From contig JAHQJS010000004.1 of assembly GCA_019057385.1 (NCBI GenBank), positions 480,001 through 544,000 of the forward strand: a DNA stretch of 64,000 nucleotides, written 5' to 3'. Below, one piece after another: positions 1 to 64,000 of the stretch. The position numbers and the translations under genes were made by a program. The stretch comes from Candidatus Borrarchaeum weybense (GTDB lineage Archaea > Asgardarchaeota > Sifarchaeia > Borrarchaeales > Borrarchaeaceae). Numbering within the stretch: the stretch's first letter is position 1; every line of letters begins with the position of its first letter. Under the pieces are notes generated by a model, which worked only from the letters and a program-made list of their open reading frames with translations, was not told the origin of the DNA and did no database searches.

Positions 1-1
1 A

Positions 2-82
2 AAAGAAGACATCGTTGTAGCTAGTATTGAAGCTCTTGTCAACGGTTTTAATCGCCTCTTATATATGCGACGTGAAAGTTAA
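2..82 (+). CDS. 3' end of a LeuA/CimA-type (isopropylmalate/citramalate synthase) gene, partial at window edge
   Basis: Reads KEDIVVASIEALVNGFNRLLYMRRES*, resembling the DIVxAS..A..NA.N motif of the LeuA C-terminal regulatory domain. Confidence 0.6.
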   Translation, partial: KEDIVVASIEALVNGFNRLLYMRRES

Positions 83-97
83 AAAGAAAAAATAAAG

Positions 98-992
98 TTC
101 CTTAAAAAAAGAAAAAATTGAATGGGTTTTTTGTATCTCACTTTTCTTCGGGTGGTGGCTTTTTACTAGTTTTTTTAGAACTTGCTTTAGTTTCCTTTGG
201 TGGTACTTTTTTAAGTTCATCTTCCATTTCTGCAACGTCTTCAGCGTCCTCAGGTAACTCCTCTGGAACTTCTTCTATCGTTTCCATCGCATATTTCTCG
301 CGTTGCTTTTTCTTTTGACGTTTGGTCCATACAAGTGGAACTACAACCATCACTACGGCTAGCCCAATCATGAAGTACAGGTTCAGTGCATAGGTGCCGG
401 TAAGATTGAGCCATTGAGGAACGGCAACACCTATAGTAAGTCCTGCGGCTGTCGCTGCACCGGTGCCGGCTGCGGCCACACCAAAATTGAGTAACCCTGC
501 TTCGGTTAAGACCGTCATGACATCGGCGGCTTCCCCTTGTCCTGTGCCTAGGGCTGATGCCAGTTTTGAGACCACGTTTTTCTTTGCTTCCGCGAGGATG
601 CCAATCGCTTTCGTACTGGATGATTTCAGCGCGTTGCGATATTCACGTATGAGGTCCGCTGTGAGTAATCCACACCCAGGGCATACCTCAGGTGCTGACC
701 ACTTTGCCGCACATTTCGGACAATTTGCCATGCGCCGGACTTTATTCTTAATTGCTCGTGCGAGCTTTGATAGAATCCTATTTCTCGCTTCTGAGGACAA
801 TTTACCTGCTGCAAAGTTCTGCAAACTGCCTGTTGCACCAAATAGTGATCCCGGACCCAGTGAAGCGGCTGAGGGTACACCACTCATAAATGAGGGAAAT
901 ACTCCTCCTAGCTGTAATCCTGTAGCAACTACAGCCACACCCGCAACTGCTGTCACACCGACGGTTGCCTGTCCTGCGGGAGTACTTAACTG
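98..992. repeat. 895-bp direct repeat, copy 1
   Basis: Identical by eye to 1899-2793 (offset 1801); identity ends at ...GAGTACTTAACTG. Confidence 0.95.
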
Positions 993-1661
993 TTTACTTA
1001 GTTTGTCAGTAGCTGAAGTGTCTGTCTTTTCACCGGTTTCGGGATCTATAGTATACCAGTCCTGCACATTGACATCAACCGCCATCTCTGCGACTTCTTC
1101 TTCTACTGCCTGCATTGTAGACATTTGTTCGGCTTGGGCACTAGCACTCGGTGGAGAACCTCCAACTGCATATGTGATGTAAACCGTTATTTCAAGGAAA
1201 CCTGTGTAAATCGGATCCGGTACACTGTATCCTGCAGCTTCAGCTTCAGCTACCACATCTAGAGTTTGATCGTATACAACTGTATCAGGAGTGTTGGCTG
1301 GAAATGTTTGATCGACGATATAATTACCTTCTGCTGGATATCGGTAAATCGATCCTAATCCTGACACGAGTTCTACGGTCGCATAAAAGTCCTGTACATA
1401 GACGGCTTGTGGTCCAGTTCCTGCTACTATCCTGATGTTTAGTGGTTCAAGTCTGCCCTCATCCGTTATGTCGAGTCTAAATTCACCAGCGGTTACACCT
1501 GTCCCTGCAACTAGTTCATCGTTAAAGTAGAGATAATATCTGAAAGGTGGTACAGTTGTATCCTGAGACGCTGCTGGTGTCGTAGCAACTAAGAGAAGCA
1601 TTAATCCTAGAAATCCGAAGAATAAATAGCGTGATATTACACCTCTATTTCGTTTTGACAT
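138..1661 (-). CDS. Signal-peptide membrane protein: ectodomain, TM, CxxC...CxxC zinc ribbon, wHTH-like segment, C-terminal TMs (paralog 1)
   Basis: 507-aa ORF with GGAG RBS, N-terminal signal, CPKC/CPGC, SKLASALG...VLTEAGLL, hydrophobic C-terminal segments and charged tail. Confidence 0.85.
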   Translation of the reverse strand: MSKRNRGVISRYLFFGFLGLMLLLVATTPAASQDTTVPPFRYYLYFNDELVAGTGVTAGEFRLDITDEGRLEPLNIRIVAGTGPQAVYVQDFYATVELVSGLGSIYRYPAEGNYIVDQTFPANTPDTVVYDQTLDVVAEAEAAGYSVPDPIYTGFLEITVYITYAVGGSPPSASAQAEQMSTMQAVEEEVAEMAVDVNVQDWYTIDPETGEKTDTSATDKLSKQLSTPAGQATVGVTAVAGVAVVATGLQLGGVFPSFMSGVPSAASLGPGSLFGATGSLQNFAAGKLSSEARNRILSKLARAIKNKVRRMANCPKCAAKWSAPEVCPGCGLLTADLIREYRNALKSSSTKAIGILAEAKKNVVSKLASALGTGQGEAADVMTVLTEAGLLNFGVAAAGTGAATAAGLTIGVAVPQWLNLTGTYALNLYFMIGLAVVMVVVPLVWTKRQKKKQREKYAMETIEEVPEELPEDAEDVAEMEDELKKVPPKETKASSKKTSKKPPPEEK

Positions 1662-1804
1662 AGGACATCTCCTTTTTCTAGTATTACTTATTTCTTTGAT
1701 AGTCTTCTTACCTTTATTTCTTTTTCTTCTTTGTAAAAAAGTGTTTAGTATTGTATATTTTTAGGAAAGCAATAAGGGGTTTTGTTGCTTATACTTGCAT
1801 ATTG

Positions 1805-1876
1805 AAAGAAGATGTCGTGACAAAAAGTATTGAAGCCCTTATCAATCTCAATCGCTTGTCGTCAAGCTACGAGTAG
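1805..1876 (+). pseudogene. Degenerate duplicate of the LeuA/CimA 3' end
   Basis: KEDVVTKSIEALINLNRLSSSYE* aligns with 2-82 at offset ~1803. Confidence 0.75.
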
Positions 1877-1898
1877 AGCAAATAAAGAAAAAAGAAAA

Positions 1899-2793
1899 TT
1901 CCTTAAAAAAAGAAAAAATTGAATGGGTTTTTTGTATCTCACTTTTCTTCGGGTGGTGGCTTTTTACTAGTTTTTTTAGAACTTGCTTTAGTTTCCTTTG
2001 GTGGTACTTTTTTAAGTTCATCTTCCATTTCTGCAACGTCTTCAGCGTCCTCAGGTAACTCCTCTGGAACTTCTTCTATCGTTTCCATCGCATATTTCTC
2101 GCGTTGCTTTTTCTTTTGACGTTTGGTCCATACAAGTGGAACTACAACCATCACTACGGCTAGCCCAATCATGAAGTACAGGTTCAGTGCATAGGTGCCG
2201 GTAAGATTGAGCCATTGAGGAACGGCAACACCTATAGTAAGTCCTGCGGCTGTCGCTGCACCGGTGCCGGCTGCGGCCACACCAAAATTGAGTAACCCTG
2301 CTTCGGTTAAGACCGTCATGACATCGGCGGCTTCCCCTTGTCCTGTGCCTAGGGCTGATGCCAGTTTTGAGACCACGTTTTTCTTTGCTTCCGCGAGGAT
2401 GCCAATCGCTTTCGTACTGGATGATTTCAGCGCGTTGCGATATTCACGTATGAGGTCCGCTGTGAGTAATCCACACCCAGGGCATACCTCAGGTGCTGAC
2501 CACTTTGCCGCACATTTCGGACAATTTGCCATGCGCCGGACTTTATTCTTAATTGCTCGTGCGAGCTTTGATAGAATCCTATTTCTCGCTTCTGAGGACA
2601 ATTTACCTGCTGCAAAGTTCTGCAAACTGCCTGTTGCACCAAATAGTGATCCCGGACCCAGTGAAGCGGCTGAGGGTACACCACTCATAAATGAGGGAAA
2701 TACTCCTCCTAGCTGTAATCCTGTAGCAACTACAGCCACACCCGCAACTGCTGTCACACCGACGGTTGCCTGTCCTGCGGGAGTACTTAACTG
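1899..2793. repeat. 895-bp direct repeat, copy 2
   Basis: Identical by eye to 98-992. Confidence 0.95.
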
Positions 2794-3495
2794 GTCTCTT
2801 AATCGTTCGGTAGATGATGTATCTCTCCGTTCGCCATCTTCATATATATACCAGTCCTGGACATTCACTTGAACGTCATCTTGTGCTACTGTGTAGCCTT
2901 CTGCATCTACCTGCTGTTGCGTTTCATATCCTTCTCCAAAAGATAAGGCAGAACTGTCTAAAGTTTGGGCCGTAGCTGCTGGTGGAGGTCCTCCGACTCG
3001 ATATCTGATAAATATCGTGAGTTTAAGGAAGCCGGTGTAGATCGGATCTGGCAAGTCGTATCCCAATTCCTCAGCAGTCGCGAGTATGCGTAGGGTTTGG
3101 TCATAGATCACTGTATCGGGTGTATTTGCAGGAAGCAGTCGTTTTATAGGATAATTACCTTCTTGTGGATATCTAATTGTTACTCCTGTTCCCTCTATAA
3201 GTTCTACTGTCGCATAAAAGTCATGTACATAGACTTGTTGTGCCCCTGTTCCGGCTAAAATCTTAATGTTGACTGGCTCAAACCTGCCGTCATCTTCAAG
3301 ATCTAATTTAAACTGTTCAGCAGGAACATTTGTTCCCGCTACCAATTGATCGTTTAGATAAAGATACCATCTGACAGTTTCTGCTTGCGTTGTTTGCTGA
3401 GACATAACTGGTGTCGTGGCGAATAAAAGGAGTGCGAAGCCTATAAACCCAAAGAAGAGAACGCGAGACAATAAATCTCTATTTCGCTTTAACAT
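1939..3495 (-). CDS. Signal-peptide membrane protein (paralog 2 of 138-1661)
   Basis: 518 aa; C-terminal ~284 aa identical to paralog 1, N-terminal ectodomain homologous but divergent. Confidence 0.85.
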   Translation of the reverse strand: MLKRNRDLLSRVLFFGFIGFALLLFATTPVMSQQTTQAETVRWYLYLNDQLVAGTNVPAEQFKLDLEDDGRFEPVNIKILAGTGAQQVYVHDFYATVELIEGTGVTIRYPQEGNYPIKRLLPANTPDTVIYDQTLRILATAEELGYDLPDPIYTGFLKLTIFIRYRVGGPPPAATAQTLDSSALSFGEGYETQQQVDAEGYTVAQDDVQVNVQDWYIYEDGERRDTSSTERLRDQLSTPAGQATVGVTAVAGVAVVATGLQLGGVFPSFMSGVPSAASLGPGSLFGATGSLQNFAAGKLSSEARNRILSKLARAIKNKVRRMANCPKCAAKWSAPEVCPGCGLLTADLIREYRNALKSSSTKAIGILAEAKKNVVSKLASALGTGQGEAADVMTVLTEAGLLNFGVAAAGTGAATAAGLTIGVAVPQWLNLTGTYALNLYFMIGLAVVMVVVPLVWTKRQKKKQREKYAMETIEEVPEELPEDAEDVAEMEDELKKVPPKETKASSKKTSKKPPPEEK

Positions 3496-3796
3496 AGGAG
3501 ATCTCCTTTTTTAGTATTGATTATTTTTAAAATAGTCCGTCTTCTCACATATCTCTCTTTCTTTAGTTTTCATAAAGTGTTTGGTACAAAAAATACACAA
3601 AATTCCTATGTATTCAGCAGCTTTTATTTCCTACTTGTCGAGTGGTAGTTCACCTGACGTAAAAATACTCCTCATATAACTGATGAAAAGACAATTTACG
3701 AAAGTTATCTGCTTTTAAAAGTTAGATAATAGAATTAGCAATCATCTGAAAAACTAAAAGTCAAAAAGAAAAAAGGAAAAAAGAGAGGGAAGATTT

Positions 3797-5266
3797 TTAC
3801 TTCTTTGGGACTTCTGCAAGTGGGAATACTTTATTGACTTCTTTTACCATTGCCTTAGCTCTTTCCATACCAGGTTTCCAGTAGTCGTCTATCCACGCTC
3901 TCTGTGCAAAGTCCTCGGTGAAGGGAACCCGTTTAAATCCACCAAACCGTTCGATGACCTCTTTGATCATGTCATGTGTCTCGAAAATCGGTTTAAGGAG
4001 TTCGCCGCTGCATTTCTCAGGAACAATCGACCATTTCATGACGTTTTCGTTGGTCAATACTGGCTCATACTCTACGATTTCGTATTGCATTTCACCAGCG
4101 CCTAGCATTTCCATAGCTTTGATTTGGATTCTTGGGGAGTAGTCTTGGATCAGTTCGTAGCGGTCTTGCCCTACCTTGATGCCTTTCTCTTCTGCAACGC
4201 TCCATGGACCAATTGGAGATTGATCTACGAGGTCACAGGCACATGCATCGATTGCGACATAGTCCTTAGTTGCGAGTGTTCCAATGTCTGGTGCAACTGG
4301 CAAATCTGCCCATGGGACACAATCACACATTTGGTCGTTGTCAATCAAGTATGTTATGCAACCGACTTTTTCACGGTACTTGGTAAATTCCTTGCCTGGC
4401 TCTTGCCATGCATTTAATGTACCCATTGCCGCGTCTGCCATTGCAATTTGATTCATTGGCCAGTACTCGTCACGCCACTTTAGAGCGCTTGTCGCCATGA
4501 TGATGCAATGCCATTGACAGGTCTGACACATATAGCATTTTTCCCAGTCGATGTCAACAGTATCTGGCTGCACAGTGATAGCATCTACGGGGCAAACACG
4601 TGCACACATATCTGCTACGGGGCATCCATTTGATCCCGGACAGTTCTCTTTGATAAGAACAGGCCAGCCCATGTGATCTTCTGGTTCTCCCCACATCGCT
4701 AAGTGGCTGTTATACTTGCCTCGTTTTGATTGTGCACCGATACCTAAGTTTTTGATCGCACCACCATATGCCGTCATTGGATGTCCTTTTCCGTGCGTGG
4801 TAATTATCATACCGTCGGCTTGGGCAATTCCACGAGCGGTATATGATTCTTTGAGAATATTTCCGTTTGGTATTGGGATAATAACGTCATCTTCCCCAGC
4901 AAATCCGTCAGCAATGATTATTGGGCATCCCATTGATGCAGAAGTAAAGCCATGATACGCCGCGGATACTAGTTCAATATATGCATTAACACGGCTGCAA
5001 CAATGACTATAGGGTTGGCAGGTAGTATCTGTGACGAAGGGTCGTCCGCCCTCAAGTTTTATCATGTCAGCCATAGCCGCAACACATTCTGGTCGCAGTA
5101 CGTGGGTTCTGCCCCACTCGCCCACATGAATCTTAACTGCAGTGAAGTCGCCCTTGTCTACACATTCATCTAAGCCAGCTTCGTAGAAAAGATCTTTTGC
5201 TCTGTAGATCTTCGATTCTACCCAATTTCTTTCTCTTGCTTCGCTAAAATATACTTTTTCTGGAAT
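3797..5266 (-). CDS. DUF362 family Fe-S protein with ferredoxin-like Cys clusters; probable ATT start
   Basis: Frame extends upstream of the tracked ORF (PEKVYF...TAVKIHVGE); H-G-K-G-H...YGGAIKNLGIG and CDC motifs; CxxxCP and CxxCxxCxxxC clusters; AAGGAGG 7 nt before the ATT. Confidence 0.85.
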   Translation of the reverse strand: MPEKVYFSEARERNWVESKIYRAKDLFYEAGLDECVDKGDFTAVKIHVGEWGRTHVLRPECVAAMADMIKLEGGRPFVTDTTCQPYSHCCSRVNAYIELVSAAYHGFTSASMGCPIIIADGFAGEDDVIIPIPNGNILKESYTARGIAQADGMIITTHGKGHPMTAYGGAIKNLGIGAQSKRGKYNSHLAMWGEPEDHMGWPVLIKENCPGSNGCPVADMCARVCPVDAITVQPDTVDIDWEKCYMCQTCQWHCIIMATSALKWRDEYWPMNQIAMADAAMGTLNAWQEPGKEFTKYREKVGCITYLIDNDQMCDCVPWADLPVAPDIGTLATKDYVAIDACACDLVDQSPIGPWSVAEEKGIKVGQDRYELIQDYSPRIQIKAMEMLGAGEMQYEIVEYEPVLTNENVMKWSIVPEKCSGELLKPIFETHDMIKEVIERFGGFKRVPFTEDFAQRAWIDDYWKPGMERAKAMVKEVNKVFPLAEVPKK

Positions 5267-6371
5267 ACATATTCCTCCTTGTTAGATATTGCTTACATCT
5301 ATTTTTGAGATTGCTCTCTTTTGCCAATTAGGCAAATAGAAGTAAAGTGAGTTAAGTTCGTAGCTTTGTCTTTAAAAGCATTATCAACTAATCAGTTATA
5401 ATGATAACTACACCAGTAGTTTTAATCAGATAACTTACGAGAACTATCTTTAGTAATTTATCATTAACTAGGGCAATAAATATGATATTTTCGAAGCAAT
5501 TTGGATTATAATCATGCAAAGGTTAGCTTAGATAGAAAATATGGGGTTTCTAAAATTTAAGGATCATATCTTTCTAGCTTGTCGAAGAGCATCTAAAAAT
5601 GAAATACACATGAAATAAGATAAAATTATGAAACTAGAATTATATTTTAAGTATGTCTTACTCTTTTTAATTAGATGAGTTTGCCTGAAATGATATTTAA
5701 GGTGCATACGGCCAATTCTCTTTAGAATGAACCAAGCGGCTGTTTTTCAGTTGCATAGAAGGGACAAATTATGCAACATCTGGTACATGTGACACATTTA
5801 TTTCAATTCTGCACATATCGATTAAAATTACTTTTTGATATTGAATGGTGCTTACATAATACATAAAAGAATTTTTTAAAAAATTGTGGCATCCAATAAA
5901 TCCATTGTAACTCATACCTTTTTTTGATATCTAAGTTGTACTTTAAGAAATTAGTATGTAACCTAATGGGAGGAAGTCTAAGAAGGAGTCTTTAACGCCA
6001 AAATACGGGACGTTTAAGATTGTTAGAGCCCCCTATTTTAGTCGAAAATTACAAATTGTAATCATTGTAAACTGGTCCATTCCATTAAGTAAGTTTAACC
6101 ATGAATTAGGATTCACTTTGCAATTCTATCATTTAAAAGTAACCCGTTTTCGCCCATTTCCATTCAAGAAATATTACGCGCGCGTCAAAAAATAATACCT
6201 ATGTCGTTCCATATCCAGATATCCCTGTTAGCTATTATTTCCATCAATTTTTGAGAGTTCTCTCTTTTGATCTCTCATTTATCATGAATGTTAATGAAAT
6301 CTTCTGGTATTGTTCGGTTGAAGCGTTTTTGGTAATTAGATGACGGTTTCAAATGATAAATCTCACAAAAG

Positions 6372-7130
6372 CTACTGGTCAGCAAGTGCCGCTAGCCGTT
6401 TTGCTTCAAGAAGGATGTCGTTATAGAGTTGAGAGTCAATCTTGCGGGCCAATTTTTCTAAAGACGCATTAATTTTTCGACTAATATCATACTCCCCCTT
6501 CAAGCATTTGTTACACGCGATGTAAGGCAGAAAAGTAAATGTGTTCAAGGTTTTGATAGCATTATCTTCTTTTGGGTAGTATACAGGGGCGTTTCTCTTA
6601 ATTAAAGAGATGATTTCGTCATCGTCATTAGTATTATATTGCGTTTTTAAGGCAGTTACATAGCGCTCGGTATTTACAACAATGTGTTTGTTGTATTCTT
6701 GAATACAGTGTGAGGGATACCCTAAAATCTTGCCTATTTGGGAATTAGTCATTTTAGGTTTTAGCAGGGATGGAACTTGCTTATCATTGTAGACCCTTAA
6801 TATGATTGTAGGCTTTTTTATGGCATTCAGCTCAACAAAGAAGGAACGAACTTTGGGTGAAATATTTGTAGCCTCAAGCGAGGGTTGAATTCTTCTAAGT
6901 GTAGTGACAGAAGTGCGCAATTTAAACGTTCTAAGGATCTTTCTCATGATTTGTAGATTAGGAAGGAGGCTATCATCTTCGGGTTCGATAGATGCAACAT
7001 TTTTTTGTCCCGCTAGGACTGCACAAAGAGAAAGTTTATTATGAAGATCTTCAATTCGCAGAATACTTGTAGGGATCTCCTTGATACTATCCCACAGTTT
7101 TTTGACGTGATTTAGATCCATAGATGGCAT
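6372..7130 (-). CDS. Hypothetical protein, DUF483-like
   Basis: GKILGYPSHCI and PYIACNKC resemble DUF483 motifs. Confidence 0.5.
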   Translation of the reverse strand: MPSMDLNHVKKLWDSIKEIPTSILRIEDLHNKLSLCAVLAGQKNVASIEPEDDSLLPNLQIMRKILRTFKLRTSVTTLRRIQPSLEATNISPKVRSFFVELNAIKKPTIILRVYNDKQVPSLLKPKMTNSQIGKILGYPSHCIQEYNKHIVVNTERYVTALKTQYNTNDDDEIISLIKRNAPVYYPKEDNAIKTLNTFTFLPYIACNKCLKGEYDISRKINASLEKLARKIDSQLYNDILLEAKRLAALADQ

Positions 7131-7203
7131 GGCAGCTTCCTTTTCCTGTGAGTGAATGAACTTAACTTTTGAAAACTCACTTTAAGCTTTAAATTTCATT
7201 GAA

Positions 7204-7236
7204 ATCACCCCGTCCCTTTAGGATGGGATAATTGAC
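7204..7236 (-). mobile_element. Solo IS200/IS605 (IscB-type) terminal hairpin
   Basis: CCCCGTCCCTTTAGGATGGGATAATTGAC closely resembles the end at 58951-58985 (GTCAA start on the minus strand). Confidence 0.6.
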
Positions 7237-7309
7237 CTTTTTGTAAGACAGTGATGGACAAATTTAATAGAAAGTTATTCATATTGCACATGATGTTGTT
7301 AGTTGGCTC

Positions 7310-8083
7310 TTGGAGGTATCTATTATAAATACTGCGACTGGTTACACAGATGTACAACGCAGGATGTTGATATTGTTATTAGAGAACCATGCACTATTTC
7401 TCGACGTTGAATTCCATTTAATGATCCCTGAGAATGCAAAAGGCCAGTTACACTATTTTTACATGCATAAATTACATGTGGGAACAAGAAGCCTTCAAAA
7501 AATTCTCCGTACTCTGCAAAAAAAAGGATTAGTGGAACGTAAAGATAAAAAAAGAGGACGATCTTTCGCAATGAGATATCTACTTACCTCTCACGGCAGA
7601 TTAGTAGGAAATAAATTGCTCAAGGAAGAGAAGGACCCTCCTAAAGTTCTTGCAGAGAGACATATGCGGGTTTTAATAAAATCAGAGGAGGGGTCTGTTA
7701 AAGAAGAACCACTTTTCGCGATCTCCCCAAGAGGTGCAATTATCTCGATAAATGATGTAACCATTAAAAAAGAAACTCGGACAGTCCTAGTCAGAAAAGA
7801 ATACATCCTAGTAAGAAATGATATTGTGATAGTAACAAAACGAGTAAGTGGGGATAGTTGTAAAATTATAATTAAAGGATTGAAAGGGCAAATTGCTCAA
7901 GAGATATATGAAAAGGTAAAACGAGTCTGCTTGCTGACTGAGGTTTGTGACGATTTCGAATGCTCTATTCAAACACCACTTTCGGAGGAGTGCTTTTCGT
8001 CTATAGCTGGATTAACGCAAGGAGACCGTGCAAGAAAACTATTGGATGAGTGGAAAACTACTATTAAAGGAGTGGAATGCTAG
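7310..8083 (+). CDS. Winged-helix (MarR-like) protein with uncharacterised C-terminal domain, paralog 1
   Basis: LRTLQKKGLVER...YLLTSHG wHTH pattern; EEPLF motif shared with neighbours. Confidence 0.7.
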   Translation: MEVSIINTATGYTDVQRRMLILLLENHALFLDVEFHLMIPENAKGQLHYFYMHKLHVGTRSLQKILRTLQKKGLVERKDKKRGRSFAMRYLLTSHGRLVGNKLLKEEKDPPKVLAERHMRVLIKSEEGSVKEEPLFAISPRGAIISINDVTIKKETRTVLVRKEYILVRNDIVIVTKRVSGDSCKIIIKGLKGQIAQEIYEKVKRVCLLTEVCDDFECSIQTPLSEECFSSIAGLTQGDRARKLLDEWKTTIKGVEC

Positions 8084-8110
8084 TCAATCATTTTAATTGG
8101 GCTGAGACCG

Positions 8111-8887
8111 ATGCGGGACAAAGATCTGAAGCTGTTGGAGGACGACTTGTTAGTCCTATGTTTAGATAATTGCAGTATATATCTGTTTTCGGATGATCGT
8201 CACTATACTGATAGTTGCAGATCAAACTTAATAGCCATAGATTCACCAGGAAAGACATCCACTTGGTACGCATGTCGATTAAAAGTGGGATCACGAACTT
8301 TTATGCGAATAACAAAACAAGCATGCGCCAAAAAACTATTAGAAGAGCGGCGTGTTATGCGACATCATTCGTTCGTAAGACTTCTAGAACTCACCCCCTT
8401 AGGAGAAAAGACTGCAAAACGCTTGAAAGCTGAAAGAAATGATGAATTTCCTGAACCCGAAGAAGATCCCCTCATAAAAGTTCGAGTACGATCGCACAGT
8501 CCTCACGCTCAAGAAGAGCCAATACTTGTTATGAAAGAAAAGTGCCTATCCTCATTAATAGCTGTAACCATATTACGAGAAAAAACTGATAACGAAGAAT
8601 ACATAATCACAAAAAGCGATACAATTGTTGTCACAATAAGAGATGCAGAACTTCCCGAAGGAAAGGATCGAAAAGTCTTAGTGAAGGGTATTGAACTAAA
8701 ACCTTCGCTTTATGAGCGGATCAAAAGATTGGTTCTGATAACGTTAAACGATGAAGACCTTCAATTTAGTTTTGTACCACATACACCGCTTCCTTATGAA
8801 TTCTCTAACGTAAAAAAGTTAAGAACAAATCTGGCGCAAAAAATGCTCAAACAGTGGAATTGTTTCAAAAAAACGTCTTGTTCGTAA
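8111..8887 (+). CDS. Winged-helix protein, paralog 2
   Basis: KKLLEERR...LELTPLGEK; EEPIL; alignable to paralogs 1 and 3. Confidence 0.7.
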   Translation: MRDKDLKLLEDDLLVLCLDNCSIYLFSDDRHYTDSCRSNLIAIDSPGKTSTWYACRLKVGSRTFMRITKQACAKKLLEERRVMRHHSFVRLLELTPLGEKTAKRLKAERNDEFPEPEEDPLIKVRVRSHSPHAQEEPILVMKEKCLSSLIAVTILREKTDNEEYIITKSDTIVVTIRDAELPEGKDRKVLVKGIELKPSLYERIKRLVLITLNDEDLQFSFVPHTPLPYEFSNVKKLRTNLAQKMLKQWNCFKKTSCS

Positions 8888-8974
8888 TCTGTCAGCATAA
8901 TCATGTCATAAAAGAATATTTTAAGTATGCTACTACCCATAATCTGTTCATAGAGACACATATAGGCGGATTTT

Positions 8975-9904
8975 ATGACTGATTCCTCAAGTGTTCCTTC
9001 AAGGAAGGGGGGTGCCGTGGATCACCCCGAATTGTCGATGATCGGGTGCCTGTGTTCCCGCGTCGGGCTAACTCAACCATCCGTGAGGACAGAAGCTCCG
9101 TCCGTAAGGGGGGAGTAGTTCACGACTGATCATTTATCACCATTAGAAGATCAATTTCTTGTTCTTTTACTAGATAATGCAAGCATTTTTCCGCAATTTG
9201 ACCGCTGGGATATCATTAGCTCAGAACTCCCACGAGGAAAACTAATTTTCTGGTATGCTGGAAAACTTCACATAGGAACAAAAACACTTCTAAAAACAAT
9301 GCGACGTCTTAACAAAAAAGAGTTAATTAAAAGGCAGGATTGTGTAAGAAGAAGTGCTTCAGTAATGCGATATATACTAACAAAGAAAGGAAAAGAAGTT
9401 GCAACTCAAATTAAGACAAGATGCAACGAAGATAGCTGTGTGAAGCCTCCTAAGGATTGCTTCATCAAGGTATTAACAACGATGTACGGATGCGAGGGTA
9501 TAGAACAGCCACTTTTCTCAATAAAGCAGAAGCAGATAACACCGATTAAAGATGTTACAATGAAAAAAGAATTCACAGAGAGTGCAGAGTTCGTTATTAC
9601 GCGTGGAGATACTCTTATTGTAACAATAAGAAAGAAACACAAAAAAAGCGACGAGCATGAAATACTCATAAAAGGTCTTGCTTGTGACTTTGAGTTATTT
9701 GAGAAGGCAAAACGTTATGCACTTGTTTTTTTGCAGCAGAGAGGTGAATACAATGAAAATCACTTGTCTTATAAATTTGTCTCTCTAATACCTCTCCCGG
9801 AGTCATATCTTTCACATAAAAATTCCTTTCAGAAGAAAACTAAGAACATGCTCAAAGAATGGAGAGACCATACCTTAAGTCACCTACAGAAAAAAACGGA
9901 CTGA
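8975..9904 (+). pseudogene. Winged-helix protein, paralog 3, interrupted after codon 3
   Basis: ATG ACT GAT at 8975 resumes at 9131 as HLSPLEDQFLVLLLDNASIF (cf. LKLLEDDLLVLCLDNCSIY in paralog 2) and continues into the 9299-9904 ORF. Confidence 0.8.
8984..9123 (+). mobile_element. 140-bp TnpB/IS605-type right-end fragment (omegaRNA-like)
   Basis: GC-rich insert ending GAAGCTCCGTCCGTAAGGGGGGAGTAGTTCAC, encodes a TnpB-like tail EAPSVRGE*; flanked by GACTGAT on both sides (8977-8983, 9124-9130). Confidence 0.8.
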
Positions 9905-9920
9905 CAAAAGCACCTTCCCT

Positions 9921-11816
9921 TTAGAAAGCTGCTGCCAACATCTCGTTGATGTGTGTCACTATATCTTTCCAATTTTGTACCTCTAACACCCTTCCGTTTT
10001 TAGCAAGTTGTTTGGCAAACCAAGGTCTGCCCTGCGGGATATAGAACACATTAACTTGATCAAAGAAATTCACAACATCCCTAGGATCTTCCCCATGCGT
10101 CCAGACACAATCTGAAATCAAAAACACAATTTTTTTTGGCGCATTTGTGCGTGTAAACTCATCTAAGGAAACTTCTAAAGCCCCTCTGATGTCTGTCAAC
10201 ATTGTGTGGCGAAGTGAGACGATATTAGTAACAACTCTATCAATTTGTCTTTCCTGATTTAATCCTTTTAACAGATACTGATCTGTATTATAAGCAATTA
10301 CACCAAAGTTGTCATGTTTGCGATTCATTGCATATGAAAGAATAGATGCGATAAGGATAGCTATCTCGATTTTCTCGCCTCTCATCGATTCAGAACAATC
10401 AACAAGGAGCATAGCCCCTCTACTAGTTGTTTCTCGTGATCTGACAATAAAATCTTCTTCTTTGGGATATACCTCTTGTACTAGATTTTCAATTGTACGC
10501 TCAATATCGAGATCGTCATCTCCATTAAACTTGTGAGGTCGTAAACGTCCTTCACGTCTTCCAAAAGGAGTAGCTCTAAGTGCACGCTTTAGAGCAACTT
10601 GCAATGATAATACTCTTGCCAATTGTTTCATATATTCCCTTGGTTGTCGTTTATGATATTCTATCCCGTCTGATGCGCTGTGAGTCGGGTGTGAATCGAA
10701 TGTCACAAGATTTTTTGCGTTCAATCCTGCAGGATGAGCCTCTCCAGAGACATTTTCAGAGGTCTTTTCAAGAGGAATTGGATATGCTGTACCTTCTATT
10801 TCTTCTGGAATTGCAACATTGATTTCTTCCATATCATCTTCTTCATCTTCGGGTGCTTGACTTTTTTTTTCAGGAAATAATTCTTTTTCTAATTCATCTT
10901 CTTCGCGATGTTCTTCTTTTTTTTCATCTCCTTCTCCTGGTCCTTCTGTGTCAATTTCACTTTGAAGTTCCTCAAAAATTGAGGAGATTATCTCGTAAAT
11001 TATTTCCTCTTCTGATTTGTTCGATGTAGGGGCTGGCCAAATTTTTAAGCGTAAGGAAACGATAGCAGCGTCGAGTAAATCTTCAAAGGTGTAGTTATCT
11101 TTTGCCCCATTCATTATCAACTGAATAAAATCGATTGCACCTCTTATACTTGCACCTGCTTTTAGATCTGGATGTTTTCTACTTCTTTGTATGATTTCAA
11201 CTGCTAGATCAATTAGCCATTCATCTTTGCATTGCGTGTTAACTTTAACTATTTGTATTTCTTCTTCTTTGGACTGATATAACATTTTTAGACTTACGAA
11301 CCGATCTAAAACCCCTCGGCTAATGCGCGAGACTCCAATATCGTCCAAGGGGTTTTGAGTCGCCACCACCGAGAAATTTGCATTAGCATTTACGTTTCCA
11401 TAACGCGGAATATCCATTGTCTTTTCACTAAGTGAAACAAGTAACACATTAAGTGTTTCAGGCGGTGCTCTATTGATTTCCTCTATGTAAAGTATACCTC
11501 CCTCTTCCATGGCTTTAGCCAATGGACCTTTTCGAAAATTCTCTTTTTTATAACCTGTCTGCAATACTGCTGAGGGATCAAAATGTCCGATCAACTTGGG
11601 TACGGTCAAATCTTCATTGCCTTCTACGAAATAAAATGGGACATCTAAAATTTCGCTAAAATTCCTAAGTATGGTTGTTTTTGAAGTTCCTGGTGCCCCC
11701 TCAAGAAGAACTGCCTTATCGGCAGCTAATGCACTTAATATAAGGCGAATTTCTTTTCGTCTTCCTACGATTTGTGCACAAACTCTACCGAATACGTCAT
11801 TTACGTCAATGTCCAT
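9921..11816 (-). CDS. MoxR-family AAA+ ATPase fused to a vWA domain
   Basis: GAPGTSKT Walker A, YIEEINRA, VVATQNP, DRF; acidic linker; MIDAS DCSESM. Confidence 0.9.
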   Translation of the reverse strand: MDIDVNDVFGRVCAQIVGRRKEIRLILSALAADKAVLLEGAPGTSKTTILRNFSEILDVPFYFVEGNEDLTVPKLIGHFDPSAVLQTGYKKENFRKGPLAKAMEEGGILYIEEINRAPPETLNVLLVSLSEKTMDIPRYGNVNANANFSVVATQNPLDDIGVSRISRGVLDRFVSLKMLYQSKEEEIQIVKVNTQCKDEWLIDLAVEIIQRSRKHPDLKAGASIRGAIDFIQLIMNGAKDNYTFEDLLDAAIVSLRLKIWPAPTSNKSEEEIIYEIISSIFEELQSEIDTEGPGEGDEKKEEHREEDELEKELFPEKKSQAPEDEEDDMEEINVAIPEEIEGTAYPIPLEKTSENVSGEAHPAGLNAKNLVTFDSHPTHSASDGIEYHKRQPREYMKQLARVLSLQVALKRALRATPFGRREGRLRPHKFNGDDDLDIERTIENLVQEVYPKEEDFIVRSRETTSRGAMLLVDCSESMRGEKIEIAILIASILSYAMNRKHDNFGVIAYNTDQYLLKGLNQERQIDRVVTNIVSLRHTMLTDIRGALEVSLDEFTRTNAPKKIVFLISDCVWTHGEDPRDVVNFFDQVNVFYIPQGRPWFAKQLAKNGRVLEVQNWKDIVTHINEMLAAAF

Positions 11817-12250
11817 AAGCGCAACACCAACTGCTGTAATTTTGTTTAGATGCCACAAAGCGCTACTATATAATAATCTCTAAAAGGTAACGACTTCTAA
11901 ATTTTCTTTTAAGTGAATTGATTAATCATGCTATCTGAGGAAATATTCACTTTAAAATTGTTTGCTTTCGTGTATGAACTAAAATGATACTACACATATG
12001 ACTTCCTCTTTTTGAAACTTCCTTTGGTCGCTAATCACTCATTCACCCGTTGTTCTCCAGTTGTATCTTTTTTGAAATCTCTATACTACTCACAGATAAC
12101 TTTTTACCTGCTGCGGGTTCTGAGACTGCTTGTAAGCATATAAAACTGTAAAAAACAGTATATTTAAAAACTGCGGGGAATGTTGCATAGTATATATAAG
12201 CCAATCATTATGTCATATTGCTTCTAAAAATAAAACACGAGGTAATAGAA

Positions 12251-13534
12251 ATGCCTAAAGTTAAAGTGTCGATAGCTAAAGCAGATAATTATGAAGAGGC
12301 GCAAACCGGTATCCGAGCTGTGATGGAGCCTTTAGGAGGCTTTGGTGCATTTATCAAGGACGGTCAGAGCGTCTGGCTCAAACCTAATATGGTGCGTCCA
12401 CTACCAAACGTTCCTGCGCTTACAGATGCGCGCTTCATGGCGGCTCTAATTAGAGAAATAAAAGAACAAACAGATCCCTCCAGAATTGTCGTTGCAGATG
12501 CACCCTACAGAGGATATCCTGGGGTGAAGGCCTTTAATTTTGAGGGAGAGTACAGCGGTTTAAAGATGAAAGAGACGTGTGAAAAGGAAGGTGCCGAGGT
12601 CATTTACCTGGATGAATACAAATGGGAGAAGGTCGAAATCCCAAGTGCCAAAGTACTTAAGGAAGCCGAGTTTTCCAAACTTCGCAACGAGGTAGATGTC
12701 ATTATCAACGTTCCTAAACTGAAGACCCATGTGCAACCAGGTATCACCGTAGCGCTAAAGAATTGGCATGGTTTCATCAGTTGGCCTTATCGCAGATTAT
12801 GGCATGCAGATAACCTCAGCCAGAAGTTGGTTGATATATTCAAAGGTCCTGGTGCGATGCCTGCTTTGAACATAGTAGATGGTATAATCGGTGTTCATGA
12901 ATTTGGTCCATCAATTGCAGGCCTACCTTATGATTCAAAGACGATAATAGCCAGTCCAGATCCCGTTGCAACCGATGCAGTCGCATCTTACATGATGGGC
13001 TGGGATGACCCGTTTCAGGTGGAAATGGTTAGAATTGGTCACTACGATGGTGTTGGCGTTGGAGATCTTAATGAAATTGAGATTGTTGGAGAGCCAATTT
13101 TTCAATTTGAAGATTGGATTCGTCCCAATATGGATCTCATCGCAGTATATCCTAATGTCAATGTAATAGTTGGTGGTCTTTGTGCTGGATGCAAATCGCG
13201 AGTAAAATTTGCGATGGAAAACATTTTGAAACGAGGACTTTGGGAAGAATACTTCGAGAAGCACGGCCCCCTTACAATAGTATGTGGAGTTGGCGCACGT
13301 TTGCCAGAGCCAAGCGAAGATGTGTGGTACGTAGGGGATTGCACACAATTTGGTCAGAAATGGGACGAAGAGGGAAATCCACGATTTGCCTGGGATGAAG
13401 AAACGGTTGCAGAACGTAGAAAGTTACTCGAAGATCCTAAAGCGGTATGGTTTAGAGGCTGCCCCGTATGGTTCACGGCTCTCTCGGATGAAATCAAAGA
13501 ACGAGTAAGGAAAGCAGCAGAAGCAGAAGCCTAA
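12251..13534 (+). CDS. DUF362 family protein with C-terminal Cys-containing domain
   Basis: VWLKPN, INVPKLKTH, ALKN, IVDGI, DPVATDAV; CAGC, GDC, GCP. Confidence 0.85.
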   Translation: MPKVKVSIAKADNYEEAQTGIRAVMEPLGGFGAFIKDGQSVWLKPNMVRPLPNVPALTDARFMAALIREIKEQTDPSRIVVADAPYRGYPGVKAFNFEGEYSGLKMKETCEKEGAEVIYLDEYKWEKVEIPSAKVLKEAEFSKLRNEVDVIINVPKLKTHVQPGITVALKNWHGFISWPYRRLWHADNLSQKLVDIFKGPGAMPALNIVDGIIGVHEFGPSIAGLPYDSKTIIASPDPVATDAVASYMMGWDDPFQVEMVRIGHYDGVGVGDLNEIEIVGEPIFQFEDWIRPNMDLIAVYPNVNVIVGGLCAGCKSRVKFAMENILKRGLWEEYFEKHGPLTIVCGVGARLPEPSEDVWYVGDCTQFGQKWDEEGNPRFAWDEETVAERRKLLEDPKAVWFRGCPVWFTALSDEIKERVRKAAEAEA

Positions 13535-13581
13535 CTCTCTTTTTTGCTACATTACCCTCTTTTTTATTTCATATTTTTCAA

Positions 13582-14571
13582 CTATCGATCCCAAGGTTTA
13601 ATCCCAGTAATGGCATCCTTAGTAAAGTCGAATACAGTTGATTTTTCCTTTCCGTCAGTTATGACTAATTGTTTATCTTCAGTTATTTCCCCAACAACTG
13701 CCGCTGCAATATTCTGTTTCTTAAAAATAGTTAACGCTTGTTTTGCCAAGTTTGGGTGCGTTGTAAGTAAATAACCGAACCCTGGGTTGACTCTCAGCCA
13801 ATCTTCTAAAGAGATCGAATCTGGCTTTGGAACGTTCCTGACATCCACCAGTGCCCCAGTCCCCGCTACTTCAAGCATCATTCCTAATGTTCCTATAATC
13901 CCAGGCATGCTCACATCTTTACAAGAGGTAGCTAACTTGAGATGTGCAATAGTTGTAATCGTCTCAAAATTCTTTCGAACGACATCTGGATCTTTAAATG
14001 AAGTATTATCAAAGCCAGTAAAGAGTGTTTCCTTTCCATCTGTATCGATGGTTACAATAAGAACATCACCAGGTCTTGAACCATGAGAATACAGAATTTC
14101 ATCTTTTTTTGCTGCACCAATCGTTGAACAATCAAGTGAGGGACTCGGGGCGTCCGGAATGATATGTCCTCCTAATATTGGACATCTAAATATCTCTGAT
14201 CCCTTCTTAAGACCGTGCATAATTTCTGCTAACGTTTCCTCGTTGTTAAAACTGATGACGCTTAAGAAGCCAAGTGGCTTACCACCCATAGCATAGATGT
14301 CCTTCACGTTAACTACAACACAAAAATATCCGGCATCTCTTGGATGTTTTTCAACAAACTGAGATCGCATGGCATCGTTCGTAAAAAGTACAACGTCATT
14401 TTGTCCGAGTTCTCGCAAATTTATTGCAGCAGAATCTTCTCCGTATGCTTCAAGCACGTAATTATTCTTTAACTTAGAGCCTAGAATCTCTGTTATTTTT
14501 TGAATTGGTTTTTTGCGTATAATACCCTCATTAAGCCTAAGATTCTTCGCTAATTCGTCCAAGTCAGTCAT
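13582..14571 (-). CDS. AIR synthase-like (PurM superfamily; methanogenesis marker 2-like) protein
   Basis: GEDSAAI, VNVKDIYAMGGKP, ILGGH, CKDVSMPGIIGTL. Confidence 0.8.
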   Translation of the reverse strand: MTDLDELAKNLRLNEGIIRKKPIQKITEILGSKLKNNYVLEAYGEDSAAINLRELGQNDVVLFTNDAMRSQFVEKHPRDAGYFCVVVNVKDIYAMGGKPLGFLSVISFNNEETLAEIMHGLKKGSEIFRCPILGGHIIPDAPSPSLDCSTIGAAKKDEILYSHGSRPGDVLIVTIDTDGKETLFTGFDNTSFKDPDVVRKNFETITTIAHLKLATSCKDVSMPGIIGTLGMMLEVAGTGALVDVRNVPKPDSISLEDWLRVNPGFGYLLTTHPNLAKQALTIFKKQNIAAAVVGEITEDKQLVITDGKEKSTVFDFTKDAITGIKPWDR

Positions 14572-14640
14572 ATTTGTTAACTCCCTGAGATCTTATGGGA
14601 AATTTCGTTTTTTATAGGATATCTAACTCTCTTTTCTCTT

Positions 14641-16101
14641 GTGGCTCTTTCTTACGAAAGATTCATAAAGCTGATGTTAGGGATAGGATGTGCTCTAAAG
14701 GAGGAAACGCCTATTCGGATCAAAATCTCTTCAATTTTTATAATTATTCTTCTTTGCGTCTCAGTAGCAGTTCTATGTTTGCCCGTTAAAGCCGATACAA
14801 ATGCCAACAACTCCTTGTTTGTGACAGGGTTACAAGGAGATTCGAACCTTATCAATAGTTACTATGTGTATGTAAATGATACACACCCCTCTTTTTCAGT
14901 AAAAGTTGATGTAAAATGGTGGAAAGGTTCAACTGAATCAAATATGAGGATTACAGTAGAAAAACCTGGTGGAACCCTTTACAAGCAGGAAGAAGTGTCA
15001 TATGGGACTACAGGTCTTATTGAACTATTAGTTAAAGCAAAGCAAGTTGGGGTATGGGAGGTAAGAATTGAATGCCTAAAAGCAGCTCCAGGTGACTTAT
15101 TAGTCGGATATTCGCTTAATGTCCCTGAATTGGACGGAAAAATATGGGCTGATGATCTTTGGATTTCTAATGAAGAAGGAGATGCTTTTGAATACTGGTT
15201 GGAAGTACATCGCTTCCTTGAAGGAAAAAGTTTTACACTAAATGTATTAAATGTAGATAGTCAAGGAAGAGTAGATTTACTCTTTCCAACAGGAAAATTA
15301 GCAGAACGTATGCAAATTCAACCTACTGAAAATGAGTGGAGTGCAACACAAGAAGTTCTCCATGAAGAAGGAGGTTTCTGGAAACTTCGCTTCGATGCTA
15401 ATTGGCAGGCAGCACACATCACTGTGATAGACCAGAATGAGGATACACTTCGCCTCTTTCTTGCGACACAGAATGATATTCCTCCACGACCGGGCCCTGT
15501 ATTATTCAATTACGTACAGGAACTAAAACTCACACAGGCAGAGCCATCAAAAATTACACTTGACATTTATAACGGTATCTCTGCCAGTTTTTATGTCATA
15601 GTAAGAACGAGCGGAGTAGGATTTACAGCTACTTCGCAAGAGATCTATATCGTGCCTGGTACAAATGTGGTATTTATTGACACATTGTTTTTGCCCTCAT
15701 CACCTTATGAATGGGGGAATAGGATCCTAAAGATAGATTTAATAGTTCAAAGCACTTACATGGACAGCGTTCTCGTTCCGGTCGATGTACAAATCAACAC
15801 ATCTAATATCATGATAGGTTATGTTTCTCCAACGATAGTAATCTTGGCATTAGCGTCTCAACTGATTGTATATAAGAAAGAAATGGATGAAAGTGGTAAA
15901 AAGTTAAGAATCACTCGCTGTGTACTAGGCTTCTTAATGGCCGTCTTTGGGATCACTAATGCCTTTGGATTTGCTATCGCAGATGTAATCGTTCACAGCA
16001 GCCTAACATTTGGTGGATACGTAACATTAGTAATCTCAGTAGCCACTACATTGCTTGGCTATCTTTGGCTACATCGCGGACTCACAGATCACTGGGTCTA
16101 A
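14641..16101 (+). CDS. Secreted/membrane-anchored protein with beta-rich ectodomain and 3 C-terminal TMs
   Basis: 486-aa ORF with hydrophobic N-terminal signal and C-terminal TM segments; start uncertain. Confidence 0.7.
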   Translation: MALSYERFIKLMLGIGCALKEETPIRIKISSIFIIILLCVSVAVLCLPVKADTNANNSLFVTGLQGDSNLINSYYVYVNDTHPSFSVKVDVKWWKGSTESNMRITVEKPGGTLYKQEEVSYGTTGLIELLVKAKQVGVWEVRIECLKAAPGDLLVGYSLNVPELDGKIWADDLWISNEEGDAFEYWLEVHRFLEGKSFTLNVLNVDSQGRVDLLFPTGKLAERMQIQPTENEWSATQEVLHEEGGFWKLRFDANWQAAHITVIDQNEDTLRLFLATQNDIPPRPGPVLFNYVQELKLTQAEPSKITLDIYNGISASFYVIVRTSGVGFTATSQEIYIVPGTNVVFIDTLFLPSSPYEWGNRILKIDLIVQSTYMDSVLVPVDVQINTSNIMIGYVSPTIVILALASQLIVYKKEMDESGKKLRITRCVLGFLMAVFGITNAFGFAIADVIVHSSLTFGGYVTLVISVATTLLGYLWLHRGLTDHWV

Positions 16102-16441
16102 CGCGACTTCTCTTATTTTTCTTTTCCATCTATAAAAAACGCTTGACTTGAATAAGACGGTTTCTATGGTAGCATCGTGAGATATTTAAGATGACAGTGA
16201 CATAATCTATTCGTCTAATAGCATACTTAGAAGTTATTATTCATAGTCTTTTAAGAAAAAAGAAAAACAATCTGATGTCATTATTACGCGCGCGAAAAGC
16301 CTTTAATGTGTCACCTGATAAGAACGTCATATTAAAAGTTTAAAAGAGAAAGTAGCTATAATTGAAAAACAATATACTCAAAGTTTTGAGTAGGTTAATA
16401 TCACAATCAGAAAATGAGATGAAGTATTCGGAGGATTAATT

Positions 16442-16999
16442 TTGGCTAAAATAACAGAAGTAAGATTTCATGGCAGGGGAGGTCAAGGCGTAGTTACTGC
16501 TAGCCGACTCCTTGCTAACGCAGCGATTCTTGAAGGAAAGTTTATACAAGCTTTCCCAGAGTTTGGTCCAGAACGAGCAGGGGCGCCAATCAAGGGGTAC
16601 ACACGAATCGGTGATGAAAAATTCACCATAAAATCGGCAATTTATACTCCTGACGTTGTTGCTGTAATCGATCCTACGTTACCAAGACTAGTGCCAGTCA
16701 CTGAAGGTCTAAAGGAGGGTGGAATTGTTGTCATTAACACTCCTCAAACTCCTGAAACTGTAAAGAGTGAACTTAATGTGCAAGGCACAGTAGCCGCTGT
16801 AAATGCAACGAATATTGCTCTAGAAACAATTGGGCGTCCAATTGCAAATACAGCAATCTTAGGTGCACTAGTAAAAGTCACTGATCTAGTAAAACTTGAT
16901 TCACTTTTTGAGGCACTTCTAGAGATTTTCAAAGGTGGCGTCGGCCAGAAAAATGTTGACGCAATTAAAAGAAGTTATGAGGAGGTTAAAGTTGCATGA
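16442..16999 (+). CDS. porG: Pyruvate/2-ketoisovalerate:ferredoxin oxidoreductase gamma subunit
   Basis: RFHGRGGQGVVTA, FPEFGPERAGAP. Confidence 0.95.
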   Translation: MAKITEVRFHGRGGQGVVTASRLLANAAILEGKFIQAFPEFGPERAGAPIKGYTRIGDEKFTIKSAIYTPDVVAVIDPTLPRLVPVTEGLKEGGIVVINTPQTPETVKSELNVQGTVAAVNATNIALETIGRPIANTAILGALVKVTDLVKLDSLFEALLEIFKGGVGQKNVDAIKRSYEEVKVA

Positions 17000-17307
17000 C
17001 CATCCAAGACGAGTACAGGAAAAAGGGTTGGAAAGACTTGCCCCCAGGCGGAATAGTCGATCGACCAGCGACAGCTCTTGATTATAAGACTGGAACGTGG
17101 CGAGCATTTCGCCCAATTCGCAACAAAGACAAAAAAATTTGTCAGAATCCCGAAAACTGTTTGATTTGCTGGGCTCTCTGTCCTGATGCAGCAATAAAAA
17201 GGGTAGAACCTAACGAACTAGAATTCGATATGGACTATTGTAAGGGCTGCGGAGTTTGTGCCCTTGAATGTCCTCTAAAGGCAATTGAAATGGAACAGGA
17301 GGAATAA
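16996..17307 (+). CDS. porD: 2-oxoacid:ferredoxin oxidoreductase delta subunit
   Basis: TGTWRAFRP, YCKGCGVCALECP. Confidence 0.95.
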   Translation: MTIQDEYRKKGWKDLPPGGIVDRPATALDYKTGTWRAFRPIRNKDKKICQNPENCLICWALCPDAAIKRVEPNELEFDMDYCKGCGVCALECPLKAIEMEQEE

Positions 17308-17314
17308 TGGTAAA

Positions 17315-18499
17315 ATGGCAAAAGCTAAAACTCTAGGTATGATGGGTGACTTCGCAGTCGCAGAAGCCGCTAAGTTGTGTAACCCAGATGTGATTGCAGC
17401 ATATCCAATTACACCTCAAACAATCATTGTTGAGCGACTCTCGGAGTTTGTGGCAGAAGGTGAACTAGATTGCGAGTATATTTGTGTTGAATCAGAACAC
17501 TCTGCTATGTCTGCGTGCTTTGGTGCGTCAGCAACGGGTGCAAGAGTATTTACTGCCACTGCGTCGCAAGGACTGGCTCTTATGATTGAAATAGTCTATA
17601 TTGTCGCATCAGCCAGATTTCCAATTGTTATGGCAATTGCTGATCGCGCGCTTTCCGGTCCGATCAACATTCACTGCGATCATAGCGATGCCATGTTGGC
17701 ACGCGATTCTGGATGGATTCAGTTATTTGCAGAAGATTGTCAAGAAGCGTATGATACCACTATTCAGTCGTTCAAAATTGCTGAAGACAAACGGGTGTCA
17801 CTCCCAGTAATGCCCTGCTTGGACGGGTTCGTTTTAACGCATTCAATTGAGCCAGTTACAATACTCCCGATCGATGACGAAGAAACACTTGACGGATTCC
17901 TACCACTGCGTGACCCGCTTTATAAACTTGACATAGAGGCACCAATCGCTCAAGGACTGTTAGCACTTCCTGATTTCTTTATGGAGATCAAGCGTGGACA
18001 GCAGGAAGCTCACTTGAAATCCATAGATGTTGTCAAAGATGTAATTCAGGACTTTGGTGATAGATGGGGTCGTTATTATCCAGTTGTTGAGCCTTACCGA
18101 ATGGATGATGCTGAAGTAGCAGTTATAACGATAGGATCAGCTACAGGAACCGCAAGAGTTGCCGTCGATGTACTACGAGAGGAAGGTAAAAAGGTCGGAC
18201 TTGTGAAATTACGTTGTTTCAGACCATTTCCAGAAAAGGACTTACAGGCGGCGCTCAAAAATGTTCAAGCAGTCGGTGTATGTGACAGAGCAATTTCATT
18301 TGGAGCTACAGGACCATCTTATGCTGATGTAGCAGGTGCATTGTATGGTAGAGGACCGCTTCTTAAAAACTTCATTATCGGTCTAGGTGGTAAAGATATC
18401 ACAATTGATACTTTCAGAACAATATATGACAAACTGTATGCTGACTTAGCAAAAGGAGAAGTAGAAGAAAAAGTTGAATGGATAGGAATAAGAGAATGA
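17315..18499 (+). CDS. porA: 2-oxoacid:ferredoxin oxidoreductase alpha subunit
   Basis: AAYPITPQT, VESEHSAMSA, TATASQGL. Confidence 0.95.
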   Translation: MAKAKTLGMMGDFAVAEAAKLCNPDVIAAYPITPQTIIVERLSEFVAEGELDCEYICVESEHSAMSACFGASATGARVFTATASQGLALMIEIVYIVASARFPIVMAIADRALSGPINIHCDHSDAMLARDSGWIQLFAEDCQEAYDTTIQSFKIAEDKRVSLPVMPCLDGFVLTHSIEPVTILPIDDEETLDGFLPLRDPLYKLDIEAPIAQGLLALPDFFMEIKRGQQEAHLKSIDVVKDVIQDFGDRWGRYYPVVEPYRMDDAEVAVITIGSATGTARVAVDVLREEGKKVGLVKLRCFRPFPEKDLQAALKNVQAVGVCDRAISFGATGPSYADVAGALYGRGPLLKNFIIGLGGKDITIDTFRTIYDKLYADLAKGEVEEKVEWIGIRE

Positions 18500-18500
18500 G

Positions 18501-19481
18501 GTGAAAAATATGGCAGATTATCCAAATCGTTTGGCAGATTTACCTAAAGAAGAACGTTCAGTCTCATCAGGACATCGACTTTGTACAGGATGTGCAGCAG
18601 GCACAGTCGCCCGCCTTGTTGGGAAAGCAGTCCCTGATAAACCGTTGATGTGGGTGAATGCCACGTGCTGTATGGAAGTTGCAACAACGATCTATCCATT
18701 CGCAGCTTGGCACATCCCATGGATTCATAACGCTTTCGAAAATGCGGCAGCTACAGCGTCAGGTGTGCGTGCAGGACTTGATGTATTAATGAGGAAAGGT
18801 CGAATTCCACAACAGGACACGGAGGTCATTGCCATCGGTGGAGATGGTGGGACCTATGATATCGGTATTCAGGCAGTAAGTGGAGCAATTGAGCGGGGGC
18901 ATGACTTTGTTTATATCTGTTATGACAACGAAGCTTATATGAACACTGGTATTCAAAGAAGTGGTGCCACAATGCATGCCGCATGGACAACGACATCTCC
19001 AGCTGGAGAAGTGGTGCCTGGCAAAAAAGAATTTAAAAAACCGCTTTTGAGGATCGTTGCGGCTCATGGACTAGAATATTGCGCCACCGCGAGTGTATCT
19101 CATCCGCTTGACTTTGTCCGAAAGGTTAAGCGTGCAGTTGACGTCAAAGGGCCAGCTTTCGTGCATGTTATTCAGCCGTGCCTGAGAGGGTGGCGGTTCG
19201 AGACGTCCCAATCATTCCAAGTAGCGCGGTTAGCTGTTGAATCACGCTTCTTCCCACTTTACGAAGTGTACCATGGATACAAATTCGTCCTTAACTATCC
19301 CAATCCAGCGATGTCGAAAGTTCCTATCGAAGATTATCTAAACAAGCAAGGTAGACTAAGACATCTGTTTAGACCAGAGAAAAACCAAGAGATCATTGAT
19401 GTTATTCAGAACCACGTTGACCTAGAATGGAACAAACTTCTTGAACTTGCTGAATTCTCAGAGAAATCGGCAATCTATTAA
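18501..19481 (+). CDS. porB: 2-oxoacid:ferredoxin oxidoreductase beta subunit (TPP-binding)
   Basis: GHRLCTGC, GGDGGTYDIG, YDNEAYMNTGIQRS. Confidence 0.95.
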   Translation: MKNMADYPNRLADLPKEERSVSSGHRLCTGCAAGTVARLVGKAVPDKPLMWVNATCCMEVATTIYPFAAWHIPWIHNAFENAAATASGVRAGLDVLMRKGRIPQQDTEVIAIGGDGGTYDIGIQAVSGAIERGHDFVYICYDNEAYMNTGIQRSGATMHAAWTTTSPAGEVVPGKKEFKKPLLRIVAAHGLEYCATASVSHPLDFVRKVKRAVDVKGPAFVHVIQPCLRGWRFETSQSFQVARLAVESRFFPLYEVYHGYKFVLNYPNPAMSKVPIEDYLNKQGRLRHLFRPEKNQEIIDVIQNHVDLEWNKLLELAEFSEKSAIY

Positions 19482-19707
19482 CCTATACCTTCTTTTTTTA
19501 TTTCCATTTAAAAACTAATTTTTTCGTTTACTAGTTCTATAGTTTTGAACGGTCTTCTTACAGCATTTCTTTTTTTTAACTTTAAGTACGAAAAGCCTCA
19601 AGACAAAATATAAACTTCTGCAAAAAAGAATTCAGTCTATTCCCTTTAATGCTATGATGTTTTTTATATGTATCAAGTGATTAGTTATTCTACAAATTTA
19701 AAATCTA

Positions 19708-20046
19708 ATGAAATCAGTAGCAATAGGATGTCATTTCTTGAGCGAGAAAAAAATCAGCGATAAAAGAAGAAAAGAGAAGGCACTTAAAGAATTGAGGAAA
19801 TTACAAAAAGAAATGATAGATAAATTTTCTACATTGATTACAACAGCATTTGGTTTTGTTGTAGCGTTTGCTTGGAACGGTGCGTTTCAAGCAATCTTCC
19901 GTAACATCTTTGGAATAACCAATGAAGTAGTTCCTTCGGTAACATATGCGATAGTTGTGACCGTAATTGCAGTCATTGTAACAATCTGGATAAGCAAGCT
20001 AGCTAGAAGATATAAAACGATCGAACAACACATAGTAACAAGTTAA
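19708..20046 (+). CDS. Small two-TM membrane protein (DUF5654-like)
   Basis: TLITTAFGFVVAFAWN...YAIVVTVIAVIV. Confidence 0.65.
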   Translation: MKSVAIGCHFLSEKKISDKRRKEKALKELRKLQKEMIDKFSTLITTAFGFVVAFAWNGAFQAIFRNIFGITNEVVPSVTYAIVVTVIAVIVTIWISKLARRYKTIEQHIVTS

Positions 20047-20124
20047 AAAAGACTTGTTATAATTGATTGCATAGAAAAGAAAACGTATTATTGTCAACAA
20101 AATCCCTGATAGGAGGCTTTCGAT

Positions 20125-21066
20125 GTGATTACTATAATATCTGGTGGATTGCAAACGACCAAATTTTTAGAAGGGCTTTTACGAGTTATACCGCAAGAAA
20201 AACTTGGGATCATAGTTAACACTATGAATAATTTAGAAATTTTAGGATTGGATATCTATCCCGACCTAGAATATTTGTTATTTCTTTTAGCCGGTAAACT
20301 GGATATTCGATATTGGGAGACCATCCAAAATGATACTTATAGTTTTATGAACGCCTTATCTTATTTGACGAACAAAGAAGACCTATGGTTTCGTTTTGGC
20401 GACACACTCATTACTCAAATCATCTTCCGCGAGCATCTTATGACTAAAGGTGCATTCTTTTCAGAAGCAATCACCATAATTGCCGAAAAACTTGGTATTA
20501 AAGCAAGAGTTCTTCCAATGACAGACGCCAAAGTTATTTTCCAAGTGATTACCGATCAAGGGAATTTATCCTTTATGGAATACCGCAATAAGGAACTTCA
20601 AGGAATCATAAAAGAAGTAAAAAAGATTGAATACGTTGGGATCGATAAGGCGGAAGTACATCCCAAAATAAAGGATACACTGTCTAACAGTGATGCAATA
20701 ATCATAGGTCCAAGTAATCCTCCGTTAAACATCGAGCCTATGCTTGCTTTTGAGGAGATTAAAAATACGATTGAAAAATCAGGTGGTAATGTTATTGCGA
20801 TAAGCCCTGTCTTAGGTGATGAACCGATTGATCAACCTATGAGGAGGCTTATGGAGGAAGCCCTAGGAATTGGTACATCAATTCTCGATATTGTTGAACA
20901 TTATCCAGGTCTCATAGATACACTAATTATAGATGAATCTGACGAAGAGCATAAAGAAAAACTTGAGGAGATGGGCATGGAGGTAATCGTAACAACGGTC
21001 AAACTTAGTTCCCAAGAAAATAGAATAAAGTTAGCTGAAATCGTCTCAAAACTACTGGAAACTTAG
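20125..21066 (+). CDS. cofD: 2-phospho-L-lactate transferase (CofD)-like protein
   Basis: IVNT, PDLE, WFRFGD, VLPMTD, IIIGPSNP, AISP. Confidence 0.75.
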   Translation: MITIISGGLQTTKFLEGLLRVIPQEKLGIIVNTMNNLEILGLDIYPDLEYLLFLLAGKLDIRYWETIQNDTYSFMNALSYLTNKEDLWFRFGDTLITQIIFREHLMTKGAFFSEAITIIAEKLGIKARVLPMTDAKVIFQVITDQGNLSFMEYRNKELQGIIKEVKKIEYVGIDKAEVHPKIKDTLSNSDAIIIGPSNPPLNIEPMLAFEEIKNTIEKSGGNVIAISPVLGDEPIDQPMRRLMEEALGIGTSILDIVEHYPGLIDTLIIDESDEEHKEKLEEMGMEVIVTTVKLSSQENRIKLAEIVSKLLET

Positions 21067-21221
21067 CGATCTATGACGCCAATTTGTTAGAAACGGTATG
21101 GATGATTAGAATTTGAACTTAGTTTAGTAAAAAGCGTAATATGCTCTTAGCTCTTCATTTGATCTATGATATTCTTATTAAAAAAATTAGTATAATATAC
21201 AGTTTGGAGGATTGGAAAATA

Positions 21222-21476
21222 ATGATTATTAAAAAAAGAGACGGAAAGAAGGAACGGTTTATTCCTGAAAAAATTTTAGTGAGTTCTATAAAAGCAGGAG
21301 CTCCTCCTGAAGTTGCTCGAGAAATTGCGAAAAAAATTGAAGCACAACTCTCAGGTCTAAATGAAATGAGCACGACAGAACTTCGTGATATGATCTTAAA
21401 TATGCTGAGTGAAAAAAACCCAGAATGGAAAGAAAATTGGGTAGCATATGATAGGTCAGTTAAGAAAAGGAGATAA
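21222..21476 (+). CDS. Stand-alone ATP-cone domain protein
   Basis: IIKKRDGKKERFIPEKILVSSIKAG; GGAGG upstream. Confidence 0.85.
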   Translation: MIIKKRDGKKERFIPEKILVSSIKAGAPPEVAREIAKKIEAQLSGLNEMSTTELRDMILNMLSEKNPEWKENWVAYDRSVKKRR

Positions 21477-21605
21477 GAACTTTCTTAGTTATCAAATTTC
21501 TTTTCTTAAATGAAATAGATAACTAGAGTTAGTGATATCTGAACCATTAATGACAAGAAGTATTCTATTTTACCTTTTCGGAAGCAAAAATAAGGCCTGT
21601 CACTG

Positions 21606-22688
21606 TCATAACCACTTTTTCATCCGAAAATAAATTGTCATTACGAGACCTAAAGCAAACATCATAAGTAATGTGAATGGATAACCAAACTGCCATTCCA
21701 GCTCTGGCATAAGCTTAAAGTTCATTCCATAAATACCCGCAATTAGCGTTAAAGGGATAAATATTGTAGCAATAATCGTCAGTACTTTCATAACTTCGTT
21801 CATTTTATTACTGATACTTGAAAGATAAATATCAAACATTCCAGAAAGCATGTCACGGTATGTTTCTACGGCATCGATTACCTGAATTGTATGATCATAA
21901 ACATCTCTAAGATATATGTCAGTAGATTCACGAATAAGAGGGTTCTCTAATCTTTCCAATCTACTGATTACCTCTCTTAAAGGCCAAACTGACTTACGTA
22001 ACGCTATCATCTCTCTTTTTAATTTATGGAGCTGGTGCAAAGTTTCGGAGGTAGGATTTTCAACCAATTCTTCTTCTAAAAATTCAATCGTCTCTCCAAC
22101 TTTTTCTAGAATGATGAAATAGTTATCAACAATAGTATCTAACAAAGTATAAGCAAGATAATCTGATCCTTGTTTTCTAATACGGCCTACCAAATTTCTA
22201 ATTCGTTCTCTAATTGGGTCAAAAACATCAGTTGGCTGTTCCTGAAAGGAAATAACGAAATTTGAGCCAAGAATTAAACTGATCTGCTCTATTTTTATTT
22301 CATTTTCTTCATAATAAAGCATTTTCAAAACAACAAAGATGTAACTTTCAAAATCATCTATTTTTGGACGTTGTTCTGTATTTAAAATGTCCTCAAGAAT
22401 GAGAGGGTGTATTTCAAAATGGTTTCCTAATTTTTCTATGATCTCTACTTCATGAATGCCATCAATGTTTATCCATGTTACAGTTGGAGTATCTTTAAAG
22501 GGAAAACATTCTTCAATCGTCTTAACTTCCTTCTCCTGAAATTGGGTTTCATCGTAGTCAAAGTATGATATCTTAATTTTTTCAACTCTTTTCTCTCCGA
22601 CGTGAACTGGAGTTCCTGGTGGAAGTCCTGCCTTTTTTGATCTTTTCCTTAATTTGGGTACTTTCATTTTCTCTCTGAGTCTAGACAT
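21606..22688 (-). CDS. corA: Magnesium/cobalt transporter CorA
   Basis: GLPPGT, HPLILEDI, YLRDVYDH, GIYGMNF, MPEL. Confidence 0.95.
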   Translation of the reverse strand: MSRLREKMKVPKLRKRSKKAGLPPGTPVHVGEKRVEKIKISYFDYDETQFQEKEVKTIEECFPFKDTPTVTWINIDGIHEVEIIEKLGNHFEIHPLILEDILNTEQRPKIDDFESYIFVVLKMLYYEENEIKIEQISLILGSNFVISFQEQPTDVFDPIRERIRNLVGRIRKQGSDYLAYTLLDTIVDNYFIILEKVGETIEFLEEELVENPTSETLHQLHKLKREMIALRKSVWPLREVISRLERLENPLIRESTDIYLRDVYDHTIQVIDAVETYRDMLSGMFDIYLSSISNKMNEVMKVLTIIATIFIPLTLIAGIYGMNFKLMPELEWQFGYPFTLLMMFALGLVMTIYFRMKKWL

Positions 22689-23036
22689 TACAACCCCCTT
22701 CTATTCAACGAGCGTCTCATTTTAAATCAACTTCGTGAAATTATGATTCAATCATTTACTAACGAGACGAGACTAATAAAGCTGTTTTTAATTTCTATTC
22801 ATTCATGTTTCAAAGAAAATGTTGAACTGGGCTCTTAATTTGTTCAAACAAAATGCAAATTTCCCTGACTAAACTAATTCTAACATACCGAAACCTAATG
22901 TTTTTAAATAGATTTTCTACAGACATGCAATAAAACCAATTAATTTTACTTATTTGGTTTTTGACTATTGACGCATAAAAGAGGTCTTTTAATTCCTTGC
23001 ATCCCACCTCATAAAAAGAGATTTTATTAGAAAAAC

Positions 23037-23876
23037 GTGGAAGGTGATTACATGCAAACAGCATTTGAAAATTTGTTAGATCCTATTGCTGCTATTAGTT
23101 CAGTAATAATTCAAAATCTACCGAATCTTATTCTTGCCTTTATTATCCTTATAGCCACTGCTATTATACTGCCAATTGTCAAAAGATCGATACGGAGAGC
23201 TGGAGACCGCTCACATTTACCAAGAGATGTAATTTCAACTATAAATAAATTAGTTCAATGGACCATCCTTTTGGTCGTATTCATTATAATCTTGAATATA
23301 TTTGGTTTGCAACAATTTTGGCTAGCCACGGTTATTCCAATTATATTCGGTACAGTTATTGGTTTTGCCTCTATTGCAACAATTGGAAACATGATTGCTG
23401 GGATCATTATTATGTTCACTAGGCCCTTTAAAATCGGTGATTTAATCCAAATGGGCGAGGATATCGCAGAGGTAAAAGAAATTACAATTATTTACACAAA
23501 GGTCGAAAAGGGAGAAGGTTTATTGTATATTCCTAATGCTGATTTTCTAAGAAATAAGTTCATAAATTATGATCAAAAACCCGCGATAATTCGAACGATT
23601 ACCTTTACAGCGGGATATGAAATTGATACTACTATGATAGAATCAATTGTGCTCAAAGCGGTTAAAGATGTTGAAGGTGTTCTAGAAAATCCTTCCCCTG
23701 TTATAAGAACAGATCTGTTTCAAGACTTCGCTCAACAATATAAACTGATTTATAATATTAAAGACTTTAGACAGAGAGGACGCATTGAAGGCGACATTCG
23801 CAGAAACATAGTCAAAGCATTTAAAGAAAATGGCATTGATTTACCGACAAGTCATCTTGTAAGTCTAACTCAATAG
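23037..23876 (+). CDS. MscS-family mechanosensitive channel
   Basis: NMIAGIIIMFTRPFKIGD, IPN. Confidence 0.9.
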   Translation: MEGDYMQTAFENLLDPIAAISSVIIQNLPNLILAFIILIATAIILPIVKRSIRRAGDRSHLPRDVISTINKLVQWTILLVVFIIILNIFGLQQFWLATVIPIIFGTVIGFASIATIGNMIAGIIIMFTRPFKIGDLIQMGEDIAEVKEITIIYTKVEKGEGLLYIPNADFLRNKFINYDQKPAIIRTITFTAGYEIDTTMIESIVLKAVKDVEGVLENPSPVIRTDLFQDFAQQYKLIYNIKDFRQRGRIEGDIRRNIVKAFKENGIDLPTSHLVSLTQ

Positions 23877-23881
23877 ACTAA

Positions 23882-23910
23882 CCTCATCGCTTTAGCGTGA
23901 TGGAGCTCAC
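23882..23910 (+). mobile_element. Solo IS605/TnpB-type right-end remnant
   Basis: CCTCATCGCTTTAGCGTGATGGAGCTCAC resembles CCTCAATGCGTTAGCACGAGGTAGCTCAC at 28676-28704. Confidence 0.5.
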
Positions 23911-24857
23911 TTTGGGAATCCAACAATATCTATGGTCGCAGAAGCTATTTTAATTCTCTCATTTTTTTGAATTTCTTCCAGAATCTTTTGGCTTAATTTG
24001 TGACGCAACGATCTTCTTTTTTTTGCTTCCGTCACATATCTGATATTAAAAGATATCCAATTATCTGTCAGTTTTAGAAATATATTGGGTTCAACAATGC
24101 GCTTTTCTATGTAGTATATCTCTTCGAGTTGTTCGATTTCTTTTTCTGCTTTTTCTGCTAAATGTTTTGTAAGTTCTCTGACGGCAGTCATAATTGTGTC
24201 ATATGCTTCCTTCCAATCACTATCATAGGTGATAGGGATCATAATTTCATCCCAGATAAAGCTATGGTCTTTAGTAAAGTTGTAAATAGTACTTGATAAA
24301 ACGTAGCTATTTGGAATTATTGCCAACCTGCCTGTTGGTTGATCTCCATCCACCCATCCTTGTATTTCAAGAATAGTAGTGTATAAAATATGAATATCAA
24401 TTACGTCACCTACAATCTTCTGGATTTCAATTCTATCTCCCACAGTGTAAAGTCTATTCACGTAGATGATTATTCCGCCTGCAAGGCTCTTAAACAGATC
24501 TTGTAGAGCGATAGCGATACCAGCGGCAACAACACCATAAGCAACAAAAAGAGTTTGCGGTTGTTCTATCCATATTGTAGTTAAAACAACTAGAAATGCC
24601 AAAATATATAGAATTGAAACAATTTTTTTGAAGGAATACTTGGTTTTAGTTTCTTTTATTTGTTTGACAACAGCTTCTTCAATAATTACCCTAAATATTA
24701 TATAAATGATACCAAATGCAAGCACTGTATAAAATGCATTTAAAAGATATATCTTAGGAAAAGCAAATAATAACGATATCGTTGTATATAAAAGATTTGC
24801 CAACCAGAGTAAAATCGTTCCTATGATCCATAGTATTACTATAATCGCCTTTTTCAT
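23907..24857 (-). CDS. MscS-family mechanosensitive channel
   Basis: GIAIALQD, YTVGDRIEI, GDVIDI, IPNS, WDEI. Confidence 0.9.
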   Translation of the reverse strand: MKKAIIVILWIIGTILLWLANLLYTTISLLFAFPKIYLLNAFYTVLAFGIIYIIFRVIIEEAVVKQIKETKTKYSFKKIVSILYILAFLVVLTTIWIEQPQTLFVAYGVVAAGIAIALQDLFKSLAGGIIIYVNRLYTVGDRIEIQKIVGDVIDIHILYTTILEIQGWVDGDQPTGRLAIIPNSYVLSSTIYNFTKDHSFIWDEIMIPITYDSDWKEAYDTIMTAVRELTKHLAEKAEKEIEQLEEIYYIEKRIVEPNIFLKLTDNWISFNIRYVTEAKKRRSLRHKLSQKILEEIQKNERIKIASATIDIVGFPK

Positions 24858-25236
24858 GTATTGCCAGTATTCATCGTTTTTATATTAAATGCTTTTGCTA
24901 TTTCAATTGCAAGCGGTTTCTGGTTTAAACAAATATGCTAACAAGATTATAATAAGCTAAAGAAGTCATTGTGTTAGTATCTTGTCAATGTAACTCCCGT
25001 GGTGACCTCATGCTAATTCTTGTTGGCGTGCTAGAATGTTTTGGCTGATATTCGCCATATCATAGATTATATAGACATCTTGTTGATGTTGCAAGCGGAA
25101 TTCTGTTTCATTCAAAATCTCGACCTAAAACCGTTCAAATCGGAAATCAACTGTCTTGAAATGCACATACCACAAGGGATAAATTATAGAATCTACAAAA
25201 AACGGTGCAAAAAATAGTTTATGGAGTGAATAAGAC

Positions 25237-25602
25237 ATGGCTAGAGAAAGACCATTGGGCGTTACTCTTTTAGCAATTGTAGTCTATATTGTCGGCATTA
25301 TAGTCTTAGTTCGAGGTTTAATCTTCGTGGGGTTAGTAAGTTTCGCACTACTTACGACACCATCATGGGCGTTAGGCAATGAAGTGATTCTCGGAATTGG
25401 TTGGATATTCCTAGCGCTTGTTGTGATGGCTGTAGGCAGCGCATTATGGTATATGAAGAAGTGGGCTTGGTTTGCCACTACAATATTCGCAGTGATCGGT
25501 GTAATACTTTCAGGAGCAGGCTTACCTGCAACTTGGCTCACATTTGGGGCATTTCTGGTTTTACTAATATACCTCATATTTGCAATTAGATATTTCAGGT
25601 AA
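25237..25602 (+). CDS. Small 4-TM membrane protein
   Basis: RPLGVTLLA...LWYMKKWAW pattern. Confidence 0.75.
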   Translation: MARERPLGVTLLAIVVYIVGIIVLVRGLIFVGLVSFALLTTPSWALGNEVILGIGWIFLALVVMAVGSALWYMKKWAWFATTIFAVIGVILSGAGLPATWLTFGAFLVLLIYLIFAIRYFR

Positions 25603-25782
25603 AACAAACCGAGCTAACAAGATAATGATATACTATTTTTTTTTTAATTACCAATAACAACTAATTATCAGTAATGTAGATAAACTAAATACCAAGTTAA
25701 GAAGCTTTTAATAGTTGAATCTATGCATATTTTTATAATGTATAAATTTCTATGAAAAAATAAGAATAAGGAGCGACAAACA

Positions 25783-27921
25783 ATGTCTTTTAAGGAAGTC
25801 GATGAGAAGGAAAGCGAAGAAGAGGAAGAAGAAGAGGAAGAAGAACTTGAAAAACGAAGAGCACCACCAAAACCTGTGACAAAGGAATATGTTCCAAAGG
25901 TTAAGGAAGGAACACTTTTATTCGAAGTGCCACGAGGGAGAGTAGTTGCTGATCTTAAAGAAGAAGACCTTGAACTTATTGCCGAGAAAGATGTAACCCC
26001 AGCTTGGAAAAAGGCTGGCGAATCAAATGAAAAAAGAGTTCTAGTGATCAACTCTGAGACCGCGAGTGCTGTATTTAAGGCAGATGGCACGGTTGAAAAA
26101 ACAGAAGCAACAGGTCTTATAGGTTTTTACAATCCGAACAAGAAAAATAGAGTTTGGGATATCGATAGCTATTGGGAAAACCTTGCCAAGACCAATTTAG
26201 CCGCTAGAGACGGCTTATGCCACATTGATGTCTATGAACTTGAACCTGGTGAATTTCGTGCTAAATCGTACGCTTTAAAGGAAGTAGAACCTTTACTAAC
26301 GCTTAACGTATCCGTAAACACAACCCCTGGAAAGGAAAAGGGACCTAATGTCCTAATAAAAGATAAAGAAACTGTTGCCGAAGTAACGGTTACAGCTACC
26401 AATGTATCAAAAACAAAGTTAGAAAATATAACAGTCGAAAAAGACTTGGGTGGATTTGGAAGCGCGAGTGATGCAAAAGCCAAGGCAGGCACCACCAAAC
26501 TAGAAGACAAAAAAGTTGTGTGGTCAGGGTTAAGTTTAGATCCTAATGGCGCTCAATCAATGACCTTTAAAGTTCCAATGAGTGCAAAAACGATAGATCC
26601 TCTAAAACTAGGTGATATCACTGCCAGCTATGTAGCGCCCGATATGACGATATCAGGTATTGCATTTATGGGATCGGATGGTTACACCAAAAACGTGACC
26701 TGGATCGATAAGGATGAGATGGATATGAGTCCCGGTCGCTGGAACTGTGCGGTCGAGTTCGAAAACCTGTCCACCTTTGAAGTCTTGCTTCGTGAAGTGG
26801 AGGTCTATCGCCAGACAGCCGAAGAACACATCTTCAAGAAACGCTCGGATAAACGGCAACAACTGATAGTTGACGAGGAGCGCCTTGACATAACGCTTAG
26901 CCCGGATACTGAGAATAAATGGACCAAAAGCTTTGTGTTCCCGGATCCAAAAGAAGAACCGATTATGAAACTGCCCAGTTTTGGTCAAAAAGTTGATTTC
27001 TCAGTCAAAAGCATGTTTCTGAGGGAACTCACTGGCTCTGTAGTACAATACGGTGGTGTAGTTACCATCGCAGATATGGAAGTAGAAAAGGCGTATAGAC
27101 TAAAGGAAGTTAGCGCTGCCGAAAAAAAGGCGAATGTAACAACATTAAAGGCATGCAATACTGGTTCAGCACCATTAGATGACTTAACTTTCAATGAAAC
27201 GATCCCTCCCGGCTTTGATGTTGACCCAGGTACTGTAAAAGCATATATTGTTCGACCAGGTGCAGATAAAGTAGATATTACAAGATCAATAAGGACTACG
27301 CCCCCAAGAGAGAAAGATCTTAAGAAGGAAAGAAAATTAACCATTTTACTTGAGAACGTCAATAAAGCAGACGCAATCCGTGCAATCAAGCCAAAAGAGT
27401 GCATTGAGATAAACTATGATCTTCAACCAATGTCTCCTGAGCCCGGCAAAGAATTTACTTCAAAAGTTGATGTAATAGGTAATGTTTTGGTACCGTTTCC
27501 AGCAGGAGAAGAACTACGTGCTAGTGCAGAAGATAAGATTGGCGTAAAGCCATATGTCTGGCGTAAGGTACGTGTTGGAAAATCTATCCAAGAAGGTGCG
27601 ACCAAAGGCGAATATGCAATTGCGATATACTACAAGAATAAAATGAAGCCTGGGGAACTTGCACTAGTGACTGATGATGAGGCAAGCTTGCCCGATATTA
27701 GTGTCAAGGATATCCTGCCTGAAGGCTTTAAATTGGTATCAAGTACTCCAGCAGTTACCGATCAAAAACCGAGGCTAATTGAAGGTAAAAGCTTTACTGT
27801 CTTAGAATGGGCCATTCAAGATATCCGACCCGATCAAATGGTGGAGATTAAATATTTCATTAAAGGCGAGCCTGGGGCTGTATATAAAGCCAAAGAAGCA
27901 CAAGCGCTTCTTACTGCGTAA
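25783..27921 (+). CDS. Large beta-sandwich protein with mu-homology-domain (adaptin/delta-COP)-like and DUF11-like segments
   Basis: 712 aa, acidic N-terminus; VLVINSETASAVFKADGTVEKTEATGLI, KVVWSGLSL and ITASYVAPDMTISGI resemble MHD strands. CDS is secure; family call is tentative. Confidence 0.7.
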   Translation: MSFKEVDEKESEEEEEEEEEELEKRRAPPKPVTKEYVPKVKEGTLLFEVPRGRVVADLKEEDLELIAEKDVTPAWKKAGESNEKRVLVINSETASAVFKADGTVEKTEATGLIGFYNPNKKNRVWDIDSYWENLAKTNLAARDGLCHIDVYELEPGEFRAKSYALKEVEPLLTLNVSVNTTPGKEKGPNVLIKDKETVAEVTVTATNVSKTKLENITVEKDLGGFGSASDAKAKAGTTKLEDKKVVWSGLSLDPNGAQSMTFKVPMSAKTIDPLKLGDITASYVAPDMTISGIAFMGSDGYTKNVTWIDKDEMDMSPGRWNCAVEFENLSTFEVLLREVEVYRQTAEEHIFKKRSDKRQQLIVDEERLDITLSPDTENKWTKSFVFPDPKEEPIMKLPSFGQKVDFSVKSMFLRELTGSVVQYGGVVTIADMEVEKAYRLKEVSAAEKKANVTTLKACNTGSAPLDDLTFNETIPPGFDVDPGTVKAYIVRPGADKVDITRSIRTTPPREKDLKKERKLTILLENVNKADAIRAIKPKECIEINYDLQPMSPEPGKEFTSKVDVIGNVLVPFPAGEELRASAEDKIGVKPYVWRKVRVGKSIQEGATKGEYAIAIYYKNKMKPGELALVTDDEASLPDISVKDILPEGFKLVSSTPAVTDQKPRLIEGKSFTVLEWAIQDIRPDQMVEIKYFIKGEPGAVYKAKEAQALLTA

Positions 27922-28401
27922 TTGTACCCCCTCACATTTTTTTTTATTTTGTAAGTCCAATTGTTGAGTTCAAATCTTTTATTTTCATAAATAAGTCAAG
28001 ATCAATCTTTGGTGTTTTTCTGGGTAAATGAGTTTCTAATTTCGTAATTTTTTTGAATTCATCAGCGATGCTAATCAATATTTCTTCTTTTTATAAATAA
28101 GACGAAACGTCTAGTTTTTTTTCTGCGCGGAAGAAGATGCGAACGTCGCTATAGACACGATCCTAACCATCCCCTTCTAAGGTTTCGTTCGTTGTTAGAC
28201 ACCATTTATTCCATGTATAATAGTTAAAAAATTCCGTTGGGAATACTTCAAGTAGTAACTCTAATTTGTATGGATCTTCGCTTTCGAATATTAAGATCGA
28301 TATATCAATTTCTTTGACATCCAGTTCAGGAAGTTCATTTTCGAGTTCTGTTAAGAGTTCGTCAGTTATTTTCATAATTATGCTTCTCTTGAGTAGTTAA
28401 T

Positions 28402-28704
28402 CAAGAAAGCACTTCAGTTTCAGCGTGTGATGAATGGCAGGAGTGAGTGTTCACTTTCATCACGTGCATCGAGGGGTCTCCCTGTAGTTATATAGATGGT
28501 ATGACGAAGATAGTAACGGTTATTGGAGGGATAATACGTATACTTGTACGCAAGGTGCATACTTCAATGGCAGAACGATAGTTCAAAGTACCTACGGGGC
28601 GTAGGGATGTTAAGCCTGTGGAGATAAGACCTCCGTAACCCGCAAGGGGATCGAGTCTGTCGTAGAAGCAGGGAGCCTCAATGCGTTAGCACGAGGTAGC
28701 TCAC
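28402..28704 (+). mobile_element. Non-autonomous IS605/TnpB-derived miniature element with omegaRNA-like 3' part (~28588-28704)
   Basis: GTACCTACGGGGCGTAGGGATGTTAAGCCTGTGGAG...GAAGCAGGGAGCCTC...GGTAGCTCAC resembles tnpB 3'/right ends; left boundary approximate. Confidence 0.65.
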
Positions 28705-28962
28705 TGCGTAACCTTTTCTATTCCTTTATTTTTTTATATTTTTAGATTTTTTATATGAATCTAGATCCCTAGCTTTTTGAAAATTTGATTGCAGAAATAA
28801 TAGGCACGCTAATTATCACTTTAGATTATCTATAACTCTAAATGGATCTTTATGTCTCAATTCTATAGTTCAAGTCCCCTCTATAAAGAATGATTAATGC
28901 GATAAAATAATAAGTAAGGCAAACAAAGATACAATTAGAATATTTGGGCGATCCTGTTTGAG

Positions 28963-29544
28963 TTGATCTCCCCGCTCCAGGAGGCTAATGCAGAGATGGG
29001 TTATATCGGTTTTCTTGGTTCAGCGATCTATGATTCTAAGGGGAAACCTTTTGGCACGATCGAAAGATTTGTTCAATTTATTGGTACTGTAATTCTAGAA
29101 GTCAAACTATCTGAGGAGATCAATGGATTAGATCAGATCCAAATCCCATTAGTAGAATGTATCATCAAAAATGATTCCATTTCCACGAAGAAATCAATTA
29201 AATCAATTTTAAACGCTGAAAAAAAGAAGAAAAAGGATGAACTAAAGGAAGAACAAGAACGTTTCAAAAAAATGCTAGAAAAAAGAAGGATGCTTTCAGA
29301 GCCCGAATCTGTAGCACCAGTTAATAATGATTCGTTAGTTTCAGAAGTTCCATCAGTTTTAAAAGAGAAAGAAGGACCTTCAACGCCTGCTGATTGGATT
29401 ATCTGCCCAAATTGCGATTCTGCTTTAAAAGAACTTTACCGGTTCTGCCCTTATTGTTCAGAGCCTCTTCCATATTGTCCAAATTGCGGAAAACCCGTTA
29501 AAGAAGATTTCAAAGCATGTCCACACTGTGGAAGCCGTCTTTAA
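28963..29544 (+). CDS. Protein with PRC-barrel-like N-terminus and double zinc ribbon
   Basis: IYDSKGKPFGTI; CPNC/CPYC/CPNCG/CPHCG. Confidence 0.8.
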   Translation: MISPLQEANAEMGYIGFLGSAIYDSKGKPFGTIERFVQFIGTVILEVKLSEEINGLDQIQIPLVECIIKNDSISTKKSIKSILNAEKKKKKDELKEEQERFKKMLEKRRMLSEPESVAPVNNDSLVSEVPSVLKEKEGPSTPADWIICPNCDSALKELYRFCPYCSEPLPYCPNCGKPVKEDFKACPHCGSRL

Positions 29545-29706
29545 CCACATTATTTCTTGGCTTCTAGACATCTAATTGCTATATAAAAATCTTTTAAAAT
29601 TTGGAAAATGTTATAATGTATTCTAACTAATTATTTAATGAGAGTATATATCCCGACTTGATCTATGTATGCTCAAAGAGTTCTTTTGTGTAAGCATTTC
29701 CGGATG

Positions 29707-29940
29707 GTCAAAAGCCCCACTTTTTTCAGCGGGGTTTGTGATGGTGGTAGCAATGCAAATTTTGTCTAGCCTCAGTTCTTGCCAATTTCTGGAAGAACTA
29801 CGCCTTGCAGGCTATAAGAATGTCGGGGATGCCTCCCTAGTCCCCTCCTCTTCGACAGAACCACTGAATGTTATGGCTCTCAATGAGACCCTAAACCTGC
29901 TTGGCATTGGCGAAGGGAAACTTGACTCTGACAGGGAGAC
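29707..29940 (+). ncRNA. omegaRNA (HEARO-like) of IsrB
   Basis: Starts GTCAAAAGCCCCAC hairpin; CTAGCCTCAG, ACTACG, GATGCCTCCCTAGTC and CATTGGCGAAGGGA blocks parallel the omegaRNA at 58710-58985. Confidence 0.75.
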
Positions 29941-29944
29941 CGCA

Positions 29945-30991
29945 ATCGGTAGAATTCCTGTCGTCAGCAAAAGCAATGTACCCTTAATGCCATGTCGACC
30001 AACAAAGGCGAGAAAACTGTTAGCGCAAGGAAAGGCCATCAAAAAACGCAACAAACTAGGTGTCTTCTACCTTCATCTACAATTTGACCCACAAATGCCC
30101 GTTATACAACCCTTAGCCGTAGGCGTGGATCCTGGTACGCAGTTTGAGGGCTTTTCGGTAGTTGGCAAACATGATACAGTAGTTAATATAATGTCTGAGT
30201 CAGTTACCTGGGTGAAACAAGCAATCGAAAAACGAAGAAATGCTAGGCGGGCGCGTAGAAACCGAAAAACACGAAGGCGAAAATGTAAAAAACATAGACG
30301 AACAAATCAATCTTTACTTCCGCCGTCAACCAAGGCACGCTGGGACGTAAAATTACGAATTATTCGCCAGTTATGCAAAATACTGCCTTTAAGATATGCG
30401 GTTGTAGAAGATATACGTGCTGTCACCAAGAAAAACCAGCAACGATGGAATAGAAATTTCAGTCCATTAGAGGTCGGAAAGAACTATTTTTATTCCGAAT
30501 TAAAAAATCTGGGGTTAATTGTAATACTTGCGCAAGGTAATGAAACCAAACGCTTACGAGAACTATTTGGATTGAAAAAGCGGAATGGTAAGTCAATACC
30601 GGTCTTTGAAACACATTGTATTGATGCTTGGGTGCTTGCAACGGCGATTACCGGAGCATTATTTCCGACTACAAAGAGTTTGTATTATATAGTACCTTTA
30701 CAGTTTCATAGGAGGCAGTTACACAGATTTAAATGCAGTAAAGGCGGTGTCAGACGACGATATGGTGGGACTATGTCGCTGGATCTGAAAAAAGGCACTT
30801 TAATACGTCACAAAAAACACGGTTTATGTTATATAGGCGGAAACCGGAATAACCGGTTAAGTTTACATTGTTATAAGACAGGTAAAAGAATCTCAAGAAG
30901 TGGTAAGAAAGAAGATTTCAAAATATTAACAAAGATACCATTTAGGACGCAATTCATTCCCCTGCCAAAGCAGGGAATACAATTGCGGTGA
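29945..30991 (+). CDS. isrB: IsrB (PLMP + split RuvC, no HNH) RNA-guided nickase
   Basis: PLMP, GVDPG, arginine-rich bridge helix RRARRNRK, VVEDI, HCIDA; no HNH insert; ~348 aa from the ATC; start uncertain. Confidence 0.85.
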   Translation: MGRIPVVSKSNVPLMPCRPTKARKLLAQGKAIKKRNKLGVFYLHLQFDPQMPVIQPLAVGVDPGTQFEGFSVVGKHDTVVNIMSESVTWVKQAIEKRRNARRARRNRKTRRRKCKKHRRTNQSLLPPSTKARWDVKLRIIRQLCKILPLRYAVVEDIRAVTKKNQQRWNRNFSPLEVGKNYFYSELKNLGLIVILAQGNETKRLRELFGLKKRNGKSIPVFETHCIDAWVLATAITGALFPTTKSLYYIVPLQFHRRQLHRFKCSKGGVRRRYGGTMSLDLKKGTLIRHKKHGLCYIGGNRNNRLSLHCYKTGKRISRSGKKEDFKILTKIPFRTQFIPLPKQGIQLR

Positions 30992-31081
30992 TCAATATGG
31001 AAAGATTAGTCTCCCCTGTTTTTTTTGGTGGTGTTAAAACACCATTTAATTGAAAGAATCAGTTTCGATTGAGGGTGAATA

Positions 31082-31678
31082 ATGACAGTAGAATTCAGAA
31101 AGGAAAAAACACTTGAAGTTGCCTTAAGGCAATGGATTAAAAAAATTAAAGCTCTGCGTGGAGCATATACTGATAATCAAGCCAAGTTGGCAGAATTTAT
31201 TAAAGGAGAACTTCCCAAACTCCTGGATGCAGCAGAAAGTATTCCCGCGGAGAATACTGTAAATCTTGAGACACTTAAAGGATTAAGGGACAAACATGCT
31301 AGCATTTTTGATGATTCACAAACTCTACTCGAAAGCATGTCAGAGCAGCTAAGAAACCTTATTCTGCTAGCTGAAGATATTAATGGTATGGAGTTCAAAT
31401 CAGATATCCCTACTTCTTTAAGAAATCAATTACTAGAAGAAGAAATTCTTTTAGAAAAATGTGATGGGGCCTTAATCGATTTATCAAAGACCCTTCCTCT
31501 ATATTTAAGTGATGCGCAAAACGATATCAAAGAAACTATCAAAAACAGCACCCTTCTTGCCTTCGCTAATTTTCAAGATGGAATACTTGAAACTGAAAAA
31601 ACTTTGGATTCACTCTTTAGTATTTTAAGGGAGAATCTGCAACTAGCCAAAGACTTAGAACGATCTAGAATATCTTAA
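31082..31678 (+). CDS. Hypothetical helical protein
   Basis: 198-aa ORF with GAGGGTGA RBS. Confidence 0.7.
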   Translation: MTVEFRKEKTLEVALRQWIKKIKALRGAYTDNQAKLAEFIKGELPKLLDAAESIPAENTVNLETLKGLRDKHASIFDDSQTLLESMSEQLRNLILLAEDINGMEFKSDIPTSLRNQLLEEEILLEKCDGALIDLSKTLPLYLSDAQNDIKETIKNSTLLAFANFQDGILETEKTLDSLFSILRENLQLAKDLERSRIS

Positions 31679-31828
31679 AAATTATTATTGTCGGTATTTC
31701 TAAGTTTATCCATAGCGTAGATCTTTTTCTAAGGTGTGGCCTCTTTTCCCTTATTTTTATTCGTATGTTCTTTTTTAGAGGCAATTATCTTTTAAATAGA
31801 AATTCCAACTAATATTAGGAGATTTTCA

Positions 31829-34534
31829 ATGTCCACTCCGATGATAAAGCAATGGAAGAAGTTCAAGAAACAAAATCCAGACACAATCTTATTTTTTCAA
31901 GCTGGTGATTTCTATGAACTGTACTATGAAGATGCGACGCTAGGACATAAGGAGTTGAATATCACTCTCACAGCCAAAAAAACAAAAAATGAAAAAATCC
32001 CGATGGCTGGTGTTCCGCTACATGCTGTCGAAAAATATATTTTACAACTTGTCAGAAAGGGCTACAAAATTGCTATATGCGACCAAGTAGAAGACGCTCA
32101 GGCATCGAAAGGAATAGTAAAAAGAGATGTCGTTCAAGTAATCACTCCTGGAACAATATTTGGAGATCAGCTTCTAGATGGGAAAATTAACAATTATCTC
32201 GTATCACTGGTGCGAAAAGGTTCGCATATCGGTCTAGCTATGGTAGATATTTCAACAGGAGAGTTTTTAGTTACCGAACTTACAGGAACTGATGCTTTTG
32301 AAGAATTTAAGAATGAAATAAACCGATTAAGTCCCGCCGAGATTCTGATACCAGAAAGTTTGCTTGATGACATGGATTTGAAATCAATAATAAGTCAAGA
32401 TCAATCAAGAATCATAACGCCTATAGATAGCTATTATTCAAGTTATGAAGAAACATACAAATTGTTAACTTCTCATTTCGGCACAATAAGTCTTGACGGT
32501 TTTGGGATTGAGTCACTTAAATTGGGTATTTGCGCTGCAGGAATGATAATTCATTATCTTAGAGAAACACAGAAAAGCAGCGAGCTGTATAATATCACTA
32601 AAATCGTTCCTTATTCCTTAAAAGAATATATGATGCTAGATGACCAAACTCTTCGAAGTCTTGAAGTTTTTAAAAATTTAAGAGATGGTACATCACAGTT
32701 CACCCTACTTGAGATTTTGGATCGAACTCATACACCTATGGGCAGCCGTCTTCTTAAAAAATGGTTAAGGCATCCACTAAATGACAAAGAGAAAATTCAA
32801 GAAAGATTAGATGCTGTAGACGTTTTTGTAACAAATACACTCTTGCAAGCTAATTTAAGAGAAATTCTATCGAATATTAGTGACATTGAACGAATAATCA
32901 GTAAAGTTGGCTTAGGAAAAGCAAATGGTAGGGATCTCCTAGCTTTAAAGGATTCTTTATTGTATATTCCAGCATTAAAAGATATCCTAAATATAGATTC
33001 TAAATTAATTTCAACACTAAAAGACCATCTATACAATCTATCAGATTTAGTTCAACTAATTGAGCGATCCATCAAAGAAGATTGCCCTTCTTCTGTTCGT
33101 GAGGGTAACATTATCAAACCCGGTTTTAATGAACATCTTGATGAACTTCAAAGCGTCCTTTCCGAAGGAACAGATTGGATTCTTAAATACGAGAAGGAAG
33201 AAAGACGCCGAACGAGGTTTGATAAACTCAAAGTAGGTTTTAATAACGTTTTTGGCTACTATATTGAAATAACACAAGCGGCTCTTCGAAAAGGTAAGGT
33301 TCCGGAAAACTATATTCGTAAACAAACGTTGGTTAATTCTGAACGATTCATAACGTCAGAATTAAAACAATGGGAGGATAAAATCCTCGGTGCTGATGAA
33401 AAAATCAAAAATCTCGAATATGAACTTTTTTGCGAGATAAGACAGGAAATAGCTAAACAGATTGATAAAATTCAAGAAAACGCACAAAGTATTGCTATTT
33501 TAGATGTTATATCCACTTTTGCTGAAATCGCATCACAGAACCAATATATCAAACCAACTATTCTGGATAGTGACCACATAAATATCGAAGGTGGACGACA
33601 TCCAGTTGTAGAAAAAGTACTTGGCGAAGAAAACTTTATTCCAAATGATACGCATTTAGATTCACATGGAAACCAAATAATGATCATTACAGGCCCGAAC
33701 ATGGCTGGAAAATCAACTTATCTTCGACAGGTTGCTCTAATTGTACTAATGGCTCATATTGGATGTTTTGTTCCAGCTAATAATCTCGCAAAAATTGGAT
33801 TATGTGATCGGATTTTTACAAGAGTTGGAGCATGGGACTTTATAGCCATGGAACTTAGCACGTTTATGGTAGAAATGGTTGAAGTAGCTAACATTCTCAA
33901 TAATGCAACAGCGAAAAGCCTGATTATACTTGATGAAGTGGGACGTGGCACTTCGACTTATGATGGGATGGCCTTGGCATGGGCAATAACAGAATTTTTG
34001 CATCAAAACTCGCATTCTGCCGGTAAAACGCTTTTTGCAACGCATTATCATCAACTAAACCAATTAGCTGGATATTACCCTCGCATAAAGAATTATCAGT
34101 TTGCGGTAAAAAGAAAAGGGCAAGAGATTTTGTTTTTACATAAAATTTTGGAAGGTGGAACTGACAAAAGTTACGGAGTGGAAGTTGCACGATTAGCAGG
34201 GCTTCCTCAAACAGTTGTTCGTAGAGCCAAGGAGATTCTAGATGTTTTTGAAAGTTCAGAAACTCCAACAGTTCTGAAATCAAAAAAGCTTCCGACCGAT
34301 AAACCTGAATTAACACAGCTAACACTTTTTGATGTTAACAAAATAAACTCTAATAAAAAAGAAAGGCTAGATCCAATGGAAGAAATTTCTCCAGAGCATA
34401 TTCTGGGTGATAAGATAATTAATGAACTTAAAAAAATAGATCTAGATAATATTACGCCTTTAAATGCCCTGAATGCACTCCATGAATTGAAAAAGAAACT
34501 AAATGAAGAAGATAATAAATACACTTATGAGTGA
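31829..34534 (+). CDS. mutS: DNA mismatch repair protein MutS
   Basis: TPMIKQ, GDFYEL, TGPNMAGKST, DEVGRGTST, ATHYH, SYGVEVA. Confidence 0.98.
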   Translation: MSTPMIKQWKKFKKQNPDTILFFQAGDFYELYYEDATLGHKELNITLTAKKTKNEKIPMAGVPLHAVEKYILQLVRKGYKIAICDQVEDAQASKGIVKRDVVQVITPGTIFGDQLLDGKINNYLVSLVRKGSHIGLAMVDISTGEFLVTELTGTDAFEEFKNEINRLSPAEILIPESLLDDMDLKSIISQDQSRIITPIDSYYSSYEETYKLLTSHFGTISLDGFGIESLKLGICAAGMIIHYLRETQKSSELYNITKIVPYSLKEYMMLDDQTLRSLEVFKNLRDGTSQFTLLEILDRTHTPMGSRLLKKWLRHPLNDKEKIQERLDAVDVFVTNTLLQANLREILSNISDIERIISKVGLGKANGRDLLALKDSLLYIPALKDILNIDSKLISTLKDHLYNLSDLVQLIERSIKEDCPSSVREGNIIKPGFNEHLDELQSVLSEGTDWILKYEKEERRRTRFDKLKVGFNNVFGYYIEITQAALRKGKVPENYIRKQTLVNSERFITSELKQWEDKILGADEKIKNLEYELFCEIRQEIAKQIDKIQENAQSIAILDVISTFAEIASQNQYIKPTILDSDHINIEGGRHPVVEKVLGEENFIPNDTHLDSHGNQIMIITGPNMAGKSTYLRQVALIVLMAHIGCFVPANNLAKIGLCDRIFTRVGAWDFIAMELSTFMVEMVEVANILNNATAKSLIILDEVGRGTSTYDGMALAWAITEFLHQNSHSAGKTLFATHYHQLNQLAGYYPRIKNYQFAVKRKGQEILFLHKILEGGTDKSYGVEVARLAGLPQTVVRRAKEILDVFESSETPTVLKSKKLPTDKPELTQLTLFDVNKINSNKKERLDPMEEISPEHILGDKIINELKKIDLDNITPLNALNALHELKKKLNEEDNKYTYE

Positions 34535-36323
34535 TGTCTCTGTGAGTCAAATTGTTGTTTTATCGGAAGAAATCATCAACAAGATCTCCGCGGGAGAAGT
34601 GGTTGAGCGCCCAGCAGCAGTCGTTAAAGAATTAGTCGAAAATGCAATTGACGCAGGTGCAACAAAAATCATTGTTAAAATCCAAGAAGGAGGAAAAAAA
34701 TCAATCTATGTTTCAGATAATGGAGTTGGAATGTCACAAGAGGACGCTGAGTTAGCTCTCCTTCGATATACAACCTCAAAAATAAGAACTGCTAAAGACT
34801 TAACGAATATTTCTACATTAGGCTTTAGGGGTGAAGCATTAGCAAGTATTTGCGCTGTTTCACGGCTGGAATTAGTTACAAGGACTGAAGATCAAACTAC
34901 TGGTACTAAAATAATTGCAGAAGGTGGAATAATCAAAGAAAAATCAGAAGTTGCTTCTCCAATTGGAACGATGATCTTTGTTCGTGATCTCTTTTACAAC
35001 ACACCTGCACGAAAAAAATTCTTGAAAATTGCCCCAACTGAGTTTAACCATATTTTTAACGTTATACGGCATTATGCACTACGTTACTCAACTATCTATT
35101 TCCAACTTATTCATAATGATAGAGATATTATTAGTACTCCAAGTAAAACACTTCTTGGTAGAATTACTGATATTTACGGGAAAGATATTGCTCAAGAGAT
35201 GATTTCAGTCGATTATTCAGCAGATGACATTAAAATAACTGGATATATCTCAAGTCCAAATTTAACACGAGGAGATACCTCTTATCAATCGATTTTTGTG
35301 AACTCTAGATATATTAAAGATAGCCAACTTACGAAGAGTATTGAAAATTCTTATGGTCAATTACTGGAAAAAAGGAGACATCCCATTATAATTCTCAATT
35401 TAGAAATAAACCCAAGAGAAGTCGATGTTAATGTTCATCCAACAAAACGTGAAATACGTTTTAGCAAAGAAAAACTAGTTTTTGAGGCGCTTAAAACATC
35501 AATTTCTAACGCACTAGCCGAAAAGGACCATATTCCTTCCGTAGAGATTAGAGAAGAACCGCTTTTAAGAACAACTATACATCCAGATACTCTAATCGAA
35601 GAAACTGTTGGTCATGATACAAGTAAGTCAGAAGATATTATGAAAATGACTATGAGTAAATCCGAAAGCCCTTCAATAACTCCACCACTACGTTACTTCG
35701 ATTCATCAGCAGAGTCTGTAGCACCTCTAAGGAAGGACTTTACTATAGATAAATTAGGGGATCTAGTCCTACTAGGTCAGGCTCATTTCACTTATCTTAT
35801 ATTTCAAGACAAAGAAGGGCTAATACTTGTAGATCAACACGCTGCAGATGAGCGTGTGCAACTTGAAAAACTAACCAAAAAATACATGAACTCAATAGAT
35901 ACTCAGGACCTTCTCGCCCCAATAAAGATAGAACTTAAATCACACGAAAGCGAGATGCTAAAAGACAATTTAGATATTTTAAATGAATATGGGCTCAATA
36001 TTGAACACTTTGGAGGAACAACATTCGTTATTCGTAGTCTGCCAATCGGTCCTGTAGATGTTAAGGAAATAAAGGAAATGGTTGAGGAATTACTCTCATC
36101 TGGCGATCTGGAAAACAAAGAAACACTGAAGGAAGCAATAATTAAATTGATGGCGTGTCACTCCGCCATAAGGGCCGGTGAGAAACTTTCAGTCGATACA
36201 AGCCTATCCTTAATAAAAAATCTATTTCAAACTGAAAATCCATATACCTGTGCTCATGGTCGACCAACTCTGATACGAATAAGTAGTAAACAATTGGAGA
36301 AGTTATTTAAACGAATTGCTTGA
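34527..36323 (+). CDS. mutL: DNA mismatch repair protein MutL
   Basis: AGEVVERP, ELVENAIDA, GFRGEAL, DQHAADER, CAHGRP. Confidence 0.98.
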   Translation: MSDVSVSQIVVLSEEIINKISAGEVVERPAAVVKELVENAIDAGATKIIVKIQEGGKKSIYVSDNGVGMSQEDAELALLRYTTSKIRTAKDLTNISTLGFRGEALASICAVSRLELVTRTEDQTTGTKIIAEGGIIKEKSEVASPIGTMIFVRDLFYNTPARKKFLKIAPTEFNHIFNVIRHYALRYSTIYFQLIHNDRDIISTPSKTLLGRITDIYGKDIAQEMISVDYSADDIKITGYISSPNLTRGDTSYQSIFVNSRYIKDSQLTKSIENSYGQLLEKRRHPIIILNLEINPREVDVNVHPTKREIRFSKEKLVFEALKTSISNALAEKDHIPSVEIREEPLLRTTIHPDTLIEETVGHDTSKSEDIMKMTMSKSESPSITPPLRYFDSSAESVAPLRKDFTIDKLGDLVLLGQAHFTYLIFQDKEGLILVDQHAADERVQLEKLTKKYMNSIDTQDLLAPIKIELKSHESEMLKDNLDILNEYGLNIEHFGGTTFVIRSLPIGPVDVKEIKEMVEELLSSGDLENKETLKEAIIKLMACHSAIRAGEKLSVDTSLSLIKNLFQTENPYTCAHGRPTLIRISSKQLEKLFKRIA

Positions 36324-36360
36324 AAACCAATCCACCTTGAAGATCTGAAGTTCGATATTC

Positions 36361-37743
36361 TTAAATACATATTAAGATGATCAGATCCATCACATTAGTG
36401 CCAGTTGGCCCAGTAAGTACCAAATCGCTGAGCTCTTGGAAAAAATGATAGGCGTCGTTGTTTTCTAAACGTTTTTGGGGCTCTAATCCCTTCTCTTTTG
36501 CTCTCAATATTGTTGAAGGACCAATAAGCGCACCTGCTGCGTCAGTAGGTCCATCGATTCCATCAGTACCAATGGATCCAAAAGCAACTCCTTCCATTTT
36601 TTCTCCTATTTTTATGGCCGCCCCCAAACTGACCTCTTGATTTCTCCCTCCCTTTCCAGTTCCAGTTACTGTTACTGTCGTTTCTCCACCTGCTATGATG
36701 GCACATGGTTTAGGGAGTGGGTGTCCATGCGTATGAATTTCTTTTGCTATTGCTGCAAAAGCAATGCCGATTTGACGCGCTTCACCTTCCAATGATGATG
36801 TTAGAATGAGGCTATTTAATCCAAGTTCTTCTGCTCTAAGTTTCGCAGCAGTACAAGCGCTAAAATTACTACCGATTATAACGTTATGGCAAGAAGAAGT
36901 CATTTCTTTGGGTGTTTCTGGGATTTTTTGAGCGAGTCCATCATTTAAACGTCTTTTTATAGTCTCTGGTGTCTCATCCCAGAGTTTATAGCGCTGAAGA
37001 ATTGCAATTGCGTCTTGATAATGGGTTTCATCAGGGGCAGTAGGACCTGATGCAATGGAATCCAGAGGATCACCTACCACGTCTGATAAGATTAAACTAA
37101 TCAATGAAGCGCCATGTTTACAAGCATGCTTTGCAAGTTGCCCTCCTTTAAAATTCGAAATGTGTTTTCTGATGGTATTAATCTCGTGAATTGTAGCTCC
37201 AGATTTTAGAAGATCCTTTGTGATTTGCTGTTTTTCTTCTAACGAAATTTCTCCTGCTGGAGCTGGCATTAAAGCAGATCCACCTCCTGAGATCAATGCA
37301 ATAATCAAATCATCCTCTTTAGCTTGACCCACTAAGTCTAACATTTTCTTAACACCATTTATGCCATCAATTGAAGGAACTGGATGATCTGCTTCATTCA
37401 AGTTAATTGACTTCGTTTTAAAACTTGATTTTGTCCCTCGTAAGATATTTATCTCACCTGAGGTTATTTTATCTCCCAGGATTGCTTCCAATGCTTCTGC
37501 CATAGTTCCACTAGCTTTACCTCCCCCTACAACAAAGATCCTTTGCAGTTTTTTGAGATCAAAGTCATATTTTTCAATATGTAAGATGTTATCTTCTCGC
37601 TCAAATTGTACATATTTTTGGATTGCATTTTTTGGATCGACTGAATTAATTGCCTTTTCTACGATATCAAGTAAGATCTCTCTGCACTGTTTGTCCTTTT
37701 CATTACGTGCATTTTTAATTAATTCTGCTTTGTTCTTAATCAA
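36361..37743 (-). CDS. Glycerate 2-kinase (GckA/TtuD, MOFRL family)
   Basis: GGGKA, ISGGGSAL, SDVVGD, GGETTV, GGRNQE, GTDGIDG, TGPTGTNV. Confidence 0.93.
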   Translation of the reverse strand: MIKNKAELIKNARNEKDKQCREILLDIVEKAINSVDPKNAIQKYVQFEREDNILHIEKYDFDLKKLQRIFVVGGGKASGTMAEALEAILGDKITSGEINILRGTKSSFKTKSINLNEADHPVPSIDGINGVKKMLDLVGQAKEDDLIIALISGGGSALMPAPAGEISLEEKQQITKDLLKSGATIHEINTIRKHISNFKGGQLAKHACKHGASLISLILSDVVGDPLDSIASGPTAPDETHYQDAIAILQRYKLWDETPETIKRRLNDGLAQKIPETPKEMTSSCHNVIIGSNFSACTAAKLRAEELGLNSLILTSSLEGEARQIGIAFAAIAKEIHTHGHPLPKPCAIIAGGETTVTVTGTGKGGRNQEVSLGAAIKIGEKMEGVAFGSIGTDGIDGPTDAAGALIGPSTILRAKEKGLEPQKRLENNDAYHFFQELSDLVLTGPTGTNVMDLIILICI

Positions 37744-37850
37744 TACAAAAACCCCGCAAACATAAGGTAAGTATTTTTAAATGAACTCTTAAGTTGTCAC
37801 ATAACATTTTCAAAAACTTCCATATAAAAAAATCGTAGGAACGAGATGTC

Positions 37851-39986
37851 ATGGCTTTTGAACTTGATCCAACACTCTTAACCGTCATTATAGTTTTCTT
37901 TATACTCATATCAATTGAAGCTATTCCGATCGTCGCATTAGCATTAGAGTTCTTTGTGGTGCTTTTACTTACTGCAGTTCCTCCGCTTCTCACGATAATC
38001 ATCGGGACGGTTGGCATTGTTATAGGCTCCATGATCTCGTATTCCTACACATATCTACTCTCCGAGAAAGTCCCATGGATACGTAAACTTTTAGAAAAGA
38101 AGAAGATTGAACGTATGATAAGGTTTTTTAACAAACGTGGCGATCCACTTCTTATTGCAACTCGTTGCATACCATTTCTTCCATTTAGACCTATGAATTT
38201 CGTTTGTGGGGCAACAAAATACCCTTGGAAAAAATATTTCCCTATAACACTGTTTTGCTCATTTGTTCGAGTGTCTATAATAGTTGCTATTGGTCAAGAG
38301 ATCTTAAAACTTAAGGTGAGTTTACTCCCTCTGTTTATTGTTCTGTTCATAGTCATAATCATTATTGGCATTATAGTTGACAGAGTTCTAAGTAAGGTCA
38401 TAGCTAAAGAAACACTTGAAAGCACAAGTCAAGAAATTCCATCTGTCCCGACATCAGCAACAGATTCCTGCGAATCTATTGAGAAAACGCATGGGTTGAA
38501 GCGCCTAGAAATTTATGCGGCACGTATGTGGAATTTACTTAATGAAGGGAAGTCCTTCTTTTTGATATTTTCCGTTTTTATTATCTTATTGCGTGTAATA
38601 ATTATTCCTTTTCTTATTTTGGTGGGCGCAAACTTTTTTCCTATGGACGGTCTCTTAATATTATTAATTAATTATAGCAATACTAGCCTTATTTCATCGG
38701 TCTTGTTTATAATTCCTTTTCTCGTCGTGTTCATAATCTTTGATTTTCCTCTTAAGTATCGAGTATTTCTTTGGGTTCTTTTAGGTGTTTTCTTCCTTAT
38801 TTTTCAGTATATTGATTTAATCTCTTCAATTTTGATCTTAATATTCTATTTTTTCTTCACCGTTTTTCTATGGGGGTCTATTTATTATCATTTTCGAGTT
38901 GGCACGTCTCTCACAAATTTTAGAAGATTTTGGAAACTCGTCTTAGAAAACCCTGATTCGACAAGTGGAAATTCACTCGAACAACTTCCAAAAATTTTTA
39001 TCACGGTATCTTTGTTTACGTTTTTACTTCGTAATCCTATAACTAACTTGACTGATAATTTATTCCTACCTTACCTTATTTTATTGATACTTGCAGTTTC
39101 TATGGGACTTTTATCTCATCTACTCTACTTTAGGATTATCCCAAGAGAAACTGGAGTTCATACAACAATTATAAATAATGAACGACTTGTTGACCGCATA
39201 TATGTCATTGTAATTGATGGATGCCGAAGGGATCGGTTAGAAGAAGCTGATACTCCTACTATTGATTATTTACGTAACGAAGGAACTGAATATTCTAATA
39301 TGAGGACAGTTTACCCTGCAAGGACAGTTGTTTGTTTCTCAAGCATGTTTACTGGTGCTGGCAAAGAAAAACATGGTGTGACAAGTAATTTGGTACTCAA
39401 GTCGTTTTTCGGGAAAAAAGGAGTTAAAGTGGAATCTATTTTCGATACACTAGAAAAAAATAACATGAAAGGTCGGATGGTTGCAATTGCGCATCTTATT
39501 GATGCATTTGGAGAAAAAATTGTACAAACAGTGAGCGCTGTTTGTCCCAACGACCTAATCGATGGAGTCATTTTTAAGACAGCAGAATCAATCATTGAAA
39601 AAGAAGATCCAGAGTTACTCGTAATTCAACTCATTTCAACTGATCAGACGGGTCATGTATTCGGCAGTTCATCCCTAGAGTATCTGCAAAAAATTGAAGA
39701 AACTGATAAAAAGATTTCAGAATTTCTTGAATGGCTGAAGGAGAAGGATAAACTTAAGAATTCAGTCATCGTCATTATGGCTGATCATGGGCAATCTCAT
39801 CGAGGTATCGGTGCACATGGACACTGGGACAAAGGCGAACGAGAAGTGCCTTTTATTATATGGGGTCATACAATTAAAAAAGGTGTAAAAATCGATAAAG
39901 AAGTCAGAATATTAGACCTTGCACCAACTTTAAGTTATCTATTTGGAATTCCTCCACCCAAAGAGTCAATCGGCATTGTTCTCTAG
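37851..39986 (+). CDS. DedA/VTT domain + TM region + alkaline-phosphatase-superfamily domain
   Basis: ATRCIPFLP (DedA); VIVIDGCR, YPART, DQTGH, ADHG, HG metal ligands. Confidence 0.8.
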   Translation: MAFELDPTLLTVIIVFFILISIEAIPIVALALEFFVVLLLTAVPPLLTIIIGTVGIVIGSMISYSYTYLLSEKVPWIRKLLEKKKIERMIRFFNKRGDPLLIATRCIPFLPFRPMNFVCGATKYPWKKYFPITLFCSFVRVSIIVAIGQEILKLKVSLLPLFIVLFIVIIIIGIIVDRVLSKVIAKETLESTSQEIPSVPTSATDSCESIEKTHGLKRLEIYAARMWNLLNEGKSFFLIFSVFIILLRVIIIPFLILVGANFFPMDGLLILLINYSNTSLISSVLFIIPFLVVFIIFDFPLKYRVFLWVLLGVFFLIFQYIDLISSILILIFYFFFTVFLWGSIYYHFRVGTSLTNFRRFWKLVLENPDSTSGNSLEQLPKIFITVSLFTFLLRNPITNLTDNLFLPYLILLILAVSMGLLSHLLYFRIIPRETGVHTTIINNERLVDRIYVIVIDGCRRDRLEEADTPTIDYLRNEGTEYSNMRTVYPARTVVCFSSMFTGAGKEKHGVTSNLVLKSFFGKKGVKVESIFDTLEKNNMKGRMVAIAHLIDAFGEKIVQTVSAVCPNDLIDGVIFKTAESIIEKEDPELLVIQLISTDQTGHVFGSSSLEYLQKIEETDKKISEFLEWLKEKDKLKNSVIVIMADHGQSHRGIGAHGHWDKGEREVPFIIWGHTIKKGVKIDKEVRILDLAPTLSYLFGIPPPKESIGIVL

Positions 39987-40026
39987 TCAAGCGCCTCAAA
40001 TATTCCCCTATGTTTGAAGAACCCAC

Positions 40027-42216
40027 ATGGTCCTTAAAATGAGGTTAAATGCAATTAAGAAGTACCGGATTGGTCTTGTCGTCGTTGTTATCATAAATTT
40101 TCTATTGACACTACCAAGACTGTATGAGGGAATTCCTTCTGGAATCGATTCAAACAGCCATTTATTCAAATGTATCTATATTTTTGAGTTTACAAAAAGG
40201 TTCGGTCATTTTCCGAGTTGGAGCGATGCATGGTACGGTGGCTATCCGATTTCTCTATTTTATCCTCCATTGAGCTACCACATTGCGGTTTTTGTAATGC
40301 AATTTGGCGTCCCGCCTCTCCTCGCTTATAAACTAATTGAAATCATCTTCTACGCATTAGTAACTCCGTTAGCAGTTTATACGTTAACCCAGGGACTTAA
40401 ATTTAAAAAAGGAGTGGGGGTTTTTGCAGCGTTATTGTTTAGTGGAATACCTGAAGTTTTATTAAACTTGATGAGGATGGATAGATACCCAAACATCATA
40501 GTTATTCCACTCGTTTGTCTATTCTTTGGAATATTCTTCCGTATGAAAGGAACAAAATATTTTGTATTATCTTACGTTTTGTTAGGCAGCATTTTTCTTA
40601 CTCACCATCTGACCGCTGTGTACATCAGCTTGCTTTTTCCAATCTATATTCTTTATCAGAGATTGAATGGAGTCAAAATCTCAAAGAGTTTTCTAGTAAG
40701 TTTATCTGTGCTTATTTGTGCATTTATTATCGCGGCATTTTGGACATTTCCATTTGTGCTAAACTTAAATCAATTACAAGAAAATCCCTTTATTAACAGG
40801 TCCATCCTGGGATCACATACCCTCTTTGACACATTAACAGATATCAAATCTATTGGACTTGGACAAGTTTTGCTTATGCTTTTCGCAGGCGTGTTTTTAG
40901 TGGTTGCGTCATTCAAAAAGCATCTTGAAGGATTGCTTCAGAGATTTTTTCAAAAAAGTAGTTTCTTTCTTGTATTCTTCTTTTCAATTCTTGCTTTTGT
41001 CTCATTCTCCTCCTATATAATCTTCCAAGATCTTTTAGACATCATATATTTGCTTTTACTTGGCTTTGTAGTTCTAACTCTGATTTTCCAGATTCCTTCA
41101 ATCAATGCAACAAAGTTTTTTGAAAAGAAAGCATCATCGGTAATTTTCTGTCTTATCTGGTTTGTCCTATTTTTTTGGCTAGGACAAGGCGATGAAGCAT
41201 TATTATATCAATTATTACCTTATTGGCAAAAATTGGACCCTGACCGTTTTATCCTGTTTTCTTCGATTCCTTTAGCAATCCTTGGAGGATTCATATTAAA
41301 TCATATTCTAACTACTTTTAATTCTGTCAACATCCACTCATTCTATCCTGTCCATACGAAAGAGCGGAGGTTTCTAGTATTCACTGGTTTGATGATATCC
41401 CTACTCGCTTTGAATTCCATTCAATTACAAAGGCATACTACGGATCCCACTTTGTATCGTGAAAATCATGAGTTTCCAAATGAAGTGTTTACTTATTTTG
41501 AAAGTCAAAAGGATTCTGGAAGAATCTTACCGATTCATTGTCCTAACTGGATCTATTCTTTTCCGGTAATTGGTGGTAATAAGTCGATCATTGACGGCTG
41601 GTACCCACAAGGACGTTTATTAACACCAATTCGATCGATAAGATCTTATTCTATTAATTACCTGTCTCTAGACGCAAATAGAACAGAAATTTGGAGTAAC
41701 CTTATTGAAAATGCTGAAAATCTTGCTATTGGATGGATACTTCTTGGAGATGCACAGTATGCAGACCTTATTCCACTAAATGAATTCACTTTGGAGTTAT
41801 ACGCTGATGGCATCTTTATTTACAAAGCGAAATTCAAAGTCGGCATGATTACTACAAATCCAGATTACTTGATCGATAAATGCGTACTCAGAAGGTATTC
41901 CGCTGAAAAATTTGTGATTGAGGTTCAGGACCTTACTAGACCTGCAGAAATAATCATCAAGGAGGCATACTTTCCATATTGGACAGCCTATGTCGATGGC
42001 ATCCCAGTAGATGTTTCAAAAAATGTAGATGGATTTATTCAAGTGAATATAAATCAAACTGGAGATTTCACTATTGAATTAAAATACGAAGAAAAGTTTG
42101 CCTTCGCTGCTGGAGTATCTTTTCTAGCCTTGTTTGGAATTCCCATTCTTTTAGAGATCTTTCGAAGAAATGTCTATGCAAAGAATACTCGACTGAGGAA
42201 ACTTTTTAATTTGTGA
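40027..42216 (+). CDS. Multi-pass GT-C-type membrane glycosyltransferase (YfhO/PTPS-related membrane protein)
   Basis: GIDSNSH, WSDAWYGGYP...FYPPLSY, KEAYFPYWTAYVDG. Confidence 0.75.
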   Translation: MVLKMRLNAIKKYRIGLVVVVIINFLLTLPRLYEGIPSGIDSNSHLFKCIYIFEFTKRFGHFPSWSDAWYGGYPISLFYPPLSYHIAVFVMQFGVPPLLAYKLIEIIFYALVTPLAVYTLTQGLKFKKGVGVFAALLFSGIPEVLLNLMRMDRYPNIIVIPLVCLFFGIFFRMKGTKYFVLSYVLLGSIFLTHHLTAVYISLLFPIYILYQRLNGVKISKSFLVSLSVLICAFIIAAFWTFPFVLNLNQLQENPFINRSILGSHTLFDTLTDIKSIGLGQVLLMLFAGVFLVVASFKKHLEGLLQRFFQKSSFFLVFFFSILAFVSFSSYIIFQDLLDIIYLLLLGFVVLTLIFQIPSINATKFFEKKASSVIFCLIWFVLFFWLGQGDEALLYQLLPYWQKLDPDRFILFSSIPLAILGGFILNHILTTFNSVNIHSFYPVHTKERRFLVFTGLMISLLALNSIQLQRHTTDPTLYRENHEFPNEVFTYFESQKDSGRILPIHCPNWIYSFPVIGGNKSIIDGWYPQGRLLTPIRSIRSYSINYLSLDANRTEIWSNLIENAENLAIGWILLGDAQYADLIPLNEFTLELYADGIFIYKAKFKVGMITTNPDYLIDKCVLRRYSAEKFVIEVQDLTRPAEIIIKEAYFPYWTAYVDGIPVDVSKNVDGFIQVNINQTGDFTIELKYEEKFAFAAGVSFLALFGIPILLEIFRRNVYAKNTRLRKLFNL

Positions 42217-42270
42217 ACATATTCTTGTGGTGTATCATTCACTAGAACAATTAAACCATATCCCCCTATT

Positions 42271-43026
42271 ATGCAGAAGCATCATAAGACGGCGAAATCA
42301 ATGGAAAAAACTAAAAATAAAAAGTTAGCCAAAAAAAAGTCACTTTTTATTATGATACCTGCTTATAACGAAGAAAATTCGATCGCTGAAGTCATTCATA
42401 GAGCTAATAATATTAAAATAAACAATGTTGAAATTATCACTCTTGTCATAAATGATGGCTCTAAAGATAACACTGAACGTTTAGCAGCAGAATCAGGAGC
42501 AGATTTAATTGTGTCACATAAAGTTAATAGAGGTCTAGGGGCAGCAATACGGACTGGTGTCGAAAAATCATTAGAAAACGGGGCTGATATGGCTGTTATG
42601 TTAGATGCTGACGGTGAGTATACACCAGAAGAAATTCCAGCATTAATTAAATTGATTTTACGCAATGAAGCTGACTATGTGTTAGGATCACGATTTATGG
42701 GATCAATACTTAAAATGAAAGTCCAAAGACGACTTGGAAACCTGTTTTTGACGGCACTTCTTATGTTATTTACGGGGCGACGAATTTCAGATGGACAAAC
42801 TGGTCTACGGGCATTTAGTAAACGTGCTCTACAAAATTTGGAGATTGTGCACGATTATAATTATGCACAAGTACTTACAATCGATTTACTAAGAAAAGGA
42901 TATCGACTCAAGGAAATTCCGATTTCCTATTCTTTCAGAAAAACAGGAAAAAGCTTTGTACGCTTTAAATCATATGCGTTGAAAGTTTTTCCAGCAATGA
43001 TTAAAGCACGACTCCGGCGTTTGTGA
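42271..43026 (+). CDS. GT2 glycosyltransferase (DPM1-like)
   Basis: IPAYNEE, INDGSKD, LDADGEY, GSRF, DGQTGLRA. Confidence 0.92.
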   Translation: MQKHHKTAKSMEKTKNKKLAKKKSLFIMIPAYNEENSIAEVIHRANNIKINNVEIITLVINDGSKDNTERLAAESGADLIVSHKVNRGLGAAIRTGVEKSLENGADMAVMLDADGEYTPEEIPALIKLILRNEADYVLGSRFMGSILKMKVQRRLGNLFLTALLMLFTGRRISDGQTGLRAFSKRALQNLEIVHDYNYAQVLTIDLLRKGYRLKEIPISYSFRKTGKSFVRFKSYALKVFPAMIKARLRRL

Positions 43027-43198
43027 CTTTTTTCGTCCTCATACCTGTCATCCATTCCCGTCGTAGAAGGCGTCAGACCTCTCGGGTTCAGTCTCATGCA
43101 CAAGAACGTGTTCTCCGCGTGTTGCGAGGAACATTCCGTCTTGTAGTTGGCATATTGTCCAGCAACTATGAAAAGTAAAAGTATTATGCAGATCATTT
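43026..43198 (-). ncRNA. Putative RAMP-associated structured RNA, copy A
   Basis: Homologous to 44131-44302 in conserved blocks with compensatory stem changes; begins ~24 nt after the HD gene stop. Confidence 0.65.
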
Positions 43199-43221
43199 TT
43201 TAAGCTCCATGTTAAATACTT

Positions 43222-43761
43222 CTAAAAGCCTCCTAAGTCATCTATGTAGAGATTAACCATTAAGAGTAAGTGATTTTTTAATGATGAAAAACCGAATTTG
43301 AGTGCTTCATTGATCCGATTAAGTGTTTGAGACTTATAGATATAGGAATAGAGGGCATAAAGAGAGTATTGGCGTGTTTCGATCTCTTTTTTTAGGGTAT
43401 CAAAATGAATTTTTGTTGTTTCAGTTACGCGGTAACGTGAAGGAGCGGAGAACCTGAATTTTCGTGAGATGCTGGAGGAAAATCTATCGTAGTATTGTAG
43501 GGTGGAAAGTAAAGGTAACTCTCTGTAATCTAATTCGTAATTATGATGATTCTTAACCAATTGATAGATATAGTCATCGGAGATTTTGACCTCTGTATAG
43601 ATTTTACTTGGATGTCTTTCAGTATTGACGAAATCGTGGAGAAGCATGGCGATCATCAGTTTTTGCATTGCATCTGAGAAGTTTGTTGGAAGCATTTTTC
43701 TGATCTTGATTTTTTTTGGAGAATAGAGGGGTTTCTTTTGAAGTTTTTCATTTCCTGCCAT
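43222..43761 (-). CDS. HD-nuclease domain (C-terminal half of a frameshifted Cas5-HD fusion)
   Basis: AMLLHDF, VKNHH, YYDRFSS: HD...HH...D pattern. Confidence 0.75.
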   Translation of the reverse strand: MAGNEKLQKKPLYSPKKIKIRKMLPTNFSDAMQKLMIAMLLHDFVNTERHPSKIYTEVKISDDYIYQLVKNHHNYELDYRELPLLSTLQYYDRFSSSISRKFRFSAPSRYRVTETTKIHFDTLKKEIETRQYSLYALYSYIYKSQTLNRINEALKFGFSSLKNHLLLMVNLYIDDLGGF

Positions 43762-44033
43762 TGTATTTGCCCCATGCCTTCATGGGTGTATCTTCCGATG
43801 CTATCTAGGGCAAGTGCTTCATCAAGTTTATATTCTGGAGCGATGACTTCAATATTGCCATACCAAGCCCTAAAAGTCATAGGTGCTCGTCTTTCACCCT
43901 TTGTAAGTTTGCCAAACACTCGTGGGCGTCCTTGAATGGTGACGATACCGATGTTTTTGAGTCCAAACCGATTTCTCTTAGCGACTACAGGTGTTTTAGT
44001 TATCCCCAGTAATTTAATCCAGTTTTTTGTCAT
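43656..44033 (-). CDS. Small Cas5-like RAMP domain (N-terminal half of the fusion)
   Basis: N-terminal ITKTP strand and glycine loop IGRYTHEGMGQI; overlaps the HD ORF in the -1 frame. Confidence 0.6.
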   Translation of the reverse strand: MTKNWIKLLGITKTPVVAKRNRFGLKNIGIVTIQGRPRVFGKLTKGERRAPMTFRAWYGNIEVIAPEYKLDEALALDSIGRYTHEGMGQIQWQEMKNFKRNPSILQKKSRSEKCFQQTSQMQCKN

Positions 44034-44130
44034 CGTTATTCCTCTTTATGAATAGTATCCCGTTATTAACATTTTAACGGGATATCTAAACGTATCGGTT
44101 TTTTTACCTTTTCTTCGTAAATTGGATATC

Positions 44131-44302
44131 ACTTTTATCGTCCCTTGGCTGTCATCCATCCCCATCAATACTAGAGGCGTGGGACCTCTTAGATGGTTCA
44201 GTCTCATACGCAAGAACGTGCTCCTCACAATGTGAGAGAAGCATACCGTCATGGATGAGAAAAAAGAAGAGTAGAAGAATATTGCAGAGTCTTCGATCAT
44301 TT
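44131..44302 (-). ncRNA. Putative RAMP-associated structured RNA, copy B
   Basis: Homologous to 43026-43198; begins ~9 nt after the Cas7-like stop. Confidence 0.65.
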
Positions 44303-44310
44303 ATCTCCCT

Positions 44311-45096
44311 TCAAGCGTCTAATGCGTCTAAAATTGTCCTCCAATCCTCAATTTCATCAAATTCAATTGATTCCGCTTCGATTTCTTCATTGACCTTATA
44401 GATACCATTGTTTCTTTTTACGGTCTTGATAACTTCAATTTTTAGAAGATCAAAGTCCAAAAGTTTAACCTGTCCATAGCCTGCGTTCTTACCGCCTCCA
44501 AGCGTTTCGATGTATAGCAATGACTCCATGAGGAATTTAATCTCTTCTTTAGTCAGAAGAGTTACATCAATAGAGAATGTGAAATAGCCACTGAAATAAC
44601 TTTCACGAAAATCTTGGATAGGTATACCCTCATAACTTAACGCTATCCTATTTTCGCTCAAGATATGAACTCTTTGCACCGCTACATCAGTATTATATTC
44701 TTTATGAGAGATAGAAGTAATAGGATCAGCATAGACAGAAATCCGGGATTCTTCGCGAAAACTACCAAAGATTCTTCGGAGAATACAGGGAGTATCACAC
44801 GCACCAAATGGATGAAACCCGTTAGGAATGAGTTTAGTGCCGTCTTTGAGTTCGGTTTTTTCACTGGTATGACAGACTTCGATACCACAATCTTGAGCCA
44901 GCGACATGGCGGCATGTCTTAGCATGCCACGCAAACCTTTGATATAATATACTTTGGTATTGAAGGTCTTTTCTCCATTTATATAAGGAATTTCACCGAG
45001 AAGCAACATGGTAGAATTTTTCTGTATGGAGGCATTCAGGGGTTTGGCAATAGGGGTAAAGGCTCGAACCACAAGTTGTTTTTTTGTTTTTTTCAT
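44311..45096 (-). CDS. Cas7/Csm3-like RAMP protein
   Basis: KGLRGMLRH, Cys/His cluster VCH...H...CDTPC, RIFGS, ENRI, glycine loop LGGGKNAGYGQV. Confidence 0.85.
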   Translation of the reverse strand: MKKTKKQLVVRAFTPIAKPLNASIQKNSTMLLLGEIPYINGEKTFNTKVYYIKGLRGMLRHAAMSLAQDCGIEVCHTSEKTELKDGTKLIPNGFHPFGACDTPCILRRIFGSFREESRISVYADPITSISHKEYNTDVAVQRVHILSENRIALSYEGIPIQDFRESYFSGYFTFSIDVTLLTKEEIKFLMESLLYIETLGGGKNAGYGQVKLLDFDLLKIEVIKTVKRNNGIYKVNEEIEAESIEFDEIEDWRTILDALDA

Positions 45097-45652
45097 CTTT
45101 CTAACCTCGTTTAAATCTCAATAATAACTTTTGCAACTAGATATATAAACCTATCGCTTTTTCTACCTTTTTTTAGTAAAATGGATGATTTTATACGCTT
45201 CTTTTTGAAAATAAAGCGTTTTAAAGACGTTTTTTTGTATATTACTGGAAACATACGAAAAACCTTTGTTAATTTAGGTAAAACCTTTTTTGTATTAATA
45301 ATGTCTTAAGTAAAAAGGAAAAATATTTGCAAAAATGGAGATATTCTGGAAGAATAAAAAGTGCAATAAGAATGGTCTATACTTGTTAAGTGTCATCAAT
45401 TGTGCTTGAAATTATTTATGCTTTATTTTAAAATTTCTTATAATCGCGCATTAGGTCGCTCAAAAACACCTTTCTCCCCCACTCATAGTACTTGGGGCGT
45501 TCTGTGTTACTATTGCAGGGTTCAAATCGTGTGCATCGGCTGTCCTTTAGCGCAACTGGCATATATGCAGTCTTACATCCAATTACATTTCCAGTCTGAC
45601 AAGTTCTCTTGAAGAAGCCGTGTCTTTTATAGGGAGGACACTTACTTTTCTC

Positions 45653-48600
45653 TTAAGAACTACCTAGGAGTTTTCGGCGTTTCATAACTAAATTCACTAG
45701 ACCTGGTACGAAATCTTCATTTATTTGGACTATTGAGCCAAGTGATGTGTCCTTTTCTCGAAAAATACCTGCAGAGCAGATTCTTGCCCATGCATTACGA
45801 TTCTCCTTATACGGACGAAGCTTGGCCGAGAAAATCTCTTTGTTGGGAATATTCCCCTGAATATCAATAAACTCTTCCAAGACATCATATAGCACTTCTT
45901 TAATAGGGCCACGGATTCCTCCCCGGCCAAAAATGGTTAATTCATCGGGAATATCGCTTGAACCTGCAATTAGCAATGCCAATTTCTCTGAATCGGATAC
46001 TTCAGGAATTTTATCGAATCTAAACTGCCAATCTGCGAATATCCTCATTATATAAGGCTTTTTTGCCAATTTTAATTGTGTTTCTGACATCTTCGAGGAA
46101 TCTAAGCCATATTTCAAAGCGGCGGTCTTTAACTCATCGTTTGTAAACTCATTTAAAATTAAACTTGCTTTATCAATTATTGAATTCGAAGGCTTTCCTC
46201 GGAAAATATAGCTGTTTAAATCATGCTTTACACGATTAATATATTCATTAGCGCTCCAGTCAGCGGTTCTACAAGATATAATAGTAGGTACCCCTTCGGT
46301 GGCAAGACGCATTACAGTGTCTTTTAGCAGAGGTAAGATGAATTCTGGTCTTTCCACTTCATCTATGCCATCAATTATAACAAGTAGATTTGCATTTTTT
46401 TCCTTTAATGTGCTAAACATCTGTTTCAATACATTAAATGCATCGAGCATGACAATAGATCCAAAAAACGCTTGTACAGTCTTGGTTACGTTCTTTCTAG
46501 CGCTGAAAAAAAGAGGAACAATTTGTCCTTTAACGGTGATAGTTTTCATGAGTTCATTTGCCTTATGTGCAAGAAGCCATGTCTTCCCGATGCCCATGTC
46601 CGAAAGTAAAAGGAAAATTTTACGCTCCTCGCCGATTGGTAGTGTAGCAATTTCAATAAATTCATCAATTGCCTTTTCGGCATCAACGCGAGGTTCATAT
46701 TTTTCATCACTATAGGCGATTTCGAATAAACTCGAAAATGAAACTGTGTTGAGAAAACATTTTGATAGAAAAATAATATTTTCGGTGTTTAGATCCTTAG
46801 ATATATTTTTAGATAGTATACTAACTACACGATCAAGATTTTTTTCAAGATTCTTGATATTTGTACGTACATCATCTAATCGTCTCTTAGTATCTTCTGT
46901 ATTCGATTCCAATAGATTTATAATGACATTAATACTTTCTTCGAGTTCTTGCTTTACATCTAAAGAAATATTACTTATTTCATCTTCCATCCATGCTCTT
47001 AGTGTTTCAATTGCTTCGAAAGGTTTTTTTGAAGCGAAATCAATTGCTTTATTGAATCCATTTATGATCGGACGAAGAGAAGTATCGATAATCAATTTTA
47101 GTTTGTCCTCATCAATGTTAGCATTTATTTCCTCAAGTTTCTTATTTATTAGATCTTCGATTCCTCTGAAGGATGCTTTCTTCATTGCTTCCTCAATATT
47201 TTCGGTAATCGATGTTTCATCAACCTTGATACCAAAAGAAGAAATTTTATTCGATATCAACTTTCCTATATACCCTGCAGCCGGAGGACAAACCATGCCA
47301 ACGAGCATAGAACCCACAGCAGGCAAACATTTGAGGCCTATCTCGCCAAGTGTTTTTCCTGCCTTCTTAAGTATATCTCTTATCTTCTTGAGACGTCCTT
47401 CATCTTTTTCAGGTTGATAACTCTCTGAAATCGCATCAGAATCAACTTCTTGATCGTTTGTCAGAATAGGAGGCGTAATTGGAGTTTGTGGTTGAGTTGT
47501 TCGAGTTTCTATTTCTTTTTGTTCTTCAACAATTATTTTCTTAGTTTTTTCAATTTCCTCCATTTCTATTGTCTCTGTTTGCTCTAGCGTTTCACTTGTA
47601 AGAAGCGCTTGTGCCTCTTTTGCTTTGTAGATGGCCCCTGGTTCACCTTTTATTGTGTATTTGATCTCTACCATTCGATCTGGTTGGATATTCTTGATGG
47701 ACCATTCTAAGACGGTGAAGCTCTTGCCTTCGACCAGTCTCGGTCGTTGATCAGTCAGCTCTGGCGAACTTGAAACCAGTATAAAGCCTTCAGGCAAGAT
47801 ATCGGCGATGGTGATGTCCTGAAGGGTAACTTCGTCATCAGGCTTCAGTTTATTATGATAGTAGATAGTAATAGCATATTCACCTTCTGTATCACCTTCT
47901 TGGATCGATTTTCCAACACGAGCTTTACGCCAAACATGCTCCTTTACAGTAAGTTTATCTTCTGCAATGGCACGAAGTTCTTCATGTTCGGAAAATGGTT
48001 CTAAAACATTACCTACTACTGAAACTGGTACAACAAGTTCGACTCCAGGTTCCGGTTCTACTGCTTGAAGGAGGTAATCTATTTTAACACAATCCTTTGG
48101 ATTAATAGCTTTAATTGCAACCAGTTTATTAATATTTGAGAGGGATAAAATCAATTTTCTTTCCTTTGATAAATCTCTCCCCCCTTTCTCAGTAATTTTT
48201 ACTGCTCCAGTAATATCTTGTTGATAATCTGATTCTCGTATAAGACTTGCTTTGATAGAGTCGATATTAAAACCTGGAGGGATCGTTTCATAAAAAGTAA
48301 GATCATTTAAAGGTGCAGAACCAGTATTACATGCCTTTAAGGTAGTCTTAATAGGATTTTCTTCGATTGCGTTAATTCTTTTTACTTCATATGATTTTTC
48401 TACTTTTATATCTGCTACTTTAACTAAACCACCATATTGTACTACAGAGCCAGTGAGTTCTCTCAGAAAATTGTTTTTAACTGAAAAGTCAACTTTTTGT
48501 CCAAAGCTAGGAAATTCCATAATTGGATCTTCTTTTGGATCAGGGAACACGAAAGTCTTGGTCCATTTATTCTCGGTGTCAGGACTAAGAGTTACGTAAA

Positions 48601-49666
48601 GGCTATCCTCACTGATTACTAAATGTTCTCGTCGATCTGATCTTTTTCTAAATATAGTTTCTTCGGCAGTCTGTCGATAGACTTCCACTTCGCGGAGCAT
48701 TATTTCAAACGTGGAAAGGTTTTCAAATTCAATCGCACAGTTCCAGCGACCCGGGACGTTGTCAATCTCATCTTTATCGATCCAAGTAACATTTTTGGTG
48801 TAGCCTTCTAGACCAAGAAAAATAATATCTGACATCGTTGTATCTGGTGTTGCGAAACTTATAGAAATTTTGCCTGTATTTAGTGGGACTACTGTTTCTG
48901 CTTTTAAAAAAACTCCAAATGTTATTGATTTTGATTCATTAGGAGCTAAACTAAATCCAGACCAAAAGATCTTGTCAGTCTCTCTTTTATAATCTCCATC
49001 TGCTCCCTTTAAGTCCATAACTTCCCTGAAAGCTTCAGGCAATTCTTTAACAAAAATAATGTTTTCTAAATTCGTTTTTGATTTATTAATAACCATAATC
49101 GTAACTCTGACCGCAGTTTCTTTATTTCTTATTAGTATTTTTGGCATAGTCTCTGATTCTGGTTCAGTATCTATGTATTCCTCAATTATCAGAGGTGATT
49201 CAATATCTTTTGAAACAGGAGTTCTCAAAGAATAATTTTTAAAGAATAATTCGCTGGGTCTAAGTTCTTGGATGTTTATATTGCACAGACCCTCCCTAGC
49301 TGATAAATTGGTCTTTGAAATATTTTCCCAGTAACTATCGAGATTCCAAACGCTATCTCGTTCGTTTGGATTGTAAAAACCAACACTTCCTGATGTTTTA
49401 ATAGTTTCTGTTCCATCTGCTTGAAAAACAGCATCTATTCTTTCAGAGTTGATAACAAGAATTCGTTTATTATTTTTAGCGCCAACTATTTTCCAGGCTT
49501 TAGGTATATCTTTCTCAGGCATATGTTCCAAGTCTAGTTTTTTAAGATCGACAACTACCCTTCCCTTTGGTATCTCGAATAAAATTGGACCTTCAAGTAT
49601 TTTTGGAACATAATTTGCCATTTCGGCATTTCCTCTTCTATTTTTCCTGACTATTTGTTTAGACAA
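45653..49666 (-). CDS. Full paralog of the 25783-27921 protein fused to a helical/coiled-coil region and a STAND/NACHT-like NTPase
   Basis: First ~690 aa align with 25783-27921 through KAKEAQALLT; then SDMGIGKT, LVIIDGIDE, IISCR. Confidence 0.8.
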   Translation of the reverse strand: MSKQIVRKNRRGNAEMANYVPKILEGPILFEIPKGRVVVDLKKLDLEHMPEKDIPKAWKIVGAKNNKRILVINSERIDAVFQADGTETIKTSGSVGFYNPNERDSVWNLDSYWENISKTNLSAREGLCNINIQELRPSELFFKNYSLRTPVSKDIESPLIIEEYIDTEPESETMPKILIRNKETAVRVTIMVINKSKTNLENIIFVKELPEAFREVMDLKGADGDYKRETDKIFWSGFSLAPNESKSITFGVFLKAETVVPLNTGKISISFATPDTTMSDIIFLGLEGYTKNVTWIDKDEIDNVPGRWNCAIEFENLSTFEIMLREVEVYRQTAEETIFRKRSDRREHLVISEDSLYVTLSPDTENKWTKTFVFPDPKEDPIMEFPSFGQKVDFSVKNNFLRELTGSVVQYGGLVKVADIKVEKSYEVKRINAIEENPIKTTLKACNTGSAPLNDLTFYETIPPGFNIDSIKASLIRESDYQQDITGAVKITEKGGRDLSKERKLILSLSNINKLVAIKAINPKDCVKIDYLLQAVEPEPGVELVVPVSVVGNVLEPFSEHEELRAIAEDKLTVKEHVWRKARVGKSIQEGDTEGEYAITIYYHNKLKPDDEVTLQDITIADILPEGFILVSSSPELTDQRPRLVEGKSFTVLEWSIKNIQPDRMVEIKYTIKGEPGAIYKAKEAQALLTSETLEQTETIEMEEIEKTKKIIVEEQKEIETRTTQPQTPITPPILTNDQEVDSDAISESYQPEKDEGRLKKIRDILKKAGKTLGEIGLKCLPAVGSMLVGMVCPPAAGYIGKLISNKISSFGIKVDETSITENIEEAMKKASFRGIEDLINKKLEEINANIDEDKLKLIIDTSLRPIINGFNKAIDFASKKPFEAIETLRAWMEDEISNISLDVKQELEESINVIINLLESNTEDTKRRLDDVRTNIKNLEKNLDRVVSILSKNISKDLNTENIIFLSKCFLNTVSFSSLFEIAYSDEKYEPRVDAEKAIDEFIEIATLPIGEERKIFLLLSDMGIGKTWLLAHKANELMKTITVKGQIVPLFFSARKNVTKTVQAFFGSIVMLDAFNVLKQMFSTLKEKNANLLVIIDGIDEVERPEFILPLLKDTVMRLATEGVPTIISCRTADWSANEYINRVKHDLNSYIFRGKPSNSIIDKASLILNEFTNDELKTAALKYGLDSSKMSETQLKLAKKPYIMRIFADWQFRFDKIPEVSDSEKLALLIAGSSDIPDELTIFGRGGIRGPIKEVLYDVLEEFIDIQGNIPNKEIFSAKLRPYKENRNAWARICSAGIFREKDTSLGSIVQINEDFVPGLVNLVMKRRKLLGSS

Positions 49667-49739
49667 CTAAATAAATTTACTTATAAAAAACACAAAAAAA
49701 GAATTAATTCACTAAACCGATAAGGAAATCTTAACTAAA

Positions 49740-51473
49740 TCACTCAACAATTCTAGATTTCCTAAGAAATCCAATTAAAACTCCTCCTATGATGAAACAA
49801 GCGAGTAACAGAAAAAGGACCAGGTACACAGCGAACTGTGGTGGAACAACATAAAACAGATACAGAAGGAATCCACAACTGAATAATCCGTTAATTATGC
49901 CAGTCTTCAATCCTGCATTTTTTAAGTTCAAGGATGTTTTCCTAAGACTAATAAATCCACTCAGCACTCCTGCAATGAGGAAACAAGAAATAATTCGAAC
50001 GATTTGTAAAATTATCTCAGAAGGCATAGGAATAACAAATAAAATGACTACTAATATCACAATTCCTGATATCCCACCGTTAACCATGTCTGTGGTTGAT
50101 GGTCGTTGAATGCTGAGATCGGGATAGTCTTTTAAATCCTCTCCAATGAGAAATTTCAAACGATCCATTACCATCCATTTAGAGGTTACAAAATCAAAAT
50201 AAATTCCAATGGCAGCAATAATCGAAGCAATTAAAAGGAAGTGTGGCAATAAATCTACCCCAAAGTAAACAATGAATAATCTTGATGAAAGATAAGTTAC
50301 TAAAAGAACGCCGAGACCCAATACAATAGGATGGAATATTCTCTGTAAACGAGAGTATTTTCTGAAGAAATCCAGATCTTTATTTTTTACAGCCCAATCT
50401 TGCTTGACATGAATATAAGAAAGTGATGGAACGGCGCCTACAAGGAATGCCACGGTAAGAATAATTGCTCTTAAGACAAACAAGACATCGTGAGAAGGAA
50501 TATTACTTGGCATTTGTTGTGTTAAAAAGTCTAAAAAGGGCACAACCATCGGCTGTAGCATCGCTAATATAAAAGCAACAAGATATGGGAGAAATATTAT
50601 AAAACAGCGATTCCAGTTCTCCCACTCATTACGAATTCCAAGGAAAGCGATCATGAAAGGAATGATTATTAGAATCATAAAAAGAAGTTGAGAGCTCTCA
50701 AAATAATTTAGAAATCGAAGATTCATCCCAACAATAATAGCATTGGCGACTAACGAAACTACTAACCAACTAGTCTGAATCGTTTGGTCGCTTTTTAGCC
50801 AATTTCTCCAAAAATGCTTTTCAATTTGTCCTTTGTAGCGCATTGTGTCTTTCAATGCACCAATAAAAGCCCTTGGTGTCTCGATAGTTCCTAGTAGAAC
50901 TAAGAAATTGAATACAGAGAGAAAAAGTATCACTGCGGAGAATATTTTATCCCCTCCAATGGCAAGCCATACCGTTATCAAAATGAAGGTGTCAAAAGCC
51001 CGCTCGTACGAATAATACTCCTTATATTCTAGAAAATCAAGTTTTCTTTTAAAATATGTTGAATATAGTTTAGTTGCACCCAACCATCCCATGAACCCCA
51101 TAAACATTAATCCAAAAGAGAAAATAGCCGGGAGAAACTCATTATTTAGCGCATGTATTAACAACCTTTCGGAAGCATTCGCAAAGATACTTGTAGAGAA
51201 AAACACAAATCCGCAAATTACGGAAATAAGTAGTCGTGATCTCAACTCTTCATTTCGAAGTACATCTTCTGGATTCTTCTCGAAAACCATTTTTGGAAGA
51301 TGAAATTGGTAAATACCTATTGTCAAAATAAGACTTGCAAGTAGAAAGGTATATTCAAAGTTGAATAGACTTAAAACGACAGATAAAACACTTAGCAGGA
51401 TAGTTATAAGCGAAACAAGAAGATTCTTAATATTCAGTTCTTTTGTTTTACTCTTAGAATCAATACTCCCCAT
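49740..51473 (-). CDS. Multi-pass membrane protein, unknown function
   Basis: 577 aa with many hydrophobic segments. Confidence 0.75.
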   Translation of the reverse strand: MGSIDSKSKTKELNIKNLLVSLITILLSVLSVVLSLFNFEYTFLLASLILTIGIYQFHLPKMVFEKNPEDVLRNEELRSRLLISVICGFVFFSTSIFANASERLLIHALNNEFLPAIFSFGLMFMGFMGWLGATKLYSTYFKRKLDFLEYKEYYSYERAFDTFILITVWLAIGGDKIFSAVILFLSVFNFLVLLGTIETPRAFIGALKDTMRYKGQIEKHFWRNWLKSDQTIQTSWLVVSLVANAIIVGMNLRFLNYFESSQLLFMILIIIPFMIAFLGIRNEWENWNRCFIIFLPYLVAFILAMLQPMVVPFLDFLTQQMPSNIPSHDVLFVLRAIILTVAFLVGAVPSLSYIHVKQDWAVKNKDLDFFRKYSRLQRIFHPIVLGLGVLLVTYLSSRLFIVYFGVDLLPHFLLIASIIAAIGIYFDFVTSKWMVMDRLKFLIGEDLKDYPDLSIQRPSTTDMVNGGISGIVILVVILFVIPMPSEIILQIVRIISCFLIAGVLSGFISLRKTSLNLKNAGLKTGIINGLFSCGFLLYLFYVVPPQFAVYLVLFLLLACFIIGGVLIGFLRKSRIVE

Positions 51474-52307
51474 CCCGTAATCTCCATTTGAAATATTTTT
51501 CTTAAGTTAGCTTCCACTGCGTTGTTGTTGGAACAATATTCAAGAAAAATGTTGCTGTTACCAAAAAGTAACTAACAAATATAACGGAATATCTAATAAT
51601 ATCCTTAATCTCTAATTCTTCCAAGATAATCCCCCGTTTACGAAAGATTAGGACGTCTTTATGTTTACATATATAAAATCATTCTGCTTGTTATAATTTT
51701 CGTGAAACAGCGTTTTATTAAATAGTAGAGTTCACGAAACTAATTACAAAACATCCTATGATTAAAATATTGGATCTTTTTATGATATGAAGAGGATCTC
51801 AGGAAAATAATCAGAGAACTCATGGTAGGAATTTATAAAAAAGGATAGATTTGAGTTTTAAAACAGGACTGATAGTAAAGTTATTTGTACTAATTTCACT
51901 CCAGTTCTCTTATCAATTCATTATGTTGGTGGTATGTCCCTTATATCTTCGATTTTCCAAGTTGCGTAGTTAAAAGCGAAGAGTAATGTTAGGAAACTAC
52001 TGATTGTAAATCCGAAACAAAGTCCAAGAAAAGCAGAACTTATGTCTAAACTAAGTGTAAAGGCATAAGCGAGAACAATCGAAATAATTGAGAAAGAGAA
52101 GAAGAACGTTATTAGTATAATCATCATACTAATAACTCTACTCATGCTTCGAATTTGGCTCCGTTCACGATCTCTACCCTGCTTTTCATAATTTCTCTCA
52201 AAAACTTCTCGAACGTCGTATGCATTTTTTAGAAGGAAAGTAGCAAAAATGCCTCCAATACCGAATAAAGAATCAACTAAACAAAAGGTATTCTACAGTT
52301 GAGATAA

Positions 52308-53252
52308 ATGAGTTTACGAAAAGATATTTACCCTAATGCTAAGCAAAGAGATTTAGATCGTATCCTCCCTCAGTTAGTAACTGAGATTCTCAGAGCCTTT
52401 CAGTCTTGTTTTACATCAGAACAAGACCTCATACAGTTCATCAATAGACTTCCGAGCAGAGAAATTGTAGAACTCTTTCTTGATTCGGGAAGGTTTTATG
52501 CCGTCAGTAAAAGTGTCATCACAGAGCCCTTTGTGAAGTTAATAATGATCTTTTCGATGATTGAGCGATTAACTTCAGCAGAAATACCATATACTGAATT
52601 TAAAAATTGGATACGTGAGAATGAAGTGCTCAGAGCAGCAGTTGAAGAAAATCCTGACATATCAGACTTCCATCTTTCATCTCTCAAGCAACTCATAGAT
52701 AGTCTAAGAGAGAAATATAATGAGATCTACGGCTTCGTAAGAAACATACTCTCATATTTCACGGAATATATTGCTCTTAGACATCAGATAATGATCATCG
52801 CCTCAATACATGTGAAAGACACAGAGATTTTAAGAAGATATCCTGATCAGGTAACTGGGGTACAGCCATATTCTGTGACTATTTCAGATTTTGCCACTGA
52901 ACATAATCTTGAAACATCAAAGGGATATATGCCTGTTTGCTATGACTGGAGACAATGCTGTGTAGATGTTAATACATGCTGTTGGCGTTCCAAAAAAACG
53001 TGCAGATTGTGGATAGATGACGAAGAGCGCATCAAGAGGCTTAAAACAACAATAAAGTTATTGTATGACTTTAGAAGTGTATTTGTTCATCGTGCAGAAC
53101 TGCCACCTTTTAGTGAACATCCAACATTTGGAATGTATAAACATAATAAGAAATGGAGAGATTGCCTTATTCTGTTAAAGTCATCAGAATTTGAAGCAAT
53201 CTTTGAGGAATCATTTGTCGAATATTTTAAAAGCAAGATCGACCTCGAATAA
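52308..53252 (+). CDS. ApeA-like HEPN domain protein
   Basis: LIMIFSMIERL and LYDFRSVFVH (Rx4H). Confidence 0.6.
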   Translation: MSLRKDIYPNAKQRDLDRILPQLVTEILRAFQSCFTSEQDLIQFINRLPSREIVELFLDSGRFYAVSKSVITEPFVKLIMIFSMIERLTSAEIPYTEFKNWIRENEVLRAAVEENPDISDFHLSSLKQLIDSLREKYNEIYGFVRNILSYFTEYIALRHQIMIIASIHVKDTEILRRYPDQVTGVQPYSVTISDFATEHNLETSKGYMPVCYDWRQCCVDVNTCCWRSKKTCRLWIDDEERIKRLKTTIKLLYDFRSVFVHRAELPPFSEHPTFGMYKHNKKWRDCLILLKSSEFEAIFEESFVEYFKSKIDLE

Positions 53253-53269
53253 ACCGAAGTTGAATTAGA

Positions 53270-54427
53270 ATGTCACAAATTATTATGTCTCAGCCTAGAA
53301 ATCCAGTAACAGCAACTTATGTGATTTTGGGATCTGCGATAGCCTATGTCATTTTCTGGAACTTCTCACAGGATATAGTGTCCAAACTATTGATCATTTC
53401 TGTGATCGGTGGTATGATCACATCATCACTTTACTTCTTAGAACCAATCCAGTTCGTAGATAATCGCTATCTTAGAAACAAGTATGAAAAAACCATTCTT
53501 CGAGACTTCAAAGAATATACTGAGGTCACATTTGAAAACACCTTTAAAGAACCGTATTTCGATGCCGACAGGAATAATATTTATGGATCGCTTTATCTTT
53601 CTTTGGCGATCTGCGTAGGCGCTGTAGGTACGATATTCATAAATCCCTCTGTTCCCATTTGGATTCCAGTAATTTCACTTTTTATCACATTAACATTGTT
53701 AATTAACGGCATCTACTTGATTACGCTAAGGACAGAAAAAATAGAATTGGTTCACTACATACTCTCCTTAGAGAGATACACCTTAATGGAGAAAAGTGAT
53801 ATAGGCTATCCTTACGCTCCTATAGAGAAAATCAAGATTGAACTTGCTTCACGGAGGTGGGTATCTGCACGCAACATCCTTAAGCAACACACTGAAACCG
53901 TATATGCTAGATTAAGAAACATTCGTTCCAAATTACAAGGGAATAAATGGAGATGGCAAAATACCAAAATCACAGTTGAAGAAATAAAGAAAGGATTTGG
54001 GAGTAACTCTCCTTTTGAAGATGAAGTTAAGTCATATTTGAGTAATGCCAAATTAGGCAGGACATGGCTTTTTCTCCTTGATTTAGATCTCCGTGAGTTT
54101 TCTAAGAAACTTGATGAATTGGCTAGTTTCTTACAAGCAAAAAAAATGGATCTTGTATCGATCTTACATTCTAAAACTATAATCAAAATTATGGAAAGCA
54201 AGAAAAAAGATCTATCATATTTCTATAGTGATGAGACGTTTAGCCCAGATAAGGAGGTCAATTACAGAAATCTCCAGGAAAGTTTAACGGGCGATGATAT
54301 TCCGTCTCTTATTGAGGTTAAAGAAGCCATTATAGCAATTAAAGGACTTAAACCGACTTTTGATGAAATAATTCAGAAGATTGAGGCAGTAGAAGATGTT
54401 CATTTAACAGTTAAAAAAAATGATTGA
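53270..54427 (+). CDS. Protein with 4 N-terminal TMs and a helical C-terminus
   Basis: 385-aa ORF directly after the HEPN gene. Confidence 0.7.
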   Translation: MSQIIMSQPRNPVTATYVILGSAIAYVIFWNFSQDIVSKLLIISVIGGMITSSLYFLEPIQFVDNRYLRNKYEKTILRDFKEYTEVTFENTFKEPYFDADRNNIYGSLYLSLAICVGAVGTIFINPSVPIWIPVISLFITLTLLINGIYLITLRTEKIELVHYILSLERYTLMEKSDIGYPYAPIEKIKIELASRRWVSARNILKQHTETVYARLRNIRSKLQGNKWRWQNTKITVEEIKKGFGSNSPFEDEVKSYLSNAKLGRTWLFLLDLDLREFSKKLDELASFLQAKKMDLVSILHSKTIIKIMESKKKDLSYFYSDETFSPDKEVNYRNLQESLTGDDIPSLIEVKEAIIAIKGLKPTFDEIIQKIEAVEDVHLTVKKND

Positions 54428-54571
54428 ATTAAGGTTCACCAATTTGTGCATAATTCGTAACATTATCATAGAAAAAGATAAATTTAATATGGTGAAACAT
54501 TTCCTATTTCACAATCACAACTTATTCTTAGCGGGTTATTAGCAAGAGGTCATTTTTGGAGTAGATATGTC

Positions 54572-55618
54572 GTGACACAGACCGGAACACAGACAGGAAT
54601 TAAGAAGGTGAGCAAGAAAAGATTATTTGCAGTATCACTAATTTCTATTGCCTTACTTGCCTTCCTTCTGTGGTATATTGGAATCGACTCAATTATTACG
54701 GTTATCAGTACAGCAGATCCAAGATATCTTGCTCTTGCCTTAATAGTTGAGCCATTCATTTTATTAGTAAGAGCCCATAGGTGGAAACTCATAGTTGCCA
54801 ATCTTGGCTACCCTAAATTAGGACTTAAAAAAGCCTCTCTGCTATATTTGACAGGATTATATGGAGGAAGTTTCACCCCTTCAAAGCTAGGAGATCTTTT
54901 AAGGGCTTATCTCTTAGCAAGAGATTCAGATAGTAGTGTACGTGTTCCAGCTGGAAAAGCGGTTTTCTCAATCGTACTTGATAGAGTTTTCGATGTTATT
55001 TCTTTAATTACCATCGTGTTAGTTGGTGTACCACTATTTTTTGTAGGGTCACTTGCTGATTTTCAATATATCCTTTTGATTGGCGTAATCATGGCTGGAT
55101 TATTGATTGGCCTTTCTTTTCTACTCTTTAGTGAAAGATATGGAGAAAAGGTGATTAATCTATTTGCCACACCTATACTCAAAATGATTGGAGGCGTTTT
55201 CAAAGAAAAACAGAGAGATACAACATCGAAAATTTTCGATCAATTCTCTGAGAGTGTTAGCACTTTTCGTGATAAAAAAGTCTTCTTAGTAGGTGTGTAT
55301 CTTTATTCCTTAGCAATTTGGGTTTCTACATGTGGTCAAGCATATTTAGTGTTAGCAGCGCTACAACCAAACCTACCTAACGTTCTACATTTTATTACGA
55401 TTTTTCCTCTATCGATGTTTGCTGCATTAGTCCCTGTGACGATTTCTGGATTAGGAACTCGTGAAGCTGCTATGGTAGTTATTATGTCAATCATTGGAGT
55501 AAATGCTGTGACAGCATTCATCTTGTCTATTACTTTTGCCTTTGTTTCATTATGGATTCCTGCAATATGTGGAGGCATTTATGTTACAGTTAGATCGATA
55601 GAAAAAATAGGTGAATGA
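54572..55618 (+). CDS. Lysylphosphatidylglycerol-synthase TM / flippase-like domain protein
   Basis: RAHRW, TPSKLGDLLR, DRVFD, PVTISGLGTREAA. Confidence 0.9.
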   Translation: MTQTGTQTGIKKVSKKRLFAVSLISIALLAFLLWYIGIDSIITVISTADPRYLALALIVEPFILLVRAHRWKLIVANLGYPKLGLKKASLLYLTGLYGGSFTPSKLGDLLRAYLLARDSDSSVRVPAGKAVFSIVLDRVFDVISLITIVLVGVPLFFVGSLADFQYILLIGVIMAGLLIGLSFLLFSERYGEKVINLFATPILKMIGGVFKEKQRDTTSKIFDQFSESVSTFRDKKVFLVGVYLYSLAIWVSTCGQAYLVLAALQPNLPNVLHFITIFPLSMFAALVPVTISGLGTREAAMVVIMSIIGVNAVTAFILSITFAFVSLWIPAICGGIYVTVRSIEKIGE

Positions 55619-56093
55619 AGTTACTCATTGAAATCGCCACTGGGGCGATTTAGGGTAGAGTAACTAACTTTATGATCATCTCGCTGCATAGACTTGTACA
55701 ATTTAGTTTGTCATCTAATTCCGAACATTCTGTAAACTTCATTATTAAATCTCCTCTATCTTTACAACATTGGCATAAAGACGTCGCTTAATAGCATCTT
55801 CTGTACAGCCTTACAGGTCAGCGTTTTTGAGATTGCACATTTTTCTTCTTCATTGCGGAATAAACAATGAAGTTCCAAAACAATATTCCATGTCTTTTTT
55901 TGTAAAACGTTCATCTCCTGAAGTATTCTAATGAGCAGGCTAATTTCACGTCATTCTTCCTTGTATTTGTCATAAACACCTTTAGCTTTGTCTAAATTGC
56001 TATATTCGTATTTTTCGAAAACATCTAAATATAATAATCCTACGAATCTCTTCATGTCGTTTTCCTCCAAAAAATGTTTTAAACCGAAATGAG

Positions 56094-56128
56094 CGCCCCC
56101 GTCGGGATTCGAACCCGCAATCTGCCGC
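56094..56128 (-). pseudogene. 3' tRNA fragment (T-arm and acceptor strand), possible att-site relic
   Basis: Minus strand GCGGGTTCGAATCCCGACGGGGGCG; no 5' half visible. Confidence 0.6.
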
Positions 56129-56303
56129 AAGATAAATCGTCATCAAACGTTTCTTGGGCGATCAATCTTCAAAACGTTCTAGTGAAGCATCTATCATACA
56201 CAGTACGCAAGAAACAATCTCATTCTTGCAATATCGAAAATTTCTTTAGAACTCTGCCTAACTTGAGATTATGGGCGCATGTTTAAAAAAAAGAAATAGA
56301 GCG

Positions 56304-58442
56304 TTACGTATAGTATATTGGCTGCGTTATATCGTCGCTACTTACACATGGTTGTACATTCAACCTGTTTGCCATATTCACCGCGTCCTCTGGAGTGCCA
56401 TAATAGATATAAAATCCGTATATCGCCTCTGGACGTGCGTTGTCTTCTTTAAAGTAAATATTGTTGCTATCTAAAATAACTGATGTATATCTAGTTGTCT
56501 GAACGCTTATTAAACTAACATTGTTTCCTAGATAAATCCAGCCATTAGATAAAAATAATTGACATTCTTTCGCCATAAAATCGCGTAAATTGAATATTCG
56601 TCCATTTGACATTGGTGAATATGCTATGGCGTCATCTGTTACGTTGAAATATACCCTATTTGCAACGATGTCGGATGTATTTAACTCTAGTGTTACGTAA
56701 TATAATTTATCATTATATTTGGTAACGTCTAATGTATAATTCTTAAATGAACATGTAACGTTGATTGGTAGTTCTCCTGCTGTTCCCTCAGGCGTCGTCG
56801 GATTATAGTATAATGTATTTGTGCGTGTATCAATTACAACTGGTTGAGTAATATCTAACGATTGTAATAATGAATCTACAATCTTCTCCGATTCTGTAAT
56901 AACATAGTTGCTGTAATCTATCGAATATTCTACTTCACACTCTCTTGGAGTCCATCCTGTTGAATCGGATACCTCAGCAAGAAGTAGTATCTTCCATAAT
57001 TTATTTATATCTTCCTGTATCGATGTATTAACGCCAGAAATGTTTGACACGTACTTAAATGTCGCCTCAGCCGATAGTAATGATGTTCTGGCTTGATACC
57101 GTAATGTCATTATTTCGACATCTCGTTCATATCTATTGCGCTCTTCTCCCGACCATAAATAATTGCCGCCTTGAGTGACACATGGAATTTCTGGAATCTG
57201 TTTAACTGGTATATTTCTTTCTAAGCATACATCAACTAATTGCGAAATCGTTAAATATTGCGAATTGCGGCTATCGTAATCTCGTAATATATCTTCATAC
57301 CTATGTTGCTTCTCTTTGACGTATGTGAAATCGTTCTTATTTTGATATGTATTAACTTGCTCTCCATCGTCGTAATACAACCACTTATATCCGAACGGTT
57401 CCGTAGTGCTATTATCGTCTATTTTAACGTCCCTGTTGAAAATTATGTAGGAATCGTTATTTGATTGGCAAAGTCCGTAATGTTTAAATGTATCGTTTGC
57501 ATCTATATTATAATAATTATTATAAGTAGCCGTTATCATTACCAAAGTTGTATATCCATAATCTTTCATAATTTCTTTTAATGCGGGTGAATACTGCCAC
57601 TCCTGACAGCCAAATATAGGACTTCGCGTAAGATTATATTTTTTTAATATTTCATCTGATATTTCAATTGATTTCCTTAATTCTAATTCGGGGTACGCAA
57701 TAAAAAGTTGATCGGAATAATGCGTAACAACTAACTCCAACTGACCCCGATCATGTAGTTTTTTAAACAACTCGAAAACATCGGGGTATTTTTCAGCCAT
57801 GAGTTCTATACCTAAACTTTGTATTTCGAATGTGAACGCGTATTTGGGATATCTCTCATACATCAAAAGTAAGTTTCTGATAGATCCGTTAACGATACGT
57901 TCTTCTGATATAGGATCGCCCGCTCTAAACTGCGGGTTAAAATGAAAATATGATACATAAAATTCTGCCTTATTTAATGGTACAGAATGGGTAGATGTTG
58001 TATGTGCGATAATGCTTACTACTTTTTTATATACATTAGAAACGCCATATACCTCATAGTATAGCACATATATATTTTCGCCAGCGTTCTCAACAATTGT
58101 TTTGCGTGCAACCTCTGATTTACCCCAAGAAGTTAGTATAACTATCTGAGTATCTACAGGCTTTGGTGTTGCGTTTGATTCGTCAACAATTTTTAATGTT
58201 ACATGTTCTGGCTTATCTGATACAGAATGTAGTCTAATGTTTAATGTAATATCATCCCCAACTGTAACATAATCATCTACATCAGTTGTAAAATCGTCGA
58301 TGACTATTGAATTTGAGGTATTAACGCCAACCATTTTAAATGCTAACATTTGCGTAGTGAATACGCTAGAAAGGATTACAAACGCGAGAATGCACAGAGG
58401 AATAACCGTAGGCGGTATTATCCTATATGGCGCACAATGCAT
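56304..58442 (-). CDS. Secreted glycoside hydrolase family 57-like protein
   Basis: Signal-like N-terminus; YFHFNPQ, FTFEI, LELVVTHY, GCQEW, DDGE, AEVSD. Confidence 0.7.
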   Translation of the reverse strand: MHCAPYRIIPPTVIPLCILAFVILSSVFTTQMLAFKMVGVNTSNSIVIDDFTTDVDDYVTVGDDITLNIRLHSVSDKPEHVTLKIVDESNATPKPVDTQIVILTSWGKSEVARKTIVENAGENIYVLYYEVYGVSNVYKKVVSIIAHTTSTHSVPLNKAEFYVSYFHFNPQFRAGDPISEERIVNGSIRNLLLMYERYPKYAFTFEIQSLGIELMAEKYPDVFELFKKLHDRGQLELVVTHYSDQLFIAYPELELRKSIEISDEILKKYNLTRSPIFGCQEWQYSPALKEIMKDYGYTTLVMITATYNNYYNIDANDTFKHYGLCQSNNDSYIIFNRDVKIDDNSTTEPFGYKWLYYDDGEQVNTYQNKNDFTYVKEKQHRYEDILRDYDSRNSQYLTISQLVDVCLERNIPVKQIPEIPCVTQGGNYLWSGEERNRYERDVEIMTLRYQARTSLLSAEATFKYVSNISGVNTSIQEDINKLWKILLLAEVSDSTGWTPRECEVEYSIDYSNYVITESEKIVDSLLQSLDITQPVVIDTRTNTLYYNPTTPEGTAGELPINVTCSFKNYTLDVTKYNDKLYYVTLELNTSDIVANRVYFNVTDDAIAYSPMSNGRIFNLRDFMAKECQLFLSNGWIYLGNNVSLISVQTTRYTSVILDSNNIYFKEDNARPEAIYGFYIYYGTPEDAVNMANRLNVQPCVSSDDITQPIYYT

Positions 58443-58619
58443 TATTTTCCCTCATGTCATATGCAGTTCAGCAAGATAAATCCTTTTCGAATCTCTTGCA
58501 TTTCTTAAATACTGCGTGTTTTCTTGTTGTAGAACCTGTACCTGTCCAGTAAAAACAGACGTAAATAATAAATAAAGAAAAAATAAAGATGAAAATTTTA
58601 ATACATTATTTTGATATCT

Positions 58620-58709
58620 TGCGTCTTGTAATAATTGCTTGCCTTTATGTTGGGTGGTAGGCATGAGCGGTTGACCTCTCATGTTTACCACATAGATAGG
58701 TACTCTCAA
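58620..58709 (-). pseudogene. Truncated iscB/isrB (PLMP domain only)
   Basis: RVPIYVVNMRGQPLMPTTQHKGKQLLQD, then homology is lost. Confidence 0.85.
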
Positions 58710-58985
58710 ATCCTATCTCCTCCTTTAACCTGCGTTACAGGAGGTCGGTTCTCCTCGCCAAAGTTATCAGTCAGTACTCTACGATGATCACTGAGCGTTT
58801 CCTCTCTGTTTAAACCACCGTTTACAGAGCAAGGGACTAGAGAAGCATCCCTTGGTGTGTTCTTTAACTCTCCTGATAACGTAGATACCGTCATACACTA
58901 TATGACCTCTCTTAGGCTAATCAACTAATTGCTCTCAGGTCTCACGGAACAAGCCCCTACCCTTTAGGGTGGTGGGGTAATTGAC
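58710..58985 (-). ncRNA. omegaRNA (HEARO-like) with IS200/IS605 end
   Basis: GTCAATTACCCCACCACCCTAAAGGGTAGGGGCTTG start; GTTGATTAGCCTAAG, CTACGTTA, GATGCTTCTCTAGTC and TTTGGCGAGGAG blocks. Confidence 0.85.
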
Positions 58986-58986
58986 T

Positions 58987-59754
58987 CTATGTTCGTTTCT
59001 TTTTGTAAGAGCGCCTATATTTTTCGAAGTCAACAGAATCGTATACTTCTGCCATTTTGAAGAATATTGGGAAGAATTTTGCAACTTCAATGTCTTTGCT
59101 GATAAAGAAGATTGCGTTCAAACTGGATTGAGCCTCTTCATGATGTATAGCGAACCGCTTAATGTGGTCTCTGTATTTCAATAGAATTGCCCTTAATTGC
59201 TGCCCTTCTTTTGCAAGAAAGAGAGATCTAGCTGAGTACACCTCTGAACTTTTAACTAAAAATGCAGCATCAAATTTTTTGTCGATTTTAACAGTTTCAA
59301 GGTCAACTATTTCCTTGAACAAATCCTTTATGAGATGTTCTTCTTTTGGAATTACTTCTATCGTGATTGTTGCAGTCTTGCGAAGCGTTCCCATAAAAGC
59401 AAGTTTGTCTTGATCTTTTTGAAAATGATTAATTATTGGATGTAGTAGATTTTCACGATTCAATAAAACTAAGGCGACAGTAATATCTGACATGTATTTC
59501 TTTGGCACAGCATTGATTCGAAAGCCCGACCCTCCTGCGTCTTCGTATTCCGCCTTTCCTTTCACATACTTTGGAACTACTTCTTCAATCTTTTTTGTGT
59601 ATTTTTTCTTCAACCTACGATTCTTTATAAACCCCACTATTATTGAGACCATAAATATTACGATTAGAGCACCAAAAATGATAATTTGGACGGTTAGAGG
59701 TATTGCCTGTATTATCTGTGCTAAAGCATCAAAAATTCCTTGTATCAGTATCAC
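58987..59754 (-). CDS. Single-pass membrane protein, CCDC47/DUF1682-like
   Basis: TM followed by GFIKNRRL; VALVLLNRENLL...DKL motif. Family call tentative. Confidence 0.55.
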   Translation of the reverse strand: MILIQGIFDALAQIIQAIPLTVQIIIFGALIVIFMVSIIVGFIKNRRLKKKYTKKIEEVVPKYVKGKAEYEDAGGSGFRINAVPKKYMSDITVALVLLNRENLLHPIINHFQKDQDKLAFMGTLRKTATITIEVIPKEEHLIKDLFKEIVDLETVKIDKKFDAAFLVKSSEVYSARSLFLAKEGQQLRAILLKYRDHIKRFAIHHEEAQSSLNAIFFISKDIEVAKFFPIFFKMAEVYDSVDFEKYRRSYKKKRT

Positions 59755-59987
59755 GCTCCTGATAAAATCGAATTCTTTGATGACTGCCTATAATTATAAA
59801 ACCTACTGTTGAAGTTGAAATACTTATAACTACATAAGCAAACTTTTTTGAAAGATTTCATATGAAAGGAGGCATCAGGAATAGAGAAAAGCTTTTGAAA
59901 AAAATCTTACCAGCGATTGTGGGAATTACTGTAATAATCTTTCTGTCTTACATGGCAGGAAATCCCTTTTTGCCAAGAAGAGGTAGT

Positions 59988-60467
59988 TTAGAGAGGGCAT
60001 GTAAATAAAAGCGCATCTTCTCCATCGCGATAGTATCCTGGAAGTACTTTCTTCTCCACATACCCTATTTTTTGATACAAGTTTACGGCCTCAATATTAG
60101 ATTCTCTTACCTCCAAAAAACTCTCAGAGGCTCCATATTCTTTAAATCCCTCCAATGCTTCTTCTAAAAGTCTAGTTGCTATTCCTTTTCGTCGATATTT
60201 TTCAATAATTGCTATTGATACAATATGCCCTTTCTTAGTTAATTTGTAGCCTTTAAGGCTAGAAAAACCACGTTCTACTCTACCCATTACGTAACCGATA
60301 AGTGTATTCGTTTCAATATCCTCTGCTACAATGAATGCCTTCGGAAAACTTTCATAAAGACTCATAAAGAAAAGCCCTGGGTAGTTTTCAGGTAAGCAGG
60401 TTCTGTTGATGTGGATCACGGACGAGAGGTCCTGAGGTTGAAATAGGCGTATGTGTATTTGTTCCAT
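59988..60467 (-). CDS. Ard1/Naa10-type N-terminal acetyltransferase (RimI family)
   Basis: CLPENY, GHIVSIAI, RRKGIA, LEVRESN, YYRDGEDA. Confidence 0.93.
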   Translation of the reverse strand: MEQIHIRLFQPQDLSSVIHINRTCLPENYPGLFFMSLYESFPKAFIVAEDIETNTLIGYVMGRVERGFSSLKGYKLTKKGHIVSIAIIEKYRRKGIATRLLEEALEGFKEYGASESFLEVRESNIEAVNLYQKIGYVEKKVLPGYYRDGEDALLFTCPL

Positions 60468-60627
60468 CGCGCGCGCACCGCTTACATTATCACTCTTAAG
60501 CATTCTTATAGCTAATAGTTGATGACCACTCAAGTATTAAAACTGTTTTCCTTTGGCTAATATGATGGTTCCATCCAAAACGTTTTAAATTTTAGTGTAT
60601 TGTTGAATCTCACGTGAGGTACCTCAA

Positions 60628-61821
60628 GTGGAAGACATTTCGTTTGATGAATTTGATGAACAAGAAGAAGAAGTTTCGCTCCTTGATGAATTAAGAACGC
60701 ATGTTGAACAATATTTTACTATTAGAAATGCGTTTCAGGAATTCATGCCAACATTCATTGTTGAGGCGACAGAAACAAAGGAAAGCATGAAAGCACTTAA
60801 AGAAGATGTTGCAAGTCTTGGTCTTACGCCCTATCTTAGAAAATATGCATCATATGAACCTCTGCTAGTGCTAAGTTTTTTCAATCTTAATGAACGGGAA
60901 ACGGGTTTTCCTACTAAAAACGTTCTTTTATTAATTGCCACAATTGCCACAGTATCACTTGCAGGCTATCTTCACGCAGTCGCCCTACTAACACTTAGGC
61001 CAGAGGCCAATCTTATCTTTGAAATTTTCTTGTTTGTAGTAGCTGTAATGGGAATTATTGGGCTGCACGAAATGGGACATTTCTTCTTATCCAGATGGTA
61101 TGATATTGACGCCTCACTTCCCTATTTTATACCCTCAATTCCTCCGTTTGGCACATTTGGAGCATTCATTTCACTGCGAGAACTTCATCTTAATAGAGAC
61201 GAATTGTTCGATGTTGGGGTCTTCGGTCCTGTTTTCGGATTTATCGTCACCATCATTGTTACTTTGTTCGGCATAATGTTATCACCTTTCCTTATGCCAG
61301 AAACAATTCAAGCAATTACCGAGCAAGGAGGCGGGGATTTTATATCACTCCCTGAACCTCTTCTATTTACTATGCTCATAAATCTGTTAGTCTCAACTGG
61401 ATTGCTCGTTATTCCTACGGGGGCAGTACTTGTACTTCACCCGGTGGCATTTGCTGGTTGGGTTGGTATGTATATAACGGCTCTAAACCTATTCCCGATA
61501 ACACAATTAGATGGGGGGCATGTTTCTCGATCACTGTTTGGAGAAAAAGGCCACAGATATGTAGGTATGGTTGCACTAGTAGTTGTATTTGTTGTTTTAG
61601 CATTTTTCAATATAGCTTCTGCTATCATCATTATTATGGTACTGCTGTTTTTCATGAGAGCCCGTCATCCCGGACCATTGGATGACGTTTCCAAATTGAG
61701 CTCAAAACGAATTATAGTTGCGATACTAGCATATGCAATACTTGTTATTTGTATGCCGATTCCTGAGGCTTTTATTGAGTTTCTTATGAACCCCTTCTCC
61801 TTTTTTTCACAATTTCTTTGA
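60628..61821 (+). CDS. Site-2 protease (M50 family)
   Basis: HEMGH, FGTFGAFI, NLFPITQLDGGH. Confidence 0.95.
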   Translation: MEDISFDEFDEQEEEVSLLDELRTHVEQYFTIRNAFQEFMPTFIVEATETKESMKALKEDVASLGLTPYLRKYASYEPLLVLSFFNLNERETGFPTKNVLLLIATIATVSLAGYLHAVALLTLRPEANLIFEIFLFVVAVMGIIGLHEMGHFFLSRWYDIDASLPYFIPSIPPFGTFGAFISLRELHLNRDELFDVGVFGPVFGFIVTIIVTLFGIMLSPFLMPETIQAITEQGGGDFISLPEPLLFTMLINLLVSTGLLVIPTGAVLVLHPVAFAGWVGMYITALNLFPITQLDGGHVSRSLFGEKGHRYVGMVALVVVFVVLAFFNIASAIIIIMVLLFFMRARHPGPLDDVSKLSSKRIIVAILAYAILVICMPIPEAFIEFLMNPFSFFSQFL

Positions 61822-62100
61822 GCATTTAAGTTTTGTTTTCTTTGTCTACGATCAGTTATTGTGACATTAAATCAGTTATTTCGAACTAATTGTCACTTTA
61901 ATGTGATATTTTGTAGTAAAATCATGTTTTATTGGCAAAAATAACTCAAGAATTTTGTCTAGTTTATTTAAGGCTTATTTCATTTTTATCGGCAGATTTT
62001 AACCAATAAATATCATTTTTACTTACAATATCTCCAAATGGGCACCTCTCCAAGGCTTTATAGGAAATGATGTCTTTTTCATCCATACACAAGGGGTTGT

Positions 62101-62520
62101 GTGTTATTGTCATTTGATGCAGTCACTATTGATTTCTACAAACCCGAAGGAGACTACCTTCGAAGAGTCGAACCGTTTAAGGATGCTGTTTTTATTACAG
62201 CACTTGAAGTCAAGACGATTTTCGATGAATTGCACGCTGTTCAGAAACAATTAGTTCGTGCTGATTTCATGTTTCGTTTACTCAAACAATATGAACAACG
62301 AGGTTTTGATCCCAACTTGATTCTTGATCTTATGCAGCAGGTGGTATCTCACTTGTTTCCCTTAAATATCAAGGCCGCTCCCCATGACACCCGACTTCAA
62401 TTTAGACAAATCAAGAATATTGATAATCGCACTATCCTTTTTGGACATGTGGAGGAGCCAAAAAGCAAGGTGCGGAAGATGAAGTTTTCAGGCTGTCCAA
62501 GTATCCTCACTTTTGTTTGA
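62101..62520 (+). CDS. Hypothetical protein
   Basis: 139-aa ORF in an intergenic gap; no motif recognised. Confidence 0.45.
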   Translation: MLLSFDAVTIDFYKPEGDYLRRVEPFKDAVFITALEVKTIFDELHAVQKQLVRADFMFRLLKQYEQRGFDPNLILDLMQQVVSHLFPLNIKAAPHDTRLQFRQIKNIDNRTILFGHVEEPKSKVRKMKFSGCPSILTFV

Positions 62521-62539
62521 TAGTTCATCTGAATGAATG

Positions 62540-63625
62540 CTACACTTCGATGTAATTTAAAAGAGTGGTTTGTCTAGTGGTTTCATTCTTCTGCAAATTA
62601 GAAAAACGAATTCCGGTAAGACGGACTTTTCTTCTTTCATTCAAAAACTCCCTAAGAAGTCCAAAAGCGATCTCCATAGCCTGCTGTTCGTTTTGAATGG
62701 GATAAGGCACTGATTTGCTTCTCGTAAAGGTTTCAAATCCTTCAAATCGAATTGTGATTCCTACCGTTTTATAGAATATCTTATGCTCTCTTAAATATTC
62801 GTGAATTCTCGCCGACAGCGTTTCTAATGTTTTCAAAACATCTTTTATATCGGCGGTATCCTGATTAAACGTTCTTGACTTGCCAATAGATTTTCGTACA
62901 TAAAAATCGCCTACAGGATTATTGTTCATGCCATGAACTATTTCCCAGATCATTTTCCCATATTTACCGAATAATTCAAGCATTTTCGGTAAGGGTGTAT
63001 TTAAAAGATCTCCAATCGTGTATATTCCCTTCTCATTGTAGTATCTCTTAGTGTTTCTACCGACTCCCGGAATTTTAGTGATGTCCATGTCTTCTACGAA
63101 CGATTTCACATTTTCAGGTTCGATGATTGTAATTCCATTGGGTTTATTGTGCTCAGAAGCAATTTTTGCAAACGGTTTGGTAGGTGCGCATCCGACTGAG
63201 CAAGTTATATCTAGTGTATCATACACTTCTTGGCGTATCCGCTCGGCGATATTTCTGCTCTCATCATAATCCGCACATACACCTGTAAGATCTAGGTAAC
63301 CTTCATCAATCCCTGCTTCTTGACACACCGATGAATACTTCTGAATTATGCGGAAGAACTGTTCTGAAGCTTCAAGGTACTTATCGAAATTCGGTAACAC
63401 AAATACCGCATCAGGACATAATCTATACGCCTTAGATATCGGCATACCAGAGTGGATTCCATATTCTCGTGCCTCATAAGAACACGTAGAAACAACACCT
63501 CTTCCTTTTCCCCTTTTAGGATCCGCTCCTACAACTAATGGCAAGCCTTTATACAGTGGATTATCTCTCACTTCGATAGCGGCAAAAAAACAATCAAGGT
63601 CGACATGAAGAATAATACGCTTCAT
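62540..63625 (-). CDS. dinB: DNA polymerase IV (DinB)
   Basis: HVDLDCFFA, SYEAREYG, GIDEGYLD, AKIAS..KPNG, IPGVG. Confidence 0.96.
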   Translation of the reverse strand: MKRIILHVDLDCFFAAIEVRDNPLYKGLPLVVGADPKRGKGRGVVSTCSYEAREYGIHSGMPISKAYRLCPDAVFVLPNFDKYLEASEQFFRIIQKYSSVCQEAGIDEGYLDLTGVCADYDESRNIAERIRQEVYDTLDITCSVGCAPTKPFAKIASEHNKPNGITIIEPENVKSFVEDMDITKIPGVGRNTKRYYNEKGIYTIGDLLNTPLPKMLELFGKYGKMIWEIVHGMNNNPVGDFYVRKSIGKSRTFNQDTADIKDVLKTLETLSARIHEYLREHKIFYKTVGITIRFEGFETFTRSKSVPYPIQNEQQAMEIAFGLLREFLNERRKVRLTGIRFSNLQKNETTRQTTLLNYIEV

Positions 63626-63718
63626 TTTTTCCAAATATGAAGAGAATGAAGTAATCGAATATATAGATAGGGAGACTGGCATAGAAGTGATAAACCTAAC
63701 AGGATTCTTATCCCTATG

Positions 63719-64000
63719 TCAACTCTTTGCTTCTTTGATTATTTCCTCCACGTTTTCATAGGTTCTTTCAGGGACTAATTCTAAGTAATAACTCGCATGT
63801 ACTCTCTCTGTCTCCGATTTATCGATAACTTTCCAACCCTGTTCTTCTAAAAGCCCCTTTTTTGTTATAGGGAATTTTGTATCTTCCATCAACACTTCCC
63901 GCAAAGATTCAAGACCCAATTTCTTTGTGATTCTAGGAAAAGAACCAGATTTTAGAAAAACCTTTAACCGCGCCGCATCTTTATACATTCTGATCCCATG
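63719..64000 (-). CDS. C-terminal part of a gene running off the window (possibly archaeal DUF72 family)
   Basis: Open to the window edge; YKDAAR...GSFP...SLREVL.ED..FP. Confidence 0.5.
   Translation of the reverse strand, partial: HGIRMYKDAARLKVFLKSGSFPRITKKLGLESLREVLMEDTKFPITKKGLLEEQGWKVIDKSETERVHASYYLELVPERTYENVEEIIKEAKS

Follow-up and report, generated by a model that had tools for sequence, protein, structure and literature searches.

The DNA examined here, a stretch of 64,000 nt referred to throughout as the window, comes from the forward strand of Candidatus Borrarchaeum weybense (GCA_019057385.1, contig JAHQJS010000004.1, positions 480,001-544,000). An earlier note on this DNA had described a two-gene unit on the minus strand with a copy of a repeated sequence behind each gene, and both genes and both copies were found at the positions it gave. 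The first gene encodes a Cas7-like protein and the second (gene 2) a predicted RAMP-HD protein. Together with the two element copies they form a module (M1) that is one of approximately 11 paralogs (M1-M11) in this Borrarchaeum-like genome.

The Cas7-like gene is an ORF of 261 aa (44311-45096, minus strand) that matches the Pfam RAMPs family (PF03787, E 2.4e-8). It contains the three motifs previously read from it, GLRGMLRH, C..RIFGS and GGGKNAGYG, as well as a Cys/His insertion and a C-terminal glycine-rich loop. The best Foldseek matches to its AlphaFold model (pLDDT 87) were type VII Cas7, Cas7-11 of type III-E and Csm3 of type III-A, with E-values down to 6e-9; as modelled, the protein has a Cas7 fold, which bears out the earlier assignment as a Cas7/Csm3-like RAMP. 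Its 67 homologs are all from Asgard archaea. Alignment of 10 modules placed the cas7 promoter block, with the BRE/TATA-like sequence GGTTTATATAT, at 45141-45189 on the minus strand, and a duplicate of this block (38/45 identical) directly follows the first scaffold copy.

Gene 2 (43222-44033, minus strand) is broken in the window copy by a 1-nt deletion in an A-run, and appears as two ORFs at 43656-44033 and 43222-43761. The run at 43744-43748 (minus strand) holds five A, one fewer than in the paralogs and a related strain (A6). An extra T behind position 43743 was present at full depth in run X4 and at half depth in run X3, and was absent in X1 and X2. A programmed -1 frameshift at the A8 run at 43710-43717 was considered and rejected, since the A6 of the related strain and an alignment of nine paralogs with an intact gene (267-275 aa) put the shift at 43744-43748. 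The predicted model of an intact paralog (pLDDT 88) consists of an N-terminal RAMP RRM and a C-terminal Cas10-type HD domain. Residues 1-105 form a single RRM with a glycine-rich loop that can be called Cas5/Cas6-like, its Z-scores of 6-7.3 being alike for Cas6, Csf, Csm4 and Cmr3 and too coarse to separate Cas5 from Cas6. Residues 120-269 aligned with the HD domain of Csm1/Cas10 at Z 8.3 and 7.9 (VIA-align) and carry the conserved residues H..HD..H..HH..D. The Cas5-like RAMP with an HD nuclease that the earlier note had proposed is thus recovered as a RAMP RRM and a Csm1-type HD domain, but not as one ORF in the window.

Complex prediction weakly suggests that the two proteins pair. The Cas7-gene 2 combination scored 0.52 against 0.01 for the best control, in a range (0.60 or less) that held only 7 of 80 solved complexes, yet both of the mismatched pairs that passed the mark; 58 of the 80 passed the mark itself, as did 2 of the 110 mismatched pairs. 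Contact agreement between runs was 71% or more and the partner pLDDT was at least 72, although likeness to solved Cas7-Cas5 complexes may have contributed to the pass. The two-gene unit differs from a canonical type III effector in that it holds neither a Cas10 large subunit with Palm/cyclase domains nor Cas11, and its HD domain comprises only about 150 aa.

The report of no CRISPR array, cas1 or cas6 is true for the window, where a whole-genome repeat scan found no array, but it does not extend to the genome. Elsewhere the genome has a canonical array (C4:148-152 kb; repeat length 37 nt, at least 49 repeats) next to a Cas1, the only other repeats in the scan being two short tandem repeats. 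It also encodes helicase-Cas1 fusions, which occur in six of the 11 modules (M2, M3, M5, M6, M9 and M10) and not at the window module. Those upstream of M6 and M10, with 1323-1363 aa, match PF01867 (Cas1) at their C-terminus (E 1e-7 to 4e-9), and M2, M3, M5 and M9 have proteins homologous to this DEAD/DEAH helicase-Cas1 fusion. The presence of helicase-Cas1 in six paralogs matches the module set to ARAMP. Given the frameshift in gene 2 and the missing helicase-Cas1, the window copy is probably a decaying, non-autonomous member of the set. The NACHT protein encoded near it was rejected as a counterpart of the 1330-aa proteins of the sister modules, which are helicase-Cas1 fusions without sequence similarity to it. 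That M3 is simply an insertion by comparison with contig L095 was likewise rejected, because L095 keeps the first 17 helicase-Cas1 codons and is a deletion derivative.

The structured sequence of about 170 nt that had been seen after each gene is real and recurs far above chance, but its conserved core spans only about 134 nt. Copy A (A-type; 44123-44261, minus strand), supported by covariance model R1, directly follows the cas7 stop codon, and copy B (B-type; 43018-43151, minus strand) has its 3' end at the end of the inserted island described below. The family counts 24-27 copies in the genome, of which about 20 immediately follow cas7 or gene 2 within the approximately 11 modules. Within the scaffold, a covarying 5' hairpin is followed by a multi-helix domain. 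Eight of the 10 pairs of helix P1 stay paired despite changes on both sides, and 93.9% of its cells are paired, compared with 40-53% when the partners are slid. Paralogs with only 64-81% protein identity have the same 25-nt core without a single change, and the many G-U pairs indicate that the RNA strand is the gene strand. These sequence patterns mark the element as a true family of structured RNAs that is linked with the RAMP modules.

About 45 nt upstream of B-type and orphan copies lies a TATA box, and these copies are followed by a hairpin with a T-run; tandem scaffold copies are common. The 3' flank of copy A (44057-44122, minus strand) holds a hairpin and, upstream of the gene 2 start, the gene 2 promoter block with the TATA-like sequence TTTAGATAT; this flank is alike among A-type copies and hence is not a variable guide. 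No Rfam 15 family reached its gathering score on the element, and only chance-level matches appeared at E up to 10. Readings of the conserved CUGA/GAUGA as a ribozyme, box C/D, H/ACA or k-turn were rejected, having no Rfam support and registers that differ between copies. The sole Rfam match in the window is a HEARO RNA at 58744-58985, which is unrelated to the element.

The 3' end of scaffold B coincides with one end of an 11.45-kb island (43017-54464) that is absent from three genomes of the same genus (G305, G307 and G308). Besides the RAMP module, the island contains genes for a NACHT ATPase and a 14-TM protein as well as two more genes, and no integrase family was recognised among its ORFs. 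Synteny with the three genomes breaks at 43016/43017, at the end of a host GT2 glycosyltransferase gene (42271-43026, plus strand; PF00535, E 7.5e-24) whose last three codons were altered by the insertion, from ...RLRKLR* in relatives to ...RLRRL* in the window. The best explanation is that the locus descends from a type III CRISPR effector, belongs to the array-less ARAMP type and occupies the right end of an inserted genomic island. The host DNA abutting scaffold B (42985-43016, minus strand) is antisense to the last GT2 codons and starts 8 nt after a conserved GTC, and a read-through transcript from scaffold B would carry it as a guide.

This register of 7-8 nt after the conserved GTC recurs in four other loci. 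About 8 nt past the GTC, 30-38 nt match the uninterrupted insertion site in relatives, and homology between paralogs stops at the scaffold 3' end in M6/M10 (87% over 5.4 kb), M6/M9, M2/M1 and M2/M5. The guide of M8 is identical to the G308 empty site at 36/38 positions and spans the junction, while that of M9 is identical to the G308 site at 31/32, exactly at the point where synteny resumes. The M6 island interrupts ftsY, where it borders the 5' edge of a site that matches the guide (24/30), and it brings along a surrogate 5' end of the gene. In an orphan mini-element (L112), the guide is identical at 28/30 positions to the empty site of the window genome, where the element's flanks overlap by 22 bp. 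Almost all 3'-segment matches lie downstream on the same strand. The junction geometry varies by locus: some junctions fall within the target, others at its edge, and one comes with the 22-bp duplication; M5 fits only loosely. The pairs were found by ungapped and local-alignment scans, blastn-short having missed all but one. Taken together, these alignments show that the element boundary is sharp and that guide-target identity is present. The guides have drifted from their present targets at codon third positions, which indicates that perfect pairing is not maintained. A 6-nt mismatch periodicity as a Cas7 signature was rejected for the same positions, as mismatches that fall largely on codon third positions give multiples of 3 or 6 anyway (M6, by hand count: 15, 18, 21, 27 and 30).

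The element can thus be described as a putative small-RNA gene of three parts: a roughly 134-nt scaffold, a fixed 7-8 nt linker behind the GTC, and a target-identical tail of about 30-38 nt. The tail would be acquired by one of two routes. In one, seen in the window, the scaffold borders immediately on the host target; in the other, the element has a copy of the uninterrupted target within itself, and a hairpin terminator comes after that copy. The RAMP-HD proteins would assemble on the scaffold RNA, and its 3' segment would pair with the empty target site. The complex may then promote integration through the helicase-Cas1 fusion of the six sister modules, or cleave empty sites and so retain the element. 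Transcription of the element, binding of its RNA by the proteins and action of the complex at the target are steps that we infer. We hold with slightly more belief than doubt that these loci encode a RAMP-HD complex with an omega-RNA-like or CAST-like homing guide, the element tail representing the empty insertion site. Of the earlier proposal that the RNA is a guide or scaffold, the structure, the link to the modules and a guide-like 3' segment that corresponds to the local insertion target are retained, whereas the RNA also occurs without RAMP genes and the flank of copy A is a promoter block.

A broader reading, which we put forward only tentatively and consider rather doubtful as a whole, is that ARAMP modules serve as the targeting arm of integrative elements guided by RNA, which would form a previously unrecognised class in Asgard archaea. 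Such elements would combine Cas7/Cas5-HD with a single scaffold RNA, lacking both repeat and array, whose guide mirrors the empty attachment site. Helicase-Cas1 would be recruited for integration, or empty sites would be destroyed, and the islands would carry surrogate gene ends that repair essential targets such as ftsY.

The homing-guide reading has to be weighed against the element being a dispersed repeat, either a small-RNA gene or MITE-like, that is specific to this archaeal class and functions, or simply spreads, independently of the RAMP proteins; it would have entered the modules through insertion preference and co-inheritance, and its target-like segments would be its own target-site duplications. 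The earlier note had held that genome-wide occurrence without RAMP genes would speak against its proposal, and such occurrence is found in part: of 59 metagenomic copies that could be classified, 26 are not preceded by a RAMP gene, and a genome of a sister family (G309, 80% complete) contains 33 copies, lacks Cas7 and retains gene 2 only as C-terminal relics. The G309 copies include a burst of a repeat unit of about 275 nt, the 5' part of which, considered as a common left end of the modules, has no similarity in the window genome. The overlapping flanks of the orphan mini-element and the frequent tandem scaffolds also suit a dispersed repeat. Against this, the A and B positions are kept, with core and structure intact, across about 10 diverged paralogous modules. 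Some orphans adjoin relics of the gene 2 C-terminus, one is clearly the product of a deletion running from helicase-Cas1 through gene 2, and simple duplication leaves unexplained both the internal third copy of the intact target and the fixed 7-8 nt register. We regard the dispersed-repeat explanation as unlikely. The presence of the element at homologous loci, which the earlier note had expected, holds for the modules of this genome (about 20 of the 24-27 copies) but not for distant ones: the covariance model found nothing in distant RAMP-positive genomes, nor in the divergent module M11 of the same genome. Distant ARAMP loci instead have a different conserved hairpin element right after gene 2, with six different complementary stems; its arms were read directly from the sequences, the RNAalifold call having been lost to a one-column misalignment.

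Two other explanations deny the RNA a guide role altogether. In one, the RAMP-HD proteins use crRNAs supplied in trans by the canonical array, and the element is a cis-regulatory or terminator structure, or an attC-like DNA recombination site, at gene ends. The array lies elsewhere on the contig of the window, array borrowing is frequent in type III systems (PMC12669027), and one element follows each gene. However, orphan copies sit between divergent genes with their own TATA box rather than at gene 3' ends, the G-U pairs favour RNA over DNA hairpins, the element core is unlike the genome's CRISPR repeat, and a terminator needs neither a conserved multi-helix fold of 134 nt nor a target-identical tail, all of which makes this explanation quite improbable. 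The other, that the element is the gene of a small conserved peptide (...TFLCMRLN..RG.TP...GMDD...), draws on one frame that is stop-free across the core in 71 of 86 copies and on some indels of 3 nt. It was rejected as highly improbable because start codon and ORF extent are inconsistent, other copies are open in another frame, and the core contains 1-nt indels; 25 successive invariant bases without relaxed third positions and the compensatory double changes in P1 also oppose it.

The homing-guide reading finds parallels in guide-RNA systems of mobile elements. As in OMEGA systems (TnpB/IscB), the scaffold RNA ends at the boundary of a mobile element so that flanking target DNA would become the guide, the guide matches the empty site, and protein-less derivative copies are numerous. 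The proteins here, by contrast, are class 1 RAMPs with an HD nuclease in place of RuvC, a copy of the target with a terminator lies inside some of the elements, and the RNA follows two separate genes. With CASTs (types I-F, I-B and V-K) the loci share a nuclease-poor, CRISPR-derived effector on a mobile element and a homing guide that matches the element's own attachment site beside the element end. They differ in having no CRISPR repeat or array, no Tn7-like genes noticed beside the module, a helicase-Cas1 fusion as candidate integrase, and insertion at or within the target and not at a fixed distance. A Cas1-family protein on an inserted element and the 22-bp target-site duplication of the mini-element recall casposons, but no terminal inverted repeats were recognised here, Cas1 is fused to a DEAD/DEAH helicase, and RAMP proteins and RNA are present.

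ARAMP and HRAMP are array-less RAMP systems, derived from type III, of Asgard archaea and haloarchaea (Makarova et al. 2019/2020; PMC8730458, PMC12669027). The passages of these reviews that deal with them mention no RNA partner and anticipate that they work by mechanisms other than those of CRISPR (PMC8730458, PMC12669027); being array-less, the systems have been described as possibly not programmable. The present locus family offers a concrete candidate RNA partner, with a compact scaffold and a 3' guide in fixed register, and its natural guide-target pairs and empty sites make the role of array-less RAMP systems directly testable. Should the guide prove to steer integration by Cas1 or cleavage of empty sites, this would represent a new route by which mobile elements recruit CRISPR parts, and a compact class 1 tool without any need for repeat processing might be developed from it. 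An RNA-guided integrative class would be a natural case of Cas1-based, RNA-programmed DNA insertion linking casposons, CRISPR adaptation and guide-RNA effectors. Were the RNA unrelated to the proteins, it would still be a new, abundant family of structured small RNAs of Asgard archaea that marks insertion junctions.

The loci resemble ARAMP and HRAMP in their diverged Cas7, accompanied here by a RAMP that may be Cas5- or Cas6-like, the lack of an adjacent array and an associated nuclease, and ARAMP in particular in the Asgard host and in a distinct Cas1, found in most ARAMP loci and in 6 of the 11 modules here as the helicase-Cas1 fusion; the window copy departs from ARAMP in lacking Cas1. The family differs from both systems in its dedicated scaffold RNA with a target-identical 3' segment, and in a nuclease that is a Cas10-type HD domain fused to a Cas5-like domain and not HNH or PD-(D/E)xK. 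As a separate observation, a PD-(D/E)xK-like gene, assigned by motif only, lies upstream of the RAMP locus in one genus (g21).

The homology between paralogous modules stops at the last bases of the conserved RNA scaffold (M6/M10, 87% over 5.4 kb; M6/M9; M2/M1; M2/M5), and comparison with related genomes places an insertion boundary at the same point. Three genomes of the same genus (G305, G307 and G308) align with the window up to 43016, followed by the stop of a GT2 gene. The equivalent of 26 nt past 43016, they resume at the window's 54465; the segment 43017-54464 is thus absent from them, and its end coincides with the end of scaffold B (43018-43151, minus strand). RNA reading through from this scaffold is predicted to be antisense to the 3' end of the GT2 gene, beginning 8 nt past a conserved GTC. 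At other loci, what follows the scaffold, in the same 7-8 nt register, is a copy of the target in uninterrupted form. The left junction of the 11.45-kb insertion holds a stretch (54415-54435) that repeats, in degenerate form (12/21), the 21 nt leading up to the right junction (42996-43016); target duplication followed by decay may explain this, as may chance.

Several loci allow the guide to be compared with its target directly. The guide of M8 is identical to the empty site in G308 at 36 of 38 positions, across the junction, and the element provides the host gene with a new start codon. That of M9 matches 31 of 32 positions of a G308 site, precisely where synteny resumes, while the site now present in the window's own genome has drifted (25/30). 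M6 is a 10.5-kb island within ftsY (C4:338940-349300). The original 5' part of ftsY, 94% identical to G308, runs precisely to the 5' edge of the site that the guide matches. Its promoter and first ~40 codons persist as a relic at the left junction, and the gene is restored by the island's own diverged promoter and 5' part, which serve as surrogates. Some 40 nt inside the left end of this island lies a short string similar to the scaffold 3' end (GACGAAAAAGGTC). In a mini-element of ~500 nt (L112), the guide is 28/30 identical to an empty site in the window's genome, at which the element's flanks overlap by 22 bp. When 1.5-12 kb around every copy was scanned, nearly all target matches lay downstream and on the same strand. 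Junction geometry varies among loci, and M5 is only a loose fit to the pattern because paralogous genes blur the picture. Because the guide copies have diverged from their targets at synonymous positions, a 6-nt mismatch register was dropped as evidence.

The element has the features of a structured RNA. An alignment of 24 good genomic copies contains a hairpin of 10 bp (P1), 8 of whose pairs show compensatory changes, a run of 25 invariant nt and a long-range closing helix; the inner helices change one-sidedly only, among G-C, G-U and A-U. In 65 further metagenome copies, whose alignment was fitted to the model and so favours it, 93.9% of cells were paired against 40-53% with slid partners, and the covariation score lay above those of all 500 shuffles. 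Abundant G-U pairs assign the RNA to the gene strand. An Rfam search of the element gave no match. A peptide-coding element was rejected, since the open frame is not the same in all copies, some indels are of 1 nt, and third-position relaxation is absent from the core although the flanking proteins have diverged to 64-81%. B-type and stand-alone copies have a TATA-like box ~45 nt before the core and, 45-70 nt beyond it, a hairpin with a T-run, a layout that reads as that of independent small-RNA genes. Copy A (44123-44261) is bordered on one side by the cas7 stop and on the other by a promoter block, a second copy of which stands upstream of cas7.

The two-gene unit with which the RNA is associated was confirmed at the position given in the earlier note. 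On the minus strand, a 261-aa ORF (44311-45096) with the motifs GLRGMLRH, CxxRIFGS and GGGKNAGYG is followed by copy A, gene 2 and copy B. The ORF's Cas7 RAMP assignment was borne out by Pfam RAMPs (E 2.4e-8) and by its AlphaFold model (pLDDT 87), with Foldseek matches to Cas7 of type VII, Cas7-11 and Csm3 (E down to 6e-9). The RAMP and HD domains proposed for gene 2 were likewise recovered, using a model (pLDDT 88) of the intact paralog M2, which shares 70% identity with the C-terminal fragment in the window: residues 1-105 form one RAMP RRM (Z 6-7.3 against Cas6, Csf, Csm4 and Cmr3), and residues 120-269 correspond to the HD domain at the N-terminus of Csm1/Cas10 (6ifk_A, Z 8.3, rmsd 3.7, 135 aligned; 6mua_A, Z 7.9). 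The conserved H..HD..H..HH..D residues are consistent with an active HD site. Co-folding of Cas7 with gene 2 scored 0.52 (best control 0.01; contact agreement between runs at least 71%; partner pLDDT at least 72), passing a mark reached by 58/80 solved complexes and 2/110 mismatched pairs; scores of 0.60 or below comprise 7 of those 80 complexes and both mismatches. The modelled complex lends weak support to the pairing, and its pass may derive from resemblance to solved Cas7-Cas5 complexes.

Gene 2 is in two pieces in the window (43656-44033 and 43222-43761), broken at an A5 run (43744-43748) where the nine intact paralogs (267-275 aa) align with ..KK.. encoded through an A6 run. Among public-run contigs placed on the window, the extra base is found at all depth in run X4, from a strain ~98% identical to the window, and at half depth in X3, and is missing from X1 (the probable source sample) and X2, indicating a strain-level indel. 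A conserved recoding site was ruled out, as a related strain carries the extra base. Given the broken gene 2 and the lack of Cas1, the window's module is probably a decaying member of its family. The 1337-aa NACHT protein upstream is unrelated to the 1323-1363-aa proteins of the sister modules.

The window's genome (4.18 Mb, 8 contigs) holds ~11 paralogous cas7 and gene 2 modules with amino-acid identities of 64-81%, plus a more distant one (44%). In six of these, a protein of 1323-1363 aa lies just upstream on the same strand (L062-L066: C4:341765-345775, C4:747834-751826, C5:121034-125125, C4:906352-910323 and C3:94327-98310), with a DEAD/DEAH helicase N-terminus and a Cas1-like C-terminus; PF01867 was over threshold in two of the six (E 1e-7 and 4e-9). 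The two domains are separated by a middle part of ~600 aa. A canonical CRISPR array (C4:148000-154500 region) lies ~370 kb from the window, next to a normal Cas1 (C4:153602-154474); the array's 37-nt repeat, present at least 49 times, ends ...ATTGAAAT in the reverse-strand reading.

The earlier note proposed testing whether the element co-occurs with RAMP genes, and it does so in part. A metagenome scan by element core alone, unbiased as to RAMP genes, found 24 copies after gene 2 and 9 after cas7, but also 26 with no RAMP gene upstream; the neighbours of these 26 were diverse housekeeping-like genes in all orientations. The element model found nothing in five distant RAMP-rich genomes or at the divergent module M11 of the window's genome. 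A genome of the same class but a sister family (G309, 80% complete) has 33 element copies, no Cas7, and only C-terminal relics of gene 2 beside a few copies. Many of the 33 take the form of a dispersed unit of ~275 nt (L130-L146) in which the RNA is preceded by a conserved part of 135 nt, often with TA-rich sequence flanking the unit on either side; the presence of at least nine long copies that are nearly identical points to a recent MITE-like burst. An unrelated ~325-nt repeat (L086:11885-12224) occurs at more than 20 places in the window's genome at 85-91% identity (e.g., C6:839083-838760, C4:851249-851574).

Two observations soften the case against a strict partnership of RNA and RAMP proteins. 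At least one orphan arose from a deletion spanning helicase-Cas1 through gene 2, which joined the first 17 helicase codons to the region just past gene 2. Moreover, in distant modules gene 2 is directly followed by a different conserved element (L035:3160-3275, L057:3132-3245, L059:2906-3010, L037:3206-3320, L038:490-604(-) and L042:3166-3280), consisting of CCGTT, a copy-specific yet complementary stem and the loop AATGAAA..AGAAGGGCTGGA; the loop, of ~22 nt, sits in six different, fully complementary stems. In those modules it may correspond to the RNA described here.

A guide-RNA gene carried on integrative islands is the simplest account covering all observations. The element would comprise a scaffold and a 3' guide, with the scaffold forming the island's right end. 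The RAMP-HD proteins are most likely the guide RNA's partners and helicase-Cas1 most likely the integrase of autonomous copies, while orphans would be internally deleted or non-autonomous derivatives. Production of the guide RNA, its binding by protein and its action at the target are putative. The guide and scaffold role that the earlier note gave the RNA finds partial support in a 3' tail equal to the target and in real empty sites in relatives, and is qualified by how widely the RNA occurs without RAMP genes.

Reviews describe ARAMP as array-less, type III-derived systems that include nucleases and mostly a distinct Cas1 (PMC8730458; PMC12669027). The gene content of the modules fits this description. 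Homologs of the module proteins were found in Asgard archaea only, the closest named genome being Candidatus Borrarchaeum yapensis. In a 400-genome sample of the phylum, 23 have the gene pair. In distant genera cas7 and gene 2 adjoin or overlap, and genus g21 has two more conserved genes 5' of the pair (L035:32-775, L037:241-693, L057:38-751, L036:21-542), neither with a Pfam match or a homolog in the window's genome. The first has a Y.VDF...ILECS motif resembling PD-(D/E)xK nucleases.

The working logic proposed for the element family, a scaffold with a 3' guide at the element end, is that of omega RNAs and also of CAST homing guides. Lacking both a RuvC nuclease and repeats, the family belongs to neither OMEGA nor CAST. 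HEARO is the omega RNA of IscB-type elements, and the window contains a full-length HEARO RNA at 58744-58985 (-) (Rfam RF02033, 127.7 bits), so classical OMEGA elements are also present in this genome.

Follow-up and report, generated by a model that had tools for sequence, protein, structure and literature searches.

The window, by which we mean the whole stretch of 64,000 nucleotides of Candidatus Borrarchaeum weybense DNA that was analysed, contains on its minus strand an ARAMP module, made up of a Cas7-like RAMP gene and then a Cas5-HD-like gene, each of which is followed by one copy of the RNA described in the present study. The first gene (44311..45096) encodes a Cas7/Csm3-like RAMP protein of 261 residues (Pfam RAMPs, PF03787, 2.4e-8). 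It has 11 paralogues in the genome, and one that is 81% identical was matched to Csm3 by PADLOC (5e-11). The second gene (43222..44033) would encode a fusion of a Cas5(Cmr3)-like RAMP with a putative HD-like domain and is read as two ORFs (43656-44033 and 43222-43761), because in this genome the A-run at 43744-43748 has lost 1 nt (the indel was seen at 43743); a related strain has the extra base. The N-terminal 105 residues of the Cas5-HD protein aligned with the Cmr3 chains 9l7c_C, 3x1l_B and 4h4k_A with 19-25% identity (Foldseek E about 0.02-0.05), and comparison of its sequence profile with PDB chains gave no match. Pfam HD reached an E value of 0.023, short of its cut-off, and H133/D134, H141, H163/H164 and D183 were invariant in 15 homologues.

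At 45653..49666, also on the minus strand, is a gene for a 1337-residue NACHT/STAND protein with a DUF11 domain, at the place where six paralogous modules have a helicase-Cas1 fusion (PF01867 at 1e-7); Cas1 was absent beside the window RAMP genes. A k-mer scan of the genome found no CRISPR array at the window locus, the sole array of the genome lying about 370 kb away, at C4:148.6-152.1 kb. The ARAMP family (Makarova et al. 2020) is characterized in later summaries as an array-less and mechanistically enigmatic type III derivative (PMC8730458, PMC12669027). The present module resembles ARAMP and the haloarchaeal HRAMP, as outlined there, in combining a Cas7-like RAMP with a candidate Cas5-like one that has a putative nuclease domain, and in lacking an array, and shares with ARAMP an Asgard host, but differs in that the NACHT protein takes the place of the divergent Cas1 of most ARAMP loci, and in the structured RNA after each gene, the same summaries mentioning no RNA (PMC8730458, PMC12669027).

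A folded RNA family in two Asgard lineages

Copy A, the 'A-type' scaffold, was located at 43017..43145 by a CM match of 133 bits together with alignments and pair counts, and copy B, the 'B-type' scaffold, at 44119..44255 (CM match 44114-44255, 130.7 bits), both on the minus strand. These two look-alike stretches, which share 76% identity over about 170 nt, are copies of an undescribed folded RNA of ~135 nt. The initial annotation had placed both copies correctly, but had taken them for a pair, whereas the genome contains a family of about 25. At least 20 copies per genome were found in two Asgard archaeal lineages, many of these dispersed copies sitting at contig ends. A search of five genomes of Borrarchaeum-like and Sifarchaeum relatives found the family in every one, with at least 21 matches in genome G009, probably Ca. 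Sifarchaeum subterraneum, and it was present in 0 of 145 other Asgard genomes. The exact core motif was found in none of the viral contigs searched.

No gathering-score match to the covariance models of Rfam 15 covered copy A or B; the only such match in the window, HEARO at 58744-58985, is unrelated to them, and relaxing the search to E up to 10 gave chance-level rows only for the RNA. Thus the possibility, allowed for in the initial annotation, that the copies belong to a known family such as the TnpB omegaRNA was not borne out. No description of such an RNA was found in the full-text literature searched, in which ARAMP and HRAMP were covered by later summaries.

Covariation was analysed in an alignment of 49 sequences from six genomes. 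Paired cells amounted to 91.5%, compared with 39-47% when the partners were slid, compensatory changes were present in 18 of the 32 pairs, and cells changed on both sides numbered 128, compared with 43.7 ± 4.8 in shuffles. The selection on RNA structure suggested previously from the two copies is therefore strongly supported by the larger alignment of sequences. The hairpin, the inner stem and the long-range stem then proposed were all recovered by RNAalifold on 22 genomic copies and hold on the 49, and P1 was found to be wholly re-coded across three subfamilies. The fold is also maintained in solo copies, among which a Sifarchaeum subfamily shows compensatory changes, and about 60 bases of the scaffold are invariant. 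G-U pairs are common and many of them form on the sense strand only (columns 43-120 are UG in 42 sequences), which fits an RNA of the gene strand. The single-sequence folding energies of the two copies were no better than those of shuffles (z = -0.71 and +0.38); support for the fold thus comes from covariation, not from thermodynamics.

In the fold, the P1 hairpin (43133-43109 in copy A) is followed by the three stacked helices P2-P3-P4 (5' strand of P2, 43108-43102) closing the hairpin P5, the loop of which pairs with the 3' tail. In this pseudoknot (P5 loop 43074-43072 with tail 43027-43025 in copy A; 44081-44079 with 44132-44130 in copy B), the NAC of the loop pairs with the GUN of the tail, and the variable pair is CG in 21, GC in 21 and AU in 3 sequences. 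Copy B has P4 extended to CCAUC/GAUGG. Two details of the initial annotation had to be revised: the loop TCTGACG/TCCCACG, being the pseudoknot partner, is not a free specificity segment, and the 'ATGATC' block is the start of the overlapping ORFs and lies outside the fold.

A self-cleaving ribozyme, serving to trim transcripts at the end of the element, might also be expected to be a compact pseudoknot with invariant junction bases, present in many copies and at the edge of mobile DNA. However, no ribozyme family of Rfam 15 was matched even at E up to 10, and we regard this explanation as highly improbable. A hammerhead or HDV identity was considered and rejected, as neither the core bases nor, in our reading of the fold, the order of the helices fits these cores, and Rfam was silent.

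Small ORFs that overlap the RNA

Each window copy is overlapped by a small ORF on the minus strand. That of copy A (42927..43196, 89 residues) begins with the ATG at 43196 and has an SD-like GGAG; its leader, MICIILLLFIVAGQY..., is hydrophobic and its tail runs into the flank; that of copy B (44046..44300, 84 residues) has an SD-like GGGAG and an ATG at 44300. The SD-like motif and an ATG 81-87 nt upstream of the anchor were present in both window copies and in many others. This arrangement raises the possibility that the RNA is a structured mRNA of a small hydrophobic peptide, of the type I toxin or CreT-like addiction kind, which would stabilize the RAMP genes or the island, with the fold controlling translation. 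Consistent with this, 26 of 46 copies in an AT-rich genome have an intact ORF, the first ~58 residues are common to 24 called proteins, and the leader peptide MLQIMIIIFIVAGKY.. is conserved in six genomes with a codon-position entropy of 1.01/0.79/1.26, a weak indication of a coding-type pattern.

Several observations speak against this reading. The P1 peptide is variable (ECSSHHAEN, VCFSHIVRS or EYYGYVTRG) and the P1 pairing is kept. In the 3' third, 1-nt indels alter the frame and the bases are still conserved (window copy B compared with other B copies, and C4:339436); past 'GMDD' the frame of the copy B ORF is unlike that of other B-type copies, with the bases conserved nonetheless. Stop codons occur in the P1 loop or the leader of intact modules, the tails past the scaffold are random and of 10-60 residues, and TFLCMRLN shows no variation at its third codon positions, contrary to what a coding sequence would show. 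CreTA and the hok-like type I toxin mRNAs are small structured RNAs in or beside cas-type operons or mobile DNA, and the SD, ATG and short hydrophobic ORF seen here recall them. The present RNA differs from these in that neither an antisense nor a crRNA-like partner was observed, conservation does not extend to the stop codon and, over P1 and the 3' third, it is the fold and not the peptide that is conserved. A protein-coding signature had been named beforehand as an observation that would speak against an RNA; the weakly coding-like leader touches this point, but the RNA reading was not overturned, and we consider a peptide mRNA unlikely.

The inserted island and its RNA-bearing end

The module is part of an 11.4 kb inserted island (43017..54448) within the 3' end of a glycosyltransferase gene (42271-43026). 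The island is missing from three related genomes and is polymorphic in run X4, one contig of which lacks it. Copy A forms one end of the island, its conserved tail stopping about 2 nt before the junction 43016/43017. At three junctions the 3' end of the scaffold is the boundary of inserted or relocated DNA, and a 98%-identical module at another site (L106) has the same 3' end. Solo copies retain 35-345 nt of the 3' end of the Cas5-HD gene, indicating that their 5' truncation varies and their 3' end is fixed.

These observations, together with the dispersed copies at contig ends and the helicase-Cas1 fusion of the six modules, would be compatible with the RNA being a cis-acting end of a mobile ARAMP/Cas1 element and the solo copies its non-autonomous derivatives, the fold, whether as RNA or as one DNA strand, being recognized by helicase-Cas1 or another enzyme and spreading without serving the nuclease. 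Several findings do not fit such an end. When set against three empty sites, the window junctions showed neither a target-site duplication nor a terminal inverted repeat, which also speaks against the MITE considered in the initial annotation; a 6-nt CACAAA is present near both ends of the island. The other end of the island is unique in the genome, another island has its junction about 490 nt past the RNA, and the internal B-type copy is at no boundary. Furthermore, the window island has no Cas1 or recognizable integrase, and the strong G-U content favours a structure of RNA over one of DNA. Taken together, a cis-acting mobile end seems a rather unlikely explanation.

The RNA as a candidate partner of the RAMP proteins

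The RNA is present in about ten of the 11 paralogous modules, the RAMPs of which share 64-81% identity. The full order of RAMP, B-type RNA, Cas5-HD and A-type RNA is kept in seven modules, and holds in the genomes G050 and G020 too. In eight of nine modules both RNAs have the same module-specific pseudoknot base and the same ACAGG/ACUCG variant of the junction; these shared variants could stem from gene conversion, and recombination of the scaffold was seen internally. The RNA copies start 10-75 nt past a stop codon, and directly after scaffold B is a block (44034..44125, minus strand; ATCCAATTTACGAAGAAAAGG...TTTAGATATC, then a 10-bp hairpin) that is a paralogue of the TTTATATA-box block upstream of the RAMP gene (about 45100-45190). 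This paralogy suggests that the block is likely to be the promoter region of the Cas5-HD gene. On position alone, therefore, the RNA might be a 3'-UTR element of both RAMP mRNAs that acts only in cis, in processing, stabilization or termination. We think this improbable, as the fold is kept, with compensatory changes, in solo copies far from RAMP genes, 19 of the 38 copies that are A-type or solo have a TATA-like box of their own, its position being 22-36 nt upstream of where base conservation starts, and a pseudoknotted fold of 135 nt with so many invariant bases exceeds the needs of a terminator.

Since one copy follows each gene of an array-less, CRISPR-derived module, the RNA may be the missing partner of that module. 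Specifically, our preferred reading, to which we give a probability of about 45%, is that it is an RNA subunit of the Cas7/Cas5-HD effector. The two stretches would be genes or transcript segments for the pseudoknotted RNA, and in place of a crRNA the Cas7-like and Cas5-like RAMPs would bind its fixed scaffold. Specificity would come from the sequence located 3' of the scaffold, which for copy A is flank DNA, and the solo copies would either act in trans or be decayed derivatives. In favour of this, the module proteins are, as judged from the Pfam RAMPs and Csm3 matches and the possibly Cmr3-like N-terminal domain of the second protein, RNA-binding RAMPs of type III descent. The selection on the fold, the constant gene order, the variants shared by both RNAs of a module, the lack of an Rfam match, the scaffold 3' ends at the three junctions and the TATA-like boxes likewise count in its favour. 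Against it are the numbers, 25 RNA copies compared with 11 modules in this genome, and the many solo copies far from any RAMP gene. Likewise, the genomes G009, G031 and G041 (69-80% complete) have RNA copies and, with the present queries, no intact RAMP or Cas5-HD gene, and at 18 Sifarchaeum loci found by the core motif no intact ARAMP gene adjoined the RNA. In the ARAMP loci of other Asgard families, the two genes follow one another without a gap, and these loci gave no model match and no shared downstream element. The ORF overlap with its codon-like leader variation and the plain single-sequence energies also count against an effector subunit.

A guide-like variable segment with a detectable target was not found. 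The 5' leader and 3' flank of both window copies, compared with the reconstructed empty site, reached only the 95th percentile of shuffles, and when every 3' extension and leader was compared with the genome by BLAST, the only matches were to paralogous promoter blocks. The 3' flank of the B-type copies is the conserved, promoter-like block and not a variable guide. The stretch 5' of GACGG, proposed earlier as a specificity segment, belongs to a leader common to L106, L108 and the window site, and is thus not site-specific. Comparison of the leader with its own 3' flank in 23 copies gave one high score, for window copy A (20 of 28 bases). As a guide this match was rejected and treated as due to chance, because the same leader occurs at two other sites with different flanks.

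A bolder form of the effector reading is a new class of mobile element that is guided by RNA and assembled from class 1 components. Here the scaffold at the 3' edge would be transcribed into the flank and guide Cas7/Cas5-HD to the unoccupied site, allowing homing or retention as with TnpB/IscB, with helicase-Cas1 as the integrase and solo scaffolds as non-autonomous riders; we hold this to be distinctly unlikely. The likeness to the omegaRNA (HEARO) of IscB and the reRNA of TnpB (IS200/605) lies in a structured scaffold of 100-250 nt in many copies, including ORF-less ones, at the very end of mobile DNA, where the flank can continue the transcript. However, there is no sequence or model similarity, the partners here would be multi-subunit class 1 RAMPs rather than a single RuvC nuclease, a second, internal RNA copy is present, and guide and target are hypothetical only.

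A further comparison is with the type III crRNA of Csm/Cmr, whose 8-nt 5' tag is bound by a Cas5-family protein and whose partner proteins belong to the same superfamily. The invariant GGGACGA(A/G/U)AAA of the scaffold recalls the crRNA tag of Staphylococcus epidermidis, ACGAGAAC (PMC5389561). Unlike a 25-40-nt repeat between spacers, the RNA is a folded unit of 135 nt, in which the ACG of this scaffold block is paired in P2, and the units, which are separated by about 1,100 nt that include a gene, have no repeat-spacer layout; the CRISPR repeat of the genome itself ends in ATTGAAAG and is unrelated to the scaffold.

In the current CRISPR classification, ARAMP and HRAMP are array-less derivatives of type III systems, and the RNA is a concrete candidate for their missing component. 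The presence of a conserved RNA after each RAMP gene means that whether the RAMPs bind anything, and what, can be asked directly by pull-down. Should the RNA prove to extend into sequence flanking mobile DNA, this would connect the omegaRNA logic of transposon nucleases with class 1 effectors and a Cas1 integrase. Even read more modestly, the finding adds a new RNA family, of unusually clean covariation, in the archaeal group nearest to eukaryotes.

Fold and distribution of the RNA family

Copies A (~43200-43017) and B (44305-44119) share 76% identity when aligned. The initial annotation had described two diverged copies of a structured RNA; both are present, on the minus strand, but BLAST and covariance-model searches revealed that they are not just a pair, with a core of ~125–135 nt recurring in ~25 copies in the host genome (4.18 Mb, 37% G+C), that of a near relative of Candidatus Borrarchaeum yapensis among the Asgard archaea. 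At least 21 covariance-model matches each were found in G050 and in G009, an Asgard genome of a second family (probably Sifarchaeum), and 3–9 in three further congeneric genomes, with none in the 145 other Asgard genomes sampled. The exact core motif was found in Borrarchaeia MAGs, in Sifarchaeum MAGs (many contigs) and in one 'Promethearchaeota' MAG; it was absent from IMG/VR viral contigs, and three matches in bacterial MAGs were taken to be chance. An Rfam search, named at the outset as a check of novelty, gave no match to any Rfam 15 family at the gathering score, nor at E values up to 10. The RNA was also undescribed in the literature searched; the protein module, ARAMP (array-less Asgard RAMP module), is already in print (PMC8730458, PMC12669027).

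RNAalifold analysis of 22 copies predicted a hairpin (P1), a long-range stem (P2), an inner hairpin (P5) and a 3-bp helix (P3), of which P1, P2 and P5 had been noted in the initial annotation. Pairs were counted in 49 model-aligned copies from six genomes: 91.5% of the cells were paired, compared with 39–47% when the 3′ partners were slid by 1–3 columns, and 128 cells were altered on both sides, compared with 43.7±4.8 in shuffles, with a compensatory change in 18 of the 32 pairs. P1 was wholly re-coded in three subfamilies (UGUUCCUCGC/GCGGAGAACA, UGCUUCUCUCAC/GUGAGGAGCA and UACUACGGGU/ACCCGUGGUA). G–U pairs were common and are possible on the gene strand only, which argues for an RNA of gene-strand polarity. 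Single-sequence folding energies of both window copies were unremarkable. The top mutual-information pair joined a base of the P5 loop to one of the 3′ tail (C–G in 21 copies, G–C in 21 and A–U in three), beside invariant A–U and C–G pairs. The P5 loop and the 3′ tail form a pseudoknot, placed by mutual information and pair counts on the minus strand at 43074-43072 with 43027-43025 in copy A and at 44081-44079 with 44132-44130 in copy B. The 3′ end of the fold is therefore fixed and the P5 loop is structural, so the loop was dropped as a candidate specificity segment. We regard the existence of the RNA and its fold as established, with very little doubt; that it is a ribozyme is barely credible.

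An overlapping reading frame

Both window copies open with a Shine–Dalgarno-like motif and an ATG, and in 26 of 46 copies the scaffold is spanned by a single-frame ORF. The element might be a structured mRNA encoding a small hydrophobic peptide, a distinctly unlikely reading; a translated leader or a dual role is kept as a live rival. An 18-codon leader (MLQIMIIIFIVAGKY...) is common to six genomes, with an entropy by codon position of 1.01/0.79/1.26, the third being the most variable and the second the least, and gene callers had predicted 24 such proteins among 5.8 billion, similar over ~58 residues and random beyond. However, the pairing of P1 is conserved whereas its peptide is not, 1-nt indels in the 3′ third change the frame with base identity kept, stops occur in the leader or P1 loop in intact modules of one lineage, and third positions of the ACGUUCUUGUGCAUGAGACUGAAC block are invariant. 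In 19 of the 38 A-type (following the Cas5-HD-like gene) or solo (away from a module) copies, the leader segment TTTATA lies 22–36 nt ahead of the first conserved base, and it may just as well be a TATA box of the archaeal kind.

ARAMP modules and the 11.4-kb island

Copy B is preceded by a Cas7/Csm3-like RAMP gene (44311-45096, 261 aa), and copy A by a two-part Cas5-HD-like gene (43222-44033). The N-terminal ~105 residues of the latter gave a Cmr3/Cas5-like RAMP model (pLDDT 86), for which the top Foldseek matches, with weak E-values, were nearly all CRISPR effector RAMP subunits, mostly of type III; in the C-terminal half, H-D and H-H motifs are invariant and there is a Pfam HD match below threshold. 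This pair is the published ARAMP module, described as a type III derivative without an array (PMC8730458, PMC12669027). Loss of 1 nt from an A-run (43743-43748) shifts the frame of the window Cas5-HD gene, and contigs of the likely source sample share this deletion; the extra base is present in a related strain of another study (metagenome run X4) and in one contig of run X3. There are 11 paralogous modules in the host genome, about ten with the RNA, and seven keep the complete order RAMP, B-type RNA (following the RAMP gene), Cas5-HD, A-type RNA. The ~60 nt that follow scaffold B have a TATA-bearing paralogue upstream of the RAMP gene, so that each gene has a promoter-like block of its own. 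That the RNA is a cis 3′-UTR element is very doubtful. In six modules a helicase–Cas1 fusion (~1330 aa) lies upstream, a position occupied in the window by an unrelated 1337-aa NACHT/DUF11 protein (45653-49666, minus strand). The first ~690 residues of this protein have two paralogues, 58–60% identical, which are separate 712-aa proteins (window 25783-27921, plus strand, and host contig C4:884823). The sole canonical CRISPR array of the genome (C4:148600-152100) is 370 kb away, and its 37-nt repeat, ending in ATTGAAAG, is unrelated to the RNA.

In three related genomes the 3′ end of the glycosyltransferase gene (42271-43026) is intact and the module is missing; the sequence that follows the gene there resumes at window ~54450, so that 43017-54448 is an 11.4-kb insertion; a short X4 contig also carries the empty site. 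The island interrupts the last codons of this GT2 gene, whose stop codon is island-derived. Besides the RAMP module and the NACHT/DUF11 protein, it carries two unknown genes and a gene for a multi-pass membrane protein of 577 aa, but no recognisable integrase; neither inverted repeats nor a target duplication were seen at its junctions. The conserved tail of copy A stops ~2 nt short of the insertion edge. One metagenome contig has the window module (98% identity) at another site with an identical 3′ end, and another has a solo copy truncated at the 5′ side, its 3′ end again the same. That the RNA is the end or a rider of a mobile element is unlikely. The RNA 3′ end as insertion edge is not a general rule: at an ARAMP/helicase–Cas1 island elsewhere (C4:338850-349420) the junction lies ~490 nt past the RNA. 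There the first ~110 nt of a host gene were swapped for the island's own diverged copy (about 60–65% identical), a gene-end integration that restores its target. A JGI contig matching window 42892-43798 has the identical insertion site, with flank and scaffold 3′ half nearly identical; its leader, however, is a different one and its Cas5-HD gene is just ~79% identical, which implies a recombination or conversion event whose breakpoint falls within the scaffold. The pseudoknot variants of window A and B differ from each other, unlike those of eight other modules, and solo copies retain 35–345 nt of the Cas5-HD 3′ end. On a G009 contig, a gene for a tyrosine recombinase (PF00589, 1.4e-40) is followed, ~470 nt downstream, by a solo RNA copy.

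Elsewhere in the window, a full-length match to HEARO (IscB omegaRNA; 58744-58985, minus strand, 127.7 bits) is followed by no IscB-like ORF, the next minus-strand gene encoding a 712-aa GH57-like protein; the 5′ end of the HEARO RNA adjoins the edge (~58977) of a 3.3-kb segment (55630-58976) missing in the Asgard genome G020.

Guide search and possible function

The copy A leader (43144-43171) and the host flank (42973-43000, minus strand) are alike at 20 of 28 bases, sharing TTGCTGGA. None of the 23 copies scored higher, but this match is probably chance, since the leader is also present at two other sites, and the leader was rejected as a flank-matching guide. The boldest reading, by analogy with omegaRNA, is that flank read-through from the scaffold would guide the class 1 nuclease of an element linked to Cas1; this reading is compatible with the junction data and decidedly improbable.

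That the RNA is the RNA subunit of the ARAMP effector has several points against it. There are more RNA copies than modules, the RNA is missing from the ARAMP loci of other Asgard families, and no guide-like segment with a target was found. At 18 Sifarchaeum loci neither an intact ARAMP gene nor another recurrent neighbour lies beside the RNA, and none was found in G009, G031 and G041 either (genomes 69–80% complete). In its favour, synteny with the two RAMP genes is invariant, module-specific variants are common to both copies in eight of nine modules, the proteins are of RNA-binding ancestry, and the module has no array. Weighing these points, we put the probability that the RNA serves as a subunit of the ARAMP effector at about 0.45.
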